A stretch of DNA of 64,000 nucleotides from assembly GCA_964555135.1 (NCBI GenBank), contig CAZKRR010000001.1:1147-65146 (forward strand). Reading direction: 5' to 3'. This DNA is from an uncultured Nitrososphaeria archaeon. Its GTDB lineage: Archaea > Thermoproteota > Nitrososphaeria_A > Caldarchaeales > Wolframiiraptoraceae. Positions 1-64,000 of the stretch are shown here, piece after piece; within the stretch, counting starts at the first letter, position 1, and each line of letters begins with the position of its first letter. A program made the translations under genes and the position numbers. The notes beneath the pieces were generated by a model. It made no database searches and was not told the origin of the DNA. It saw only the letters and a program-made list of their open reading frames with translations.

Positions 1-426
1 GTTAATTGTTAGTTTTATATCGGGTCTTGTATATCAATAACAGTATACGATTATATCCTGTCATAGTTTAAATGAATCCTTTATAAGCTGATGTATATGT
101 TGAAATGCTTCAGTCAATTTAGAGTAATTTAACTTACGTACTCCAGCGTCTCTTTGAATAATCCATCCCTCATCACGTAAATCACTCAATTCCCTTCTTT
201 TCTTCCAACAGTCTTATGTATTACTTAGTATCTTCTTTGACTTCAGATAATGCTTGTGTTATTTCATCTTCTCACTTGAAAGTATCAATTCTCTCTCTAT
301 CCACTTCTTTAAACTTTCCTCATTATTCATAATTACCTACTCTAACAAAACCGATTTCTCTTAGAGATAATTAAATTTTCCCTCAAAAGACTATCTGCAT
401 ACGAGGGGGATAGCTTCCTATCATGT

Positions 427-840
427 TTATTGGTTGGTTATTAGCTTTAGTTTAGCTATAATTGACAGATCGATCTTTCTTCTATTCTTAAAAATAACAT
501 ATTTTTCGTTAGCAATTTTCTTAGCTGCTTCATAGATGAATTGCTCTATTCCTATCTCATCATAGAGGATCCTGCATCCAGCTACCAATCCCGAAGCTAG
601 GCCTCCAGGCTCTAGATTCTCTTTAAAAGATTCTTCATCCAAGACTATTATGTCGAGCGGGGTCTCAGCTCGAAGATTTTTAAGGTTTTTGAGAATCTTA
701 ATTTCTAAATCAGTTTTCTCTTTTATGCCTAAAAATTTATCGATGATAACAAGTAAGTCTAAATCTCTTGCTTTCACAGGGTTATACACGCTACTTCCAA
801 ATACCACTATTGCTCTAAGCTTCTTTGAATAAGCTTCCAC
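427..840 (-). CDS. minimal nucleotidyltransferase (MNT, Pol-beta fold), antitoxin-like partner of the HEPN ORF
   Basis: Motif AIVVFGSSVYNPVKARDLDLLVI (GS...DxD NTase signature). Lies directly downstream of, and co-oriented with, the HEPN ORF. Confidence 0.7.
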   Translation of the reverse strand: MEAYSKKLRAIVVFGSSVYNPVKARDLDLLVIIDKFLGIKEKTDLEIKILKNLKNLRAETPLDIIVLDEESFKENLEPGGLASGLVAGCRILYDEIGIEQFIYEAAKKIANEKYVIFKNRRKIDLSIIAKLKLITNQ

Positions 841-853
841 GGCATTCTTAATC

Positions 854-1351
854 TTAGATAATGTTTCTTCTTCTAAGATAATTTCCCACCACCTCTACTG
901 TTTTCTCTGCTAGGCTTAAACCCTTCTCTGCAATTTCTTTTGTTACAATGTCTTCAGGTCCTATAACTTCTCCCCTTAATAGGAAGGGGTATCTAGATCT
1001 TGTATAATATTCAGTCAAATATTCTAAGGCTCCTAAAATGTTTTCAAATTCATTCTCCCACTCATTCTCAAACACCTCAACGAACATACTTATAAGCTCG
1101 GGACCATGATTGTAAACGACACGTCTCTTTGCTTCTAACATGGCCTTAACACTTTTCTCAACACTTTGCTGTGCGTAGAAGACGGCTTGAGGATAATCCT
1201 CATATCTTAAAGCTTTCCTTGCTCTCTCAAGATCTTTTAGAGACTCTCTATAGTATTTTTCAGCAAATTTATCAAAGATGGACATAATCCTTGATTTTTC
1301 ATGTATCATGATAGTTAAAAGGGTTACCTTCTCGTGAAGTTCGCTGGACAT
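854..1351 (-). CDS. HEPN domain protein (toxin-like)
   Basis: Segment YEDYPQAVFYAQQSVEKSVKAMLEA is typical of the HEPN helix. Paired with the MNT ORF 14 bp downstream. Confidence 0.65.
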   Translation of the reverse strand: MSSELHEKVTLLTIMIHEKSRIMSIFDKFAEKYYRESLKDLERARKALRYEDYPQAVFYAQQSVEKSVKAMLEAKRRVVYNHGPELISMFVEVFENEWENEFENILGALEYLTEYYTRSRYPFLLRGEVIGPEDIVTKEIAEKGLSLAEKTVEVVGNYLRRRNII

Positions 1352-1452
1352 CCTAATTTTTAATGATGCATTATTAAGGATTGTTAAGGCAATTTTAGAG
1401 TAGATGGTTTGAGAATGTGCAGAGAGTTAATTAAAGAGATTCTGGAGATAGG

Positions 1453-2151
1453 TTGGTGAGAATGGAGTATTTTGTCGGTACATCGGGATGGTTTTACTCA
1501 TGGAACCCTGATGGGAGTCTTGATTGGTTTGTTAGGTATTCTGGTCTGAATGCTGTTGAGTTAAATATGAGCTTTTACCGTTATCCATATCCAAGTATGG
1601 TGCGTTCATGGGCTTCAAAGGGTAAAACCCTTAAATGGGCTATCAAGGTTAATAGACTTATAACCCACGTATTCAAATTCAATGAGAAAGCTTACCAGCT
1701 ATGGAAGAAATTCTATTCTCTGTTTTCACCACTTGACACCTGCGTAGACTTCTACTTATTCCAGCTTCCACCATCTATGACACCTAGATCGATACAGACT
1801 ATAGAAGAGTTTATAAAAAGAACGGGTCTCAGTAAGAGATTTGCCCTTGAGGTTAGGAATATGAAATGGTTTAACAAAATCTATGTTGAATGGGCTTCAA
1901 AGCTTAACATAACCTGGGTTAGCATTGACTCTCCAGATTTCCCTACTGACATATTCAATACAAACGGTATAGTCTATGAGAGAATGCATGGTAGAACAGA
2001 ATGGTACTCACATTATTATACAGACCAAGAACTGAAGGATGTAGCAGAGAGGATTAAAGAGAGGAACCCGGAGAAAGTTTACATATTCTTCAACAATAAT
2101 CATGATATGTTGGAAAATGCGAGAAGGATGCTGCAGATACTTTCAGTCTGA
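1453..2151 (+). CDS. DUF72 family protein
   Basis: N-terminal GTSGWFYSWNP and FYRYP motifs are typical of DUF72/UPF0759. Confidence 0.55.
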   Translation: MVRMEYFVGTSGWFYSWNPDGSLDWFVRYSGLNAVELNMSFYRYPYPSMVRSWASKGKTLKWAIKVNRLITHVFKFNEKAYQLWKKFYSLFSPLDTCVDFYLFQLPPSMTPRSIQTIEEFIKRTGLSKRFALEVRNMKWFNKIYVEWASKLNITWVSIDSPDFPTDIFNTNGIVYERMHGRTEWYSHYYTDQELKDVAERIKERNPEKVYIFFNNNHDMLENARRMLQILSV

Positions 2152-2447
2152 AAACAGGCTTTTCTCGATATGGTCTCGAATGATGTAGAAATCATTCTTA
2201 ATATTGGTCACAATGTTACTTAGTTAACTACGATAAGAAGAAGTGCTGCACCTTTATTAGAGAGGCATATAGCTGTTTAAGATTCTGAGCTTTGAATTCA
2301 TGATTTAGTGTTCATAGATAAGCCTAATCTTAAAGCATGACTAGCTTTATTCGATTTAGAATATTCCTACTTTGCACAATGATAAACTTAATTAAACATT
2401 AGGAGTCTTCAATAGTAAGGTGTCTGCCTGTAAATGGAGGTGTATGC

Positions 2448-3629
2448 ATGGATTTCGAACTAACTGAAGAGCAGAAGGCAATTGCTGAATCAGCAAGAGA
2501 GATAGCACGTGATTTCCCACCAGAATATTGGAGGGAGAAAGAAGAGAAAGAAGAATTTGCAGAAGAATTCTTTAAAGCAATCTCAGAAGCAGGATTTTTT
2601 GGAATAGTTATCCCAGAAGAATATGGTGGATCAAGCTATGGGTTAATAGAGCTTCTAATAGCTATAGAAGAGCTTTCAGCAAATGGTTGCGGAATGGGTG
2701 GAGCATGGTATCTTATCTTGACGGAAGTACTTGGCGGATTAACGATAGCTAGACATGGAACTAAAGAGCAGAAGGAGAAGTACTTACCGAAGATCGCCAA
2801 GGGCCAGATTGAATTTTGCATGGCTTTAACAGAGCCAGATGCTGGAACAAATACTCTTACAATAAAAACGTTTGCTAGAAGGGAAGGTGATGAATGGATA
2901 ATAAACGGAAATAAGATATTCATAAGTGGTATTGACAGAGCAAGAGGAATGCTGCTCATTGCTAGAACTACTCCACTTGAAAAAGCGCCTAAGAAGACCT
3001 TTGGTTTAAGTCTATTCCTCGTAGACCTCCCAAACGAGTCTGTTAAGGCTACCCCTATCCCAAAACATGGAATAAATTATTCCAAGAGTTGTGAAGTAAG
3101 TATAACCGAATTACGTGTACCATCGGACTCCCTAATCCCTCCAGTAGATGAAGGATGGTATATACTATTAGATACACTTAATCCGGAGAGAATGAGCTTT
3201 ACATCTGCAGCTATAGGAATCTCAAAACTAGCCATAAAGAAAGCGGTAGAATACTCAAAGCATAGAAGGGTTTTCGCAGATCCGATTGGAAGCTATCAAG
3301 GATTACAATTCCCATTAGCTGAAGCATATGCTATGCTGGAATGCGCTAGATTGATGAATCTTAAAGCAGCCTGGCTTTTCGACCATAAAGCAGATTATAG
3401 ATCTGTAGGTGAGGCAGCAAATATCGCTAAGACTGTTGCTGTCGAAGCTGGGATAAAAGCAGTCTACTGGGCGATGCAGACTTTTGGTGGATATGGGTAT
3501 GCTAAAGAATATGATGTTGAAAGATGGTGGAGAGAGATAAACTTGATTAGGCTAGCTCCCGTAACCCAGCAAATGACTTTAAACTATATCGCGGAGCATG
3601 TTCTCGGAATGCCTAAGAGTTATAGATAA
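2448..3629 (+). CDS. acyl-CoA dehydrogenase
   Basis: ACAD hallmarks: EEQKAIAESAREIA N-terminus, YGGSSYG, a central beta-domain and C-terminal QTFGGYGY. GGAGGTG Shine-Dalgarno-like sequence 8 nt upstream of the ATG. Confidence 0.8.
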   Translation: MDFELTEEQKAIAESAREIARDFPPEYWREKEEKEEFAEEFFKAISEAGFFGIVIPEEYGGSSYGLIELLIAIEELSANGCGMGGAWYLILTEVLGGLTIARHGTKEQKEKYLPKIAKGQIEFCMALTEPDAGTNTLTIKTFARREGDEWIINGNKIFISGIDRARGMLLIARTTPLEKAPKKTFGLSLFLVDLPNESVKATPIPKHGINYSKSCEVSITELRVPSDSLIPPVDEGWYILLDTLNPERMSFTSAAIGISKLAIKKAVEYSKHRRVFADPIGSYQGLQFPLAEAYAMLECARLMNLKAAWLFDHKADYRSVGEAANIAKTVAVEAGIKAVYWAMQTFGGYGYAKEYDVERWWREINLIRLAPVTQQMTLNYIAEHVLGMPKSYR

Positions 3630-3716
3630 GGATTCCTATCAGTTGGAGTAGAAGTAAATATTCATGAACTAGAAAAATTAATTAAAGAAAACACATAACT
3701 ATTGTTGTGATTATAG

Positions 3717-4865
3717 TTGTCAGGTAGAGTTGCTATTGTCGATGTTGCACAAACTAAACATAGTGCGCCCTATATAAAAAATCTGACTGTCTCCGACCTT
3801 GTCTATATAGTTGTTAAAGAATTATTGGAGAAGACAGGAGCATCCATCGAAGACCTAGAAACAATAATTACTTCTTCATCTGATTACTGGCAGGGTTCAG
3901 GATGTTCCAATGTATTCTATTTTGATGCTGCTGGAGCATATTTAAAGGATTCACCTAAAGTTGAAGAAGATTCTGCATTAAGCTTCGTTTACGCATTTAT
4001 GAGGGTACTTTCAGGTCATTTTGATAAAGCCCTTATTGTAGCTGTAACAAAGTGTTCGGAAGCACCTAGTATAAGTGATATAACTAGGTTAAACTCGGAC
4101 CCATTCTACCAGAGACCCATTGGTATTGAAGAAGTTACAGCTGCAGGTCTCCAAGCGCAACAATATGTATCTAGATACAAGTTATCAGATGAGATAAGAG
4201 CTGAAATAGCTGTCAAGAATTATAGAAACGCTATCAATAATCCTTATGCACATAGGAGGATGAATCTAACAATAGATGAAGTACTTGGATCAGAGGTTCT
4301 AGCATACCCCCTTAGAAGGCTTGAAGTAGCTGATGGGTCTGATGGTGCTGTAGCAGTTCTTATTGCATCTGAAGAAGCTGCAAGAAAACTTACAGATACA
4401 CCCGTATGGATTAGAGGAGTAGGATGGAGTGTAGACCACTACTTCCTAGGAGATAGAGATTTACTAGAAGTTGTTTCATTAAGAGAAGCATCAGAGAGAG
4501 CCTACAAGATGAGCGGCATAAGATATCCTACGAAACAGATAGATTTAGCAGAAATATGTGAAACCTCAACTGTTCAAGAATTGTTATGGTATGAAGGTTT
4601 AGGGTTCTGTAGCAGAGGAGAAGGTTGGAAGCTAATAGCTAATGGTGTTACAGAGATGTGTGGAGAGTTACCAGTAAATCCTTCAGGTGGAGTATTAGCA
4701 ACGAATCCATATGTTGCTAGAGGCTTGATAAGAGTAGCTGAAGCCGCTCTCCAATTGAAGGGAGAAGCTGGTAGAAGACAAGTGCCTGATGTTGAGACTG
4801 CCATTGTACATAGTACTCATGGGGCTGCAGGTAGTCACCACACCGTCATCGTATTGGGTAGGTGA
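3717..4865 (+). CDS. thiolase-like protein (SCP-x / non-specific lipid-transfer-type thiolase)
   Basis: RVAIVDVAQTKH N-terminus and C-terminal NPSGGVLATNP...GL thiolase fold. TTG start immediately after an in-frame stop. Confidence 0.65.
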   Translation: MSGRVAIVDVAQTKHSAPYIKNLTVSDLVYIVVKELLEKTGASIEDLETIITSSSDYWQGSGCSNVFYFDAAGAYLKDSPKVEEDSALSFVYAFMRVLSGHFDKALIVAVTKCSEAPSISDITRLNSDPFYQRPIGIEEVTAAGLQAQQYVSRYKLSDEIRAEIAVKNYRNAINNPYAHRRMNLTIDEVLGSEVLAYPLRRLEVADGSDGAVAVLIASEEAARKLTDTPVWIRGVGWSVDHYFLGDRDLLEVVSLREASERAYKMSGIRYPTKQIDLAEICETSTVQELLWYEGLGFCSRGEGWKLIANGVTEMCGELPVNPSGGVLATNPYVARGLIRVAEAALQLKGEAGRRQVPDVETAIVHSTHGAAGSHHTVIVLGR

Positions 4866-4870
4866 AAAAA

Positions 4871-6033
4871 TGAGGAAGGTAGCAATCGTAGGGGTAGGTC
4901 AAACAAGATGTGGTAGGAGAGATGATGTAAGCTTCCCAGAACTAGTACATGAAGCTGTAAAAGAAGCTCTAGATGATGCTAGGTTAGATATAAAAGATAT
5001 AGAAGCATTCATAACTGGTTCTATGCCCGCGCCTATGTCAGGTGTGAATGCTCCTCACCTATACTGGGCTGACGCTGTTGGAGCATATCGAAAGCCTATC
5101 ATAAGAGTGGCGACATGTGGAACTACAGGAGGGTCCATTGCTCACACTGGATATTATCACGTAGCATCAGGGCTATTCGATATAGTTATGGTTGTAGGAG
5201 CAGAGAAGATGTATGAGGGAGATCCTCAGGGGGTCATGACTACGATATGGGATTATAGGTATGAGAGACCATTCCTAGCTGGTGCTCCCGGAGTATTTGC
5301 AATGCAGGCAATGGAGTATATTCACCGATATAATTTCAGCCTTGAGGAAGTTGCAGAAGCTGCTGCACTCCTATCAGTTAAACATCACTTAGCTGCATTA
5401 GATAACCCCTACGCACATATTAAACAAGAGATAACAGTAGAAGATGTATTGAGGTCACGCATAGTTGCATATCCTATAAGACTGCTAGATATATGTCCTA
5501 TATCAGATGGTGCTTGCGCAGTCATCCTGGCTTCTGAGGATAAAGCAAGAAAGATTACAGATACACCTGTATGGATTAAAGGTTTAGGTTACTGTGGTGA
5601 TGAACAATTATTAGCAGACAAAGACTTGGTTTGGTGGCTTTCAGCAGTTAAAGCAGCTCAGGAAGCTTACAAGATGGCTGGTATAGAGAATCCTGTCAAA
5701 CAGATAGATGTAGCCGAAGTATACAATCCATTCACATACCAGGAACTAACATTCTATGAATGCTTCGGCTTCTGCGGTAGGGGGGAAGCGGTAAAACTAG
5801 TAAAAGAAGGCTTCTTCAACAAGGATGGGCAGCTACCAACCGACCCCTCCGGCGGCGTTCTATGTACTAATCCAATAGGTGCTACAGGGCTACAACGTAT
5901 AGCAGAGGCAGCTCTCCAAGTAATGGGGAGGGCGGGCAAGAGGCAGATACCTGCTGTTGAGACTGCATTTGCACATGCAATGGGTGGGTCGTACTCCTTA
6001 AATAGCGTATTTATATTTAGTAGGAGTAAGTAG
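4871..6033 (+). CDS. thiolase-like protein (SCP-x type), paralogue of the upstream gene
   Basis: MRKVAIVGVGQTRCG N-terminus and C-terminal DPSGGVLCTNPIGATGL. The ORF track starts at 4789, but the ATG at 4871 follows the upstream stop and matches thiolase N-termini. Confidence 0.65.
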
Positions 6034-6047
6034 GGAGGGTTCTTTAG

Positions 6048-6521
6048 TTGGATGAAGAGGTAGAGCCTAGGATAATCGAAGGTGTATTAAGTCTACCCTA
6101 TAGATGGGCTACTGGACCAGTTGGAGCAAAATTCCTTGAAGGATTAAAGAATAAGAAAATATTAGGTACTCGCTGCCCAAAATGTAGAAGAGTGCTTGTA
6201 CCAGCTAGAAAGTTCTGTCCAAGATGCTTCGTAGATACTGATGAATGGGTTGAGGTTGGAGATAAGGGGATTCTGAGAACATTCACCATAATAAACTTCA
6301 GCTTTGTAGGCCAGGTTAGAAAGCCACCATACATAGTAGGGATAATAGAATTAGATGGAGCAGATGTAGGTTTTACACACTTCATAGGAGGTGTTGATCT
6401 TACTGATATTGAGAAAGCAGCTAGAGAACTTAGACCTGGCATGAGGGTTCAAGCAGTATGGCGTGAAGAGAGGAAAGGGGATATACTAGATATTGAATAT
6501 TTTAAACCGGTAAAAGAGTAA
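6048..6521 (+). CDS. DUF35 OB-fold / zinc-ribbon protein (thiolase-associated)
   Basis: CPKCRRVLVPARKFCPRC rubredoxin-like zinc ribbon followed by an OB-fold region. Position immediately after thiolases is conserved in archaea. Confidence 0.65.
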   Translation: MDEEVEPRIIEGVLSLPYRWATGPVGAKFLEGLKNKKILGTRCPKCRRVLVPARKFCPRCFVDTDEWVEVGDKGILRTFTIINFSFVGQVRKPPYIVGIIELDGADVGFTHFIGGVDLTDIEKAARELRPGMRVQAVWREERKGDILDIEYFKPVKE

Positions 6522-6636
6522 GGGAAGATTAAGCTGACTCTCAATACCATCTTGAGAGGAACTTAGCACTAATTACCTAGAGTTTTGCAGGGTTAACCCA
6601 GAGGCCCCTACCATTAAGCTTACTTAATTACTTAAT

Positions 6637-7644
6637 GTGATAAATATTTATCCTGTTAGGTTGATTAAGAATGGCGGATTGGTGAAAGTAGATAAGGTAC
6701 ACCCTGACCTTTATAGGATTGAAACACCTCTACCCGGGAATCCCCTCAAATATGTTAATTCGTATGTAATAAAGAGTTCTAAACCCTTGATAGTAGATAC
6801 TAGCTTTAATCTAGGTGTATGTTACTTGGAATTCATTAGAGCTCTAAGAGAGATTGGGGTCGATTTTAGGAGAGCAGATTATTTTATTACCCATCTTCAT
6901 GCAGACCATCTTGGACTCGCAGGTAGATTGACTGAAGAAGTCTTCATGAGTAGTATAGATTCTGAGATTGCATCAAAGATAATAGATGACACTAGTATGT
7001 GGAGGAGGGTTATAGAATACTTCGTCATGAATGGTTTACCACGAGAAGATGCAGAGAAGATCATAAGCCTTCCTCCAGCTATAAGATATCTAAGTAAAGT
7101 TGACTTCCATAAAGTAGACGATAAGGAAATCTTAGAATATGGAGATTACTCTCTCCAAGCGGTCTTAACGCCTGGGCATACACCTGGACATATGTGTTTA
7201 TACGATGAAGATAAAAAGATACTTTTCTCAGGAGACCACGTATTATTCGATATAACACCCAATATCTCATACTGGGAGGGGCGTGAAGCTCTTGAAGAAT
7301 ATCTTAAAAGCTTAGACAAAATCTACCAACTCGATATAGAGGTTGCCTTACCGGGGCATAGAAGCTTTAAGGGAGATATCAGAAGAAGAATTCTTGAGAT
7401 TAGAGAACATCATACTAAGAGACTTGGAGAAGTAGTTAATTCTTTAAGGAATGGAATGAAGACAGCTTGGCAGATAGCGCCTTCCGTAATGTGGGAATTG
7501 AAGTATGATAAGTGGGATGACATACCAGTTGTTCAGAAATGGTTTATTATTGGTGAGACTATAGCCCACCTCCAATACCTAGAAAAGAAGAAAATCATTG
7601 CTAGAGAAATTATAGATGGTCTTATTTACTATAGTTTAACCTAG
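6637..7644 (+). CDS. MBL-fold metallo-hydrolase
   Basis: THLHADHLG metallo-beta-lactamase motif, with PGHTPGH and later His/Asp ligands. Confidence 0.6.
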   Translation: MINIYPVRLIKNGGLVKVDKVHPDLYRIETPLPGNPLKYVNSYVIKSSKPLIVDTSFNLGVCYLEFIRALREIGVDFRRADYFITHLHADHLGLAGRLTEEVFMSSIDSEIASKIIDDTSMWRRVIEYFVMNGLPREDAEKIISLPPAIRYLSKVDFHKVDDKEILEYGDYSLQAVLTPGHTPGHMCLYDEDKKILFSGDHVLFDITPNISYWEGREALEEYLKSLDKIYQLDIEVALPGHRSFKGDIRRRILEIREHHTKRLGEVVNSLRNGMKTAWQIAPSVMWELKYDKWDDIPVVQKWFIIGETIAHLQYLEKKKIIAREIIDGLIYYSLT

Positions 7645-7692
7645 ACTCTCTACGTGCATCCTATCTTCTTCATGATATCACTACCACCTTCT

Positions 7693-8463
7693 TTACCTCC
7701 TTGGGATAATAATCCCAGTTGGATCGATTTCTCTCATAACCTTCAATTCTTCTATCGTAGGTGGGTCTAGAACTTCAACCCTCTCAGGAATGATTATTTT
7801 GAAAGAAGAATTTTCTTCGACATCTTTTAGAGTTGTATTAGGATATAATGCTAGCAGCATCATCTCTTTTGTTTCAGGGTGGAATCCGTAAACTCCTATC
7901 TGAGTAACTACCCTATATGGCCCCGTATTTATTGGGAGACCAGAGTTTTCTCTACTACCTGGTCCATTTAGGTATCCAGGAGTGGTTACATAGTCTACTC
8001 TATCTACGAATCTTAGCTTATCTTGCTTCATTATCGTAATAGTCTTCCATGATAATGAACCTACATCATTTGCGCCCCCACTCCCAGGCAGTCTGACGCT
8101 GGGTCTCCTCCAATCACCTATCACAGTTGTGTTTATGTTCCCGTATTTATCTATCTGTGCTGCTCCCAGAAATCCATAGTCTACGTATCCTCGTTGCGCA
8201 AGAGACATTATATAATCCATACTAGTAGCCATGATTGCTCTATCTATCGTGCATGAACTTCCTACTGATACCGTTAATCTGTCTAGTAGTGGGTCTATAC
8301 CTCCTGCCTCAAAGATTATGAGGAGGTTTGGGCAGTATAATCTTTTGGCTACTATTGAAGCAATTATAGGCATACCTGTCCCTACGAATACTATCTTCTT
8401 ATCTTCTAGTATTCTTGCAGCAGCAGCAACCATCATCTCTACTGGGCTATATATAATAGGCAT
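7693..8463 (-). CDS. CoA-transferase subunit B (3-oxoacid/glutaconate CoA-transferase family)
   Basis: MPIIYSPVEMMVAAAA...VFVGTGMP N-terminus and a glycine-rich SGGANDV region typical of the beta subunit. Start placed at the internal ATG (track start 8511 would overlap subunit A). Confidence 0.7.
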   Translation of the reverse strand: MPIIYSPVEMMVAAAARILEDKKIVFVGTGMPIIASIVAKRLYCPNLLIIFEAGGIDPLLDRLTVSVGSSCTIDRAIMATSMDYIMSLAQRGYVDYGFLGAAQIDKYGNINTTVIGDWRRPSVRLPGSGGANDVGSLSWKTITIMKQDKLRFVDRVDYVTTPGYLNGPGSRENSGLPINTGPYRVVTQIGVYGFHPETKEMMLLALYPNTTLKDVEENSSFKIIIPERVEVLDPPTIEELKVMREIDPTGIIIPRR

Positions 8464-8467
8464 GCTC

Positions 8468-9448
8468 TCACTCCACCCATGGATAGATAGGCTCAGCCCT
8501 CTTCTTCTCAAGATCCATCAAGTATTTTAATTTCCTATATCCGCCTATCCTTTCTAAATACTCCCAGAAGTCTTCTACTCCATAGATGTATTTCTGTAGA
8601 TACTGGAGGGTGCCTTCCCTCGTCCTCGTTAGTGACAAGTACTCAGCAAAATGCTCTTCATCAAAAGCATAGATGTATGGCATGTTTCCAGGATGCGACC
8701 CGAAGGGTTGTTCTACGACCGCATCTACAAGGAAGAACGGTATAGTTGTTTGATATGGTTGTCTTCTTAGCTCTTCTGTATGAACTATTTCTTCAGTAGT
8801 TATTATTAATCTCTTAGCGGCTCTTGCCAACTCAAAATCCATAATCGTATGACCTAGTATCTGCGCATTTCCATACATGTCTGCTTTATGGACATGGATT
8901 ACGGCTACATCTGGATAGCATGCTGGAATAAGTATGATAGGTTTATTACTGAAGGGATCCCTGATAATCTTACTGCTACTCTTCTTAAACGTATCTGTTC
9001 CAGCAATTACTCTAGCCGGTATGAATGGTAAACCCATAGCTGCTGCTTTAAATCTCCATTCAAAAGCAGCGTTACTCCACTCAGAAACAACCTCAACTTC
9101 TCCTTTTTCAACAGCCCTCCTACCTGCAGGTGACAAGCCTCTCAATTCGTGTCCAAATGCATATGCTACTTCAACTTTACTAACACATCCAGCTGCGATA
9201 AGAACGTCGATATCATGAACCGCTGTCTTGGCCGCGTAGATTAAGTTTTTGACATTCTGTCTTATAATCTCATGTACTATAACCATAGAAACTCTGACGT
9301 GACCGAAACCTCCAAAAGCTACATAAGAACCATCCTTAATGAATTTCCGCACAGCCTCACTTGGAGACATCAATTTACTAGTATACTCTCTTTGCTTGTT
9401 TTTCCTTACCCATTCTCTTGCTTCATCAGGGTCCATCCAGCCTAGCAA
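8468..9448 (-). CDS. CoA-transferase subunit A
   Basis: KFIKDGSYVAFGGFG and the family I CoA-transferase alpha-subunit pattern. Start uncertain: alternative ATG at 9370. Confidence 0.7.
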   Translation of the reverse strand: MLGWMDPDEAREWVRKNKQREYTSKLMSPSEAVRKFIKDGSYVAFGGFGHVRVSMVIVHEIIRQNVKNLIYAAKTAVHDIDVLIAAGCVSKVEVAYAFGHELRGLSPAGRRAVEKGEVEVVSEWSNAAFEWRFKAAAMGLPFIPARVIAGTDTFKKSSSKIIRDPFSNKPIILIPACYPDVAVIHVHKADMYGNAQILGHTIMDFELARAAKRLIITTEEIVHTEELRRQPYQTTIPFFLVDAVVEQPFGSHPGNMPYIYAFDEEHFAEYLSLTRTREGTLQYLQKYIYGVEDFWEYLERIGGYRKLKYLMDLEKKRAEPIYPWVE

Positions 9449-9638
9449 AGGTGCTTCACCCTCACCAAGAATATAGGGATTACTACTCAGAAAGGGTCAC
9501 CAGTTAATCATTTTACAGATGATATTTCAAGCTTATGTCTCCACAATACTTAAGTATCTAAACAAGTATGGGGAAAAAGATTATAGTCCCAGGTCGTGAA
9601 CCCTGCATCTTAGAGTCTTCCTAAGCGTCGACTTATCG

Positions 9639-10820
9639 TTAATCAACTCTCTCGATCATTATAGAGGTTGCACCACCCGTACCGTGGCAAAGAGCTGCCA
9701 CACCCCTGAAGCAATTATAGTGCTCCATCGCATTGAGTAATGTAGTTATTATTCTTGCTCCACTTGCACCTAACGGGTGTCCCAAAGCAATTGCACCTCC
9801 AAAAACATTCAACCTGCTCCTACTGACTCCCAACAAATCTTCAAACAATGCTGTTGATACTGCGAAAGCTTCATTATTTTCAAATAAGTCTATATCATCA
9901 AGTGTTAACCCTGATTTAGTTAACAGCTTTCTCACAGCATGGATTGGTGCTTCTGGAAAACGCCATGAATCTGTTGCTACCCAGCTATATCCAGCTATCC
10001 TTGCTCTAACCTTTAGGTTGTATTTTCCGATGGCTTCTTCACTTGCTAGTAGTATGGCAGATGCGCCATCACTAATTTGGCTTGAAGTAGCTGCAGTATG
10101 CATCCCGCCTTGAAAGATTGGAGTTAGCTTGGACATCTTCTCTAGAGAAGTATCTGGTCTGATTCCTTCATCGATCTCTAAGATTACTTTATCATCTAAT
10201 ATTATGGGGATGATTTCTTTCTTGAAATACCCATACTTTGTTGCATTGTATGCTCTCATATGACTTTCATAAGCTATCTCTTCCAGTCTCTCACGATTAT
10301 ACCCTCTCTCAGCAGCAACCATATCTGCTTCTTGTAACATAACCATACCATTGAAAGGGTCTCTAAGGCCTTCGTAGACTAGCGAATCTAATATTGTTAG
10401 GTCTCCAGTATAATCTATTTTAACCCCCCATCTATATCGGTATGGTATTATGAATGGAGACCTGCTCATACTCTCCATTCCGCCTGCAATTATTAAATCA
10501 GCATCTCCAGACTTGATGAGTGATGCTCCATTGATAACCGCCATCATCCCTGAAGCGCAGACCATGTCTACGTTAAATGCATCTACATTATTTGGGACTC
10601 CAGCCATAATGCTTGCTTGGCGTGCAGTATTCTGTCCAGCCCCATCACGGATAACCTGACCCATTATAACTATGTCTAGAATACTTGGATCAAGACTATT
10701 CCTTTCAAGTATTTTCCTAATTACAAGAGCTCCTAACTCAGCAGCTGAAAACCTTGTTAATGACCCCCCAAACTTTCCTATGGGAGTCCTAATAGCATCA
10801 ACAATATAGACCTCTCTCAT
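9639..10820 (-). CDS. acetyl-CoA C-acetyltransferase (thiolase II)
   Basis: MREVYIVDAIRTPIGKFGGSL N-terminus, an active-site cysteine region VDMVCASGM, and C-terminal NVFGGAIALGHPLGASG. Confidence 0.8.
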   Translation of the reverse strand: MREVYIVDAIRTPIGKFGGSLTRFSAAELGALVIRKILERNSLDPSILDIVIMGQVIRDGAGQNTARQASIMAGVPNNVDAFNVDMVCASGMMAVINGASLIKSGDADLIIAGGMESMSRSPFIIPYRYRWGVKIDYTGDLTILDSLVYEGLRDPFNGMVMLQEADMVAAERGYNRERLEEIAYESHMRAYNATKYGYFKKEIIPIILDDKVILEIDEGIRPDTSLEKMSKLTPIFQGGMHTAATSSQISDGASAILLASEEAIGKYNLKVRARIAGYSWVATDSWRFPEAPIHAVRKLLTKSGLTLDDIDLFENNEAFAVSTALFEDLLGVSRSRLNVFGGAIALGHPLGASGARIITTLLNAMEHYNCFRGVAALCHGTGGATSIMIERVD

Positions 10821-11058
10821 GAAGAAATCTCCTAAATATGTATAACTATGAATCTTTTAATGAATATTACTGAAAATTATGCATCCTGTTCTCTACTAGC
10901 CTTCGTGGCATCCTTTAAACTAGAATAAATTTATTACGATTGTTTTAGCCACTCCATCTTTTAATGATGATAATGAATTAAGTTGATAATTCTCAAGTCT
11001 AAGTAGATTGACTAGTTTCACGAATTACATCTACCAAAGAGTATTTAAATATCCTTAT

Positions 11059-11484
11059 ATGTATGCAAGCATAGATGTGGATAAGCCGGAAACTGCTAAG
11101 ATTCTTGTTAATGAGGTTATGACTAGGAGTTTGATTACCGTTACCATGGGGAGTAGTATTGAAGAAGACGTTAAGAAAATGATTGAATACGATGTTGAAT
11201 GCCTTCCAGTAATCGACTCAGAAGGTACATTGCATGGTTTAGTTACCTTTAGAGATATTGTTACGAAGGCTGTATTAAGTAAGGTGAACATACAGCAGCT
11301 TAAAGTTGAAGATATAATGACTAAGAATCCTATAACATGTAGCCCCACATCCACGGTCCTAGAAGTTGTAAGAATTATGAAGAATAAACATCTCAGAAGA
11401 GTTCCTGTGGTAGAGTCTAGTAATAGATTACTAGGACTAATTACAGATTTTGATTTAGCATTGCTAGGCTGGGAAGTAAAGTAA
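11059..11484 (+). CDS. CBS-domain pair protein
   Basis: Two CBS-like repeats (VMTRSLITVTMGSS...CLPVID; IMTKNPITCSPTSTVLEVVRIMKNKHLRRVPVV). Start set at ATG 11059; the track TTG 11008 is also possible. Confidence 0.55.
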   Translation: MYASIDVDKPETAKILVNEVMTRSLITVTMGSSIEEDVKKMIEYDVECLPVIDSEGTLHGLVTFRDIVTKAVLSKVNIQQLKVEDIMTKNPITCSPTSTVLEVVRIMKNKHLRRVPVVESSNRLLGLITDFDLALLGWEVK

Positions 11485-11619
11485 GCTATTAACTGCATGT
11501 AATGTATAGTCTCAAGAAGCGTGATACCCCAAAGGTCGAAGTGGGAACTAATAGGGGGCTCTTATGGGAAGATTAAAATTAACTAGATAAGATGCATCTT
11601 GATAGATTGTAGTGTTTGT

Positions 11620-11907
11620 TTAAATGGGATTAAAGACTAAGCCTAAAATCTCTAATGTAACAACTGCTAGAATAGGGTAGCAATCTTTTTCACCTAGTAT
11701 AACAGGTGTATGTCCTTCCCCCTGCGGTGGAATTATGTAGGATTCTGAAACTTTCCTCTTTATTACAATTCCATCAGCTAGTATGAATTCATGTTCCCTA
11801 ACCGGGTTCAATCCTATCTTTCTCCAGACGTCCCCGGAAAAAACAGTATATGTGGTCCCACTATCTATTAAGAGTCGAACTTCCTCTTCACCAAGCGGAC
11901 TTCTGAC
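11620..11907 (-). CDS. retropepsin-like aspartic peptidase domain ORF with no canonical start codon for the full domain
   Basis: In-frame translation upstream of the track TTG continues as EEEVRLLIDSGTTYTVFSGDVWRKIGLNPV (D-S/T-G catalytic motif plus LGL) down to a stop at 11908-11910. The full domain has no ATG/GTG/TTG. Confidence 0.3.
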   Translation of the reverse strand, partial: VRSPLGEEEVRLLIDSGTTYTVFSGDVWRKIGLNPVREHEFILADGIVIKRKVSESYIIPPQGEGHTPVILGEKDCYPILAVVTLEILGLVFNPI

Positions 11908-12145
11908 TCATCCATCATATAGGTTATCCTCATGACGTGCACCAGCTAGATGCTATCCACAGTGATACATTATCAACTTTACTATTCTTAAGAACACTAG
12001 GATACTTCATGAAAAACCACAATAGTAATTACAACAGAACCATTGAGCTGAGTATTTAGTTGCTCTATGTATTGGTGAGTCTAAGTATGTGTGCATGGTT
12101 TTGGTTTAGAGGACAATGTTAAGTTTAAGTCTTGGAGGACATGCT

Positions 12146-12580
12146 TCAATCTCCAGCATTCATGTTACAAAAAGTCTTGATCTTCTCTACCATCTCTCTC
12201 GGTAGAGGGACGGCTTGCCCCTCTCTAATATTTGCTGAAACTATTACAACATGCCCTTCTGCAGCCTTCTTACCACTTGTTAGATTATTGATAATAAAGT
12301 GGTATCGTATTGATTTTTCTCTGATTTCATCTATCCATAATGTTACTTCTATTAAATCATTAAACTTGCAAGGTGACAGATACCTACAGTATGCCTCAAT
12401 TCTTGGAAACCATATATCATAACTGGAAAATGATTGGAAATCCATGCCGATGGAATTATAGAATTCTTCTTCAGCCCTCTCAAAATATCTAAAATAATTT
12501 GAGAAATGTACTACTTTAGCAGCATCCGTCTCAACCCATGAAACTCTAAACCGAATGCTGAAAGATTTCATAAAGATCAA
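12146..12580 (-). CDS. acyl-CoA thioesterase, hotdog fold (YbgC/4HBT-like)
   Basis: FRVSWVETDAAKVVHFSNYFRYFERAEEEF is the typical 4HBT thioesterase N-terminus. Confidence 0.65.
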   Translation of the reverse strand: MIFMKSFSIRFRVSWVETDAAKVVHFSNYFRYFERAEEEFYNSIGMDFQSFSSYDIWFPRIEAYCRYLSPCKFNDLIEVTLWIDEIREKSIRYHFIINNLTSGKKAAEGHVVIVSANIREGQAVPLPREMVEKIKTFCNMNAGD

Positions 12581-12750
12581 ACTATACCTCTACAAAGTCA
12601 TTATAAGCCTTTATCTATCCTGAATAAGAGAAAGTGGTAGTTAATGATACTGATTCCTCCCTATACGTCTTCTAATTCTCTAATAAACATGGGGAAACCT
12701 CTATTAAATACATTTACCATCGTATTCTTGATTTGACTAGAAGGTGACGT

Positions 12751-12978
12751 ATGGGGATGAGTGAAGTACTTAAGAAGATTACAATGTTTAGAGCGTATCT
12801 ACATCAATCTCTAGATAAAGAAGTGGAGGTGATTACAGCTAGAGGTGAGCCGATATATGGAAAACTAGTTGGCTATAGCTTAGACTCCGACCCTCCCGTA
12901 ATAATCGTTGAGAACATGAGAGAACGATACTTCATAAACCTTAGACATGTTGAAAGTATTAGAAGCACAATTCAATAA
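12751..12978 (+). CDS. small Sm-like (LSm/SH3-like barrel) protein, tentative
   Basis: 75 aa. KEVEVITARGEPIYGKLVGYSLDSDPPVIIVEN resembles the Sm1/Sm2 beta-strand pattern. Confidence 0.35.
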   Translation: MGMSEVLKKITMFRAYLHQSLDKEVEVITARGEPIYGKLVGYSLDSDPPVIIVENMRERYFINLRHVESIRSTIQ

Positions 12979-13208
12979 ATAATCTCTCTTTATCGTAGTT
13001 TGTTTTACCTTATTGAATCAACGATCCTCTATACCTCCTTAACTACTTATTATTAAAAATAAAATTTTAGAGGTCTTCCTGAGAGACCCACTTTATAAGC
13101 TTCTCTGCAATGTCTCTCAACTAAATAAATTTGAGTATAATATGAATGACTAAATAGTATCCTCTATCAATTAAGCTTATCTATTTCATTCTTGTTAGTA
13201 AATTCTAG

Positions 13209-14306
13209 ATGAAGGTCCTTGTCTTAGGAGGAGCTGGGGATATCGGTTCTGCGATTGCAGAGATACTCTGCTCACTCAATGTTGATGAAGTAGTCCTCGG
13301 CGATGTAAATCAAGCCAAAGCTGAAGAGGTATCTAAAACTCTTAGGTCCAGGGGATATGGAGTATACGCATCTAAAGTTGATGCTCTAAAAATTGATTCA
13401 TTAAGAGAAGCTTCGAAAAGAGTTGACGTAGTTGTTAATGCTGTTGGCCCATTCTATAAGTATGGGTTTAATATTACGAAGAATTTAATTGATGCCGACC
13501 TAAACTTCGTTGATGTATGTGATGATTATGATGCAGCCGAGAAGATTCTAAGTCTTAATGAATTAGCAGCTAAGAAAAAGTTATCTGGGCTCACAGGTCT
13601 CGGATGGACACCTGGTTTATCGAACATCCTCGCTTTAGAAGCATCGGATAGAATAGGAGAACTAGATCATGTCCATATCTACTGGGTTGGCTCGGCAGCT
13701 GATTCAAGAGGACTAGCTGTAGTAATGCATCTATTCCATGCACTCATAGGTAGGGTTCCCATGTATCTAGGAGGAGAATACGTATACGTGGATGCGGGAA
13801 GCGGTGGAGTAAATGTAGAGTTTCCAAAACCTATTGGAGCCATTAAATTATATTATACTGGTCATCCAGAACCTATTACAATACCTAGATATATTAAGGT
13901 AAAAAATAATGTGACCGTGCATGGTGGGCTCATACCCTCATGGCAGAATGGTTTCGCTAAGTTCCTACTGAAAATCTTAAAGATAGATTCAGATGCTAAG
14001 GTTGAGAATTTATCAAGGTGGATTCATAGAATTGAAGATATCTTTAGAGCTGGAGGTTTACAGCTTAGTGCTGTGAGGGTTGATGCAGAGGGAAAAGGCA
14101 AGAAGATATCGTTTATATCCATGGATAGGATGAGAAAGTTGACAGGGTTACCAGCGGCTTTAGGAGCAGTAAAACTCATTAGGGGAGAATTAGATTTTAT
14201 TGGAGTCAAACCCCCCGAAGCAGTAATCAGAGACTCGAAGCTCTTTATACATGAACTCTCTAAACATGGTATAAGTATTGGGTGCTCAGAGTTTAGTCTT
14301 TCATAA
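13209..14306 (+). CDS. saccharopine dehydrogenase-like NAD(P)-binding protein
   Basis: N-terminal Rossmann MKVLVLGGAGDIGSAIAE; size and domain layout fit the saccharopine dehydrogenase family. Confidence 0.55.
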   Translation: MKVLVLGGAGDIGSAIAEILCSLNVDEVVLGDVNQAKAEEVSKTLRSRGYGVYASKVDALKIDSLREASKRVDVVVNAVGPFYKYGFNITKNLIDADLNFVDVCDDYDAAEKILSLNELAAKKKLSGLTGLGWTPGLSNILALEASDRIGELDHVHIYWVGSAADSRGLAVVMHLFHALIGRVPMYLGGEYVYVDAGSGGVNVEFPKPIGAIKLYYTGHPEPITIPRYIKVKNNVTVHGGLIPSWQNGFAKFLLKILKIDSDAKVENLSRWIHRIEDIFRAGGLQLSAVRVDAEGKGKKISFISMDRMRKLTGLPAALGAVKLIRGELDFIGVKPPEAVIRDSKLFIHELSKHGISIGCSEFSLS

Positions 14307-14700
14307 TCCATAAACGTTCTCTTCTAGTAAATCTTTTTCTCGCATATTCAATGAGATCCCTGATCCTCTCACTTGATCTAACAATCATCCCTTCTATAAG
14401 TGCGGAGAGAATTAAAGGATTCATCCTATTTAACATCGATTCAACTTCATCATAAGTATAAATGAATATGTCTATCCTTGGGATTCCTAACTCAAACGTG
14501 ATCCTGAATCTATCAAGTATATTTATTTTCTTGACATCATCACTCACTACCAATACGTCTAGGTCGCTCCATTCACCTCCTCCTCTTCTACTCCATGACC
14601 CAAAAACTATTACTCCTTCCATCTCAAACATTCTGCTTATCTTATCAACAATTTCTTCTATATTTCTAGTCCAGCTTTCTCTAAGCATTCTCTCACCCAA
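14293..14700 (-). CDS. minimal nucleotidyltransferase (MNT), antitoxin-like
   Basis: VIVFGSWSRRGGGEWSDLDVLVV NTase motif. Overlaps the upstream HEPN ORF by 43 nt. Confidence 0.7.
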   Translation of the reverse strand: MGERMLRESWTRNIEEIVDKISRMFEMEGVIVFGSWSRRGGGEWSDLDVLVVSDDVKKINILDRFRITFELGIPRIDIFIYTYDEVESMLNRMNPLILSALIEGMIVRSSERIRDLIEYARKRFTRRERLWIMKD

Positions 14701-15071
14701 TTAATTATTCTCCTAGCAGATTCTAATGCTTTCATAGCTGTTGCCTCATCATAGTACATGCCTGGATATCCAGACTCGAAAGCATTAGGGTATCTTGATG
14801 GAATGTAATGTCTATCTAGTTCACGCCCCGCGATATATAGCTCCTCATCTACTCTTTCAAGATCTCTTACATAGTCTAGTAATTCAGTTATGCTATGTCC
14901 CCAACTACTCCTACCATAAACATATAGGAGAGCTTTAACAGCTTTCTCAGCAGCTTGCTGAGACTGGAAACAACTCCATTCATAATTCTTAAACCTAAAG
15001 CTATCTTCAGCTGCTTTCAAATCTCTTAGAGACTGTGCAGCCCACCTCTTCGCTTCTTCAAAACGTTCCAA
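14658..15071 (-). CDS. HEPN domain protein
   Basis: CFQSQQAAEKAVKALLYVYG resembles the HEPN core. Paired with the MNT ORF. Confidence 0.65.
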   Translation of the reverse strand: MERFEEAKRWAAQSLRDLKAAEDSFRFKNYEWSCFQSQQAAEKAVKALLYVYGRSSWGHSITELLDYVRDLERVDEELYIAGRELDRHYIPSRYPNAFESGYPGMYYDEATAMKALESARRIINWVRECLEKAGLEI

Positions 15072-15359
15072 GACCTACTATCTATCCTTAGTTAAAGCTT
15101 ATTTAAGCCTTTAATTTTTAAAGAGATGAAAGATAGATAGACATCTACAGATCCTCTTTGAATTGTCATAAAATTTGTATTTGTCTAATGGGATACTTAG
15201 TTGATAGATAGATAGGCGGTTATCTCTTTAAACTATTCGATTTCTAATTTCAAGTTGGTTTGAGGAGATTGTAAAGTTGTTCTTGGATTTTTGTATAAGT
15301 GGCTTATGTAGCAGTTTATATTGTTTGTTTATTCATTAAATGAGTGAAGTGGTGTCAGT

Positions 15360-16385
15360 ATGAAGTTGCCGAACATTGGTAAATTAGATAAGAAGGTTTT
15401 CGATGAAGTAATCTTACCAAAGCTTGGAAGAAGAGATAAAAATTTACTAATACCACCTATTCATGGAGTAGATGCTGCTGCTATAAGGATATCAAGAGAT
15501 GCCGTTATGGTAGTTGCCGAAGACCCTACTTTTGGTATGCCTGTGTTAATGCCTTTCTTTGGTTGGGCCATAGTTCATATATGTGCAAGCGATGTAGCAG
15601 TACTCGGAGCTAAGCCGAGATATATGCTTATATCTCTTCTCTTACCACCGAATACTCTAATAGAAACATTCAAGATGGTTTGGAATCAGATAAACGATGA
15701 ATGCAAAAAGTTAGGCATCTCTATAGTTGGAGGACATACAGGAGTCTATCCTGGGATTGGTTATCCTCTAAATGGTGGATGTGTAATGATAGGTTTCTGT
15801 AGGAAGAGAGATCTTAGACCTGCATCAAACGCTAAGGCTGGCGACGTCTTACTCATTACTAAAGGTGTAGCAATTGAAGCTGCTGGAATCCTAGCCTATC
15901 AAGCAGAAGAAGAATTGAAGAAAATATATGGCTCCGAATTTGTTGAAGATGCAAAGAAACTCTTCTTTCAGATGAGCGTAGTAGAAGATGCTTTAACCTC
16001 TGCTAGATACTGCCATGCAATGCATGATGCTACAGAAGGCGGATTAATTAACGCTGTTTATGAGATGGCTGAAGCCTCAAATCTAGGAGTGATAGTTTAT
16101 GAAAAAGATATAATAATTCCAGAACCAGCCGAAAAAATATGTGCTTATTTCGAGATAGATCCATTAATCTCTATAAGTGAAGGTACCTTAGTAATAGCAG
16201 CTCCGAAAAAGAATATTGGAATGATAAGGAAAGCTTTAAGGAAGAAGAACATAACTTCAGCAGTCATAGGAGAGTTCACAGAGTCAAAAGAAAAGATCTT
16301 AATAAGGAAAGATGGTAGCGAGGAGAAAATCAAGCCTGTTGAAAATGATCCCTTCTGGGAAGCTTACTTTAGAACTTTAAGGTGA
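15360..16385 (+). CDS. AIR synthase-related protein (PurM/ThiL/HypE superfamily)
   Basis: N-terminal GVDAAAIRISRDAVMVVAEDPTF (DDAAV-like motif of the PurM fold) and a central GGHTG-like segment. Confidence 0.6.
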   Translation: MKLPNIGKLDKKVFDEVILPKLGRRDKNLLIPPIHGVDAAAIRISRDAVMVVAEDPTFGMPVLMPFFGWAIVHICASDVAVLGAKPRYMLISLLLPPNTLIETFKMVWNQINDECKKLGISIVGGHTGVYPGIGYPLNGGCVMIGFCRKRDLRPASNAKAGDVLLITKGVAIEAAGILAYQAEEELKKIYGSEFVEDAKKLFFQMSVVEDALTSARYCHAMHDATEGGLINAVYEMAEASNLGVIVYEKDIIIPEPAEKICAYFEIDPLISISEGTLVIAAPKKNIGMIRKALRKKNITSAVIGEFTESKEKILIRKDGSEEKIKPVENDPFWEAYFRTLR

Positions 16386-16391
16386 AAAACG

Positions 16392-16988
16392 TTGAATGAA
16401 AACGAGGTTGACAAAGTTTTAGGAAATCTCGTAAGAGCTGTCAAAATCTTGGAAGAATGCTTTGAATTCGCTGACCTTATACCTGAAGTTAGAACAAACA
16501 TAGTATATGCATTACCAAATGCTCAGACAATAGATGAGGTTGCTGCAATAGAAGGAAGAATAACTAAAATTAATAACAGACCTAAAGCTTGTGGTTATCC
16601 AGCTTTCGGTGCCTCAAGTCACATGGCCAGATTAATTATTGAGATCATTAAGACAGACAAGAATTTGAGAGCTGGAATAAACCTCTCATGGAGTGAAGAA
16701 TTCTCAAAATGGCTTGAAGAATGGTCCAATAAAAACAATATCATATATGGATACATAGATAGGTTTCAAGAACCTGAAGAAATCTCTAAGATTGAAGGAA
16801 GATCGATCCCATGGAAAGTAGAATATCTACTGAGAAAGTACAGTACTATCCCAAGGATATTCTATGAATCCCCTGGAATCGGTAAAGAACCCCTCTTCGT
16901 ATTGATTGGAGAAAACGCTGTAGAAGTTGCAAATCTTTCTGTAAGAATAGCGAAGGAATGGAAAAGAGCTAGAGAAGAACATAGTTAA
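16392..16988 (+). CDS. hypothetical protein, possibly ThiN-like
   Basis: 198 aa, TTG start. Co-oriented 7 bp after the PurM-like gene. Assignment is tentative and from memory. Confidence 0.3.
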   Translation: MNENEVDKVLGNLVRAVKILEECFEFADLIPEVRTNIVYALPNAQTIDEVAAIEGRITKINNRPKACGYPAFGASSHMARLIIEIIKTDKNLRAGINLSWSEEFSKWLEEWSNKNNIIYGYIDRFQEPEEISKIEGRSIPWKVEYLLRKYSTIPRIFYESPGIGKEPLFVLIGENAVEVANLSVRIAKEWKRAREEHS

Positions 16989-17188
16989 CATGGATTAATA
17001 CCTGTATATTGCTAGACTCGGTTTTAAAATTTCTAGATTGATGTCTTCTTATCCCACATGAATAACTGGTCTCTAATAATCCTTATATCCTCTTGTAATC
17101 CTGCATTAAAAAGCTACGATGAAAGAATATATGCAAGCGTTCAAATATTTTTCACGGGGTTAAACTGGCTTCCCGAGCTAAGGATTGG

Positions 17189-17560
17189 ATGAGGCAGGCA
17201 TTAAGAGATTTACAGCATGCAGTGTTATCTATGGAGTTTGGGAGTTATGAGTGGGCATGTTTTGCCGCTCAGCAAGCTGCTGAGAAAGCTGTTAAAGCTC
17301 TCTATGAAAGTAGAAATATGGAGGTTTGGGGGCATTCAGTGTCAAGAATGCTCGAAAATCTCAAAGATGAGCTTAAACCTGATTCGAGCCTTATTGAAAA
17401 AGCAAAAGAACTTGATAGAAACTATATACCGACACGCTATCCTAACTTCCATGTTGAAGGTGCCCCAATGGATTACTATACCAAGAACGATGCAATAAGG
17501 GCGATACAATATGCAAGGGAAATTATTGAATTCTGTAGAAGTAAAGGTGTTCAAGCTTAA
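17189..17560 (+). CDS. HEPN domain protein
   Basis: CFAAQQAAEKAVKALYESRNMEVWGHS matches the HEPN ORF at 14658..15071. Confidence 0.65.
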   Translation: MRQALRDLQHAVLSMEFGSYEWACFAAQQAAEKAVKALYESRNMEVWGHSVSRMLENLKDELKPDSSLIEKAKELDRNYIPTRYPNFHVEGAPMDYYTKNDAIRAIQYAREIIEFCRSKGVQA

Positions 17561-17927
17561 CATTGATTATATTATGGAGAGAGTAAGAAGCTATGCTGAA
17601 GAATTAGTTAGTAAGAGAATAGCGGAAGCGGTAATACTATTTGGGTCTCTTGCTAAAGGAACTTATTCACCTTTCTCTGATATTGATGTATTGATTCTCG
17701 TAGAGGATGCTCCACCCAACCCTCTTGATAGGATAAGTAAATACATAGATCCAAGGCTTCCTCTAGATATTGAACCAAGAGTTCTAACAATTAATGAATT
17801 CTTCAATATTATTAAGGAAGAGAGAAGATTTGGAAGGGAAATACTAGAAAACGGGATAGTCCTAGCGGGAAAAACAGAAATTCTTGAAGAAGCTAGAAAA
17901 CTCTCCTTCATCATCAAGAATAAGTGA
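17511..17927 (+). CDS. minimal nucleotidyltransferase (MNT)
   Basis: AVILFGSLAKGTYSPFSDIDVLILV NTase motif. Overlaps the HEPN ORF by 50 nt. Confidence 0.7.
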   Translation: MQGKLLNSVEVKVFKLNIDYIMERVRSYAEELVSKRIAEAVILFGSLAKGTYSPFSDIDVLILVEDAPPNPLDRISKYIDPRLPLDIEPRVLTINEFFNIIKEERRFGREILENGIVLAGKTEILEEARKLSFIIKNK

Positions 17928-17995
17928 AAAGAAAATTACAGAGCCACAGATTAGAAAGTATACGAAATGCTTATCTTGACTCATATAATCTCTAA

Positions 17996-18122
17996 GGGAA
18001 AATGCGGTAGTGTCCGGATAAGGGGTTATATAGCTTAGAAAGCTTTCTATAAACAGATAGGTCGGGAGAAAGCCACCTCTCAATAGTATTTAAAGCCTTA
18101 TCCGGACACTAGCGGGAAAATC
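17996..18122. repeat. long imperfect inverted repeat (16-bp perfect arms TAGTGTCCGGATAAGG / CCTTATCCGGACACTA, extendable to about 19 bp) flanking a roughly 70-nt palindrome-containing core; candidate structured ncRNA or MITE
   Basis: Read directly: GGGAAAATGCGGTAGTGTCCGGATAAGG ... CCTTATCCGGACACTAGCGGGAAAATCC. The inner AGAAAGCTTTCT is a perfect 12-bp palindrome. GGGAAAAT occurs directly on both flanks. Confidence 0.5.
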
Positions 18123-18146
18123 CATGACAATATTTTTATAGACTTT

Positions 18147-18236
18147 CCAGATTGACTCTCTGATTTTAGACAGTTAAAAGATGTAACGGATTCAGACCTT
18201 GAAACTTCAACTTTTTAGATTGACTCTCAGACTTCA
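18147..18236. repeat. two direct copies of AGATTGACTCTC(T/A)GA spaced about 70 bp apart, upstream of the ybaK-like gene
   Basis: Read directly at 18149-18163 and 18219-18233. Confidence 0.4.
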
Positions 18237-18299
18237 TTTAAGAAACCAGTAATCTATTCAATATTTATCTTTAGGCTAGTTCTAAATTGAATGGTTTAG

Positions 18300-18773
18300 A
18301 TGGGAGTTAATGAATTCCATGTTCTCAAGAAGCTGTTAGATGAGAATAACATAGAGTATACGATTCACGAGCATGAGCCTGTTTATACTTCTGAGCAAGC
18401 TGCTAAAGTTAGAGGAGTTGAATTAAAAAGTGGGGTCAAAGCTCTTGTCCTAAAAACATCTAGCGGGGAATTTATCCTAGGCTTAGTAGCGGCCGATAGA
18501 AAAATGGATTTAGAAAAACTTGCAAAGATTGTAGGGGTTAAGAAGCTTAAGCTTGCATCACATAAAGAAGTATTGGAGAAAACCGGATGCGAGGTTGGGT
18601 CAGTACATCCTTTTGGAAATCTTTACGGTCTTCCAACATACCTCGATAGGTCTGTTCTAGAGAATACGTGGGTGAACTTCAATGCAGGTCTGCATACGGT
18701 CTCCGTACATATGAAGTCAGAAGATATGGTAAGATTGATCAAGCCAATAATAGGAGATTTCTCAAAAGGATGA
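18300..18773 (+). CDS. YbaK/EbsC-type aminoacyl-tRNA deacylase domain protein
   Basis: About 157 aa. GVKALVLK...GCEVGSVHPFG pattern of YbaK-like trans-editing domains. Confidence 0.55.
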   Translation: MGVNEFHVLKKLLDENNIEYTIHEHEPVYTSEQAAKVRGVELKSGVKALVLKTSSGEFILGLVAADRKMDLEKLAKIVGVKKLKLASHKEVLEKTGCEVGSVHPFGNLYGLPTYLDRSVLENTWVNFNAGLHTVSVHMKSEDMVRLIKPIIGDFSKG

Positions 18774-18925
18774 TAAAGATTATTCTTTAATCTTTCGACG
18801 TACCTAACAAAATGAAATCTTGTAAAATATTAGTAATTACACGTTAAATAGTTTTGCATTCAACTAACTCTTTACACCTAGACAGCTTTACAAACCTAAA
18901 CAATCTATAATTGTCTAACGGCGTC

Positions 18926-19882
18926 TCATCTTCTAGGTCTCCTCTTCAGCTTAGCTTCATCAAGTTTTCTAGTAGTAGAATCTATCTTTTTATGTCCTTT
19001 GGTAGACTTGAGATTTTTTCTTTCTGATTCAGGTTCAACATGTATCATCAAGTTTATATCTGGGAGTTCTTGTCTTATCTCTTCCTCTAGATGATCTGCA
19101 ATATCATGTGCTTCTTTTACAGTCATCTTATCGTCAACTACTAAATGTAGTTCTGAGAATATCATGTTCCCACTTCTACGAGTTTTAAGTTCATGATATT
19201 CTGAAAAGAGGAATCTATGACTTTCAAGTATCTCACGTATCTTCTTATCGGCTTCTCTAGATGCCGGATCCATTAGATAGTTTGACGATTTTATAATTAA
19301 GTCGAGCCCCATCTTCGCAATAAATGCAGCTATACTTATTGCAAGAAGCGAATCAATAAATATGTATCCTGTAAAATATATTATTGCGAGCCCTACCCAA
19401 ATAGCTATAGAAGATAAAACATCTGAGAAGAGGTGTTTAGCATCTCCTTCAAAAGCAGGCGAGTTTTTAATCTTCGACTCTTTTAAGAGTTTATATGCGA
19501 TCCCAGAATTTATTCCAGCAGCTACTACAGATACTATGATTGCGATATCAAGTAAATGCAATTCAACTGGATTGAAGAACCTACTGACAGCTGTATAGAT
19601 TAGAAATATCGAGACCATTACTATGAGTATCCCCTCAATTAATCTAGATATTTCTTCAATCTTCTGATGACCATATTGGTGGCTTTCATCGGGAGGTTTT
19701 CCAGAGACATATATTGAAAAAAGCATTATAGTAGAAGCCAAGATGTTTATTACAGATTCGAGAGCATCAGACAGTAAAGCAAGAGAATTTGAGATAAGAA
19801 ACGAGACAAACTTTATACTGAAGACTAGTAGCCCGCCTAAAACAGCAACTACACCGACTGTAATCTTTTTCACTCTTCTCAA
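18926..19882 (-). CDS. cation diffusion facilitator (CDF) family metal transporter
   Basis: Six predicted TM helices, HxxxD-like metal sites and a C-terminal cytoplasmic domain (HLVVDDKMTVKEAHDIADHLEEEI) typical of CDF. Confidence 0.7.
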   Translation of the reverse strand: MRRVKKITVGVVAVLGGLLVFSIKFVSFLISNSLALLSDALESVINILASTIMLFSIYVSGKPPDESHQYGHQKIEEISRLIEGILIVMVSIFLIYTAVSRFFNPVELHLLDIAIIVSVVAAGINSGIAYKLLKESKIKNSPAFEGDAKHLFSDVLSSIAIWVGLAIIYFTGYIFIDSLLAISIAAFIAKMGLDLIIKSSNYLMDPASREADKKIREILESHRFLFSEYHELKTRRSGNMIFSELHLVVDDKMTVKEAHDIADHLEEEIRQELPDINLMIHVEPESERKNLKSTKGHKKIDSTTRKLDEAKLKRRPRR

Positions 19883-20062
19883 ATATCAAGGAAAAGAAAC
19901 CTTCTCTTAAGGATTTATAATATTAAACTGGATGTTATATTTTAAAGATGAATCTTGAGAAAAGTATTTGATACATTATCAAAATAAAGGTCTGAACAAA
20001 GGTCGTAGAATGGCCACAGCGTTAACTACTCAGTTTTAAGTATATTGGGAAGATCAATAAGT

Positions 20063-21676
20063 ATGAATGATAAAATTGTAAATAGAAGTAATATGCCTCA
20101 TGAGGAGAAGATCACATATGTATCAATGTTATTTGATGAAGAAACTCATGTTAAATACGAGAGAGCATTAAGAGAAGTCGAGACTAAATATCTTGGGAAA
20201 CATTATCCAATGTATATTGCAGGCAGGGAAGTATTCTCAGAGTATGGAGAATTTGAAGATAGAAGCCCGATAGATGTATCTATTGTAATCGGATATTTTC
20301 AGAAGGGAGCTAGAGAACATGTTAAAGAAGCAATCGATAGAGCATATGAGAGTTTTCCTAGATGGGATAGCCATAATTGGAGGGAAAGAGTTAAGATAAT
20401 GCAGAATGCATCCAAGCTAATTAATGAGAGAAAATATGAGATAGCCGCCATCATAACTTATGAAGTTGGTAAGAATAGGATAGAAGCTCTTGCAGAATGC
20501 TATGAGGCTACCGATGCCTTAAGATATTATGCAAGAGTTATGGAGGAGAATAATGGATATGAGAAAGAGCTTGGTCCCGGTAGTCCAGGAGAAAAATGTA
20601 GAATGATCTGTAAACCTTATGGTGTATGGGTTGTAGTTTCACCTTTTAATTTTCCATTCATGCTTGCTAACGGAATGATCCAGGGAGCACTATTAACTGG
20701 TAATACCGTTGTCTTTAAACCTACAAGTGAGGCACCCTTGACAGGACTATTACTATATAGACTCTTTATAGATGCTGGAGTACCAGTAGGTGTATTGAAT
20801 TATGTGACTGGACCCGGGGATGTTTTTGAAGAAGAGATAGTCACAAACGAGAAGGTTGCAGGGATCGCTTTTACTGGTTCCAGAGATGTGGGAATGCGGT
20901 TGTACAGAAGATTTACTTCTTCTCAACCCTACCCTAAACCGATAATATTAGAGATGGGTAGTAAGAATCCAGTAATAGTTACGAGCAAAGCAGATGTGGA
21001 GAAAGCTGTTCAAGGAGTCATTAGGGCAGCATTTGGGTATAGTGGGCAGAAATGTTCAGCTACGTCAAGAGTGTATGTTCAGAGAGATACTGCAGAGAAA
21101 TTCGTCAAGAGATTAATCAAAGAAACTAGGAAGATAAAAGTAGGAGATCCACGTAAACGTGATGTCTTCATGGGGCCTGTCATAAATAGGAGGGCTTTGG
21201 AGAGTTTCATCTATTATGTAGATATAGCTAAGAGGGATGGTGGAATCATACTTTATGGGGGTCAAGTGTTGAGAGATGGAGAGTTCGCTAAAGGATTCTA
21301 CGTTGAGCCAACGATAATAACTGGTTTAGATCGAGACCATGAATTATTCAGGAAAGAATTGTTTGTTCCTATATTGCTAGTAGATACGTTTGACAATCTC
21401 GAAGAAGCATTAAGAGAAGCAAATAAAACTGATTACGGTCTCACAGCTGGAATATTCTCTGAAGATCCCCAAGAGATAGAATACTTCTTGAAAAATATTG
21501 AATTCGGCGTTACCTACGTGAATAGAAGAGGTGGCGCAACAACTGGAGCATGGCCAGGCGCTCAAACCTTCGTTGGCTGGAAAGCAAGTGGAGCTACGGG
21601 TAAAGGAGTTGGTGGACCAAATTATCTGCTGAGTTTTATGAGAGAGCAGAGTATAACAATAGTTCAAGAAAGTTGA
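20063..21676 (+). CDS. aldehyde dehydrogenase (NAD(P)+)
   Basis: Catalytic-cysteine segment GQKCSATSR, FTGSRDVG and ELGGKSP-like LEMGSKNP. Start set at ATG 20063 (track TTG 20045). Confidence 0.75.
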   Translation: MNDKIVNRSNMPHEEKITYVSMLFDEETHVKYERALREVETKYLGKHYPMYIAGREVFSEYGEFEDRSPIDVSIVIGYFQKGAREHVKEAIDRAYESFPRWDSHNWRERVKIMQNASKLINERKYEIAAIITYEVGKNRIEALAECYEATDALRYYARVMEENNGYEKELGPGSPGEKCRMICKPYGVWVVVSPFNFPFMLANGMIQGALLTGNTVVFKPTSEAPLTGLLLYRLFIDAGVPVGVLNYVTGPGDVFEEEIVTNEKVAGIAFTGSRDVGMRLYRRFTSSQPYPKPIILEMGSKNPVIVTSKADVEKAVQGVIRAAFGYSGQKCSATSRVYVQRDTAEKFVKRLIKETRKIKVGDPRKRDVFMGPVINRRALESFIYYVDIAKRDGGIILYGGQVLRDGEFAKGFYVEPTIITGLDRDHELFRKELFVPILLVDTFDNLEEALREANKTDYGLTAGIFSEDPQEIEYFLKNIEFGVTYVNRRGGATTGAWPGAQTFVGWKASGATGKGVGGPNYLLSFMREQSITIVQES

Positions 21677-21763
21677 ATAACAGCTTAAGATAGGATTATA
21701 AAACGTGGTATGGTCAGAAATTATGTATAGTGATTGGCTTATCAGGGATAGCGGTCTTGGTGC

Positions 21764-22312
21764 ATGAATAGTCCTAGACGGATAATAAATTTATGGCTTG
21801 GAAATACAATCGAAGTTGCAGGTATTATCGTAGGCTTTATACTATTATATTCTTTAAATTTCTTAACTCACAGCCTACTTAGATTCTTAGTCCTAATTAT
21901 CTCATGGATGTGTTTCTGGTATTTCCCCCACTGTCTAGCCCACTTTATTGTGGGAAGGATTCTCGGGATAAGGTTTATGTACTACTTTGCAGGTAGGTCT
22001 AGTCTCATAAAAATGAGGTTACCTTTAGTTACATCTATACTAAGTGTTGTCCCAGCTTTGGGTATAAAGATTGATAAACACTCTACACTGAATATATCTA
22101 GAAATCGGATAGCTGTTATGTATGCCTCGGGAGTTTCAGCATCTATGTTATGTCCACTCATACCTTTCATATATTCATTAATCTATCTAGATTATATCAT
22201 TACATTATTCATTGGAGTTATAACCTTTGGGAACATAATCTTCACAATATACTTTAGCTTTAAGGTGGGAGACTTCTCCAAAGCAGTAAAAGCTTTACAT
22301 CAAACTAGATAA
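21764..22312 (+). CDS. hypothetical polytopic membrane protein
   Basis: At least four hydrophobic helices; no recognised motif. Confidence 0.4.
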   Translation: MNSPRRIINLWLGNTIEVAGIIVGFILLYSLNFLTHSLLRFLVLIISWMCFWYFPHCLAHFIVGRILGIRFMYYFAGRSSLIKMRLPLVTSILSVVPALGIKIDKHSTLNISRNRIAVMYASGVSASMLCPLIPFIYSLIYLDYIITLFIGVITFGNIIFTIYFSFKVGDFSKAVKALHQTR

Positions 22313-22315
22313 TTT

Positions 22316-23130
22316 TATCGCTGCTTTAATACATGACTAAATACTAGGAACATAATTAGCGAGGTTGCCGTCCATGATATGAATGCTATCGGTCCCAGGC
22401 CTGCTAATTCTCTGGGCAGTGTTGTTGTTAATATCGTTAATCCCCATATAGCATTAATTGCTCCATGAAGAGATGCTTGAAGAACTCCTTGTAATAATAG
22501 AGTGAGGTATAGAGGCTGAAATCATGAAAAGTGTGAATAACAGTATCCCTATCAATCTATTTTCTGGATAATTATGTCCTAGAAGTATTATTGCGGGAGC
22601 ATGCCGTACACCCCATACTAGTCCGACCATTAGAGAAGCTTTAACAAAGCTCAAACCAAGAGATTCAAACCTCCGTTGTAGGAATCCTCTCCACCCTATC
22701 TCTTCACCTATAGCATACAATGCATTTATCGATATTGATGCAATATAAGCATTGATGAATGTAAGCAGTAGAGAGATCGGTACATTGATTGAAGTAGCTT
22801 GAATTGTCTCTTCAATATGATCAAATGTGAATACTCCTATAGAGCAGGTTATCATATGTAGAACAAAAATGCTAGAAATGTTATAAACGGAGCAACAAAA
22901 TATAAATAAATCACGCGTCTGCTAACTTTCAGTGAACTCTTTATTGGATTCAATCCACCAATGATGTATGTTGCCACCGTAGGAGTATACATCCTAAGGA
23001 CCCCCCAAGCCAGTACTGTTAAACTATCTAAAACTCTTAGATTTATATAGAAAAGATAATCAATAAAGAACGCTAGAATAATAGCACTCAAAGAGAAAAG
23101 AATTATATCTCTTAAGCTTGCTTTACGCAA
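22316..23130 (-). pseudogene. CPBP (CAAX/Abi-type) intramembrane metalloprotease gene interrupted by two frameshifts
   Basis: Three frames carry successive CPBP motifs. N-terminal TM part (22852..23130) ends in a stop after FLFYI inside a T5 run. The middle part has motif 1 EEIGWRGF and WGVRH. From about 22500 a third frame reads LHGAINAIWG (motif 3 HxxxN) and runs to a stop near 22316. Confidence 0.5.
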
Positions 23131-23294
23131 ATTATTTCACTGCTAACTTTCTTCCCCTACAATAAGAATATATGCTACCTAGAATAGGGTAAGATGCAAA
23201 CTGACAACTTATGCTGTGCCTTTATTAGACTTGGTTAAAAATATTCTTTTTAACTACCTATTAACTGAAGTTTAGTAGAGTAAGGTGGGAGACA

Positions 23295-23495
23295 ATGGAG
23301 ATCGAGTGGGCTAAGCTAATACCTAAGCCTAGATCGTCTTTTCTACTAGTCCAATGCAATGAATGTGGCCATAGGCAGGTAGTCTTCGACCATGCAAAAA
23401 CTGAAGTTCCATGCCAAGTATGTGGATCAATACTTACGAAACCAACAGGTGGTAAAGCACAGATCCTAGGAAAGGTGCTTGAACGTTATGGCTGA
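23295..23495 (+). CDS. rps27e: 30S ribosomal protein S27e
   Basis: 66 aa with a C4 zinc finger CNECGHRQVV...CQVCGSIL. Confidence 0.8.
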   Translation: MEIEWAKLIPKPRSSFLLVQCNECGHRQVVFDHAKTEVPCQVCGSILTKPTGGKAQILGKVLERYG

Positions 23496-24279
23496 ATTTA
23501 TTGAGAAAGAATCACCTTCATCAGGAGAAGTAGTTGTAGGAGTAGTAAAAGAGATAGAGAGATTTGGAGCATACATAGAGTTGATAGATTATCCAGGATG
23601 GGAAGGATTCGTCCATATTTCTGAGATCTCTCTTAAATGGGTAAGGAACATAAGAGACTATTTGAGAGAAGGTCAAAAAGAAGTCTTTAAAATACTGAGA
23701 ACAAACCCTCACTTACGTCAAGTTGATCTTTCATTAAGAAGAGTTGAGAAGACTGAGAGAGACCAGAAGATACTGGAATTGAAGAGAAAACAAAAAGTCC
23801 AACGTGTTTTAAATCTTTTATCTGAAAAAACAGGTATCAGTAAAGATGAAATAAAGAAGATGATCATCGAGCCTACTCAACAAAGAGGGTTAGAACTCTA
23901 TGATGTATTATTAGAAATAATTGAGAATGAGTCTATGCCTGAATGGCTTAAGCTTGAAGATAGTCTCTTCAATAAGTTGGTGGAGTTGGTAAAACAGGAG
24001 ATTAAAATGAAGAAAGTATCTTTAAAGAAGGACCTAATACTAACATGTAAAAGGGGGGATGGAGTTGAATATATTCGTGAAGCTATTGAAGAAGGCTTAA
24101 AAATGGCTCGAAAAGGCGAGACTGTAAACATAACAACTAAGGGCTCCCCTAGATACCTACTGAGAGTTGAAGCAGATACTGAAGAAAGAGTAAGACAACT
24201 ACTTCGAGAAGTAGCAGACAAATGTATTAGCGTTATCAAGGAATTCGGTGGAGAAGGAGAATTGGTGGAAGAATCTTGA
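23488..24279 (+). CDS. eif2a: translation initiation factor 2 alpha subunit (aIF2alpha)
   Basis: S1 domain GEVVVGVVKEIERFGAYIELIDYPGWEGFVHISEIS, then helical and alpha-beta domains; about 263 aa. Start set at ATG 23488 (track TTG 23479). Confidence 0.8.
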   Translation: MAEFIEKESPSSGEVVVGVVKEIERFGAYIELIDYPGWEGFVHISEISLKWVRNIRDYLREGQKEVFKILRTNPHLRQVDLSLRRVEKTERDQKILELKRKQKVQRVLNLLSEKTGISKDEIKKMIIEPTQQRGLELYDVLLEIIENESMPEWLKLEDSLFNKLVELVKQEIKMKKVSLKKDLILTCKRGDGVEYIREAIEEGLKMARKGETVNITTKGSPRYLLRVEADTEERVRQLLREVADKCISVIKEFGGEGELVEES

Positions 24280-24446
24280 AGTCACTCTTAAACAAGTGTC
24301 TAAAATGTGGAAGATACACTCTGAGGAAAGATTTCTGCCCCCATTGTGGTGGAAAAGTAGCTTCAGCTCACTCCATTAATATATCATTGGAAAGTAGGCA
24401 TCTTGAGCTTATTCTCGTAGCTAGAAGAAAGAGATTTAATAAGTGA
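24276..24446 (+). CDS. nop10: H/ACA ribonucleoprotein subunit Nop10 (56 aa); below the ORF-track size cut-off
   Basis: Translating from TTG 24276 gives MKSLLNKCLKCGRYTLRKDFCPHCGGKVASAHSINISLESRHLELILVARRKRFNK, with a Nop10 zinc ribbon (CxxC...CxxC) and a basic tail. S27e-aIF2alpha-Nop10 order is conserved in archaea. Start overlaps the aIF2alpha stop by 4 nt. Confidence 0.6.
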   Translation: MKSLLNKCLKCGRYTLRKDFCPHCGGKVASAHSINISLESRHLELILVARRKRFNK

Positions 24447-24559
24447 AGAGTCAAAACGTAACTATTTACAATCTTTCCTGCAAGGTTTTCTACAAGTTCT
24501 TCAACCTCATCCCATGAAACTTTAAGATACTTTGATTCTCCAACCCTATAAATATCCAT

Positions 24560-25700
24560 ACAAATAATACACTAGACTAAAATAAATAAAATCTATGGAG
24601 GGACCGGCTTAGTAGCCTCAGACACCAAAAAATGCTTACCAGTCCTCGATTCAAACCTTTTGGGGCTCACCAAGAACTAAATATAGTAACATATGATGTG
24701 GGCTTGTCGTATACTAGCATTCCAGCTAATCCTGTTAACCCATTAATACCATCTCTATCCAATCCTAGACTATCAACTATATAAATAAACCTTGGAATGA
24801 TATTGACGACTTTATCAACGATCTCCCTCCTAGAACACTCAACCATCTTTTCCAACACCCTTATATTGCCTCCAATATTAGCATTAGATGCTAGTTTGCC
24901 GAACTCTCTGAAGATTTCTGTATAGTACCTCTTCTATCATGAACAGTGGCCCCATCTCGACATCAACAACCGTTAAAGGCTAAAAGTACCTATGAGTGTT
25001 ACTCTTGGTTAGTGATAGCTCATAGACTTTCCATAAAAGACATGCATCTTCTTTATCATCTTTTGATACCCTGCCTACTTCGGTTTTTCTCTGAATATTT
25101 CTTTCTTAATCTCTTTCCACTTCCATGGACGGGTGAAATAGTAGGCTCTCCTACCATTACTGATTACTTCTTTAAGCTGTTGCTACATATTTGGAAATAT
25201 TGATGAGTCAAGATATATCTCATCGTAGCCTTTGAGTTCTGTGAGGCTATTGACTTCAAAGAAAACATCCTCCTCTAGATCATAGCATACATGCTTCTTT
25301 GAGTCTCTATGCTTCTTAGGACTCCATCTAGTATTAACAAAGACCCCTCCAATCATCTATAGCATCCCATTCTACTTCTCCACTACATTCATTGCAGAAT
25401 TTTGCTAGGTCTCTAGCTAGCTGCGTGAAGCTCTCCTCATATTAGCATCCCTTAGATGTCCGAAAGTTACAACATCTACTGCATCACTATCTACATCAAT
25501 CAATACTAAGACTTCTCCAAACATGATATAGGTATACATCTACGTAGATATATTCGTTACACCGATACCTGAAAATGAAGCATACCAACTATTAGATAGA
25601 CTAGTATCGGCGTTGAAGAACCCTTGAGCATAACCATAGTTTAATATGTTTTTATGAAGATTGTAGTCAGACACGTCTAGATGAATATCCTGGGAGAGCT
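24560..25700 (-). pseudogene. degenerate gene remnant (multiple stops and frameshifts), identity unknown
   Basis: Minus-strand translation gives protein-like stretches (FGEVLVLIDVDSDAVDVVTFGHLRDANMRRASRS; KFCNECSGEVEWDAIDDW; VNTRWSPKKHRDSKKHVCYDLEEDVFFEVNSLTELKGYDEIYLDS; then the 63-aa ORF 24667..24858). These are scattered over three frames with many stops. Confidence 0.25.
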
Positions 25701-26002
25701 TGTAGACGAGGTTAAGGAAGAATCTGTAAAGATGTCTGATGTAAAATCTTCAAAGTCCTCCTAGATGCAATTACCGTATCTTGAAGGGTGTGAAGAAGCA
25801 TATTCTTCATCTTGACTTGGAGCAAAGAACTAGAACGCTCTACAATAATATAAGTACATGGAAGATTAAATCGGTAGAAGACCATATATCAATATATACC
25901 GACTAAGTAGCAATTAAAAAGTTAATTCGCAATAATAAAAACTCATGAAGGACCATGCCTTGTTTACGGGATATTTAATAGTAGGGATAAATCTTTAGTA
26001 GG

Positions 26003-26812
26003 ATGAGAAGGATGGTTGGGCAGACTAATAGATGGAAGTTTAAAGAGCTTGAAGATGCAAAGATAATTTTAAATGATGAAGGAGAGAAAGCAGATCTGAG
26101 AGGGTCAAGCCTCCTTGAATCATCTCCTAGCCCAGGTGCAGCAGGATACATAGCTTTAACACATTTAATCGAATTTCTCCATCCAGTTAAGATAGGCGAG
26201 ATAAAGTCCCCACACTTCCCTCAAGTGAGTATAGTTAATGATGAGGGATTAGCGAGTCAACCAAAAATAGAATTATACTTCTATGATAAAGATGTTAAGC
26301 TTGTTATAATGTTGAGGAACTTCCCAATAGAGAGTAGTGAAGGGAGCTATCTAGTTGCAAAGAAACTTTATGAATTCTTTAAAGCTAGAGGTATTAAAGC
26401 ATACTATCTACTATCAAGCTCGAGAATCTTCGGTGAATCCAACGTATATATTGCCTCAACAAGCATGGGTAGCGCTAAAAGCCTAGTCGAGGCAGGAGCT
26501 AAACTCTCCCCAAACCTAGACACATTGCCAATAGATAGGTTTGGAGCATATATGCTTTCATTCTTTGCAAGGAGCGGTGACCTGACATTCCTCCTAGTAT
26601 CTGAAGTCTACTCATATCTGCCCGACCCAGCTGCTGCAAAACGTTTACTAGAAGTGATGTCTAAAGCATTAAAGTTTAAGATCGATATGGAGAAGCTGGA
26701 TATAGAGATTCAGAAGCAGAAGAAGCTTATTGAAGAATTCCAGAAAGGATTTGGACAGATACTCCCAGAAAAAGCAGAACAGCCTAGTAGAGAACCATAC
26801 TACATAGGATAA
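26003..26812 (+). CDS. PAC2-family (proteasome assembly chaperone-like) protein, tentative
   Basis: N-terminal Rossmann-like core GAAGYIALTHLIEFL...SPHFPQVSIVNDEG. C-terminal coiled-coil tail KIDMEKLDIEIQKQKKLIEEFQK is typical of archaeal PAC2 homologues. Confidence 0.45.
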   Translation: MRRMVGQTNRWKFKELEDAKIILNDEGEKADLRGSSLLESSPSPGAAGYIALTHLIEFLHPVKIGEIKSPHFPQVSIVNDEGLASQPKIELYFYDKDVKLVIMLRNFPIESSEGSYLVAKKLYEFFKARGIKAYYLLSSSRIFGESNVYIASTSMGSAKSLVEAGAKLSPNLDTLPIDRFGAYMLSFFARSGDLTFLLVSEVYSYLPDPAAAKRLLEVMSKALKFKIDMEKLDIEIQKQKKLIEEFQKGFGQILPEKAEQPSREPYYIG

Positions 26813-26843
26813 TATTCATCCATTTTCTCTCCTTTAAAACACG

Positions 26844-28928
26844 TCAATCTATTATTTCATATATGTAGACGTATGCATAGCTAGAATATGGCTCGGATGA
26901 TTGATAGACTAATCTAAAGTGATTCAGGGTTGAGGGTTGATAAACATGTCCTGTAACACCAGTAGAGATTTGTTGTGGTTTGTATGGTATTAGCTTGCCT
27001 AGTAGCGTATCCTGCCAGAATTTCTCGGTCGGTCTTCCATTCTCATCTAAGTATTCAGATTCTGTAAAATTGTATCCAACTTGTTTCGCAATCCTAAGCA
27101 TCCAGATCCATTTAGCTTCATCTCCATACCCGAGTAACATTGGGGCATTCCCACTAGCTGTAGTATAGACTGTATGTGTTATGAAGATTAAGACATGGGT
27201 AGCTTTGAGCTTCTTGAATACAGTGTAAGCTGTTTCTTCATCAGACATAAATGCATAAGCTACTTCACCTATCTGAGTAGTGTTCAATGTTGCATTATCA
27301 ACTATACTAGTATGGTTTCCTAATACAGTTATCCAGTATCCATAATCCCACCATGAGGCAACTACAGCATTGGGTGGAAGATTATCCCTCATCCAGCTGA
27401 GAGTTTTAAGCCAGTCTGGAACACTTGACCTAATCGGCATGCTAGAAGATACAACAGTTGGCGGACTGTATCCAACATCTATAGGAGATATTGAGTATCT
27501 AATACCATAAGTAGATGGAACGAGACTGAATATTAGTAAGCCGCAAATAAGGGCTGGTGTTACAATATAATATTCTACACCTATCGGTCTTACTCTTTCT
27601 TTTCTGTGATAAGTTATACTAATATTTCTTGCAAGTCCTCTCAAGATTTCTGATAAACCAAACCCTGCAATAATGGTTATCGCAGGAGCAGCAAGGATAG
27701 TTAGTCTCACCATTGTAGAAGCAAAATAAACAACGAGTACAGTTAACAGTATCATGAATACGTCAGTATCTTCTCTCCTCTTAACTAGATAATATAGCCC
27801 AGCTGGAACTAAGAATAATTTAAACCCAGCATCAGAGAATAGCGTTGCCCAAGTAGATACTTGGTTTTCAGCAACAGATATTACTATTGGGAGTACAGAT
27901 CTTAAGGATGGAACAACAGTGCTGAGGAATTTTAATCCAGGGAGTCCAAGGCTGCCAATCGAGAGTAATGAAATAAATCCAACTACACTTGTAATTAATA
28001 CATAATGTGGAAGATTAATAAATCTCCGAGGCTTAATTCTGGATAACTCAAAAGATAATAGATAGATGAAGACAAAGATGGAGATAACCATTGTCGCTTC
28101 TTTTAGAAAACCTATGCCGAGCTTTGGAACCATTACAGCTATTAATCCATATAGGAGAGCAGTAATAGAGTACGCAACTAAAAGTTTTCTTCTGTATCTA
28201 CCCATGAAAGCCAGTACTGCAGTAAATATGGGTATGAAGGCTATTGGAAATCTAGAAGCTCCCCACGTTGCTGTGACATACCCTAGTGAGAACCCAGCTA
28301 CTATCGAGTATATTGTTAGAGTCTTCCATGTCCTATCTTTCTTGGTCGCTAGAATATATGATAGGAATCCAAGCATCATAAACGGTATACTTACACTCTC
28401 ATCATCAAACCATCCAAGATGCGTTCTCTGAATACTTGCAGTACTCAAAGCTATTAAGAATGCGGTTATGAAGCCTGCAGGCTTTCCTCCAACTTCTCTA
28501 CCGAGAAAGAATGCGATTAATGTTGTAATAACGCCCATTATAGTAGGCAAGAAGACAGCTAACTCGAGTGGGTCAATGTTAAACCCTATACCATGTAGTA
28601 GATGGTATATGAATGCGGCTAGGAATGGCACTCCTGGAAAAGCTGTTCGCCCAACATCTCTACCATAAGGATACCATGAATCGTAATCATGCCACGTAAA
28701 GAAATCCATGAAGCCTGACCAACCTTTATCAACAATATACTTCATCTCCTTATACTGCATCCATGGATCGAACTCGCTTAGGTAGAGCCCCCATCTTAGA
28801 GGTAGGAGTCTAATAAAGAATGCTATAGTAAGTATTAGAAGCAAGATCATGATTTCAAAGAAGATTATCCTATCAGAGAAGACTCCTCTGACAAGGTTTA
28901 CGAATTTACTTTTCTTTATCCTCTCCAT
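26844..28928 (-). CDS. aglB: archaeal oligosaccharyltransferase AglB (STT3 family)
   Basis: 13-TM N-terminal domain with DPWMQYKEMKYIVDKGW (DxD-like region) and the diagnostic WWDYGYWI (WWDYG) catalytic motif in the C-terminal soluble domain. Confidence 0.85.
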   Translation of the reverse strand: MERIKKSKFVNLVRGVFSDRIIFFEIMILLLILTIAFFIRLLPLRWGLYLSEFDPWMQYKEMKYIVDKGWSGFMDFFTWHDYDSWYPYGRDVGRTAFPGVPFLAAFIYHLLHGIGFNIDPLELAVFLPTIMGVITTLIAFFLGREVGGKPAGFITAFLIALSTASIQRTHLGWFDDESVSIPFMMLGFLSYILATKKDRTWKTLTIYSIVAGFSLGYVTATWGASRFPIAFIPIFTAVLAFMGRYRRKLLVAYSITALLYGLIAVMVPKLGIGFLKEATMVISIFVFIYLLSFELSRIKPRRFINLPHYVLITSVVGFISLLSIGSLGLPGLKFLSTVVPSLRSVLPIVISVAENQVSTWATLFSDAGFKLFLVPAGLYYLVKRREDTDVFMILLTVLVVYFASTMVRLTILAAPAITIIAGFGLSEILRGLARNISITYHRKERVRPIGVEYYIVTPALICGLLIFSLVPSTYGIRYSISPIDVGYSPPTVVSSSMPIRSSVPDWLKTLSWMRDNLPPNAVVASWWDYGYWITVLGNHTSIVDNATLNTTQIGEVAYAFMSDEETAYTVFKKLKATHVLIFITHTVYTTASGNAPMLLGYGDEAKWIWMLRIAKQVGYNFTESEYLDENGRPTEKFWQDTLLGKLIPYKPQQISTGVTGHVYQPSTLNHFRLVYQSSEPYSSYAYVYIYEIID

Positions 28929-29231
28929 TCTAGAACGATCTTATTGATGATCTATTTAAAATTTCTTATACCTTGACAACTGAAGGATTTATCTAGCACT
29001 TATCCTCCATACATGCTAAGTGATCAGACTTAAGGATCTGGGAAGATGATGAAAGATTAACCATTCGATAAACAAACTTTCAAAATTTCTCAAAAAACAG
29101 TTTTGAGACCGTCTAGTAAAAGCATCAATCTAATTTCCAGAGTTATTCATCTCGTTATCTCTTGATGGCTCTGCCTTGTAGGTAAAGTGTCAAGAGAGCT
29201 AGACAGAATAATAAAGCTAAGAAAATATATG

Positions 29232-29666
29232 TCAACTCCACTCTTTTTCCACCTGCCTAGTTTCTGGTTTACGCAGTCTTATAAGAATTATCAGTAAAAT
29301 AATAAATGTAGCAGCTATTAATGCTAGCATGATGGAGTATGTTTCAAATGGAAGATACTCATGTATAGTGATTGTAATTATTTCAGTAAATGTTGATGAC
29401 GTTGTCTTTACGATTGTTATGCTTTGAGTTCGAAGGATTGTAGAAAACTCAATAGTAGTCTGAGTTACGGTAACGTATTCTCTAACAGTCTTGGTAGATG
29501 TCTCAGTAACCGGTTCACCAGTGTATATGTAGACTGTCTCAGTAATAGTCTCTTCTAGGCTGTTCTTATTAATCTTTTGCGTAGAGTTAGCTGTCGCTCC
29601 CATAATCAAGAAGAATAACAATAGGTAGAGAATAATTGTGGATGCTTTAACTTTCAATATCTTCAT
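29232..29666 (-). CDS. small Thr/Val-rich membrane-anchored protein (signal peptide plus C-terminal TM)
   Basis: N-terminal hydrophobic IILYLLLFFLIMGATA, T/V-rich repetitive beta-like core, C-terminal TM IMLALIAATFIILLIILI. Start overlaps the upstream large gene by 20 nt. Confidence 0.4.
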   Translation of the reverse strand: MKILKVKASTIILYLLLFFLIMGATANSTQKINKNSLEETITETVYIYTGEPVTETSTKTVREYVTVTQTTIEFSTILRTQSITIVKTTSSTFTEIITITIHEYLPFETYSIMLALIAATFIILLIILIRLRKPETRQVEKEWS

Positions 29667-32022
29667 CGCCTCCCGTAGCTGCCTTCACTCTGATCCTCCA
29701 CATCTTATGGTAAATATATGCAATGTATGAGAGGATGATGATTGAGGTTAATTGGAAGAATTGAAGTATCGGGCTATCAATCGATGGTGTAAGAACCCAC
29801 ATTATCTCAACTACTCTGTCTCCATGAAGATCTTTTACCCCGATGGAATTCAACGCATGCCACCTAAATCCAAGCAAACCAAGGAATCCATCTGCAGGGT
29901 ATTCTTGAGGTTCAACCCTCCAAGTGACTTGAGCACCTTCTGGATATATCCCTCCACCTATGAATACCCCTCTATCCGTTCTTCCACTAAGCTGGAAGTA
30001 TCTAACTACTTTATACTCCATACGTATGGTTAATGGCTCCTCAACGTAAAATGATTTTAATCCAGGGGTAGTGTATTCTATATTACCAGCGTAGCTTTTC
30101 ATAAATAATACTGACATCATTTGGGTATCTATTTTCTCGGGAAAATAGCATGTTAAAGGTGTCCCCTCTAAAACCCATATCTCAGTTAAGTCTTCTCTTA
30201 CATTCCATTCATTTAATTCAGGTGGACCTATGCATGAAGGATACATCTCGTCCAGCAAGGGTATCGGGTATACTCTCACTAGGAAGTATCTATCTATGTA
30301 TATCTCAACGTTACCTGGAGAATTAACTTCCAGAATAATTGTTTCTCCATCTTTTACAAACTCATAGTTTAAGTCTGATTTGAAGGTTCTAAGCTCTATT
30401 TTCTCACCAATAGTTCTTGGAGATAGTAAGGTGCTTAGCTGTATTTTATACTGTGAGCCTATTGGTATCCATTCTTCTCTCAAAATTTTCTCGGTTTTGG
30501 AGTAGCTAACAAATATATTTATCCTTACTTCAACATCATAATATAATTCAATAAAGCCTGATTCACTAACAATTATACTGGCTGAATCATCATGTATTTC
30601 AAGTTTAAGATTTGACTCGAAACCAGCTGGAACAAATCTATAGTCATTTAAGGTGTATCTTCTATAGGGTATCTTAACTACTTCTCCACTCTCCACCCAA
30701 TATTCTCCCGAAGATTCATCTACACGGCTTAGAAGGTCTTGCAAAAAATATTCTTTGCTAGATAGAGTTAACGGAAGCTTTACCTTCGATACGACACTCA
30801 GTTTATTGTATTCTACGTACTTGTAAGTGATAGTATGGGGAGAATATATCTCTAGTATCCGAGTATCATTAACTATCTTCCCATCAATACTCATCCATGA
30901 CAATACATACTTTTTAGAACTAGATTGGAGTATTTTCGGAGCTGAAATCGGAAAGCTGCTTCCTCTCTTTACCCACTCGTCTTTTTCGAGTATTTTTAAG
31001 ATATCGTCACTGGGTTCTACTTTCATAGATATTAGATAGAAGGTAGAATAGCTGAACTGGATTTTTATTGTCCAGCCCGGCTCAACGTACATCTCTCTTA
31101 GATTATTTTCAGCTACATACTTCGTGTTATTTGATAGTATTACCTCATCTTCAACTACTACAAGAATTGTAGATGGTTGATAGATTAATAAGTCTACTAC
31201 ATATTCCTTGTTACTGGAGACTTTTCTCTCAATTATAGATCCTTGTGAGAGGATTAGTATCTGGACATTTACTTCAACATTAGAAGGTAGTCCATTAGCA
31301 ATTATTTTGAAAACTGTAGGTATAGTCGTTACCGTAACTCTACAAGCTTTCGAGTCTGAAATAATCCATGTACCATTGCTTGGATCAAAGTATTCGATCA
31401 TAGATGTTATCATAATATCTCTAGGCTCTGTTGGAGCGGTTATCTGCCTATAAACGGGTATAGACCCATTCCCATACAATTTGAATTCCACCATTGTTTC
31501 AACTTGATCATTTAAAAAGATCTTCACCCTTATCCGAGTCTCACTTTCTATAACATATTTAAAAGATAGGTCGAGTGGAATCTTCTCACCTATTACAATA
31601 GTTAATGGGCAAGTGTAGCTAGTAAAGTATAGCTTCGGAGGTGTGAACTCTGGCCTTACAGTTAACGTAATATTTTCTTCTTCTAGTAATGTTTTACCCA
31701 TCCAGAGACCTATTCTTATAATGTAATCTCCAATGGGAGCGTTATTGGATATCTTTATGGTTAGGTTAGAGAGGAAAGGTGTTTTTGCCTCTTGTATAGA
31801 GAATGAATAATTTATCCATTCAGGCTTTTCTAAGATAGTTAACTTAACACGTTGATTCTTGACTTCTTCACCTACGTATATTCTAACAATGCTTTCTCCT
31901 CCAGGTGTAATCTTAACTACTTCGGGTTCCACCCTAATCCACTTTACCGAGTAACCTATAGTAATGAGAGAGAATAGGATGAGTGAAGCCACAAATACAG
32001 AGAATATCAATCTTGCTCTCAT
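29647..32022 (-). CDS. large (791 aa) secreted, C-terminally membrane-anchored protein rich in N-glycosylation sequons
   Basis: Signal-peptide-like N-terminus MRARLIFSVFVASLILFSLITIGYS, C-terminal TM plus acidic tail, and many N-x-S/T sequons (NYS, NLT, NIT, NGS, NGT, NNT, NDT). Sits immediately downstream of aglB. Confidence 0.5.
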   Translation of the reverse strand: MRARLIFSVFVASLILFSLITIGYSVKWIRVEPEVVKITPGGESIVRIYVGEEVKNQRVKLTILEKPEWINYSFSIQEAKTPFLSNLTIKISNNAPIGDYIIRIGLWMGKTLLEEENITLTVRPEFTPPKLYFTSYTCPLTIVIGEKIPLDLSFKYVIESETRIRVKIFLNDQVETMVEFKLYGNGSIPVYRQITAPTEPRDIMITSMIEYFDPSNGTWIISDSKACRVTVTTIPTVFKIIANGLPSNVEVNVQILILSQGSIIERKVSSNKEYVVDLLIYQPSTILVVVEDEVILSNNTKYVAENNLREMYVEPGWTIKIQFSYSTFYLISMKVEPSDDILKILEKDEWVKRGSSFPISAPKILQSSSKKYVLSWMSIDGKIVNDTRILEIYSPHTITYKYVEYNKLSVVSKVKLPLTLSSKEYFLQDLLSRVDESSGEYWVESGEVVKIPYRRYTLNDYRFVPAGFESNLKLEIHDDSASIIVSESGFIELYYDVEVRINIFVSYSKTEKILREEWIPIGSQYKIQLSTLLSPRTIGEKIELRTFKSDLNYEFVKDGETIILEVNSPGNVEIYIDRYFLVRVYPIPLLDEMYPSCIGPPELNEWNVREDLTEIWVLEGTPLTCYFPEKIDTQMMSVLFMKSYAGNIEYTTPGLKSFYVEEPLTIRMEYKVVRYFQLSGRTDRGVFIGGGIYPEGAQVTWRVEPQEYPADGFLGLLGFRWHALNSIGVKDLHGDRVVEIMWVLTPSIDSPILQFFQLTSIIILSYIAYIYHKMWRIRVKAATGGDEDIES

Positions 32023-32690
32023 AATCCTGGTATTTTCCTCACTTCAGTATCTAAGGCTCGATGAAAGTCTATCTGAGTATAGGAGAAAACTTCAAGTATT
32101 TTCTCTACTAGTATTTTCTTAACACTGTCCATATCAATCTTTCTTCCCAGGATTTTCTCCATCGAAGTCATAACGTCTGGGTCTAAACCACATGGATTAA
32201 TCAACTTAAAGTATTCTAAGTTTGTGTTAACATTCAATGCAAACCCATGGTAGGTTACCCACCATTTCAAAGCCAACCCTATAGACGCTATCTTCATATT
32301 ACCAACCCATACCCCTGGATAACGTTCTATCCTACCAGCTTCTATACTGAATTCTTTAAGAGTTCTTATCAAAGCTTCTTCAATGCTCCAAACAAAATCT
32401 CTTATCGAATTATTAACTAAGTTTAAATCTACAATGAAGTATCCTACAAGTTGTCCAGGTCCATGATACGTTGCTTCCCCACCCCTCTCCACATGATAGA
32501 CTGGGACACCCTCGACTCCTAGTTTAAATTCCTTCATTCTTCTTCCAAGAGTAACAACATGGGGATGCTCAAGTATTAGAAGTGTATCTGGGATCTTCCC
32601 GTTTATTCTTTCTTCAACTAGTGATAATTGTAGATTATGAGCTTTTTCATACTCTATTAATCCAAGGTCTAGTACCCGCAGTGTTCTCAA
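32019..32690 (-). CDS. lipB: octanoyltransferase / lipoyl(octanoyl) transferase LipB
   Basis: LDLGLIEYEKAHNLQ N-terminus, EHPHVVTLGR and HGPGQLVGY motifs of LipB. Confidence 0.7.
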   Translation of the reverse strand: MRTLRVLDLGLIEYEKAHNLQLSLVEERINGKIPDTLLILEHPHVVTLGRRMKEFKLGVEGVPVYHVERGGEATYHGPGQLVGYFIVDLNLVNNSIRDFVWSIEEALIRTLKEFSIEAGRIERYPGVWVGNMKIASIGLALKWWVTYHGFALNVNTNLEYFKLINPCGLDPDVMTSMEKILGRKIDMDSVKKILVEKILEVFSYTQIDFHRALDTEVRKIPGL

Positions 32691-32692
32691 GT

Positions 32693-34087
32693 CTACTTCA
32701 CCAGCATATGGATTGGCTTAAAGATTACTGCTTCAGAGACTTCACTATATAGTTCACTATGTGTTGGATGTGGATGTATTGTATCAGCTATCTCCTCCAC
32801 TGTCAACCTATTCTTAACTACTAAAGCTGCTTCTCCAATAATCTCAGTAGCTCCACTCCCAACTATCTGGATACCCAGGACTATTCCTGATACTTCATCT
32901 GAGATAATCCTGATGAAGCCTTCAGTTTCTTCTTCTGCAATAGCTCTTCCAAGCGAAGAATATGGGAACCTTGTAACCTTAACCTTATAATTGCTTTTTT
33001 CTGCTTCATCCCTAGTTAATCCCACAGTCGCTATCTCAGGATCTGTAAATATTGCAGAAGGTACAGCCATAGGATCGAATATCTTCTTCTTACCACATAT
33101 ATTGTCTGCAGCAACTATACCTTGCTTAGAAGCTTTATGAGCCAAGAAGGGTGGTCCAGTTACGTCTCCTACAGCATACACATTCTCCAAGCTAGTCCTA
33201 CAATACTCGTTTATCTTTACAAACCCTTTATCATTCAATTCTATACCTACTTCATCTATTCCTAGATCTTTTACTGAAGGTCTCTTACCGACTGCAACGA
33301 GAGCATAGTCTACGGTATTTTCAATTGTTTCAGTAGGAGTCTCTATTGTAGCTTTTACTTTACCATTTCCAACTTCTGTAGATATTACGCGGGATGAAAG
33401 ATATATCTCTACACCAATCTGCTTCAACTTTCTCTCTATAAGTTTAGCGATATCTTTATCCATTCCAGGTAGTAGCTGATCCATTATCTCGACTATCGTC
33501 ACTCTACTGCCTATTTTTGCGTAGACTGTTCCTAACTCTAACCCAATTGCTCCTCCACCAACTACTAATAAGCTTGAAGGGATCTCAGATAACTCTAATG
33601 CTTCTCTAGCACCTATAATTCTTCTTCCATCGTATGGGATCGATCGTAAATATACAGGTAGAGCACCTGAAGCAATTACAATATTTTCCCCATAGACATC
33701 TTTAGAGAGACCGCTTTTCTCTTCTATCTTAATCTCTAAGTTATGTTTAATCTGCGCTTTTCCGTAGTATACTTTTACATTATATCCTTTTAAGAGAAAT
33801 TCAACCCCATCTCTAATCTTACTGACGAGTTTTCTCCTCTTATCCTGTAGTGCACCCCAATCAAATTCTCCATTCTTTAATAAACCTGACTTAGAAAGTT
33901 TATAGAATTTTTTAACATTCTCTATCAGTATCTTCGAAGGTATACATCCATAGTTCAAGCATTCTCCTCCCAAAGATTCTCTCTCAATCAATGCCGTTTT
34001 CTTACCATGTTGGGAAAGCCTTATCGCAGCAACATATCCTCCAGGCCCTCCGCCTATTACTACCGCATCAAACTTCTCAGAAGGCAT
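32693..34087 (-). CDS. lpd: dihydrolipoyl dehydrogenase
   Basis: FAD motif VVIGGGPGGYVAA, redox disulfide GGECLNYGCIPSK, NAD motif VVGGGAIGLE and a C-terminal HPHPTHSE interface domain. Confidence 0.8.
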   Translation of the reverse strand: MPSEKFDAVVIGGGPGGYVAAIRLSQHGKKTALIERESLGGECLNYGCIPSKILIENVKKFYKLSKSGLLKNGEFDWGALQDKRRKLVSKIRDGVEFLLKGYNVKVYYGKAQIKHNLEIKIEEKSGLSKDVYGENIVIASGALPVYLRSIPYDGRRIIGAREALELSEIPSSLLVVGGGAIGLELGTVYAKIGSRVTIVEIMDQLLPGMDKDIAKLIERKLKQIGVEIYLSSRVISTEVGNGKVKATIETPTETIENTVDYALVAVGKRPSVKDLGIDEVGIELNDKGFVKINEYCRTSLENVYAVGDVTGPPFLAHKASKQGIVAADNICGKKKIFDPMAVPSAIFTDPEIATVGLTRDEAEKSNYKVKVTRFPYSSLGRAIAEEETEGFIRIISDEVSGIVLGIQIVGSGATEIIGEAALVVKNRLTVEEIADTIHPHPTHSELYSEVSEAVIFKPIHMLVK

Positions 34088-34102
34088 ATTTTCAACCCCA
34101 CC

Positions 34103-34993
34103 CTACACATGTCTACCTATTAAAGTTCTCAGATAAAATTCTCCTGCGAGGTATGAGCTTCTCACAAGAGGGCCTGAGGCAACATATAAAAATCCCAAGG
34201 CTTCACCTCTTCTTTTAAGTTCTTCGAATATCTCAGGTGGAATATACTCTTTGACTGGGAGATGCCTCTTAGTAGGTCTAAGGTATTGTCCAAGTGTAAG
34301 AAAGTCTACTCCAATTCTCCTTAAATCGATCATTGACTGGATCACCTCCTCTACTGTTTCTCCTAAGCCAAGCATTATAGAAGATTTTGTGTATATTCTT
34401 GGGTTTAGTTCTTTTATGATCTTTAAAGTTTTTAGAGATTTCTTGTATCCAGCTCTAACATCTCTAACTAGTGGCGTAAGCCTCTCTACTGTCTCTATGT
34501 TGTGACCTATAACATCCGGCATTGAATCTACAATCGTTCTTAATGCTTTAACATTATTATTGAAGTCGGGGATAATCAATTCTATTAAAGTGTTTTTACT
34601 TCTCTTTCTTATCTCTCTTACAGTCTCAGCATATATTGATGCGCCACCATCCCTTAGGTCGTCCCTGGTTACCGAGGTTAGAACAACGTATCGTAACCCT
34701 AGTTCTTTGACTGCTTCAGCAACTCTCTTAGGCTCTTCTAAGTCTACTATACCTCCCGCTTTCCCAGACTTAACTGCACAGAATCTACATGACCTAGTAC
34801 ATGTATCTCCTAGTATCATTATCGTTGTATTGAGATGGCTCCAGCATTCAGAAATATTGGGGCATAAAGCCTCTTCACATACTGTATGTAGCCTATACTT
34901 TCTCATAATGGTGTTAACCATACTATATTCTTGGCTGGCTGGGAGCCTAACTCTAATCCAGCTTGGTTTACGTAGGTAATCCATCTCCGTCAT
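34103..34993 (-). CDS. lipA: lipoyl synthase LipA (radical SAM)
   Basis: Auxiliary cluster CEEALCPNISECW and radical-SAM CTRSCRFC motifs. Confidence 0.85.
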   Translation of the reverse strand: MTEMDYLRKPSWIRVRLPASQEYSMVNTIMRKYRLHTVCEEALCPNISECWSHLNTTIMILGDTCTRSCRFCAVKSGKAGGIVDLEEPKRVAEAVKELGLRYVVLTSVTRDDLRDGGASIYAETVREIRKRSKNTLIELIIPDFNNNVKALRTIVDSMPDVIGHNIETVERLTPLVRDVRAGYKKSLKTLKIIKELNPRIYTKSSIMLGLGETVEEVIQSMIDLRRIGVDFLTLGQYLRPTKRHLPVKEYIPPEIFEELKRRGEALGFLYVASGPLVRSSYLAGEFYLRTLIGRHV

Positions 34994-35094
34994 TGTAGAA
35001 CTCTTTACAATATAAAATATTTCTACAACTACTATTAATTCATGAATTTTTCTAGAGTCTTGGGATAGAGAATAGTTAAGAGCTGACTATACTA

Positions 35095-35108
35095 TTAATT
35101 ATATAAGG
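35095..35108 (+). promoter_or_regulatory. A/T-rich TATA-like element (TTAATTATATAAGG) upstream of the first OFOR operon, in the divergent lipA/porG intergenic region
   Basis: Read directly. Lies 12-25 nt upstream of the TTG start at 35120; the spacing is short for a leaderless start, so tentative. Confidence 0.2.
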
Positions 35109-35119
35109 TGTTTTAGTAT

Positions 35120-35677
35120 TTGATTGAGATTAGATGGCATGGAAGAGGTGGGCAGGGAGTAGTAACGGTTGGAGACATTCTTGCTCGGGCAATTATTCTA
35201 GAAGGAAAATATGCGCAACATTTCCCAGAATTTGGACCTGAGAGGTCTGGTGCACCTGTGAAAGCATTTACAAGAATAGCTGATGAACCTATAGAGATAC
35301 ATTCTGGTGTTTATAACCCTGATATAGTAGTGATCATTGACCAGGGCATGTCTCGAAATTTCAAGTTATATTCTGAAGGGTTAAAGGAGGATGGGATGTT
35401 ATTCTTGAATCTCGGAGATGACGTCTTAAGCATAGATAAGTCTACTCTACCTCTTGGAGTGAAGGTATATACTCTCAATGCCAAGAAGATTTCAGTGGAA
35501 GAAGCAGGCAGACCTATATTCAATGTCCCGATGCTGGGTGGTTTAGTTAGAGTATTAAGGATGCCTGGCTTAAATATTATTGAGGAAGTATTGAGTAAGA
35601 GATTTTCAGGAGAACTAGTTGAAGCGAATGTCAGAATTCTAAGGAGAGCATATAATGAGGTGAGGTTTATTGACTGA
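35120..35677 (+). CDS. 2-oxoacid:ferredoxin oxidoreductase, gamma subunit (cluster 1)
   Basis: IEIRWHGRGGQGVVT N-terminus is characteristic of POR/VOR gamma. TTG start. Confidence 0.75.
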   Translation: MIEIRWHGRGGQGVVTVGDILARAIILEGKYAQHFPEFGPERSGAPVKAFTRIADEPIEIHSGVYNPDIVVIIDQGMSRNFKLYSEGLKEDGMLFLNLGDDVLSIDKSTLPLGVKVYTLNAKKISVEEAGRPIFNVPMLGGLVRVLRMPGLNIIEEVLSKRFSGELVEANVRILRRAYNEVRFID

Positions 35678-35972
35678 GATAGATGTAAACAAGATAATTA
35701 AAGGTGAGTTTTCATGGAAGACTCTACCTCCAGCAGCAATGGTTAAGGTTCCTACATCCCTAGAATATAAGACTGGAGTTTGGAGAATTGAGAAACCCAT
35801 TATAGACCAGTCTAAATGTACAAAGTGTCTTCTCTGTTGGATATATTGTCCAGATATGGCTGTTAAAAGGATAGATGGTGGAAGTGTAGAGATAGATTAT
35901 GAATTCTGTAAAGGCTGTGGGATATGCGCTGAAGTCTGCCCGCCTAAAGCAATAAAGATGGTGGAGGAGTAA
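35670..35972 (+). CDS. 2-oxoacid:ferredoxin oxidoreductase, delta subunit (2x[4Fe-4S] ferredoxin)
   Basis: CTKCLLCWIYCPD and CKGCGICAEVCPP motifs. Confidence 0.75.
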   Translation: MTEIDVNKIIKGEFSWKTLPPAAMVKVPTSLEYKTGVWRIEKPIIDQSKCTKCLLCWIYCPDMAVKRIDGGSVEIDYEFCKGCGICAEVCPPKAIKMVEE

Positions 35973-35975
35973 GAT

Positions 35976-37169
35976 ATGAGTGAACTAAAACAGGTTAGAA
36001 AGATAGCTTTAACAGGCGATGAAGCAGTAGCATACGCTGCTAAACAAGCCGATGTTGATGTTATTGCAGCTTATCCAATAACGCCTCAGACAATAATAGT
36101 CGAGAGGCTAAGTAAATATGTCGCAGATGGTGAGTTAAACGCTGCCTTCATACAGGCTGAGAGTGAGCATTCAGCTATATCTATATGCCTCGGTGCTGCA
36201 CTTGCTGGAGCTAGAACTTTTACCTCAACTGCTAGTCAGGGGCTTGCATTGATGCATGAAGTACTACATATAGCTTCTTCTATGCGCGCACCCATAGTTA
36301 TGGCTATAGCTAATCGTGCGCTCAATTCTCCTCTAAACATACATTGCGACCATTCAGATGTAATGAATGCAAGAGATACTGGTTGGGTTCACTTATTCGC
36401 AAATAATGTTCAGCAAGCCTACGACCTTACATTAATGGCGTTTAAGATTGCTGAGGATCCTGAACTTCTTCTACCAGTCTCTGTAAACTTGGATGGATTC
36501 ATTTTAACACATAGTGTTGAACCTCTAGAAGTATTATCCGATGAAGATATACAACGGTACATCCCCCATATACCATACCCGTATAGAATAGATTTTGATA
36601 GACCACTAGCATATGGAGTGATGGCTCTACCAGATACATACATGGAATTTAGAAGACAATTATATGAAGTAATTGCCAAGGCTTATGAGGTATTTAGGGA
36701 TGCATCTGAATCTTTCTCAAATATCTCTGGAAGATTATACAACCTGATAACTCCATACTTTGTAGAAGATGCTGAGATCATAGTTGTAGCATTGGGGTCA
36801 ACCGTCGAGACTTTAAGATATATTGCTAGGAAATTTAGAGAAAGGAATGTCAAGATCGGTGTAGTTGGGTTAACCATGTATAGACCTTTCCCTGAGAAAG
36901 AAATTGCAAACACTTTGGCGAATGCTAAATGTGTGGCAGTAATGGATAGGGCATACTCATATGGAGGGGTTGGAGGGCCATTATATACAGATATACTCTC
37001 AACTCTATACAAAAATGGAATTAGAACGATGGTCGCAGACTTCGTCTACGGACTTGGTGGAAGAGACTTTAAGCTTATGGATGCTGAAGAGCTATTCAAT
37101 AAACTGGTCAAGTCGGTAGAGGTGGGCAGATTTGGCCAAGATATCTATTGGTGGGGGGTGAGAGAATAG
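35976..37169 (+). CDS. 2-oxoacid:ferredoxin oxidoreductase, alpha subunit
   Basis: GDEAVAYAAKQADVDVIAAYPITPQT N-terminus typical of POR alpha. Confidence 0.8.
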   Translation: MSELKQVRKIALTGDEAVAYAAKQADVDVIAAYPITPQTIIVERLSKYVADGELNAAFIQAESEHSAISICLGAALAGARTFTSTASQGLALMHEVLHIASSMRAPIVMAIANRALNSPLNIHCDHSDVMNARDTGWVHLFANNVQQAYDLTLMAFKIAEDPELLLPVSVNLDGFILTHSVEPLEVLSDEDIQRYIPHIPYPYRIDFDRPLAYGVMALPDTYMEFRRQLYEVIAKAYEVFRDASESFSNISGRLYNLITPYFVEDAEIIVVALGSTVETLRYIARKFRERNVKIGVVGLTMYRPFPEKEIANTLANAKCVAVMDRAYSYGGVGGPLYTDILSTLYKNGIRTMVADFVYGLGGRDFKLMDAEELFNKLVKSVEVGRFGQDIYWWGVRE

Positions 37170-37170
37170 T

Positions 37171-38118
37171 ATGGAGTCAGCCCAGAAATATTTTAGGACA
37201 ATAAGAGATGTACCTACTGAAGATTATTTTGCACCAGGTCATAGGCTATGTGCAGGATGCGGCCCTTCATTAGCTATGAAGCTTTCTATGAAAGCTATTA
37301 GGATGCCTACTTTAGTCGTTAATGCTACTGGATGCGTCGAGGTTTCAACATCTCTGTTTCCATATGTTAGCTGGAGGCTTCCATGGATTCACGTTGCATT
37401 TGAAAATACAGCTGCTGTTGCAAGTGGTATAAGTGAGGCCTTTAAAATACTAGAGAAGAAGGGACGTGGAAAGATGCATGACGTTATAGCTATAGCCGGG
37501 GATGGTGGAACATTCGATATAGGATTACAAGCACTTTCAGGAGCACTTGAAAGAAATCATAAAATGCTATACATATGCTATGATAACGAAGCCTACATGA
37601 ATACTGGGATACAGAGGTCTGGAGCAACACCTGTAGGTGCGGCGACAACGACTAGCCCGGCAGGTAAAGTAGTACCGGGAAAACAGGAGAGGAAGAAAGA
37701 CTTAATTGGTATAGTGGCGGCTCATAGAATACCTTATGCTGCAACCGCATCAATATCTCATCCACTCGATTTCATTAATAAGGTTAGGAAAGCCCTAGAA
37801 ATAGATGGGCCTACATTCATCCATGTCTTAACCCCCTGTACTCTGGGTTGGAGGTACCCATCATCTCAAACCATAAAGATAGCAAGATTAGCTGTTGAAA
37901 CAAGATACTTCCCAATAATCGAGGTAGAAAATGGTAGAGTTAGAATAAACATTAAAGTAACTAGACCTAAACCTCTTGAAGAATTCTTAGAGGCTCAAGG
38001 AAGATTCAGACACCTCTTTGAACCAGAAAATAAACACATTCTTGAGATACTTAAGCATCAGGTAGAAGAAAACTGGAATAGACTTTTAAAACTCGAGGAA
38101 ATAGGACTATACGCTTAA
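37171..38118 (+). CDS. 2-oxoacid:ferredoxin oxidoreductase, beta subunit (TPP-binding)
   Basis: CAGCG cysteine motif near the N-terminus, TPP motif GDGGTFDIG...YDNEAYMNTG, and cluster cysteines. Confidence 0.8.
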   Translation: MESAQKYFRTIRDVPTEDYFAPGHRLCAGCGPSLAMKLSMKAIRMPTLVVNATGCVEVSTSLFPYVSWRLPWIHVAFENTAAVASGISEAFKILEKKGRGKMHDVIAIAGDGGTFDIGLQALSGALERNHKMLYICYDNEAYMNTGIQRSGATPVGAATTTSPAGKVVPGKQERKKDLIGIVAAHRIPYAATASISHPLDFINKVRKALEIDGPTFIHVLTPCTLGWRYPSSQTIKIARLAVETRYFPIIEVENGRVRINIKVTRPKPLEEFLEAQGRFRHLFEPENKHILEILKHQVEENWNRLLKLEEIGLYA

Positions 38119-38154
38119 CCTCAATAATATTCACTTTTTCTTTAATCTAGGTAT

Positions 38155-39204
38155 CTAGACTATGTTTACTCCCGTAGCAGCCTGAATCCTATGTAGGATA
38201 GAACTGGTTAACTTGTCTTCTAACCTAGACCTTATAACGCTTAAAGATATGAGTATATCGTTTATCCTTTTGATTACTCTTTGAGGATAAGGTATAGACT
38301 TAAATTCTATGCATAGCTTCTCTAAGTCTCTAGATGTTAAGGACTTGTTGTAGAATGCGTAAAGGATTGCTGATAATTGATTCAAGCTAGACTTATAGCA
38401 TGTATCATGTGAAGAGTAATTGTATAGGCATTTATTACAATTAGATGCTAGTAATTCCCTCATAGGTCCTCTACTACTTATTCTTACATGTTTTGCAACT
38501 CTAACATAGTTTTCCTTCTTTAATCTTGATAATGCTTTATACAGTGTATTAATACTAACTCCTTCTCTAATAAATCTCGTAGAGAGTTCTTCCACTGTTA
38601 ATTCACCATGAACACACAGGTAGTCAATGATTTTCTGCAGTAAGACTGGAGGTATCCTTGACAATTGCTGGTCTAGTTTTGACAAGAGTAGTTCCAAGAG
38701 CCTACTGTATTCTTGCGTAGAATTGATGTTAACCTTGCTTAAGCATTTGTCTAACTCGATATTGAATTCTTTGAATAATGTTAATTTAAGAGATTCTGGG
38801 TCAGATGTTTTCAGAAGTGAATTTATGAGGGCCCACAGAAGATAGACTTCTTCATTCTTCCATGAAATTCTAATAATCCATAAAAACTTTGTTAACGCAT
38901 TAATCATAGACAATCTGTCAATAATGTATAAATCTTGACGTAACTTCCTCACATAATTCTTATACGATAGTTCTTCAAGTAAACGCATGCTCCTACTATT
39001 CTTTGCTACTATTATAAGGTCTTGTCCATCGGTTTTCTCAATAATACATAATGGCGGCAAGTTGACGAAGTTATCTTCTGTAAATTCGCTCGGTGTAAAT
39101 TGTGTCATTAGACTGAGTAATTCATCGGTAGACATGGTCTCAGGAAAATATTGGAAAAAGGCAAATATTAGATTTTCCTTAAATAAAGCCACAACCACAT
39201 ACAT
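38155..39204 (-). CDS. hypothetical protein with a C-terminal winged-HTH-like segment; possible regulator between the two OFOR clusters
   Basis: C-terminal region YLCVHGELTVEELSTRFIREGVSINTLYKALSRLKKENYV resembles a wHTH recognition unit. The rest has no recognised motif. Confidence 0.35.
   Translation of the reverse strand: MYVVVALFKENLIFAFFQYFPETMSTDELLSLMTQFTPSEFTEDNFVNLPPLCIIEKTDGQDLIIVAKNSRSMRLLEELSYKNYVRKLRQDLYIIDRLSMINALTKFLWIIRISWKNEEVYLLWALINSLLKTSDPESLKLTLFKEFNIELDKCLSKVNINSTQEYSRLLELLLSKLDQQLSRIPPVLLQKIIDYLCVHGELTVEELSTRFIREGVSINTLYKALSRLKKENYVRVAKHVRISSRGPMRELLASNCNKCLYNYSSHDTCYKSSLNQLSAILYAFYNKSLTSRDLEKLCIEFKSIPYPQRVIKRINDILISLSVIRSRLEDKLTSSILHRIQAATGVNIV
39178..39190 (+). promoter_or_regulatory. 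TATA-like element (CTTAAATAAAG) about 45 nt upstream of the second OFOR operon start
   Basis: Read directly. A G-rich GGGGG stretch lies 8 nt before the ATG at 39233. Confidence 0.2.
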
Positions 39205-39232
39205 GCCGTAAGTACTTGGCTGGGGGTTCTAG

Positions 39233-39517
39233 ATGTCTTTAAAACTTGTAAGAGAACCCATAAATAAGCATTTACAGAAAGTCCCTCTAGGAATTGTTCA
39301 CGTGATTCCTGAAAGATGCAAGGAATGTGGGTTCTGTATCGATTTATGCCCCAAAGACGTGCTAACGGTTGGTGAAGAGAGGAATATAAAAGGTTATCGA
39401 TGGCCAAAGATAGCAGACGGTAAAGCAATGGAATGTATTGCTTGCAAGATGTGTGAATGGATATGTCCTGAGTTCGCTATATTTGTAGTAGAAGTCGACA
39501 GGAGGGAATATGTCTAA
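39233..39517 (+). CDS. 2-oxoacid:ferredoxin oxidoreductase, delta subunit (cluster 2)
   Basis: CKECGFCIDLCPKD and CIACKMCEWICPE 4Fe-4S motifs. Confidence 0.75.
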   Translation: MSLKLVREPINKHLQKVPLGIVHVIPERCKECGFCIDLCPKDVLTVGEERNIKGYRWPKIADGKAMECIACKMCEWICPEFAIFVVEVDRREYV

Positions 39518-40662
39518 TGTCTGGAGAACTTAAACTGCTCAAACCTGGAACATACTTCATGATGGGAAACATTGCTTGTGCTGAAGCAGCATTAATAGCT
39601 GGATGTGAATTCTATGCAGGATACCCCATAACCCCATCCAATGAGATTGCCGAGCATATGAGTAGAAGAATGCCTCAGCTTGGAAGACACTTCATACAGA
39701 TGGAAGATGAGATAGGTAGTATAGTAGCAGTATGTGGAGCTTCTGCTGCAGGTGTAAAAGCTATGACCGCTACGTCTGGGCCTGGCTTCTCACTTATGAT
39801 GGAGACGATTGGCCTCTCAGCGATGCTCGAGCTTCCGTGTGTTATAGTTAATGTTCAGAGAGCTGGTCCAAGCACGGGTATTCCAACCTTTGTTGGGCAG
39901 GGTGATCTAATGCAGGCTAGATGGGGCTCACATGGAGATTATGAACTAGTAGTTTACGCACCCTCAACAGTTCAAGAATTTTTCGACCTAACAATAGAAG
40001 CTTTCAATACATCTGAATGGTTACGTATACCCGTAATAGTATTGTCCGATGAAGTGGTAGGGCACATGTATGGAAGACTGCAAGTTCCAGAGTACGATAA
40101 GATAAAAATTATTAACAGAAAACGATATAGCGGACCTAGAGAAGAATATCTTCCCTATAGTTCTGAAACACTCGTACCCCTTTTTGTAGCAGCTGGAGAT
40201 GGGTACAGAATACATATGACAGGCTTAACACATGATGAAAGAGGATATCCATCCCTGGAGATTGAAGACTCCCATAAGCTTATTGAGAGGCTTGTTATGA
40301 AAGTTAGGAAGAACGCTAAGAATTTGTGGAAATATGAAACATTGTATATAGATGATGCAGATGTTGTCGTTGTAACCTTTGGTATTACAGCGAGGTCTAC
40401 GGAGGAAGCAGTGAAGAGAGCGAGAAATGAAGGCTTAAAGGTTGGAATGATAAAATTGGTTACTCTATGGCCTTTCCCGGAAGACCCAGTCAGGGTTGCT
40501 AGCCAGTATGCTAGGAGAATGCTTGTAGCGGAGATCAACACGGGTCAGCTGATCCATCCTGTAAGAGAAGTTGCAGAATGCCCCGTAGCTGGAATAAATT
40601 ATCCGGTAGGTTACGTACCCCCACCTGAGTATATTCTTGATGGTATTAGAGCGGCGGTGTAG
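39517..40662 (+). CDS. 2-oxoacid:ferredoxin oxidoreductase, alpha subunit (cluster 2)
   Basis: GNIACAEAALIAGCEFYAGYPITPS N-terminus, as in KOR/VOR alpha. Confidence 0.8.
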   Translation: MSGELKLLKPGTYFMMGNIACAEAALIAGCEFYAGYPITPSNEIAEHMSRRMPQLGRHFIQMEDEIGSIVAVCGASAAGVKAMTATSGPGFSLMMETIGLSAMLELPCVIVNVQRAGPSTGIPTFVGQGDLMQARWGSHGDYELVVYAPSTVQEFFDLTIEAFNTSEWLRIPVIVLSDEVVGHMYGRLQVPEYDKIKIINRKRYSGPREEYLPYSSETLVPLFVAAGDGYRIHMTGLTHDERGYPSLEIEDSHKLIERLVMKVRKNAKNLWKYETLYIDDADVVVVTFGITARSTEEAVKRARNEGLKVGMIKLVTLWPFPEDPVRVASQYARRMLVAEINTGQLIHPVREVAECPVAGINYPVGYVPPPEYILDGIRAAV

Positions 40663-40667
40663 GATAC

Positions 40668-41531
40668 ATGAGTCAGAAACAAATTTTAAGGGAAAAGATA
40701 GCTGAGGAATCGCCGAGAGATGATCTGATAAGAAGAGAGAGGTTTCCCCACATATGGTGTCCAGGATGCGGTCTCGGAACCGTATTGAAATGTTACGTAG
40801 AAGCGATTGCAGCATCCAATATCCCTATAGATAAGCATGTAATTGTCTCGGGCATAGGTTGTACCGGTAGGATCGCTGGGTATGTTAGACTAGACTCCTA
40901 CCATGTAACTCATGGGAGACCGATAGCATTCGCCGAGGGAATGAAGATCGTTAGACCCGACCTTGAAGTAACAGTAATATCTGGAGATGGAGACCTAGTA
41001 ACCATAGGTGGAAACCACTTCATACATGCTGTCAGAAGAAATGTAGATATAAACGTCTTCCTAGTTAACAACTTTATATATGGTATGACTGGGAACCAAA
41101 TGGGGTCGACTACACCTTTAGGAGCTAAAAGCTCAACGAGCCCATACGGCTGCCCAGAATTTCCATTTAACTTGCCATTGTTGACAGCAGCTCTAGGAGC
41201 ACCATTTGTTGCGAGATGGACTACCCTGCATGTTCGACAACTTGCTGACGCTATGAAGAAAGCTTTACGAGTTAGAGGGTTCGCATTCATCGAGATAATA
41301 TCTCCATGCCCAGTCGGCTTCGGCTCCTATAACGATTTAAGAGAAGGTAGAGATTACATCAAGCTATTCCTAGAAAACTGTATAATAGACCATTCAGCTG
41401 ACCTAAACAGGGTAGGTATAACTCTCAGACCAGGTGAACCAATAATCTTAGGAAACTTCGTTGACCGTGAAGTACCTACATACCATGAGCTAGAATTGGA
41501 AGTTTTCAGGAAAGCGGGGTGGTTGAAGTGA
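40668..41531 (+). CDS. 2-oxoacid:ferredoxin oxidoreductase, beta subunit (cluster 2, TPP)
   Basis: WCPGCGLG motif and TPP region GDGDLVTIGGNHFIHA...NNFIYGMTG. Confidence 0.8.
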   Translation: MSQKQILREKIAEESPRDDLIRRERFPHIWCPGCGLGTVLKCYVEAIAASNIPIDKHVIVSGIGCTGRIAGYVRLDSYHVTHGRPIAFAEGMKIVRPDLEVTVISGDGDLVTIGGNHFIHAVRRNVDINVFLVNNFIYGMTGNQMGSTTPLGAKSSTSPYGCPEFPFNLPLLTAALGAPFVARWTTLHVRQLADAMKKALRVRGFAFIEIISPCPVGFGSYNDLREGRDYIKLFLENCIIDHSADLNRVGITLRPGEPIILGNFVDREVPTYHELELEVFRKAGWLK

Positions 41532-42061
41532 GATGGGATATAAGATTGGCAGGTTTCGGCGGTCAAGGAGTAATTAGGGCTGGAGAGATCTTGGGTAGAG
41601 CTGCTATTAAGCAGGGGCTTGACTCTGCTATGAGACCAATGTATGGACCTGAGAAGACTGGTGGATGGTCTCGGGCGGATGTAGTAATCTCTGATCAGCC
41701 TATAATATTTCCTCTAATAGTTAGACCTGATATTTTGGTTGCGATGTCTCAGGATGGCATGAATAGGGATGGCTCATCATTAAAGAAAGACGGGATGCTT
41801 CTCATAGATGGAGAATTAATAAAAGACATCAAATGCTATCCCAGTAAGATCTACTCAGTAGATGCTACGAGTATAGCGGATAACCTAGGTAGAAGGATAG
41901 TTGCAAACATAGTAATGCTCGGAGCTTTCGTTAAAGCATTCGGGATAGTTAATGAAGACATACTCTTACAGACAATTATTGAAACCTTCCCTAGAGCGAC
42001 CGAATTGAATAAGACAGCCTTCAAGCTTGGTGTGGAAAATGTGAAGGAGGTGAAGATATAG
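41519..42061 (+). CDS. 2-oxoacid:ferredoxin oxidoreductase, gamma subunit (cluster 2)
   Basis: VRWDIRLAGFGGQGVI gamma-subunit N-terminus. Its stop codon directly abuts the ATG of the HdrA-like gene. Confidence 0.75.
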   Translation: MVEVRWDIRLAGFGGQGVIRAGEILGRAAIKQGLDSAMRPMYGPEKTGGWSRADVVISDQPIIFPLIVRPDILVAMSQDGMNRDGSSLKKDGMLLIDGELIKDIKCYPSKIYSVDATSIADNLGRRIVANIVMLGAFVKAFGIVNEDILLQTIIETFPRATELNKTAFKLGVENVKEVKI

Positions 42062-45000
42062 ATGTCTGATGAAGTCTTAGTTATAGGCGGAGGGATAGCT
42101 GGAATACAATGCTCTCTAGATCTTGCTAATGCTGGCGTAAAGGTAGTACTTGTTGAGAAGACCCCTACGATAGGGGGGAAGATGGCGATACTTGATAAGA
42201 ATTTCCCAACGCTAGACTGTTCAATCTGCATCGAAGCGCCGAAGATGAGCGAAGTAGGTAAGCATCCAAACATAGAGTTGGTAACTCTCGCAGAAGTAGT
42301 AAATGTCGAGAAGGACGGTGAAGACTATGTAGTTGAGATATACCAGAAGCCCAGGTATGTAACAGATGAATGTAGTAGATGCGGTCTCTGCGTAGATGCA
42401 TGTCCAGTCTTACTAAAGAATGAATTCGATTATGGCATGGCTGCTAGAAAAGCAATATACACACCTATCCCACAATCTGAGCCAGGAGCGTACGTTATAG
42501 ATATTGATAACTGTTTGAATAAGCCTCCAAACTATCTACCATGCGATAGATGCGTACAAGTCTGTGGTCCTAAATGTATAGATTTCTTCATGAAACCTAA
42601 GATAATAAAGAAGAGGGTTAAAGCGATAGTTGTTGCTACGGGATTTGAAGTTTTCGACGTAACTAGGATACCGGACTACTCTTATGGTCTACACCCAGAT
42701 ATCTTAACTTCCATGGAATATGAGAGACTACTACAATCAACCGGTCCAAGTGGTGGAGAAATAATTAAACCAAGTAATGGTCATCATCCTGAAAACATAT
42801 GCTTCATCTTATGCGTTGGCTCAAGAGACCCTAGATATAACAAGTATTGTTCAAGATTCTGCTGCATGTATACAATTAAAGAAGCTGTCCAGACGGTTGA
42901 ACACGGGATAAAGAACGTAGACATCCTGTACATGGATATTAGAGCATACGGTAAAGGTTTTGACGGTTTCTATAAGAGAGCTAAAGATGAAGGTGTAAGA
43001 TTCATAAAAGGGAGAGCTGCGAGAGTGATCCCCAATGGAGATAAACTGAAGGTGAGATATGAAAACATTGCAGAAGAGAGAATGGAAGAAAAAGAATACG
43101 ATATGGTCGTACTAGCAGCAGCGGCTGAACCTCCACCCGACCTAGCCAAGCTTGCAAACATATTAGGTATTGAGTTAGATGAAGACGGATTCATTAAGAC
43201 AAGACCATGGCATGGAAAAATGATAGCTACTACTATGGAAGGAATCTTCGTATGTGGGAGCGCCTCAGGTCCAAAAGACATAGCAGATAGCGTGACAGAA
43301 GCAGGTGCAGCAGCTTCTGCAGCTCTTGAATACGTAAAGAAGAAGACTTGGCCTAAACTAGAATTTGAAGAGACGATACCTGCGGAAGGAGAGACTAGGG
43401 TAGGTGTATTCATATGTCATTGTGGAACGAACATCGCAGGTGTTGCGGATGTAAAGTGGTTAGCTCAGGAAGCTGCAAAGATACCTGGAGTAGTTCACTC
43501 AGAAGATCTTAGATTCGCATGCGCAGGCGTATACACAAAATATATCGAGCAGGTGATTAAGGAGAAGAATATTAATAGGCTTGTTGTAGCTGCATGCTCC
43601 CCGAGAACCCATCTACCCGTTTTTGCTGGAGCAGCCATGAGGGCAGGCTTAAACCCGTACCTAGTCGAAATGGCGAATATACGTAATCTCGATACATGGG
43701 TTCACGCAGGCTACCCAAAGGAGGCTACGGAGAAAGCATTAGATATGATCAGGATGGCTGTAGCTAAAGCTAAGCTACTCAAGCCTCTATACGTTGTAAA
43801 GCTTCCAGTAACTAGGAGAGCATTAGTAATCGGCGGCGGCGTTGCAGGAATGGCTGCGGCAGCAAGCTTAGCTCGCCAAGGCTTTGAAACATACCTAGTT
43901 GAGAAGGAAGGCCAGTTAGGTGGGCTTGTAAGACATCTTGACGTTATAGCCCCTGAGGGGATAAGAGCTCAAGATTTACTGTATGAGATGGAGAGAGAAG
44001 TATATAGTTCAGGTGTGAAGGTTATCCTGAATGCAAAGGTTGAATCGGTAAGCGGGTATATTGGAAACTTTATTGCAAACCTATCGAGTGGAGAGAAGCT
44101 TGAGGTCGGAGCAATCATTATGGCGACCGGCGCGAAAGTCTATCAACCGCAGGGGGTCTTCCAGACAAATGGTGGGAACATAATAACCTCCTTCGACTTA
44201 GAGCAGATATTCAAGAATAACAATGACCTCAATGCTAAGAATGTAGTCTTCATTAGCTGCGTAGGTTCTAGATACGATTCAAAAGGCTGCTCAAGATTCT
44301 GCTGTCAAGTAATGATAAAGCAGGCAATCAGGCTTAGAGAGATGGGGAAGAATGTATTCATACTCTACAAAGATATCAGGACCTACAGTAGGAAGGCTGA
44401 AGAACTATACGAGAAAGCAAGAGCACTAGGCGTCAGATTCGTAAAATACCACCCTGAGAAGAAACCTGAAGAAGCTATAAAAATTGAGAATGGGTTAGTG
44501 TACGTGAAAGATGAACTACTAGGAGAAGAAATCGGTATACCTGCAGACCTAGTAGTATTAAATGTAGGTCTTGTTCCAAACGATGAGATAAATCCAATCG
44601 TTGAACAATTAAAACTATCTAGAGATGAAGCAGGCTTCCTTCTCGAACTCCACCCGAAGCTTGGACCAGTTGAGTCAATGGTTGGAGGAGTATTCCTTGC
44701 AGGAACATCTCAGAACCCGAAAGATGTTAGAGAAGCAATCTCACAAGGCTTAGCTGCAGCAGCTAAAGCAGCAGCACTACTAGCGAAAGACACTATTGAT
44801 AAGGAGCCGCTAGTACCTAGGATAAACTATGATAAATGTACATACTGTCAGAGATGCGCTCAAGTATGTACTTTCTCAGCTCTTAGAGGGGAGCTTAGAA
44901 AGAGTTTGGAATTGATTAGTGCATTATGCCAGGGATGTGGAAACTGTTCAGCTGAATGTATGGTTGGAGCTATTGAAGCTCCAGGATTTACCGATGAACA

Positions 45001-45469
45001 GATTATTGCACAGATCGATGCAGCGTTAGAAGATAGACCAGACGAGAAAGCGATAGTCTTTACGTGTAATTGGTGCTCATACGCAGGTGCAGACCAAGCA
45101 GGTATAGAGAAGCTCCAGTATCCACCAAGCTCTAGAGTGATAAGAACAATGTGTTCAGCTAGGGTCTCGCAGAAGCTCATATTAAGAGCATTCGAGAAGG
45201 GTGCCGCGGTAGTTGCAGTTACTGGTTGCTGGCCACAAGACTGCCACTACAATTACGCAAACCTAAACACGGAGAGGAGGGTTAAGCAAATGAAGAAGAT
45301 ATTGGAAGCTAGGGGGATCAATCCTGAAAGATTAATACTACACTGGAATAGCGCAGCAGAAAGCAAGAGGTGGGCAGCTAAAATGAAAGAGATAGATGAA
45401 TTAATCAAGAAGATCCCAAGAGAAGAAATAATTGAATCTATCCAAAAACTTGGAGGTGGAAGAAAGTGA
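42062..45469 (+). CDS. heterodisulfide reductase subunit A-like flavoprotein: two tandem HdrA modules plus a C-terminal MvhD ([2Fe-2S]) domain; 1135 aa
   Basis: Module 1 has FAD motif VLVIGGGIAGI, ferredoxin motifs CSRCGLCVDACP and CDRCVQVCGPKC, and HdrA signature CVGSRD...CSRFCC. Module 2 has ALVIGGGVAGMAAA (nt about 43827), CVGSRYDSKGCSRFCC, CTYCQRCAQVC and CQGCGNCSAEC. C-terminal VFTCNWCSYAGADQAG...GCWPQDCHY matches MvhD (nt about 45040-45469). Confidence 0.8.
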   Translation: MSDEVLVIGGGIAGIQCSLDLANAGVKVVLVEKTPTIGGKMAILDKNFPTLDCSICIEAPKMSEVGKHPNIELVTLAEVVNVEKDGEDYVVEIYQKPRYVTDECSRCGLCVDACPVLLKNEFDYGMAARKAIYTPIPQSEPGAYVIDIDNCLNKPPNYLPCDRCVQVCGPKCIDFFMKPKIIKKRVKAIVVATGFEVFDVTRIPDYSYGLHPDILTSMEYERLLQSTGPSGGEIIKPSNGHHPENICFILCVGSRDPRYNKYCSRFCCMYTIKEAVQTVEHGIKNVDILYMDIRAYGKGFDGFYKRAKDEGVRFIKGRAARVIPNGDKLKVRYENIAEERMEEKEYDMVVLAAAAEPPPDLAKLANILGIELDEDGFIKTRPWHGKMIATTMEGIFVCGSASGPKDIADSVTEAGAAASAALEYVKKKTWPKLEFEETIPAEGETRVGVFICHCGTNIAGVADVKWLAQEAAKIPGVVHSEDLRFACAGVYTKYIEQVIKEKNINRLVVAACSPRTHLPVFAGAAMRAGLNPYLVEMANIRNLDTWVHAGYPKEATEKALDMIRMAVAKAKLLKPLYVVKLPVTRRALVIGGGVAGMAAAASLARQGFETYLVEKEGQLGGLVRHLDVIAPEGIRAQDLLYEMEREVYSSGVKVILNAKVESVSGYIGNFIANLSSGEKLEVGAIIMATGAKVYQPQGVFQTNGGNIITSFDLEQIFKNNNDLNAKNVVFISCVGSRYDSKGCSRFCCQVMIKQAIRLREMGKNVFILYKDIRTYSRKAEELYEKARALGVRFVKYHPEKKPEEAIKIENGLVYVKDELLGEEIGIPADLVVLNVGLVPNDEINPIVEQLKLSRDEAGFLLELHPKLGPVESMVGGVFLAGTSQNPKDVREAISQGLAAAAKAAALLAKDTIDKEPLVPRINYDKCTYCQRCAQVCTFSALRGELRKSLELISALCQGCGNCSAECMVGAIEAPGFTDEQIIAQIDAALEDRPDEKAIVFTCNWCSYAGADQAGIEKLQYPPSSRVIRTMCSARVSQKLILRAFEKGAAVVAVTGCWPQDCHYNYANLNTERRVKQMKKILEARGINPERLILHWNSAAESKRWAAKMKEIDELIKKIPREEIIESIQKLGGGRK

Positions 45470-46620
45470 TAAAGGCTAAACTAGTAGATGTAGAATTAAT
45501 TGAGAAACTAGCACAATTAACTTCTGGAGCCGCAGACTACTGCTACCAATGTGGAACATGTACTGGTTCATGCCCATTCAATCTACTAAACCCCCAAACC
45601 GTTAATCCTAGGAAGATTGTTAGAAGCGCTCAGCTCGGGCTAATATATGATGATGGAAGTTTATGGTATTGCTCAACATGCGGTCTCTGTGAAGCTAAAT
45701 GTCCATGGTCCGTTAAGATCACCGAAGTAGTTAGAGGATATAGACAGCTTGCTACAGAGGAGAGAAAGCTACCTCACAAATTCGAAGAAATACTCTGGAT
45801 GATATATGAGGATGGAACAGCTTTTCCAGGCTCAAGTATAGAGAGAGCAGCATGGACTGAAGGTTTAAACATTAAGGACGCCTCAAAACAGAAAGTTAAA
45901 GTACTACTTTATGTCGGATGCGCAGTCTCATTTGATAAAAGATTACAGAAAATAGCTAGATCTCTTGCAAGCGTACTTTCAACAGCAGGAGTAGACTTTG
46001 GAATACTCGGTAAAGAAGAAAGATGCTGCGGAGACTTAGTATACAATATTGGTGAAGAAGCTTTCCTAGAAGAGCTTGCAGTCCAGAATATTGAGAGATT
46101 CAATAAGACTGGAGCTGAGGCTATAATAACGATCTCCCCCCATTCTGCGCATATGTTTAAGAAAGTATATCCCAGATATGGATTAAAGATACTCGCCTCC
46201 CACTACATAGAGTTCCTCCACGATTTGATAGAGAGGGAGAGAATTAAAATGGATAAAGCTGTGGATGATGAAGTAACAGTGCATGATCCATGCTACCTTG
46301 GGAGACATCTAAAGATATATGAGCAACCTAGGAAGATACTGTCAAGCATACCTGGATTAAAGATTTTAGAGATGAATGAAGCTAAGGAAAATGCAGTGTG
46401 CTGTGGAAGTGGTGGTGGAAGACACTTTTTAGACATTCACGGTGATAGACTATCTCACTACAGGGTCATGCAGGCAGCTCAGACAGGCGCTAAAACATTA
46501 GTAGCTCCATGCCCATTCTGTATCCAAAACTTTGAAGATAGCGTGAAAACCAAGAAACTAAGCTTAAACATTAAAGATGTCGTAGAATTGGTTAATCAAT
46601 CATTGAGGAGGAGTGCATGA
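45466..46620 (+). CDS. HdrC-HdrB fusion (HdrD/GlpC-like CCG-domain iron-sulfur protein), no TM segment
   Basis: N-terminal 2x[4Fe-4S] motifs CYQCGTCTGSCPF and CSTCGLCEAKCPW (HdrC-like), then two cysteine-rich CCG domains (CCGDLV; CCGSGGG). No hydrophobic helix. Confidence 0.75.
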   Translation: MIKAKLVDVELIEKLAQLTSGAADYCYQCGTCTGSCPFNLLNPQTVNPRKIVRSAQLGLIYDDGSLWYCSTCGLCEAKCPWSVKITEVVRGYRQLATEERKLPHKFEEILWMIYEDGTAFPGSSIERAAWTEGLNIKDASKQKVKVLLYVGCAVSFDKRLQKIARSLASVLSTAGVDFGILGKEERCCGDLVYNIGEEAFLEELAVQNIERFNKTGAEAIITISPHSAHMFKKVYPRYGLKILASHYIEFLHDLIERERIKMDKAVDDEVTVHDPCYLGRHLKIYEQPRKILSSIPGLKILEMNEAKENAVCCGSGGGRHFLDIHGDRLSHYRVMQAAQTGAKTLVAPCPFCIQNFEDSVKTKKLSLNIKDVVELVNQSLRRSA

Positions 46621-47605
46621 AATGGATCCAGAATACAGGAGCGTCTGGGTATTCCTAGAGAGACGTAGAGAAGAAATAATCGAATCTTCACTCGAAGTTC
46701 TGGGGAAAGCCCGTGAACTAGCAGATAGATACGGAGATAAAGTAGCAGGAATATTAATGGGGGCTGGAAACCTAGATAGACTTGCTGAAGCAGCTATAAC
46801 TTATGGGGCAGACATAGTCTACACTATTCAAGACGAGTTACTTCGAGATTATTCAACAATACCGTATTCTGAAGCATTGTCTAGGATGATCACAATGTAT
46901 AAACCCAACATAATCCTTTATCCTGCTACTAGGAATGGTAGAGACCTTGCTGGTAGAATATCTGCAAAATTAAACCTGGGACTATCAGCTAATACTGTCT
47001 GGCTAGACATAGTTGGAGATGGAGTATTACTAGCGGGCGTACCAGGATTCGGAGGGGGGATAATGGCTGTAACTAAGTGTCTAACTAAGCCTCAGATGGC
47101 AACTGTACGGCCTGGTGCATTCCCTAAGCCTCAGCCAAACCTTACAAGAACTGGGAGGATAGAAAGAATAGATATTGGTAAGCTCCCAGAACCTCCAATC
47201 AAGGCCATTGAAAGAGTATTCTACACAGTTGAAGATATTAGTAAAGCTGAAGCAATCATAATAGCTGGAATAGGCATAAGAGAAAATATCGAAGTAGTTA
47301 AGAAGCTTTCAGAGAAATTGAATTGGGCCTTCGGAGCAACCAGACCTCTCTCAGATGAAGGTCTAGTCCCCAGAGACATATTTGTCGGAGCAACTGGGAA
47401 AACGGTGAGACCAAAAATAGCATTGATAGTTGGTGCAAGTGGAGCAGCCCACTTTATCTCTGGAGTTGCAGGAGCTGAAAAGATAATCTCTATTAACATA
47501 GACCCTGAAGCACCTATCCATTCATACTCCGACTACTCTATAGTCGGGGATGCATACAAGATTATCCCAAAACTATTAGAGAAATTGGAGGCTGAGACCA
47601 AATGA
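46613..47605 (+). CDS. etfA: electron transfer flavoprotein, alpha subunit (EtfA/FixB-like)
   Basis: C-terminal FAD-binding region PKIALIVGASGAAHFISGVAGAEKIISINIDPEAPI is diagnostic for EtfA. Confidence 0.75.
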   Translation: MHEMDPEYRSVWVFLERRREEIIESSLEVLGKARELADRYGDKVAGILMGAGNLDRLAEAAITYGADIVYTIQDELLRDYSTIPYSEALSRMITMYKPNIILYPATRNGRDLAGRISAKLNLGLSANTVWLDIVGDGVLLAGVPGFGGGIMAVTKCLTKPQMATVRPGAFPKPQPNLTRTGRIERIDIGKLPEPPIKAIERVFYTVEDISKAEAIIIAGIGIRENIEVVKKLSEKLNWAFGATRPLSDEGLVPRDIFVGATGKTVRPKIALIVGASGAAHFISGVAGAEKIISINIDPEAPIHSYSDYSIVGDAYKIIPKLLEKLEAETK

Positions 47606-48393
47606 TGCATATAATTGTGTGTATGAAGATCACTCCAAAATCTGAGCAAGTTAGACTAGACCCTAATACTAAGACTATAATTAGAGAAGGAGTAGAAAAT
47701 GAGATAAACCCGGCTGACAAGAATGCCTTGGAAGCAGCATTACAATTGAAAGATAAGCATGGCTGTAAAGTAACAGTCCTAGGCATGGGGCCACCGATCT
47801 GGGAGTCATACATGAAGCTTGCGGTATCCATGGGAGCGGATGATGCTATTCTCGTATCCGATAGAGCATTCGCAGGCGCAGACACCCTTGCTACGAGCAG
47901 GACACTGGCTGCAGCTATAAGGAAGATCGGAGAATATCACTTAATATTTTGTGGAGAAGAGTCAAGCGATGCTGGAACGGGTCATGTACCTCCAAGTATT
48001 GCAGAATTCCTCAACATACCTCAAATAACATTCGTAAACCACATCGAAATCATAGATGGAAGAATCAGAGCTAGAAGAGTATTAGAAGGTGCTTATGAAG
48101 TCTTAGAATGCACCCCCCCAGTCCTGCTCTCTATCGAATATGGTTGTAATACGCCTAGATTTCCAGACTTTAGGAGGAAGAGATGGGTAGACAAGGAGTT
48201 CAAGCTTAGGGTCTGGGATATAAAAGATCTTGAATTAAATGAGGAGGAGGTAGGATTAAAGGGCAGTAGAAGCATCGTGGAAGAGCTTAGAGAGATGGGG
48301 CTAGGTGAAAGAGCTAGACAAAAGATAACTGGTACCGAAGATGAAATCGTAGCTCAAATACTAAACATTATACGTCCATACATCAAGAAGTAA
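47602..48393 (+). CDS. etfB: electron transfer flavoprotein, beta subunit (EtfB/FixA-like)
   Basis: N-terminal MHIIVCMKITPKSEQVRLD (EtfB VCxKxVPD pattern); 263 aa. Confidence 0.75.
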   Translation: MMHIIVCMKITPKSEQVRLDPNTKTIIREGVENEINPADKNALEAALQLKDKHGCKVTVLGMGPPIWESYMKLAVSMGADDAILVSDRAFAGADTLATSRTLAAAIRKIGEYHLIFCGEESSDAGTGHVPPSIAEFLNIPQITFVNHIEIIDGRIRARRVLEGAYEVLECTPPVLLSIEYGCNTPRFPDFRRKRWVDKEFKLRVWDIKDLELNEEEVGLKGSRSIVEELREMGLGERARQKITGTEDEIVAQILNIIRPYIKK

Positions 48394-48424
48394 ACCATAA
48401 AAACATCATAATCACATATTTTTC

Positions 48425-49105
48425 TTGAATAAAATGCATAATAAGACGATCATAGTTGTCTGGGAAGGAGTGGATGGAGCAGGAAAGACTACCCTCTTAA
48501 ACGAAACTTTAAACATATTAAACTCAATGGACTTTAAAGTGCTAAAGTATAAGACTCCAAGCAATACACCTTCGGGTATATTTGCGAAAAAATACGGAAA
48601 TAGGTCTGAAGTCGACCATTTAACACGGATGCTCTTATTCTTAGCTAATACTTCAGACGACTCAGCATTAATGAAGAAGGAAATTGAAAAAGAGAAACCT
48701 GACTATTACTTCATTGATAGATACTATGTCTGCTCGATAGTTTACGGGTTAGCTCTCTCTAAAGCAAGAGGAGAAGAAGTTGGAGAAGAAGAACTTAAAC
48801 AGTTCATCGAATTCGTAGAGAAGGTCGGGCTTAAGGTTTTCGTTAATCCTGACTTATATGTAATCGTTGATGTAGGAGAAGAAGATAGAAAACGTAGAGT
48901 AGAGGTGAAAGAAGGCCAGGGAGGTATTGAAGAAGAAATAGAGAAAAGTACGGAGATTCAAGATCAAGTAAGAAAATTCTATAGATACTTCCATCACCTT
49001 AGACCCCACCAAACAATCTGGCTTGAGAATGCTGAAGGAGAACTAAAAAAGAATACGAAGATAATAATTGAGAAGCTGTTAGAGTTTAAGAAGCTTAGGG
49101 AATAA
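48425..49105 (+). CDS. thymidylate kinase-like P-loop kinase
   Basis: Walker A IVVWEGVDGAGKTTLL and DRYYVCSIVYGLA (DRY...S.AYQ-like) motifs of the dTMP kinase family. Confidence 0.55.
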   Translation: MNKMHNKTIIVVWEGVDGAGKTTLLNETLNILNSMDFKVLKYKTPSNTPSGIFAKKYGNRSEVDHLTRMLLFLANTSDDSALMKKEIEKEKPDYYFIDRYYVCSIVYGLALSKARGEEVGEEELKQFIEFVEKVGLKVFVNPDLYVIVDVGEEDRKRRVEVKEGQGGIEEEIEKSTEIQDQVRKFYRYFHHLRPHQTIWLENAEGELKKNTKIIIEKLLEFKKLRE

Positions 49106-49133
49106 ATTTAAGGTAGTATTCTAAGATAGAGGG

Positions 49134-49733
49134 ATGATGAGTGAGCTTACTAGAACTTTTATCGCAGTAGACTTTGATAACCCTGGAATAGTTTGGAAGA
49201 TTCAAGAGATCCAGAAAGATTTAAAAAATTCAGGTATTGTTGCTAAGGATGTCGAGCCGCAGAATCTACATTTAACGCTCTGGTTTCTGGGAGAACTCCC
49301 CGAGAACAAGCTAAAGATAGTTCTAGATGAAGTAAGAAGAGTTAGTTTTAACAGATTTGAAGTAAAAGTTAGAGGCGTCGGGTATTTTCCAGGAGGAAAT
49401 AGAGTAAGCGTAATCTGGCTAAAGATAGAAGATCCAACTAATACCCTCAACAACATACTTGACCAGCTGCTGGATAGTCTTGGAAAGAAGGGATTCAGAT
49501 ACGATGAGAGAGGATTTACGCCCCACTTAACTATTACTAGAGTTAAGTATATCCAAGATAAGCAGAAAGCTTTAAAGAAGCTACAAGAATTAAGAGATGT
49601 CCAGTTAGGTCAACAGATGATAGATGCTCTTAAAGTAAAGAAGAGTGTATTGACAGCTAAAGGACCAATATATAGTGATTTACTAGTTGTGAAAGCTGGA
49701 GGAGCCCTCGATGATAAGCGACGTATTGGATGA
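49134..49733 (+). CDS. RNA 2',3'-cyclic phosphodiesterase / 2'-5' RNA ligase (LigT/ThpR, 2H phosphoesterase)
   Basis: Two H-x-T-x motifs: NLHLTLWFLGE and PHLTITRV. Confidence 0.7.
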   Translation: MMSELTRTFIAVDFDNPGIVWKIQEIQKDLKNSGIVAKDVEPQNLHLTLWFLGELPENKLKIVLDEVRRVSFNRFEVKVRGVGYFPGGNRVSVIWLKIEDPTNTLNNILDQLLDSLGKKGFRYDERGFTPHLTITRVKYIQDKQKALKKLQELRDVQLGQQMIDALKVKKSVLTAKGPIYSDLLVVKAGGALDDKRRIG

Positions 49734-51096
49734 AGCTCTCCAGCTATATAAGCCTAGTCAAGAAGAAGAAAGATACTTGATGGATTTAGCTAACACAATA
49801 ATTCATCGAGCTGAGAAATACTCTCCAGACTATAAGGGTATTATTAAGATAACCCTTGAAGGATCTCTAGCAAAGAAGACATGGATAAGAGGAAGAGAGG
49901 AAGTAGACATATTCATACATCATGACTCTAAGATTACCCGTGAAGAGATGGAGAAGCAGATAATAGACATAGGCTTTAAGATATTAAAAGAATTAGATGG
50001 TAAACCTAGATTAATGTATGCAGACCACCCGTATGTCGAGGGTAGGATAAAGAATGTAGTAGTAAACATCGTTGCATGCTACGATGTAACACCACCTAAC
50101 TGGCTTAGCGCTACAGATAGAACACCATATCATACAAAGTACATTATAGAGAAGATGAAGCCAGAAGTTAGAGACCACGTTAGATTAATGAAAGCATTCA
50201 TGGCGGGATGCAGAGTATATGGTGCAGAGATAAAAGTAAGAGGATTCAGCGGCTACCTTGCAGAACTATTATTATTAAATTATGGAGACTTTAACAACAC
50301 AATCCAAGCAATCTCAAAATGGAAGCCTCCTATCGCCATAGATATTGAGAGATACTATGACTTAGTTGATGAACTGTTTAAGCTCTTTCCTAACCAACCC
50401 TTAATAGTAGTAGACCCTGTAGATAGATATAGGAATGTGGCCTCTGCAGTCTCTGAAGAGAGATTATGTGAGCTTATCCTCGCTTCAAAACTTTTCCACG
50501 AATCACCTAGCATAAAATTCTTCAAACCTAAACCTCCTACAGTTAAGATATCTAGATTAAGAAGAAAAATATTGAGAAGAAGGTTCGTCGGAATAGTCTT
50601 CAGGATTTCTAAGTGGAAGCCCCCTGATGTTCTTTGGGGTGAATTAAGAAAGAGTGAAGAAGCAGTAAAGAAGACGCTTGAAAGATTAGGTTTTAGAATA
50701 TATAGATCTGATTCATGGACAGATGAAGAAAAAACATGTATAATATTATGTGAAATAAGTAATAATAGGCTTCCATGCGCCCGGCTTCATCGGGGTCCAC
50801 CAGTATATCATCCAAATTCTCTAGAATTCATAAAAAAATGGAAGGATAACCCTGAGAGAGAAGCTGGACCATGGATAGATGATTCTAGATTGTATGTACT
50901 GAGGGTTGAACCGATAGTGGATGTTAAGAAGCTGTTGAAGAAAGAGATTGAAGAAGGAAGAGTTTCATTAGCTAAAGGATTAACTGAAGATATAAAGAAA
51001 GGGAAGATCATAACATCGATAGAGAACCTCATAAAAAATAGAAATCTAAGATTATTCATAAACGAGTTTATTGAGGCTAGCCTATCATTCATCTAA
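49711..51096 (+). CDS. cca: CCA-adding enzyme (archaeal class I tRNA nucleotidyltransferase)
   Basis: N-terminal ISDVLDEALQLYKPSQEEERYL and overall size (461 aa) match the archaeal CCA enzyme pattern; the NTase GS...D region is present. Confidence 0.75.
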   Translation: MISDVLDEALQLYKPSQEEERYLMDLANTIIHRAEKYSPDYKGIIKITLEGSLAKKTWIRGREEVDIFIHHDSKITREEMEKQIIDIGFKILKELDGKPRLMYADHPYVEGRIKNVVVNIVACYDVTPPNWLSATDRTPYHTKYIIEKMKPEVRDHVRLMKAFMAGCRVYGAEIKVRGFSGYLAELLLLNYGDFNNTIQAISKWKPPIAIDIERYYDLVDELFKLFPNQPLIVVDPVDRYRNVASAVSEERLCELILASKLFHESPSIKFFKPKPPTVKISRLRRKILRRRFVGIVFRISKWKPPDVLWGELRKSEEAVKKTLERLGFRIYRSDSWTDEEKTCIILCEISNNRLPCARLHRGPPVYHPNSLEFIKKWKDNPEREAGPWIDDSRLYVLRVEPIVDVKKLLKKEIEEGRVSLAKGLTEDIKKGKIITSIENLIKNRNLRLFINEFIEASLSFI

Positions 51097-51125
51097 AATT
51101 TAGACCTTGGAATAACTACTTAGAA

Positions 51126-51908
51126 ATGATTCCTCAAGAAGACTCAGAGATTAGTCTTGAAGAATTATCATCAAGAATAGAGCTATTGGTCCAACTTGCT
51201 TATCCATCTAGAACGATCGATTACGCTAAGATGATATTAAGAGAACTAAGAGAGATTAATGTCGACGCAGTCTATATAGTTGATCAACCTAGGCCTTCTC
51301 TCAAACTTATCGGGAAAGGGTATAGAGGAGTCATATTAAAAGCTCGCTGGAAGAACAAGATCGTAGCGGGAAAAATTCTTAGAATTGACTCAGGAATATC
51401 TAGCCTAGTTAGAGAGGCTGAGATGATGAAGACCGTAAACTCTATAGAGATTGGACCACTATTATTTGATTATTCAGAGCATGTAATCTTGATGGAGTAT
51501 ATTCAAGGCATAGATCTAGATAGATGGTTGGAAAAGCTATCTCAAGATGATGTATACCCATTGAAAAAGGTTTTAGAGTCGATCCTTGCACAGGCTAGGA
51601 AGCTGGATTGTATCAACCTAGACCATGGAGAACTAAGTAATGCGAGAAGACATATTGTTATTAGAGAAGGATTACATCCAACAATTCTAGACTTCGGTAA
51701 AGCAAGAATAAGCTGTAAACCCAAGAATGTTACATCAATAGTAAGCTACCTAACATTTGGTCCACATCACAACAAGATCTTAGACATGCTAGAAGTAGAG
51801 GGTCTCCCGGTCTTAACTCTCAGGAGATACAGGGAAAATCCATGCGAAGAAAACTTTAAGAGTATTCTTAGAGGGTTAAATCTAACAAACATTGGCCTCC
51901 ATGGATAG
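51126..51908 (+). CDS. small RIO/Bud32-like serine/threonine protein kinase
   Basis: Glycine loop IGKGYRGVI, MEYIQG hinge, catalytic HGELSNARRHIVI and ILDFGKA (DFG) motifs. Confidence 0.5.
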   Translation: MIPQEDSEISLEELSSRIELLVQLAYPSRTIDYAKMILRELREINVDAVYIVDQPRPSLKLIGKGYRGVILKARWKNKIVAGKILRIDSGISSLVREAEMMKTVNSIEIGPLLFDYSEHVILMEYIQGIDLDRWLEKLSQDDVYPLKKVLESILAQARKLDCINLDHGELSNARRHIVIREGLHPTILDFGKARISCKPKNVTSIVSYLTFGPHHNKILDMLEVEGLPVLTLRRYRENPCEENFKSILRGLNLTNIGLHG

Positions 51909-51924
51909 TTGATAGGGTGTTTTT

Positions 51925-52644
51925 ATGAATGTGGAAAAGAAAAAGATTAGAGAGATGGTTTGGAATATTCTAGAAGAGAAGGGTGTAGCAAGATTTCCTA
52001 GACCAGTGTATGGGAGAATACCGAATTTTGAAGGTGCAGAGAATTCTTGCGAGAAGATAACAATTCTTGAAGAATATAAGAAAGCTACGGTTGTAAAGGT
52101 TAGCCCTGACTCCCCTCAATACTCGATTAGGTTGAGATGTTTGATCGATGGGAAAAAGCTTATAATGCCTACACCTAGGCTTAGAGAAGGTTTTCTCCTC
52201 CTAGATCCATCAAAGATTCCTAGGAGATACTATAAAAAAGCTGCAACAATAAGAGGAGCATTCAACTTTGGCGTGAAAGTTGATCCTGAAAACCTACCTA
52301 GGGTTGACTTCATTGTTATGGGCTCGGTTGCTGTAGGTAGGGACGGTTCTAGAATCGGAAAAGGTGAAGGATATGGAGAATTAGAATACGCATTACTAAA
52401 AGAGTATAATCGAGTAGGAGAAGAGGTAATTGTAGCAACTAATATTCATGATCTTCAATTATTTGATTCTGTTCCACAAGATCCCTACGATGTCCCTGTT
52501 GACGTAATTGCTACGCCGACTAGATTAGTCCGTATTCCCTTTAGTAGACCTAAACCTAAAGGTGTAATCTGGGAATTGTTGAGTGATGAGAAGCTAGAAG
52601 AGATACCTCTTCTTAAGACTTTGAGAGAGAAGAGGAAAGCGTAG
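51925..52644 (+). CDS. 5-formyltetrahydrofolate cyclo-ligase family protein
   Basis: KKKIREMVWNILEEKGVARFPRPVYGRIPNF N-terminus and the glycine-rich GSVAVGRDGSRIGKGEGYGELE region are typical of MTHFS. Confidence 0.6.
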   Translation: MNVEKKKIREMVWNILEEKGVARFPRPVYGRIPNFEGAENSCEKITILEEYKKATVVKVSPDSPQYSIRLRCLIDGKKLIMPTPRLREGFLLLDPSKIPRRYYKKAATIRGAFNFGVKVDPENLPRVDFIVMGSVAVGRDGSRIGKGEGYGELEYALLKEYNRVGEEVIVATNIHDLQLFDSVPQDPYDVPVDVIATPTRLVRIPFSRPKPKGVIWELLSDEKLEEIPLLKTLREKRKA

Positions 52645-52655
52645 TTTGAATATTG

Positions 52656-53165
52656 TTAGTAGGCTGTAACGCTTTTGACATAAGGTATCTTTAGCATCTT
52701 GTTTACTCCTTCTCCAGATAATGGCTTATCTAATATGAGTATCAGCTTAGGCTCAGGAAAGAGTTCAGGATCTTCTGCGACAGCCTGCCTGATAGAGATA
52801 TTCTCTTCTGCGGCTATCTTGGCTGCTCCAGCAAGTATTCCAGGTGCAGTAGGATCAGCTCTAATCTCTACGACGAAATATCCAAGTTCTTTAGCTATAG
52901 GTGCTAGTAGAGCGCCTGCTGGTCTAAGACCAGTAAAGATTCTTCTAAGCTCCTTATCTTGAAGAATGTATTCAACGGTTTTCTTAACTATTCTTCTATC
53001 GACTCCTGCTGCTCTAGCAATTGATACTTCGGGTATCTCTACTGGACCGATAGTTATCTTTCCATCCTCTGTAACACCTATTCCATACTCGATCAAAATT
53101 CTTATCACATTTAACCTAGCAGGATAATTTTTCAGTTTTTCAGATATTTTCTTCCACATGCGCAA
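52656..53165 (-). CDS. putative regulator of amino-acid metabolism with ACT-like domain (COG2150-like)
   Basis: 169 aa. N-terminal HTH-like segment (NYPARLNVIRILIEYGIG) and a C-terminal ligand-binding-like domain. Divergent to trpB2/serA-like genes. Assignment from memory. Confidence 0.4.
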   Translation of the reverse strand: MRMWKKISEKLKNYPARLNVIRILIEYGIGVTEDGKITIGPVEIPEVSIARAAGVDRRIVKKTVEYILQDKELRRIFTGLRPAGALLAPIAKELGYFVVEIRADPTAPGILAGAAKIAAEENISIRQAVAEDPELFPEPKLILILDKPLSGEGVNKMLKIPYVKSVTAY

Positions 53166-53278
53166 ATATACTCCCTATTATACATATATATGCATTTAAT
53201 ATTTAATATGCATTGTGGATGAATCATCTAGCGGATTAAGGTATAAATATGAGCATCGATGTTATTATCGGTACAGTG

Positions 53279-54679
53279 ATGAGCATGAGTAGAAAGATAT
53301 TCATAACTGAGGAAGAAATTCCAAAGTATTGGTATAATATATTGCCAGATCTGCCAAAACCTCTACCGCCGCCGATAGACCCTTCAACTAGAGAACCAGT
53401 CGACCCGAGAAAGCTGGAAGCGATCTTTCCTAGAATACTAATACAGCAAGAACTATCACAGGAAAGGTGGATACCTATACCTGAAGAAGTTAGAGAAGCA
53501 TATACTATCTGGAGACCAACCCCCCTGTATCGAGCTGTAAGACTTGAGAGAGCTCTTAAGACGCCTGCAAGAATATATTATAAATATGAAGGGGTTAGCC
53601 CACCTGGCTCGCATAAACCGAATACAGCCGTAGCTCAAGCATACTATAATATGAAAGAAGGAGTACAAGTATTGGCAACAGAGACTGGGGCTGGACAATG
53701 GGGTTCAGCATTAGCATTTGCTACTAACTTCTTCGGGATGAAGGCTAGAATCTACATGGTTAAGGTAAGTTACGAGCAGAAACCATACAGGAAGATAATG
53801 ATGGAGGCTTGGGGCGCAGAAGTTTTAGCAAGTCCAAGCAATAGAACTAGGATTGGTCGGTCAATACTGAAAGAAGATCCGAATAATCCTGGAAGTCTAG
53901 GAATAGCCATAAGCGAAGCGATTGAAGATGCATTAACACATGAAGGTGTCAAATATTCCTTGGGAAGCGTATTAAACCATGTACTCCTACATCAAACAGT
54001 TCAAGGTCTAGAAGCTAAGAAGCAACTAGAGATAATCGATGAATATCCAGACATAGTGGCTGGATGCGTTGGAGGAGGAAGTAGTTTCTCAGGATTGTTC
54101 TGGCCATTTTACTATGACGTAGTCTCTGGGAAAGCTCCAAAGAAGATAAAGTTCGTTGCTACTGAGCCGACTGCATGCCCAACTATGACCAAGGGAATTT
54201 ATACTTATGATTTTGGAGACACGGCTAAACTAACACCTCTTCTACCAATGTATACATTAGGCTCTGACTTTATACCTCCACCGATCCATGCAGGAGGCTT
54301 AAGATATCATGGTGATGCCCCAACCCTGTGCCTACTCTTAAAAGAAGGCTATATAGAGCCTAGAGCATACGACCAAGTATCAGTATTCGAGGCCGCAACA
54401 TTATTCGCCAAGACTGAAGGCATCATACCGGCTCCTGAACCTTCACATACGATAAGATATGTTATTGATGAAGCATTAAAAGCAAAAGAGACAGGAGAGG
54501 AAAAAATTATCTTATTCAACCTATGTGGTCATGGATACTTTGATCTAAAAGCATATCAAGAATTCTTTGAAGGAAATCTTAAACCATTCGACTATCCAGA
54601 AGACAAGATAAAAGAGTCCATACAGAAGCTAATAAAAGAATATCCTTGGATACAGGAGATATCCTATGTTAAAAGTTAA
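53279..54679 (+). CDS. trpB2: tryptophan synthase beta chain, TrpB2 type
   Basis: PLP-lysine region [29 protein letters not shown] loop [11 protein letters not shown], and the extended TrpB2 N-terminus [16 protein letters not shown]. Start uncertain (ATG at 53249, 53279 or 53285). Confidence 0.8.
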
Positions 54680-54732
54680 GTATAGGCTATCTCATAAAAT
54701 ATGGAAGAAGTAGGGGGTGCGTAATATTTCAG

Positions 54733-55668
54733 GTAAAGATCCTTATAACGGACCACCTACACGAGGACGCTATAAACTCTCTATCTACTTATAGAGATAT
54801 ATCTTTCGATTATATGCCTGAGATCTCAAAAGAGCATCTTCTAAACATAATAGAATATTATGATGGATTAATTGCTAGAGATAGAACCAAGATTACAGGA
54901 GAAATCCTAGATAGAGCTAAAAAACTCAAAGTAATCGTTAGAGCTGGAAGCGGACTGGACAACATCGACTTAGAGAAAGCATCCATTCTTGGAATTAAGG
55001 TAATGAATGTTCCATCCGAGATCGCAGACTCTGTAGCAGAATTAACAATAGGCTTAATGATTATGCTCTCTAGGAAACTCTATAAAGCAGTCGAATCTTT
55101 AAAGAAAGGTGAGTGGATTAAGAATCAATTAATCGGACGAGAGCTGAGAGATAAGAAGATAGGTATAATAGGTGTAGGAAACATAGGATCTAAAGTCGCT
55201 AGACTTGCATATTGTTTTGGAATGAAACCCTTACTAAGAGATATCATTAAACTTGACGAAGAATTTGTAAGAAGAGTAAACGGAGAAGTTGTTACACTTG
55301 ATGAACTATTAAAAGAATCGGATTATGTTACTTTGCATGTTCCCTTAACCAAGAGCACTCAGAGAATGATAAGCGAAAGAGAATTAAAGCTTATGAAAGA
55401 AACAGCATTCTTGATAAATACTGCTCGTGGGAAAGTAGTAGATCATGAAGCACTCTATAAAGCCCTGGTAAATGGCTGGATAGCTGGAGCTGCATTAGAT
55501 GTCTATGAGGTTGAGCCTCCAGCAGGCTTAGAATTATTAAGATTAGAAAACGTTATCTGCACACCCCACATAGGCGCTCAGACAGTAGAAGCTAGAAGAA
55601 GAGCCTCAATTAAGGCTATACAACTAGCAGTAGACTATCTTCAACAAGTTATATGCCGAGAGATATAG
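54733..55668 (+). CDS. D-isomer-specific 2-hydroxyacid dehydrogenase (phosphoglycerate dehydrogenase-like); N-terminus encoded in frame without ATG/GTG/TTG
   Basis: NAD motif IGIIGVGNIGSKVA, plus catalytic Arg/Glu/His. The frame upstream of the track ATG (54814) reads VKILITDHLHEDAINSLSTYRDISFDY, a canonical PGDH N-terminal strand, starting at a GTA codon (54733). Confidence 0.65.
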   Translation, partial: VKILITDHLHEDAINSLSTYRDISFDYMPEISKEHLLNIIEYYDGLIARDRTKITGEILDRAKKLKVIVRAGSGLDNIDLEKASILGIKVMNVPSEIADSVAELTIGLMIMLSRKLYKAVESLKKGEWIKNQLIGRELRDKKIGIIGVGNIGSKVARLAYCFGMKPLLRDIIKLDEEFVRRVNGEVVTLDELLKESDYVTLHVPLTKSTQRMISERELKLMKETAFLINTARGKVVDHEALYKALVNGWIAGAALDVYEVEPPAGLELLRLENVICTPHIGAQTVEARRRASIKAIQLAVDYLQQVICREI

Positions 55669-55677
55669 TGATGTTGC

Positions 55678-56781
55678 ATGAAGATATTGATGACCCCGGG
55701 TCCTGTAGATCTACATCCTAGAGTTAGAAGAGCTATGTCAAGACAAGCTATCAGTCACAGGTCTACTGAATTTCATCAGCTAACAGAGTCAATAATCGAG
55801 AATGCGAGAAAAATCTTTAAGACAAGCGGAGATATATTTATTCTAACATCATCAGGAACACTTGCCGTAGAATGTGCTTTAGCAAATCTAGTAGATCCAG
55901 GAGACACATTATTCATACCAGTTTACGGAGTATTTGGAAAGAGGATGGCTGAATCAGCTGAACAATATGGAGGAAGAGTCGTAAATATTGAGTTAGAATG
56001 GAATAAAGCTTTAAGTGTTGAAGAGCTTGAAGAAGTTCTCACTCAAGATAATAATATAGAGATAGTATCACTGGTTCATAATGAGACCTCAACTGGAACG
56101 ATGATTAAAGATTTATCAAGAATATCAGAGATAGTAAAAAACCATGGTAAACTCTTAGTAGTCGATGCAGTATCCTCTCTTGGCGGAGTCCCAATACTAG
56201 TAGAGAAACTTGGAATAGATATATGTCTAACAGGTTCCCAGAAATGCTTAGCTGGACCACCTGGAATATCGCTAGTTTCTGTAAGCGATGAAGCATGGAG
56301 AAAGATTCTATCAAAATCTTCTAAAACTCCCTCCTACATAGATTTAAAGAAGTATCGCCAATTCATGGAGAAGCTTGAAACTCCTTTCACACCAGCAGTA
56401 AATCTAATGTATGGTCTAGATGAAGCATTAAAGATAATAATTGAGAAAGGAGTAGAAAACTGGTGGAGAAATCATCATGAATGCTCCCAGTTCCTCTATG
56501 AAGAATTAGAATCTTCAGGGTTAACCATACATCCCATCAAAGATTATAGATCCATAACGGTTGCAGCTGCTTCTCCACCTCAAGGTATCAACCCTAAGGT
56601 ATTAGTTGAAGAAATGGAGCATCAAGGAGTAACGATTGCAGAAGGAATGGATAAGCTGAAAGATAAAATAATAAGAATTGCATGTATGGGTAACATAAAC
56701 AAGAAGAAGATAAAATATGCAATAAACAAACTGAATGATGCAGTAGAGAAGATAAAGAAGAGAGATCTTGCTAACCCTTAA
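55678..56781 (+). CDS. class V aminotransferase (serine-pyruvate/phosphoserine aminotransferase-like)
   Basis: MKILMTPGPVDLHPRV N-terminus and the typical class V PLP fold pattern, with a lysine region near SQKCLAGPPG. Confidence 0.7.
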   Translation: MKILMTPGPVDLHPRVRRAMSRQAISHRSTEFHQLTESIIENARKIFKTSGDIFILTSSGTLAVECALANLVDPGDTLFIPVYGVFGKRMAESAEQYGGRVVNIELEWNKALSVEELEEVLTQDNNIEIVSLVHNETSTGTMIKDLSRISEIVKNHGKLLVVDAVSSLGGVPILVEKLGIDICLTGSQKCLAGPPGISLVSVSDEAWRKILSKSSKTPSYIDLKKYRQFMEKLETPFTPAVNLMYGLDEALKIIIEKGVENWWRNHHECSQFLYEELESSGLTIHPIKDYRSITVAAASPPQGINPKVLVEEMEHQGVTIAEGMDKLKDKIIRIACMGNINKKKIKYAINKLNDAVEKIKKRDLANP

Positions 56782-56806
56782 ATTGAACAAATAAGTCATC
56801 CTAGAT

Positions 56807-56900
56807 CGGTGGGGCCGTGGTCTAGCTTGGCTATGACTCCAGCCTGGGGAACATCCAGATGTATAGAACGCTGGAAATCCTGGGTTCGAATCCCAGCGGC
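56807..56900 (+). tRNA. tRNA-Pro (anticodon GGG) with a roughly 19-nt intron in the anticodon loop
   Basis: Acceptor GGGGCCG/CGGCCCC plus discriminator A. T-arm CTGGG-TTCGAAT-CCCAG. Anticodon stem CCAGC/GCTGG encloses 26 nt (7-nt loop CTGGGG+N carrying GGG, plus about 19 nt of intron). No encoded CCA. Confidence 0.7.
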
Positions 56901-57269
56901 CCCACCTCCCCCATAACAGTAAAATATACATAGATATTCATTGGCTCCAAATCTCGTTAGCTAAGATATTCCATCTAAAGATGATAGGGTAGTTAAACTT
57001 AGGATACGCCTACAATGCGGTAGAGCCTATTTCACATACCCAAGGACAACGCTATCCCAATTCTTATTAGTAGGTCGAAGGTGTCTGGAATAGTGTATCT
57101 AATGTATTAGTATCCATGAGAAGGTAAGGAGATACAGAATTTAGAGATGAATTCTAGTGTTAACTTTAGGCAGAAGTGTTCCCTCTATGCAGAGAATGTA
57201 TTTTAGTTTTCTCTAGATTGTTGAGGAATATCTCAACACGATTCTCCCTATTATTCTTAGCCATATCTT

Positions 57270-57782
57270 TTAAATATCTTGCTTTTTGTATGTTCCTTTT
57301 TTAATCAATGTTTTAAAATGACCGTATGAACCAGTAGGATGTGGAACTCCAATTATGAAGTGGTCTGGATATCTAAAGCAGAGTGCTTCGAACGTTCTTC
57401 TTCCTAATGCAATTATAGGAATACCTTTTCCAAAGAATTCGTCGGCTAAGCTTATTTCTCGGTCTAGAAATCTCTTCATACAAGTCACTAATGTAGAAAT
57501 AGGTAAAGCTTTCCGCTTCTTTCTACTTTTCTCACATTTACATAATTCTGTCCATAGAATAGGAATAGATTCTTTAAATTCAAGGAACTCCTTAACGAAT
57601 TCTCTTGAATCTTTATAGTATTTTATGTTTCTAAAATTCTTATGCCAGTAATTTACCCACTCTTCATACGTGGGGTTCTCCCTAACATATTGTATTTCTT
57701 TTTCCCTCGCATTTCCAGGATTGATCCCTACTATTATGCATTCAGGCTTCCCTGATCCATCAAATACCTTTTTCACGATCAT
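57270..57782 (-). CDS. uracil-DNA glycosylase superfamily protein (MUG/SMUG-like)
   Basis: Motif 1 IIVGINPGNA (GxNPG) and motif 2 VPHPTGSY (HP-S/T) in the positions typical of UDG families. Confidence 0.4.
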   Translation of the reverse strand: MIVKKVFDGSGKPECIIVGINPGNAREKEIQYVRENPTYEEWVNYWHKNFRNIKYYKDSREFVKEFLEFKESIPILWTELCKCEKSRKKRKALPISTLVTCMKRFLDREISLADEFFGKGIPIIALGRRTFEALCFRYPDHFIIGVPHPTGSYGHFKTLIKKGTYKKQDI

Positions 57783-58258
57783 TGAGCACGACTCTACATC
57801 TTAAAGAACAGTTAAGAATCTCTTCACCAATCTTGTAAATCTCGTCTCTAAACGACCTATACATGTTTCAACGATACCAGTAATCGGTAAAAACTTATTT
57901 AAACTCTCAATGGTGCTGTAACCTTAAGCTTTCTCATCCATCTCTGCTTATAGATATCTTAAACAAACATTAGTGAGAATCCTACTTCTCTTCTCTTCTC
58001 TTACAAAATAAATATTATTTTTATTTTGTCTGAAACAATTATTATACGATGAAGAAGTAGAGGTCTTCTAACATAAAACAACAGGTAAAGCATGGTGGTT
58101 CAAGAGTCTACAGCATACGTCTTTTCCAAGAAGGACTCCATACTATCTCGACACTTTATTTTGATATGTGAGTTAGAACATTAAATTTTTTATGGATTTC
58201 ATTGTTAGAGGCTTAAAATCTTATAACTACCTTTTTTCAAATTTGTTATCGAAATAGT

Positions 58259-60436
58259 ATGATGAAGGCTCTTGCATTTGTCTTGATAGTACTGCTTATT
58301 GCATCTTTCTATACAGCAGCTACTCAGAATATAACTTCTAGGTTAGATGAATTCACCGTCCAAGGATATGGGAGAGAGATATGTTTTAGGCTACTGACCC
58401 CTATTGTAGATTTGCTGTCTGGACCTGTATGGCTTAGAATGCTAGGTATCGATGTATACGAGTCAACGGTGAGTTCTGCAGTGTCCCTTTCTCAAGCAGG
58501 TGGTTTACCTATCCAGCTTCCATATAGAGTTCCATCTCCAAAGTTTAGTAGAAATCTCTTAATCTCAATAGATGTTAGTAGAATACCGTATCAAGCTGAG
58601 ACAAGCATAGTTGTTAATCCTCTGAATCCAGATAATATTGTAATCGGTATGAATGACTACGGTGTTTATGGTCCCTCAGCTTACGTAAGCATAGATGGTG
58701 GTGAAAGATGGGATGGTCCATTCGCTATGACTCCGCTCTTAAAAGATGATTACGGCTCAGACGTGTCCCTCGCATTTGACAGAGAAGGAAGAGTATACTT
58801 TGCATACATGTCTATAGGATTCAAATATGTTACTGTAAATAGAGTAGTCTTTGGAGATGAGAAAGCAAGCATAGTTGTCTCAAGATCCGATGATGGAGGA
58901 TTTAGATGGAGTCCACCGACAGTAGCAGCCGTTGGAGATATCTATGCTCACGGAAATGAAGTAGTCATAGTATTTCTTGATAGACCTAGGATAGCCATAG
59001 GTCCTGACCCATCAAACTTGAATAGAGATAGAATATATGTAACATATACAGAGTTTGTTCTTAGATATCCTCTTATCTCTGAGTACCCATACGTTCTCGC
59101 CCCAACGGTCAGTGTAACCATCAAGCTAGTATATTCAACTGATGGTGGAGAGACGTGGAGTTCGCCGAGGCCTGTAAGTCCAACCTACTCTCATATTCTA
59201 GGAGAAGAGAGAAGAAGAATTGTTCAAGGATCTAACCCTAAAGTCGGTAGAGATGGAACACTATACGTTGCCTACTATGACTCCTTAGATGAGGGACCAT
59301 GGGATGGTCTTTTCGCTCCAACAATAGTTAGAAGTAAAGATGGAGGTAGAACATTTACAAAACCCATCCATGTAGATTATCTTCCAGAAATGGATTATGA
59401 ACTTCCTCCAACACTCTTTAGAGCATGGGTCTCTATGATGCCTCAGATAGATGTTGGACCAAACGAAGAAGTATACTTGGTTGTAGCTGCTAAACCAGAT
59501 GATTCAGACATATTCTTCTACAGATCTCTTGATGGAGGAGAGTCATGGAGCATAGCTAGAAAGCTTAATGATGATAAGACTAACCGAGACCAGTTTATTC
59601 CAGCTATAGCTGTCAGCCCTAATGGAACGATCCATGTTTCATGGGCTGATAGAAGAGATGACCCCAAAGATGTAGAGTATCATATATACTATACAAAGTC
59701 TTCGGACAGGGGAGAGAAGTGGATGGAGAATGCAAGAGTTACAGATTATCCTTCAAACCCAAACTATGGATTATACCTCTATATTGGCGACTACTTTAGC
59801 ATTGCTGCAACAGATGAAGAAGTATATGTTTCTTGGACAGATACAAGGCTTGGAAGACCATATTCTCCAAACATGAAGATAGGGTTTGCCAGAACTAGGC
59901 ATATCCCACTTCCATCAATATTAGTATCTCCACCAAGCGGTCATGCAGGTCAGGAGATAACTATAATAGGCGAGAACTTCATACCCAATGGAGAAGTATA
60001 CATAAGAGTTGGAGATGCTTATCTATCGGCTGTAAGATCTGATAGAGATGGAAAATTCCAAACAAGGATCTTTATGCCGATCTTAGGAGAAGCCCCCTAC
60101 AAGATCGAAGTAATTGATGCATCTGGAAATAGAGCTGAAACATACTTCTACTGTGAGTTAGGCATAGATACCCTAAAGAAGAACATAGACTTGATGATAG
60201 GAGAATTCGATAAGATAATTAGAAAAACCACCCCTGGAAATATTTCAAGTACTATAGATAAGAGCTATGAAGAAGTTCTTAAATCCCTAAGAATACTTGA
60301 AGACAAGATAGAGAAGATCGAATCTGAATACTCATACATGAAGGATCTATCATACCTGCTACTAAGCCTTCTAGCCATATTATGTATAGTAGTTTTACTA
60401 TTGACTTGGAAGTTTCGGAGGGTTAGAAAAGAATGA
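58259..60436 (+). CDS. BNR/Asp-box repeat protein (sialidase-like beta-propeller), secreted with C-terminal TM anchor
   Basis: Five S-x-D-x-G-x-x-W boxes (SIDGGERWD, SDDGGFRWS, STDGGETWS, SKDGGRTFT, SLDGGESWS). N-terminal signal-like helix and C-terminal TM LLLSLLAILCIVVLLL. Confidence 0.6.
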   Translation: MMKALAFVLIVLLIASFYTAATQNITSRLDEFTVQGYGREICFRLLTPIVDLLSGPVWLRMLGIDVYESTVSSAVSLSQAGGLPIQLPYRVPSPKFSRNLLISIDVSRIPYQAETSIVVNPLNPDNIVIGMNDYGVYGPSAYVSIDGGERWDGPFAMTPLLKDDYGSDVSLAFDREGRVYFAYMSIGFKYVTVNRVVFGDEKASIVVSRSDDGGFRWSPPTVAAVGDIYAHGNEVVIVFLDRPRIAIGPDPSNLNRDRIYVTYTEFVLRYPLISEYPYVLAPTVSVTIKLVYSTDGGETWSSPRPVSPTYSHILGEERRRIVQGSNPKVGRDGTLYVAYYDSLDEGPWDGLFAPTIVRSKDGGRTFTKPIHVDYLPEMDYELPPTLFRAWVSMMPQIDVGPNEEVYLVVAAKPDDSDIFFYRSLDGGESWSIARKLNDDKTNRDQFIPAIAVSPNGTIHVSWADRRDDPKDVEYHIYYTKSSDRGEKWMENARVTDYPSNPNYGLYLYIGDYFSIAATDEEVYVSWTDTRLGRPYSPNMKIGFARTRHIPLPSILVSPPSGHAGQEITIIGENFIPNGEVYIRVGDAYLSAVRSDRDGKFQTRIFMPILGEAPYKIEVIDASGNRAETYFYCELGIDTLKKNIDLMIGEFDKIIRKTTPGNISSTIDKSYEEVLKSLRILEDKIEKIESEYSYMKDLSYLLLSLLAILCIVVLLLTWKFRRVRKE

Positions 60437-63015
60437 ATGATAAGTTTCTACTCGTAACCTTCTTGACATTCATAATAATTACAAGCATGATCTCATCCAT
60501 ACTTGCAGAAGAATACACTCCTCCCCATAGTAATCCTGGTCCAGCAGTAGATAGGATAATCTTTAGAAAAGTTGATCAAGACCTTGCACCAAAACTTATC
60601 GAGAGGGGGGATATAGACCTCTACCTCTATAGTTTAAAGATATCTACAGCTGAACAATATATGAGAAGTGAGACTGTATATATTTACCAAGCTCCTTCAA
60701 CAACAATTTCTATATTACTTAATCCAGCCCCTGCACCTGAGGGGGGATTAAACCCATTCTCTATACCGGAAGTCAGATTCGCTGTAAACTATCTTGTAGA
60801 TAGAAACTATATTGCAAAATCAATCTATGGTGGTTTTGCTGCTCCTATGTACTCTCATGTTAGTCCATTAGACTATGACTACCTTGTTATCTCAGAGTTG
60901 GTTAGAAGATACCAGTTTTCCTACGACCCAGATTATGCAAGGATGATCATTCGTAAAGCATTGGAGAGGGCTGGTGCAAAGCTAGTTGATGGTAAATGGG
61001 TTTACGATGGAAAGCCTGTTGAGCTGAGATTCATAATAAGAGTAGAAGATGAAAGGAGAGAGATAGGTAATATGCTCTCAGAAGAACTTGAAAAGATGGG
61101 GTTCACTGTCAAGAGAAGCTATATGGATTTTGCTCAAGCAATCTCGCTTGTCTACAGAACGGATCCCAAAGCTTTTGAATGGCATCTATATACTGAGGGA
61201 TGGGGTAGAGGAGCAGCTGAAAGATATGATTACGCTACTATAAATCAGATGTGTGCTCCATGGCTTGGATACATGCCTGGCTGGCTAGAATACGGTTTCT
61301 GGCAATATAGGAATGATTTGATAGACGGGCTTGGCAAGAAGCTGTTTAGAGGTGAGTACCAAAACCTAGATGAAAGAAACAAACTATACACAGAGTTAAC
61401 TAGGCTTTGCTTAGAAGAAGCTGTAAGAATATGGGTTGCTGTAGTGAATAGCCCTTACGCCTCGAAGACAGGTTTAAAAGGTGTATCAGTAGACATAATA
61501 TCTGGTTTAAGGTCTCTTTGGACTTTGAGGTCAACATACGCTGATAAGAATGAGTTGATAGTTGGACATTTATGGGTTAGACCATACATGGGTTCTGCAT
61601 GGAATCCGATCGGAGGATTTACAGACGTGTACAGCGTAGATATCTGGAAGCAATTACATGACCCACCACTCGTTAGAGACTCATCTACAGGTCTACCTAA
61701 ATGGTTTAGATCGACTTATCAAGTCGTAGAATCTAGCCCCCTAAGTAGGGTAGAGGTTCCAGGTGATGCATTCGTCTGGGATTCTGGGGGCGGTAGCTGG
61801 ATTAAAGTTCCAGCAGGTACTAAAGCTAAAAGTAGAGTAATCTTTAACTACGCAAAATACATTAATTCTAAATGGCATCATGGAGTAGAAATTAGTTTAG
61901 CCGACTTCTTATACTCCTTATATCAATCTTTTGACATAGTCTATAATGAAAAGAAATCTACTATTGAAGTATCTCTCTCGGCAACCCGAAAACCAATACT
62001 GGAAACATTTAAAGGGTTTAGGATAATCAATCAAACATCAATTGAAGTGTACGTTGATTACTGGCATCCGATCAAAGAATATATAGCTGAGTATGCTGAG
62101 CCTTGGGGTGTAGTCATGCCGTGGGAGCTACTCTATGGGATGGATATCATGGTATTCGAGGAGGGTATATCTGCTTATACGGATACAGCAGCAGCTAGAC
62201 TACAAGTAGATTGGCTAGACCTCATTGAACCTAAACAATGTAGAAGACTCATCAGCATATTCGAAAAACTAAAAGATAGGACTCAATACCCTATTGAAGT
62301 CTTCAATCTCTTCGGGAGGAGCTATGAAAATGCTGAGAATGTTTTAAAGAGATACGAAGCTGTAATCAGATGGTATAAGAACCATGGACACTTAGTGATA
62401 AGTAATGGGGCTTACTATTTAGAGGCGATAGGTACTGTAACGGAACAATATGCAGAACTAAAAGCTTTCAGAGATGAATCCTATCCATTCACCCCAAGGG
62501 ACTTTTACGTAGGTATTCCGAAGAAGATAGACTTCTACGCTCCAACTTTCATTCAGATACCAAAGAGTGAAGAAATAAGATTCGACATAGAAGTTAGAGG
62601 AGTTCCAGAATCATATATCACTATATTTATTGTAGACCCCCATACACAAGACCTACTCTACACTGAAGTAGTGAAGGTTCAGGAGGGGAAGACAACTATT
62701 AAGATACCTTTAGAAGTTTCAGCAAAGTTAAAGCAGGGCACTTACCAAGTCTACATTACAGCATCAAGTGATTATACATCTACAGTATCGGAGAGACTCA
62801 TCGAAGTCAACTTAATCGAGAAGGTTGAGAAAGTAACAGAAACATTTACAACTGAAGAAACCATGAAGTCTGAAACAACTGTTACGAGAGAAGTAGAATG
62901 GATGACTAACGTATGGTTACTCATCATAGTACTCGCGATAGCCATCATAACTGGCATACTAATTATGAAGAAGAAAAAACCGAAACAGCAACATGCTAAT
63001 GAGTATTCTACTTAG
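60433..63015 (+). CDS. ABC transporter substrate-binding protein, family 5 (oligopeptide/oligosaccharide type), C-terminally membrane-anchored
   Basis: Family-5 SBP pattern (FSIPEVRFAVNYLVDRNYIAKSIYGGFAAP), 860 aa. C-terminal TM WLLIIVLAIAIITGILI plus a basic tail, as in crenarchaeal SBPs. Confidence 0.55.
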   Translation: MNDKFLLVTFLTFIIITSMISSILAEEYTPPHSNPGPAVDRIIFRKVDQDLAPKLIERGDIDLYLYSLKISTAEQYMRSETVYIYQAPSTTISILLNPAPAPEGGLNPFSIPEVRFAVNYLVDRNYIAKSIYGGFAAPMYSHVSPLDYDYLVISELVRRYQFSYDPDYARMIIRKALERAGAKLVDGKWVYDGKPVELRFIIRVEDERREIGNMLSEELEKMGFTVKRSYMDFAQAISLVYRTDPKAFEWHLYTEGWGRGAAERYDYATINQMCAPWLGYMPGWLEYGFWQYRNDLIDGLGKKLFRGEYQNLDERNKLYTELTRLCLEEAVRIWVAVVNSPYASKTGLKGVSVDIISGLRSLWTLRSTYADKNELIVGHLWVRPYMGSAWNPIGGFTDVYSVDIWKQLHDPPLVRDSSTGLPKWFRSTYQVVESSPLSRVEVPGDAFVWDSGGGSWIKVPAGTKAKSRVIFNYAKYINSKWHHGVEISLADFLYSLYQSFDIVYNEKKSTIEVSLSATRKPILETFKGFRIINQTSIEVYVDYWHPIKEYIAEYAEPWGVVMPWELLYGMDIMVFEEGISAYTDTAAARLQVDWLDLIEPKQCRRLISIFEKLKDRTQYPIEVFNLFGRSYENAENVLKRYEAVIRWYKNHGHLVISNGAYYLEAIGTVTEQYAELKAFRDESYPFTPRDFYVGIPKKIDFYAPTFIQIPKSEEIRFDIEVRGVPESYITIFIVDPHTQDLLYTEVVKVQEGKTTIKIPLEVSAKLKQGTYQVYITASSDYTSTVSERLIEVNLIEKVEKVTETFTTEETMKSETTVTREVEWMTNVWLLIIVLAIAIITGILIMKKKKPKQQHANEYST

Positions 63016-63688
63016 TTGCTCTGATTGTTTGAGTTACTAATCCGGTACCGACTATTATTGATGCAGCAAGTATGACTAGGCCCAAGAACATCCATGGAAA
63101 TTTTTCTATATATTCAACTTCTCTTACTGTTTCTACTTCATAGACTGATTTCGTAATTGTTGTGATCACAACAGTAGGCTTATGTAATGTTACATATACT
63201 GGGATTGTCTCAGTAGACGTAGTTGTCACTGTCTCTGTAGGAAGGCTATAGACTGCTATCTGCATCCCATACGTTCCCTTAGACCCCAAATATGGAACGA
63301 CCACAATATAATAGTATCCCGAAGAAGATGCTTGATACGACATCCTTTCAGGATAACCTCTCGCCGAAGTGCTTCTCTCAACTACTTCTCTTTCAGGGCT
63401 TAGAAGATAAACGTCAAAGTCTGCATCTACAGGGACTCTCACTATTATGTGGAGTATTTGATTTACATTTAACCAGATTTTGAAGAAATGATTTCTACCT
63501 CCCTCCATGTAGAAACTGTATGAACCTGAGTTTAGTTCGGTAGCTGTAGAGAAACCGATTCCGGGCTCTACCTCGGAAACAGCAGGGATCAATAATACCG
63601 ACGAAATAATGAGTAGTGTAACTATATTGATATTTACTAAGAATGTTGTAGCTGGCTTGATCTTCATAACGGCCACAATATTATTCAA
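63008..63688 (-). CDS. Thr/Val-rich membrane-anchored protein, paralogue-like of 29232..29666
   Basis: N-terminal hydrophobic segment, T/V-rich repetitive core (PTETVTTTSTETIPVYVTL...), C-terminal TM FLGLVILAASIIVG. Confidence 0.4.
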   Translation of the reverse strand: MNNIVAVMKIKPATTFLVNINIVTLLIISSVLLIPAVSEVEPGIGFSTATELNSGSYSFYMEGGRNHFFKIWLNVNQILHIIVRVPVDADFDVYLLSPEREVVERSTSARGYPERMSYQASSSGYYYIVVVPYLGSKGTYGMQIAVYSLPTETVTTTSTETIPVYVTLHKPTVVITTITKSVYEVETVREVEYIEKFPWMFLGLVILAASIIVGTGLVTQTIRATK

Positions 63689-63810
63689 GAACGGTTTAAT
63701 AAATCTTTATTTTGAGTACGTACGCCATGCGCCTATCACGATAATACCCTACACTCTATCATTCATAAAACGCATCTATCAAAACAACATCCAACTATCA
63801 TGAACACTAG

Positions 63811-64000
63811 ATAAGAGTATTAAAAGAGAGAATACAAAGAGGATTTAAGGCTAGGATAAATTCCCTGAAAAGAGGCTACAAACCCGAATACGTCAACGCT
63901 AAAGACATTTCCAAGATGTGCCCGATATGTGGCGAAGTAAGTAAGCCGAATAGGCACATCTATAAACGTAAAAAACGCGGCCTCAAAGCAGATAGATATC
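63811..64000 (+). mobile_element. C-terminal fragment of an IS200/IS605-family TnpB (OrfB)-like gene; runs off the window end
   Basis: Translation RGYKPEYVNAKDISKMCPICGEV matches the TnpB RuvC-III / zinc-finger junction (YVDPRNTS..CP.CG). An in-frame stop lies immediately upstream (63808-63810) and no upstream TnpB-like ORF exists. The second Cys pair is replaced (KRKKRG). Confidence 0.45.

Follow-up and report, generated by a model that had tools for sequence, protein, structure and literature searches.

A putative single-chain HdrA pseudo-heterodimer with a fused MvhD domain, encoded among OFOR, HdrD-like and ETF genes in a Caldarchaeales archaeon

The window, a 64,000-nucleotide stretch of DNA from a Caldarchaeales archaeon (Ca. 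Geocrenenecus), contains on its forward strand an open reading frame of 1,135 amino acids (42062..45469) that encodes a fused HdrA-HdrA-MvhD polypeptide. This giant HdrA gene sits in an eight-gene cassette on the same strand, with the order KOR-like OFOR(δαβγ)–HdrA²MvhD–HdrD-like–EtfAB and gene ends that overlap or abut; its ATG follows immediately 3' of the stop codon of the OFOR gamma gene (41519..42061). The first-pass annotation had warned that two adjacent hdrA genes might have been merged by assembly error. Beyond the unusual length of the protein nothing favours such a joining, whether by assembly or by annotation, and we reject it as having practically no chance of being correct. The frame runs uninterrupted through both halves, without a stop or frameshift between them, and an identical copy of the sequence is present on three independent contigs. 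Other HdrA proteins above 1000 aa also exist. Proteins of 1,122-1,166 aa that are colinear with the double HdrA fill more than 120 sequence clusters from many archaeal and bacterial phyla, and this recurrence of length and architecture argues that the frame is not an artefact. Among the 150 best representatives of 50%-identity clusters, 93 are 940-1,200 aa long and most of these are colinear with the query. The hosts of these relatives are non-methanogens, among them Caldarchaeales, Armatimonadota and Rokubacteria.

We mapped the domains using phmmer searches against HdrA chains in the PDB, a three-way alignment, and Pfam and NCBIfam matches. Module 1 (aa 1-430; 42062..43351) is a thioredoxin-reductase-like FAD domain that aligns to residues 151-511 of HdrA (8rvu_a). 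Its GGGIAG motif (aa 9-14), Cys53-x-x-Cys56 pair, [4Fe-4S] site C251/C263/C267/C268 and the residues E221 and K273 are invariant in 120 of 120 relatives, and the only FPTLDCSxC (Cys197) motif of the chain lies here, at aa 48-56. Within module 1, and in this module only, is an inserted ferredoxin domain (aa ~97-180; 42350..42601) with ligands for two [4Fe-4S] clusters (C104/107/110/114 and C151/161/164/168), all eight of which are invariant. A single HdrA N-terminal-type cluster domain (aa 443-580; 43388..43801), aligning to HdrA residues 10-150 with invariant C452, C454, C487 and C512, sits between the two FAD domains. The second thioredoxin-reductase-like FAD domain (aa 583-912; 43808..44797), assigned from the alignment to HdrA and the three-way alignment, carries GGGVAG (aa 591-596) and a [4Fe-4S] site (C733/743/747/748); mapped on the solved methanogen HdrA, it has neither an inserted ferredoxin domain nor a Cys197-type pair. 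It is followed by a C-terminal ferredoxin domain (aa 917-991; 44810..45034), with two [4Fe-4S] sites of eight invariant cysteines, which aligns to HdrA residues 582-655. By sequence, module 2 thus extends from the N-terminal cluster domain through FAD domain 2 to the C-terminal ferredoxin domain and is followed by the MvhD domain (aa 995-1118; 45044..45415). The latter matches Pfam FlpD (E=1.8e-43, aa 998-1118) and MvhD chains in the PDB (E down to 8e-33), and its [2Fe-2S] site cysteines (1002, 1005, 1031, 1056 and 1061, beginning C1002-N-W-C1005) are invariant. The predicted cofactor content is two FAD, seven [4Fe-4S] and one [2Fe-2S], and 35 cysteines, like the FAD motifs of both halves, show no or almost no variation across 120 archaeal and bacterial homologues.

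Much of the first-pass description is borne out by this map, including an FAD motif and a CxGSRD/Y...CSRFCC signature in each half and the C-terminal MvhD domain. A pair of ferredoxin motifs had also been assigned to each module. Two domains with 2x4 cysteines are indeed present (cysteine spans aa 104-168 and aa 926-966), but one is the inserted and the other the C-terminal ferredoxin domain, and they are not equivalent. The HdrA architecture had been described as repeated in full; mapped on the methanogen HdrA, only the thioredoxin-reductase-like FAD domain is. The halves align with each other far beyond chance (BLASTP E=9e-28, 31% identity over 237 aa), and both share more with canonical HdrA (45% and 35-43% identity) than with each other, which suggests that diverged HdrAs were fused and speaks against a recent duplication. 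An AF2 model of the chain is confident as one body (pLDDT 86.6, pTM 0.88), with methanogen HdrA chains as its closest fold matches. In fused HdrAs, Cys197 and the N-terminal domain are lost in complementary fashion (PMC9012536). The domain content of our two modules is likewise complementary and, read from sequence and by analogy, makes the protein a single-chain pseudo-heterodimer of the type II/BamE-like kind and not two complete HdrAs: two different halves plus an MvhD adaptor form one chain with one complete set. The earlier comparison of the chain with a dimeric HdrA core agrees with the model and with these losses, a pattern known from fused and tandem HdrAs (PMC9012536) and from the cryo-EM structure of BamE, and the chain could plausibly bifurcate as a single unit.

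Taken further, the first-pass annotation would give two complete, independently active HdrA modules per chain, each performing flavin-based bifurcation. Both halves retain the FAD motifs and the four-cysteine cluster. The bifurcation signature, a Lys/Glu pair, is also present in both halves of the window protein (K273/E221 and K753/E714), and PMC12054007 raises the idea that a type II HdrA could carry out two bifurcations. The flavin sites do not behave as equivalents, however. While K273/E221 is invariant in all 120 relatives, the K753 position is Lys in only 6 of 120 close relatives and in 57 of 94 broader representatives, and E714 is kept in 112 of 120; the signature pair is thus invariant in module 1 only. 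The N-terminal domain, the inserted and C-terminal ferredoxin domains and the Cys197-type pair are all single copies. In addition BamE, the fused HdrA dimer of the class II benzoyl-CoA reductase from Geobacter metallireducens, has its bifurcating FAD only in TrxR1 by cryo-EM, with the second FAD not at a branch point (bioRxiv 10.64898/2026.04.10.717634). Two bifurcations per chain are hence improbable, although the second flavin may be active in the window protein, which has both K753 and E714. In the arrangement that we favour, the module 1 flavin (K273/E221, Cys53/56) would be the only bifurcating one, and FAD domain 2, holding a flavin and a cluster, would act mainly as a structural 'partner protomer'.

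Of the OFOR subunits, delta (39233..39517), the first gene of the cassette, is a 2x[4Fe-4S] ferredoxin-like protein (Pfam Fer4 families) with eight cysteines invariant in 21 orthologues; its best NCBIfam matches, OGOR_delta and OorD, are both below cutoff. Alpha (39517..40662) is KOR/OGOR-like (Pfam POR_N and PFOR_II; NCBIfam NF006412, 509 bits against a cutoff of 411), with best PDB matches to 1yd7_A (2-keto acid:ferredoxin oxidoreductase alpha) and 8ys5_A (2-oxoglutarate synthase alpha). Beta (40668..41531) is the TPP-binding subunit (Pfam TPP_enzyme_C), matching best the NCBIfam 2-oxoglutarate/2-oxoacid ferredoxin oxidoreductase beta subunits, and gamma is identified by Pfam POR and NCBIfam TIGR02175 (95 bits, cutoff 81). 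Downstream of the giant HdrA are EtfA (46613..47605; Pfam ETF and ETF_alpha) and EtfB (47602..48393; Pfam ETF and motif comparison), the large and small ETF subunits. Both belong to the lineage of bifurcating Etfs: EtfA matches these in the PDB at 1e-50 to 1e-59 and non-bifurcating Etfs no better than at 1e-24, and EtfB matches 5ol2_B, CarD, LctB, 4kpu_B and 7koe_A at 1e-38 to 1e-49 but the non-bifurcating ones at 1e-13 to 1e-20. All eight products are predicted to be soluble.

Between them lies an HdrD-like Fe-S protein (45466..46620), an HdrC+HdrB fusion with Pfam Fer4_8 and two CCG domains, in which a search for a transmembrane segment found none. It has two [4Fe-4S] sites, one complete CCG motif of five cysteines and one degenerate motif with three cysteines here and four in most orthologues. 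The degenerate motif, the first, lacks its CxxC (SPHS here, SPHC in most), and with only three cysteines in the clade of the window the cluster content of the protein is uncertain. These CCG domains, the name 'heterodisulfide reductase subunit A' given to the relatives by JGI, and the NCBIfam HdrA2 model NF040770 (1137.9 bits, cutoff 1100) could be taken to indicate a canonical reductase of CoM-S-S-CoB or another disulfide, of the HdrABC/HdrA2B2C2 type. We consider this very unlikely, as the NF040770 score adds up three segments of a chain with duplicated architecture, the missing CxxC makes the two five-cysteine non-cubane clusters of HdrB impossible, the nearest solved relative of the HdrD-like protein is the ETF-oxidising mycobacterial EtfD (9ojn_A, E=1.9e-46), and the hosts are not methanogens.

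The cassette is colinear in all fetched loci whose flanks are long enough to hold the eight genes (L002-L004, L006-L008 and L010-L020; L005 stops before EtfB and L011 within it), from five phyla in addition to the lineage of the window. It also occurs in Rokubacteria, Anaerolinea and Elusimicrobiota with the OFOR subunit order permuted. A 48%-identical variant has the OFOR directly upstream of the double HdrA, a separate MvhD gene, no Etf, and other Hdr-type genes after. Double HdrA fused to a C-terminal MvhD has already been catalogued in TACK archaea (PMC11237513), so the fusion type is known and the eight-gene context is the less-known part; we found no description of the conserved eight-gene unit in the literature.

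From the synteny we infer a soluble OFOR–Hdr–ETF complex of all eight products, at whose core the giant HdrA would probably carry out flavin-based bifurcation or confurcation with one bifurcating flavin; the proposed contacts follow gene order and analogy. The low-potential branch would run between the bifurcating FAD, the N-domain cluster, the inserted ferredoxin and OFOR delta, to the 2-oxoacid / acyl-CoA + CO2 couple at about -500 mV. The high-potential branch would connect the FAD, the cluster of FAD domain 1, the HdrD-like protein and the ETF. By analogy with methanogen Hdr complexes and BamE, the N-domain cluster, C-terminal ferredoxin and MvhD may together form a mobile arm of module 2 that serves the module 1 flavin, and the last two would exchange mid-potential electrons with a partner outside the cassette. 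Alternatively, as EtfAB resembles bifurcating Etfs, it might be the entry site for NADH and not a passive high-potential sink. The complex could operate as a bifurcase driving reductive carboxylation, with the high-potential electron passed to the ETF, or confurcate electrons from 2-oxoacid and ETF. In Hdr-Vhu-Fwd a polyferredoxin docks on the inserted ferredoxin domain with mobile-arm gating (PMC13518236); here the OFOR might just as well bind MvhD instead of the inserted ferredoxin domain and act as a module for electron input.

Oxidation of 2-oxoacids by NAD+ or ETF is exergonic and would need no coupling. It is possible, if rather unlikely, that HdrA, the HdrD-like protein and Etf form a simple, energetically uncoupled wire draining OFOR electrons to ETF or NAD+, comparable to the extra subunit by which phenylglyoxylate:acceptor oxidoreductase becomes NAD-dependent. 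Non-bifurcating HdrA homologues exist, an obvious third redox partner is missing from the cassette, and the weaker NCBIfam matches of the OFOR include subunits of NADH-dependent phenylglyoxylate dehydrogenase. The whole bifurcation apparatus (K273/E221, Cys53/56, the N-domain cluster, both ferredoxin domains and MvhD) is, however, strictly conserved, and a wire would have no need of a costly seven-cluster architecture.

The proposed bifurcating core can be compared with several known systems. Methanogen HdrA of the MvhAGD-HdrABC and Hdr-Fmd/Fwd supercomplexes (5ODC, 7BKB, 8RVU; PMC13518236) shares all domain types and cluster ligands, the signature pair (K409/E356), the MvhD adaptor and a low-potential branch hard-wired to a CO2-converting enzyme; the FAD domain of M. 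marburgensis HdrA is 45% identical to module 1. The methanogen HdrA is a symmetric homodimer of 650-aa chains, has two active sites and passes electrons via HdrBC to CoM-S-S-CoB, in contrast to one chain with one complete set here. Type II HdrA, or HdrA3-HdrA4, of ANME and methanogens (PMC9012536; PMC12054007) has two TrxR domains per chain, with the N-terminal domain and Cys197 in complementary halves, read as a self-heterodimer (PMC9012536), and a subset of the TACK and Asgard double HdrAs (PMC11237513) shares the C-terminal MvhD fusion. Type II HdrA clusters with HdrBC, FdhB/FrhB and a molybdopterin protein for CoM/CoB metabolism, whereas the window cassette combines OFOR, HdrD-like protein and EtfAB in non-methanogens, and the module order described in PMC9012536 is reversed, with the N-domain module first. 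The HdrA of the Hdr-type methylene-THF reductase (HdrCBA-MvhD-MetVF) from Sporomusa ovata and Moorella thermoacetica likewise has an extra N-terminal TrxR, then the N-domain, a TrxR without inserted ferredoxin and the C-terminal ferredoxin. One homologue of 1,016 aa (P0152), 41% identical and colinear with residues 4-992, lies in such an hdrC-hdrB-hdrA-mvhD-metV-metF cluster. That HdrA works with HdrBC and MetVF and a separate MvhD, and in S. ovata it is reported to have no inserted ferredoxin domain.

The HdrD-like protein resembles EtfD (mycobacteria, 9OJN) and EMO-type ETF:quinone oxidoreductases in its HdrC-like 2x[4Fe-4S] part, its two CCG domains with only one complete non-cubane site, and, as proposed here, ETF as functional partner. 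EtfD, in contrast, is membrane-anchored and reduces menaquinone, and other cysteines are missing from its degenerate CCG motif; the HdrD-like protein has no transmembrane anchor and adjoins the HdrA gene. BamD, too, has a complete CCG motif as well as a degenerate one. [quoted passage not shown] In the Bam system HdrD-like BamD passes the high-potential electron to the ETF BamOP, while the low-potential enzyme receives its electrons through the inserted ferredoxin (10.64898/2026.04.10.717634), a wiring like the one that we propose here. The two differ in that MvhD is fused here, while BamF is separate, longer and Sec-containing; the second flavin has Lys here and Gln768 in BamE; a BamGHI-type input module is not encoded in the cassette; and the low-potential partner genes are a KOR-like OFOR in place of BamBC.

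The giant HdrA is encoded by an unbroken open reading frame of 1,135 codons (42062-45469(+)), with its ATG placed immediately after the stop of the preceding gene and its stop sharing 4 nt with the GTG start of the downstream HdrD-like gene. Pfam placed Pyr_redox_2/FAD Rossmann regions at approximately aa 5-40 and at aa 587-896, 4Fe-4S dicluster regions at aa 103-168 and at aa 920-972, and a FlpD/MvhD domain at aa 998-1118 (PF02662, E = 1.8e-43, model positions 2-122 of 123). The NCBIfam HdrA2 model cleared its cutoff of 1100 with 1137.9 bits, summed over three stretches, and the two halves of the protein align to each other by BLASTP with 31% identity over 237 residues (E = 9e-28). The sequence features from which a first-pass annotation had read two complete tandem HdrA modules and a C-terminal MvhD are all present at the positions it gave them, as judged by the reading frame, Pfam and the BLASTP alignment of the halves.

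The completeness of the two modules did not survive comparison with solved HdrAs. A phmmer search against PDB chains returned a best HdrA match of E = 7e-186, and the methanogen HdrA 8rvu_a (659 aa) served as the reference for mapping the domains. Residues 2-364 correspond to HdrA 151-511, comprising a FAD domain, the inserted ferredoxin and the FPTLDCSxC motif. [quoted passage not shown] The remaining segment, aa 995-1118, matches the MvhD and VhuD chains of the PDB (E from 8e-33 to 6e-21) and combines the FlpD fold with an invariant set of cysteines, C1002, C1005, C1031, C1056 and C1061. The TrxR-type FAD domain, with its GxGxxG motif and CxGSRD...CSRxCC cluster site, does occur twice (aa 9-14 with C251/263/267/268, and aa 591-596 with C733/743/747/748), and both sites are kept in 119-120 of 120 homologues. 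A three-way alignment with the HdrA of M. marburgensis revealed complementary domain losses in both modules. Module 2 has a gap of approximately 85 residues at the position of the inserted ferredoxin and no Cys197-type CxxC, with IAPEGIRAQD lying opposite FPTLDCSICI of module 1; the invariant FPTLDC53SIC56 is confined to module 1. The N-domain (C452/454/487/512), also invariant, is found only ahead of FAD domain 2. The four-domain HdrA protomer is present in neither half, its domain set being divided between them. By phmmer and the three-way alignment the inserted ferredoxin, N-domain, C-terminal ferredoxin and Cys197-type CxxC each occur once; the giant HdrA is therefore two FAD domains plus a single set of accessory domains, and not two complete HdrAs.

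A database search, as the first-pass annotation had proposed, covered 5.8 billion proteins and recovered more than 120 clusters of 1,122-1,166 aa that align over 97-100% of the query with 55-98% identity; a few of the clusters listed were of other lengths. Archaea named as sources include Thaumarchaeota/Aigarchaeota, Ca. Caldarchaeum, Calditenuaceae, Nitrososphaerota and Thermoplasmata, and the bacteria named include Armatimonadota, Rokubacteria, Elusimicrobia, Dehalococcoidia and Anaerolinea. No stop or frameshift was found between the halves, and three contigs carry the identical sequence; together with the homologue clusters, this rules out an assembly artefact. In an alignment of 120 of the clustered homologues 35 cysteines are invariant or nearly so. 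Module 1 contributes C53, C56, eight in the inserted ferredoxin and C251/263/267/268; the module 2 side contributes C452/454/487/512, C733/743/747/748 and eight in the C-terminal ferredoxin, with a further five in MvhD. The GxGxxG, GG and GD-type FAD motifs are kept in both FAD domains. From these conserved cysteines and motifs we predict that the protein carries seven [4Fe-4S] clusters, one [2Fe-2S] cluster and two FAD.

The FAD domain of module 1 shares 45% identity with that of methanogen HdrA and the FAD domain of module 2 shares 35-43%. Both values exceed the 31% identity between the halves, which argues against a recent tandem duplication, a reading we reject, and indicates a fusion of diverged HdrAs, as has been concluded for type II HdrA (PMC12054007). 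An AlphaFold2 model built from an alignment of 69 sequences had a mean pLDDT of 86.6 and a pTM of 0.88, values at which the whole chain is predicted to form one defined body. The sole internal segment with pLDDT below 50 is the loop at approximately aa 49-51, just ahead of Cys53. The top Foldseek matches in the PDB were methanogen HdrA chains, with target-normalised TM scores of 0.74-0.76 (full chains) and 0.92 (partial chains), and no single-chain double HdrA was returned by this search.

Proteins of this kind have been described before. Fused HdrAs of more than 1,000 aa from ANME show complementary loss of Cys197 and the N-domain and were read as "their own heterodimeric partners" (PMC9012536). 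Fused HdrAs have been classed as type II (PMC12054007), and the giant HdrA likewise has two TrxR-type FAD domains in one chain with complementary placement of the Cys197-type motif and the N-domain. Double-HdrA fusions are frequent in TACK phyla, often with a C-terminal MvhD (17 of 54; PMC11237513). Among the best 150 proteins in our representative search, 93 were 940-1,200 aa long and most were colinear with query residues 1-990; counting the query, a fused MvhD was present in only 7 of 94. Given these published and database double HdrAs, the architecture is already of a known kind and adds little in itself. The single-chain pseudo-dimer put forward in the first-pass annotation is thus correct as a description and had already been published.

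Several relatives depart from this plan. Many proteins of 1,470-1,530 aa (P0134-P0191) match query residues from approximately 160 to 990 over their C-terminal two-thirds and have some 630 extra N-terminal residues; possibly they are HdrAs of the Moorella type, described as carrying an NAD(P)H-binding GltD insertion (PMC9430772). On an Asgard-like contig with Arf/Roc-type small GTPase genes (L024:9001-21465), tandem giant HdrAs of 1,154 aa, with MvhD, and 1,026 aa are followed by several more HdrA/MvhD-like genes, with no OFOR or Etf. In Ca. Caldarchaeum homologues (L017:8001-9800, also L020; P0096, 1,602 aa) an intein of approximately 525 aa with a homing-endonuclease domain sits exactly ahead of the second cysteine of the Cys197-type CxxC (...FPTMDCSI|CMPGDTD...FTVSN|CIEAPK), so that the Cys56 equivalent is the +1 splice nucleophile. 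Inteins are usually located in the most conserved functional sites.

The part worth following up is the strictly conserved, translationally coupled cassette in which the giant HdrA lies, rather than the protein itself. The source is a member of the Caldarchaeales (Aigarchaeota), with Ca. Geocrenenecus arthurdayi as the best genome match (97% identity). Eight genes at 39233-48393(+), all on one strand with overlapping or abutting ends, encode OFOR delta (94 aa, dicluster ferredoxin-like), alpha, beta and gamma, the giant HdrA, an HdrD-like protein (Fer4 and two CCG domains), EtfA and EtfB. Using tblastn we found the eight genes in identical order at 17 of the 20 loci fetched at that stage (L002-L004, L006-L008 and L010-L020), which span Nitrososphaerota, one Armatimonadota bacterium and one Thermoplasmatota archaeon. 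L005 ends before EtfB and L011 within it, and L001 and L009 are too short for the whole cassette. Rokubacteria, Anaerolinea and Elusimicrobiota have the cassette too, the last with a permuted OFOR subunit order; carriers overall comprise Caldarchaeales, other Nitrososphaerota, Thermoplasmatota, Armatimonadota, Rokubacteria, Chloroflexota and Elusimicrobiota. The flanking genes are different at every locus, therefore the eight genes move as a unit across domains, and the cassette seems to have been passed on by transfer between domains. In a variant at L025:6069-17085 a 994-aa double HdrA (48% identity) has OFOR delta-alpha-beta-gamma directly upstream and a separate MvhD of 137 aa; farther downstream are genes for a CCG-only protein, an HdrA-MvhD of 819 aa and an HdrD-like protein, with no Etf. 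OFOR and Etf are both missing beside a 41%-identical relative on an Asgard-like contig. Because the variant retains OFOR and not Etf, and the more distant relative neither, the link between OFOR and double HdrA is the most persistent part of the cassette. Full-text literature searches found no description of the OFOR-HdrA²MvhD-HdrD-like-EtfAB cassette, and two papers on the source lineage mention neither Hdr nor Etf.

The surroundings of the cassette differ in content. A second OFOR, of POR type, lies just upstream at 35120-38118(+) in the order gamma, PorA-like, PorB-like (the last scoring 414 bits, cutoff 405), and a similar set adjoins the cassette at L002. Divergent to the cassette across a 28-nt spacer is a 349-aa ORF (38155-39204(-)) with no Pfam or NCBIfam match, whose C-terminal stretch resembles a winged helix-turn-helix; L002 has a 333-aa unannotated ORF in the equivalent position. 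This ORF may be a regulator of the cassette. A lipoate-related run at 29647-34993(-) encodes lipoyl synthase (34103-34993), a dihydrolipoamide-dehydrogenase-like flavoprotein (32693-34087) and an LplA/B catalytic domain (32019-32690), and ends with a 791-aa ORF without any Pfam match (29647-32022(-)). We considered a tie between the lipoate genes (32019-34993) and the cassette as in sHdr-LbpA and rejected it, as L002-L004 and L021-L023 lack this neighbourhood; not being conserved beside the cassette elsewhere, the run is probably unrelated to it. Downstream of the cassette at the Thermoplasmatota locus (L004:16396-18446) are genes for a Rieske protein and for an Etf of 577 aa in which ETF and ETF_alpha are fused in one chain. 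At the Armatimonadota locus (L003:1-6078) a nitrous-oxide reductase cluster (nosZ-like propeller/cupredoxin, NosD, ABC transporter) adjoins the cassette and a molybdopterin oxidoreductase/NrfD set lies nearby, so at least some carriers respire and are not strict fermenters.

All four OFOR subunits are encoded, and by NCBIfam and PDB matches the enzyme is KOR/OGOR-like. The alpha subunit scores above the generic NF006412 cutoff but, at 373 bits, below the 2-oxoglutarate synthase cutoff of 579; its top PDB match is 1yd7_A, a generic 2-keto acid:ferredoxin oxidoreductase, and it also matches 8ys5 and 6n2n, both OGOR-type enzymes. The HdrD-like protein has two HdrC-type sets of four cysteines, and its second CCG motif is complete (C276, C312, C313, C349, C352). 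The first CCG motif is degenerate and lacks the CxxC, with C152, C187 and C188 followed by SPHS in the clade of the window and SPHC in most orthologues, and for this reason we reject a canonical heterodisulfide reductase. Among solved structures the HdrD-like protein is closest to mycobacterial EtfD (9OJN, E = 1.9e-46), an electron acceptor from ETF with a linear [3Fe-4S] and one non-cubane [4Fe-4S] cluster; BamD, from class II benzoyl-CoA reductase (BCRII), is described similarly (10.64898/2026.04.10.717634). The degenerate motif and the likeness to EtfD and BamD argue for coupling to ETF rather than disulfide reduction. For EtfA and EtfB, matches to bifurcating Etfs (5OL2, CarDE, LctBC, 4KPU, 7KOE) lie at 1e-38 to 1e-59 and those to canonical Etfs at 1e-13 to 1e-24, which would place both subunits in the lineage of bifurcating Etfs. 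EtfAB of the bifurcating, group 2 type carry a second FAD and a site for NADH, and their EtfB has a motif of the DGDTAQVGP type; set against this definition, the EtfB encoded in the window reads SDAGTGHVPP and several orthologues SDGATAQVPP or SDSGTAQVPP. No convincing transmembrane segment was found in any of the eight products.

A Lys/Glu pair at the flavin N5, K409/E356 in M. thermolithotrophicus HdrA, is taken as the bifurcation signature, and corresponds to K273/E221 in module 1 and K753/E714 in module 2. K273 and E221 are invariant (120 of 120 relatives). E714 is kept in 112 of 120, and position 753 is Lys in only six close relatives of the 120, all in the query's own clade, and mostly G, S, N, H, T or Y elsewhere. 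Among cassette-type homologues the Lys (codon at 44318-44320) occurs only in the query and P0001-P0005, down to 63% identity, a retention or regain specific to this lineage. Across double HdrAs of approximately 1,000 aa more widely (93 representatives of 940-1,200 aa plus the query) Lys is found at 273 in 89 of 94 and is again common at 753, in 57 of 94. This variability means that the constraint on the second flavin's signature is relaxed. The domain complement and the variable K753 support a single branch-point flavin, although the query itself has K753. In BamE, the fused HdrA dimer of BCRII, the bifurcating FAD is in TrxR1 with Lys280 and Cys59-Cys62, and the second FAD, with Gln768, is non-bifurcating (10.64898/2026.04.10.717634).

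We tentatively propose that the eight genes encode a previously undescribed soluble supercomplex, in which an HdrA-type bifurcating flavin would have a KOR-like OFOR hard-wired to its low-potential side and a degenerate HdrD-like protein leading to an Etf of the bifurcating lineage on its high-potential side; we lean somewhat towards doubt on this reading. Such a complex might hold two bifurcating flavins. In Hdr-Vhu-Fwd a mobile arm, made of the N-domain cluster, the C-terminal region and VhuD, alternates between delivering electrons to the FAD and taking the low-potential electron toward the inserted ferredoxin and polyferredoxin (PMC13518236). In BamE the C-terminal ferredoxin is the input and the inserted ferredoxin feeds BamBC, with the high-potential electron passed to ETF by the HdrD-like BamD (10.64898/2026.04.10.717634). 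By analogy with these solved complexes, the arm encoded by module 2 would serve the flavin of module 1, beside Cys53/56, and this flavin would bifurcate or confurcate. The high-potential branch would run from the cluster of FAD domain 1 through the HdrD-like protein to ETF, and the low-potential branch from the N-domain cluster through the inserted ferredoxin to OFOR delta, a placement paralleled by the docking of FmdF/VhuB or BamC on the inserted ferredoxin. The C-terminal ferredoxin and MvhD would lead to a mid-potential partner. At approximately -500 mV and 0 mV, OFOR and ETF are thermodynamically the natural low and high terminals, so a mid-potential third partner is required unless NADH reacts at Etf. 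None is encoded in the cassette, and no acyl-CoA dehydrogenase, hydrogenase, FrhB or NuoEF-type partner was found within the window. The complex could operate in either direction, with bifurcation driving reductive carboxylation, or with confurcation merging electrons derived from 2-oxoacids and from ETF.

If the products do form a complex, non-methanogens would couple a very low-potential 2-oxoacid/acyl-CoA couple to ETF-level electrons through flavin-based bifurcation or confurcation, which bears on how the carriers make or dispose of low-potential electrons and on the modularity of the HdrA core. It would allow reductive carboxylation driven by NADH or another mid-potential donor, or the reverse confurcation, in non-methanogen archaea and bacteria, and would be the third machine built of HdrA plus a low-potential enzyme, after Hdr-Fmd/Fwd and BCRII. 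The cluster count predicted for the giant HdrA equals that given for BamE in the BCRII cryo-EM preprint, in which BamE is a fused HdrA dimer (10.64898/2026.04.10.717634), and the MetVF-associated HdrA of S. ovata and M. thermoacetica has the same domain order. The relative P0152, at 41% identity, is located in an hdrC-hdrB-hdrA-mvhD-metV-metF cluster. The same double-HdrA backbone is reused, with MetVF at 41% identity and, by published description, with BamBC.
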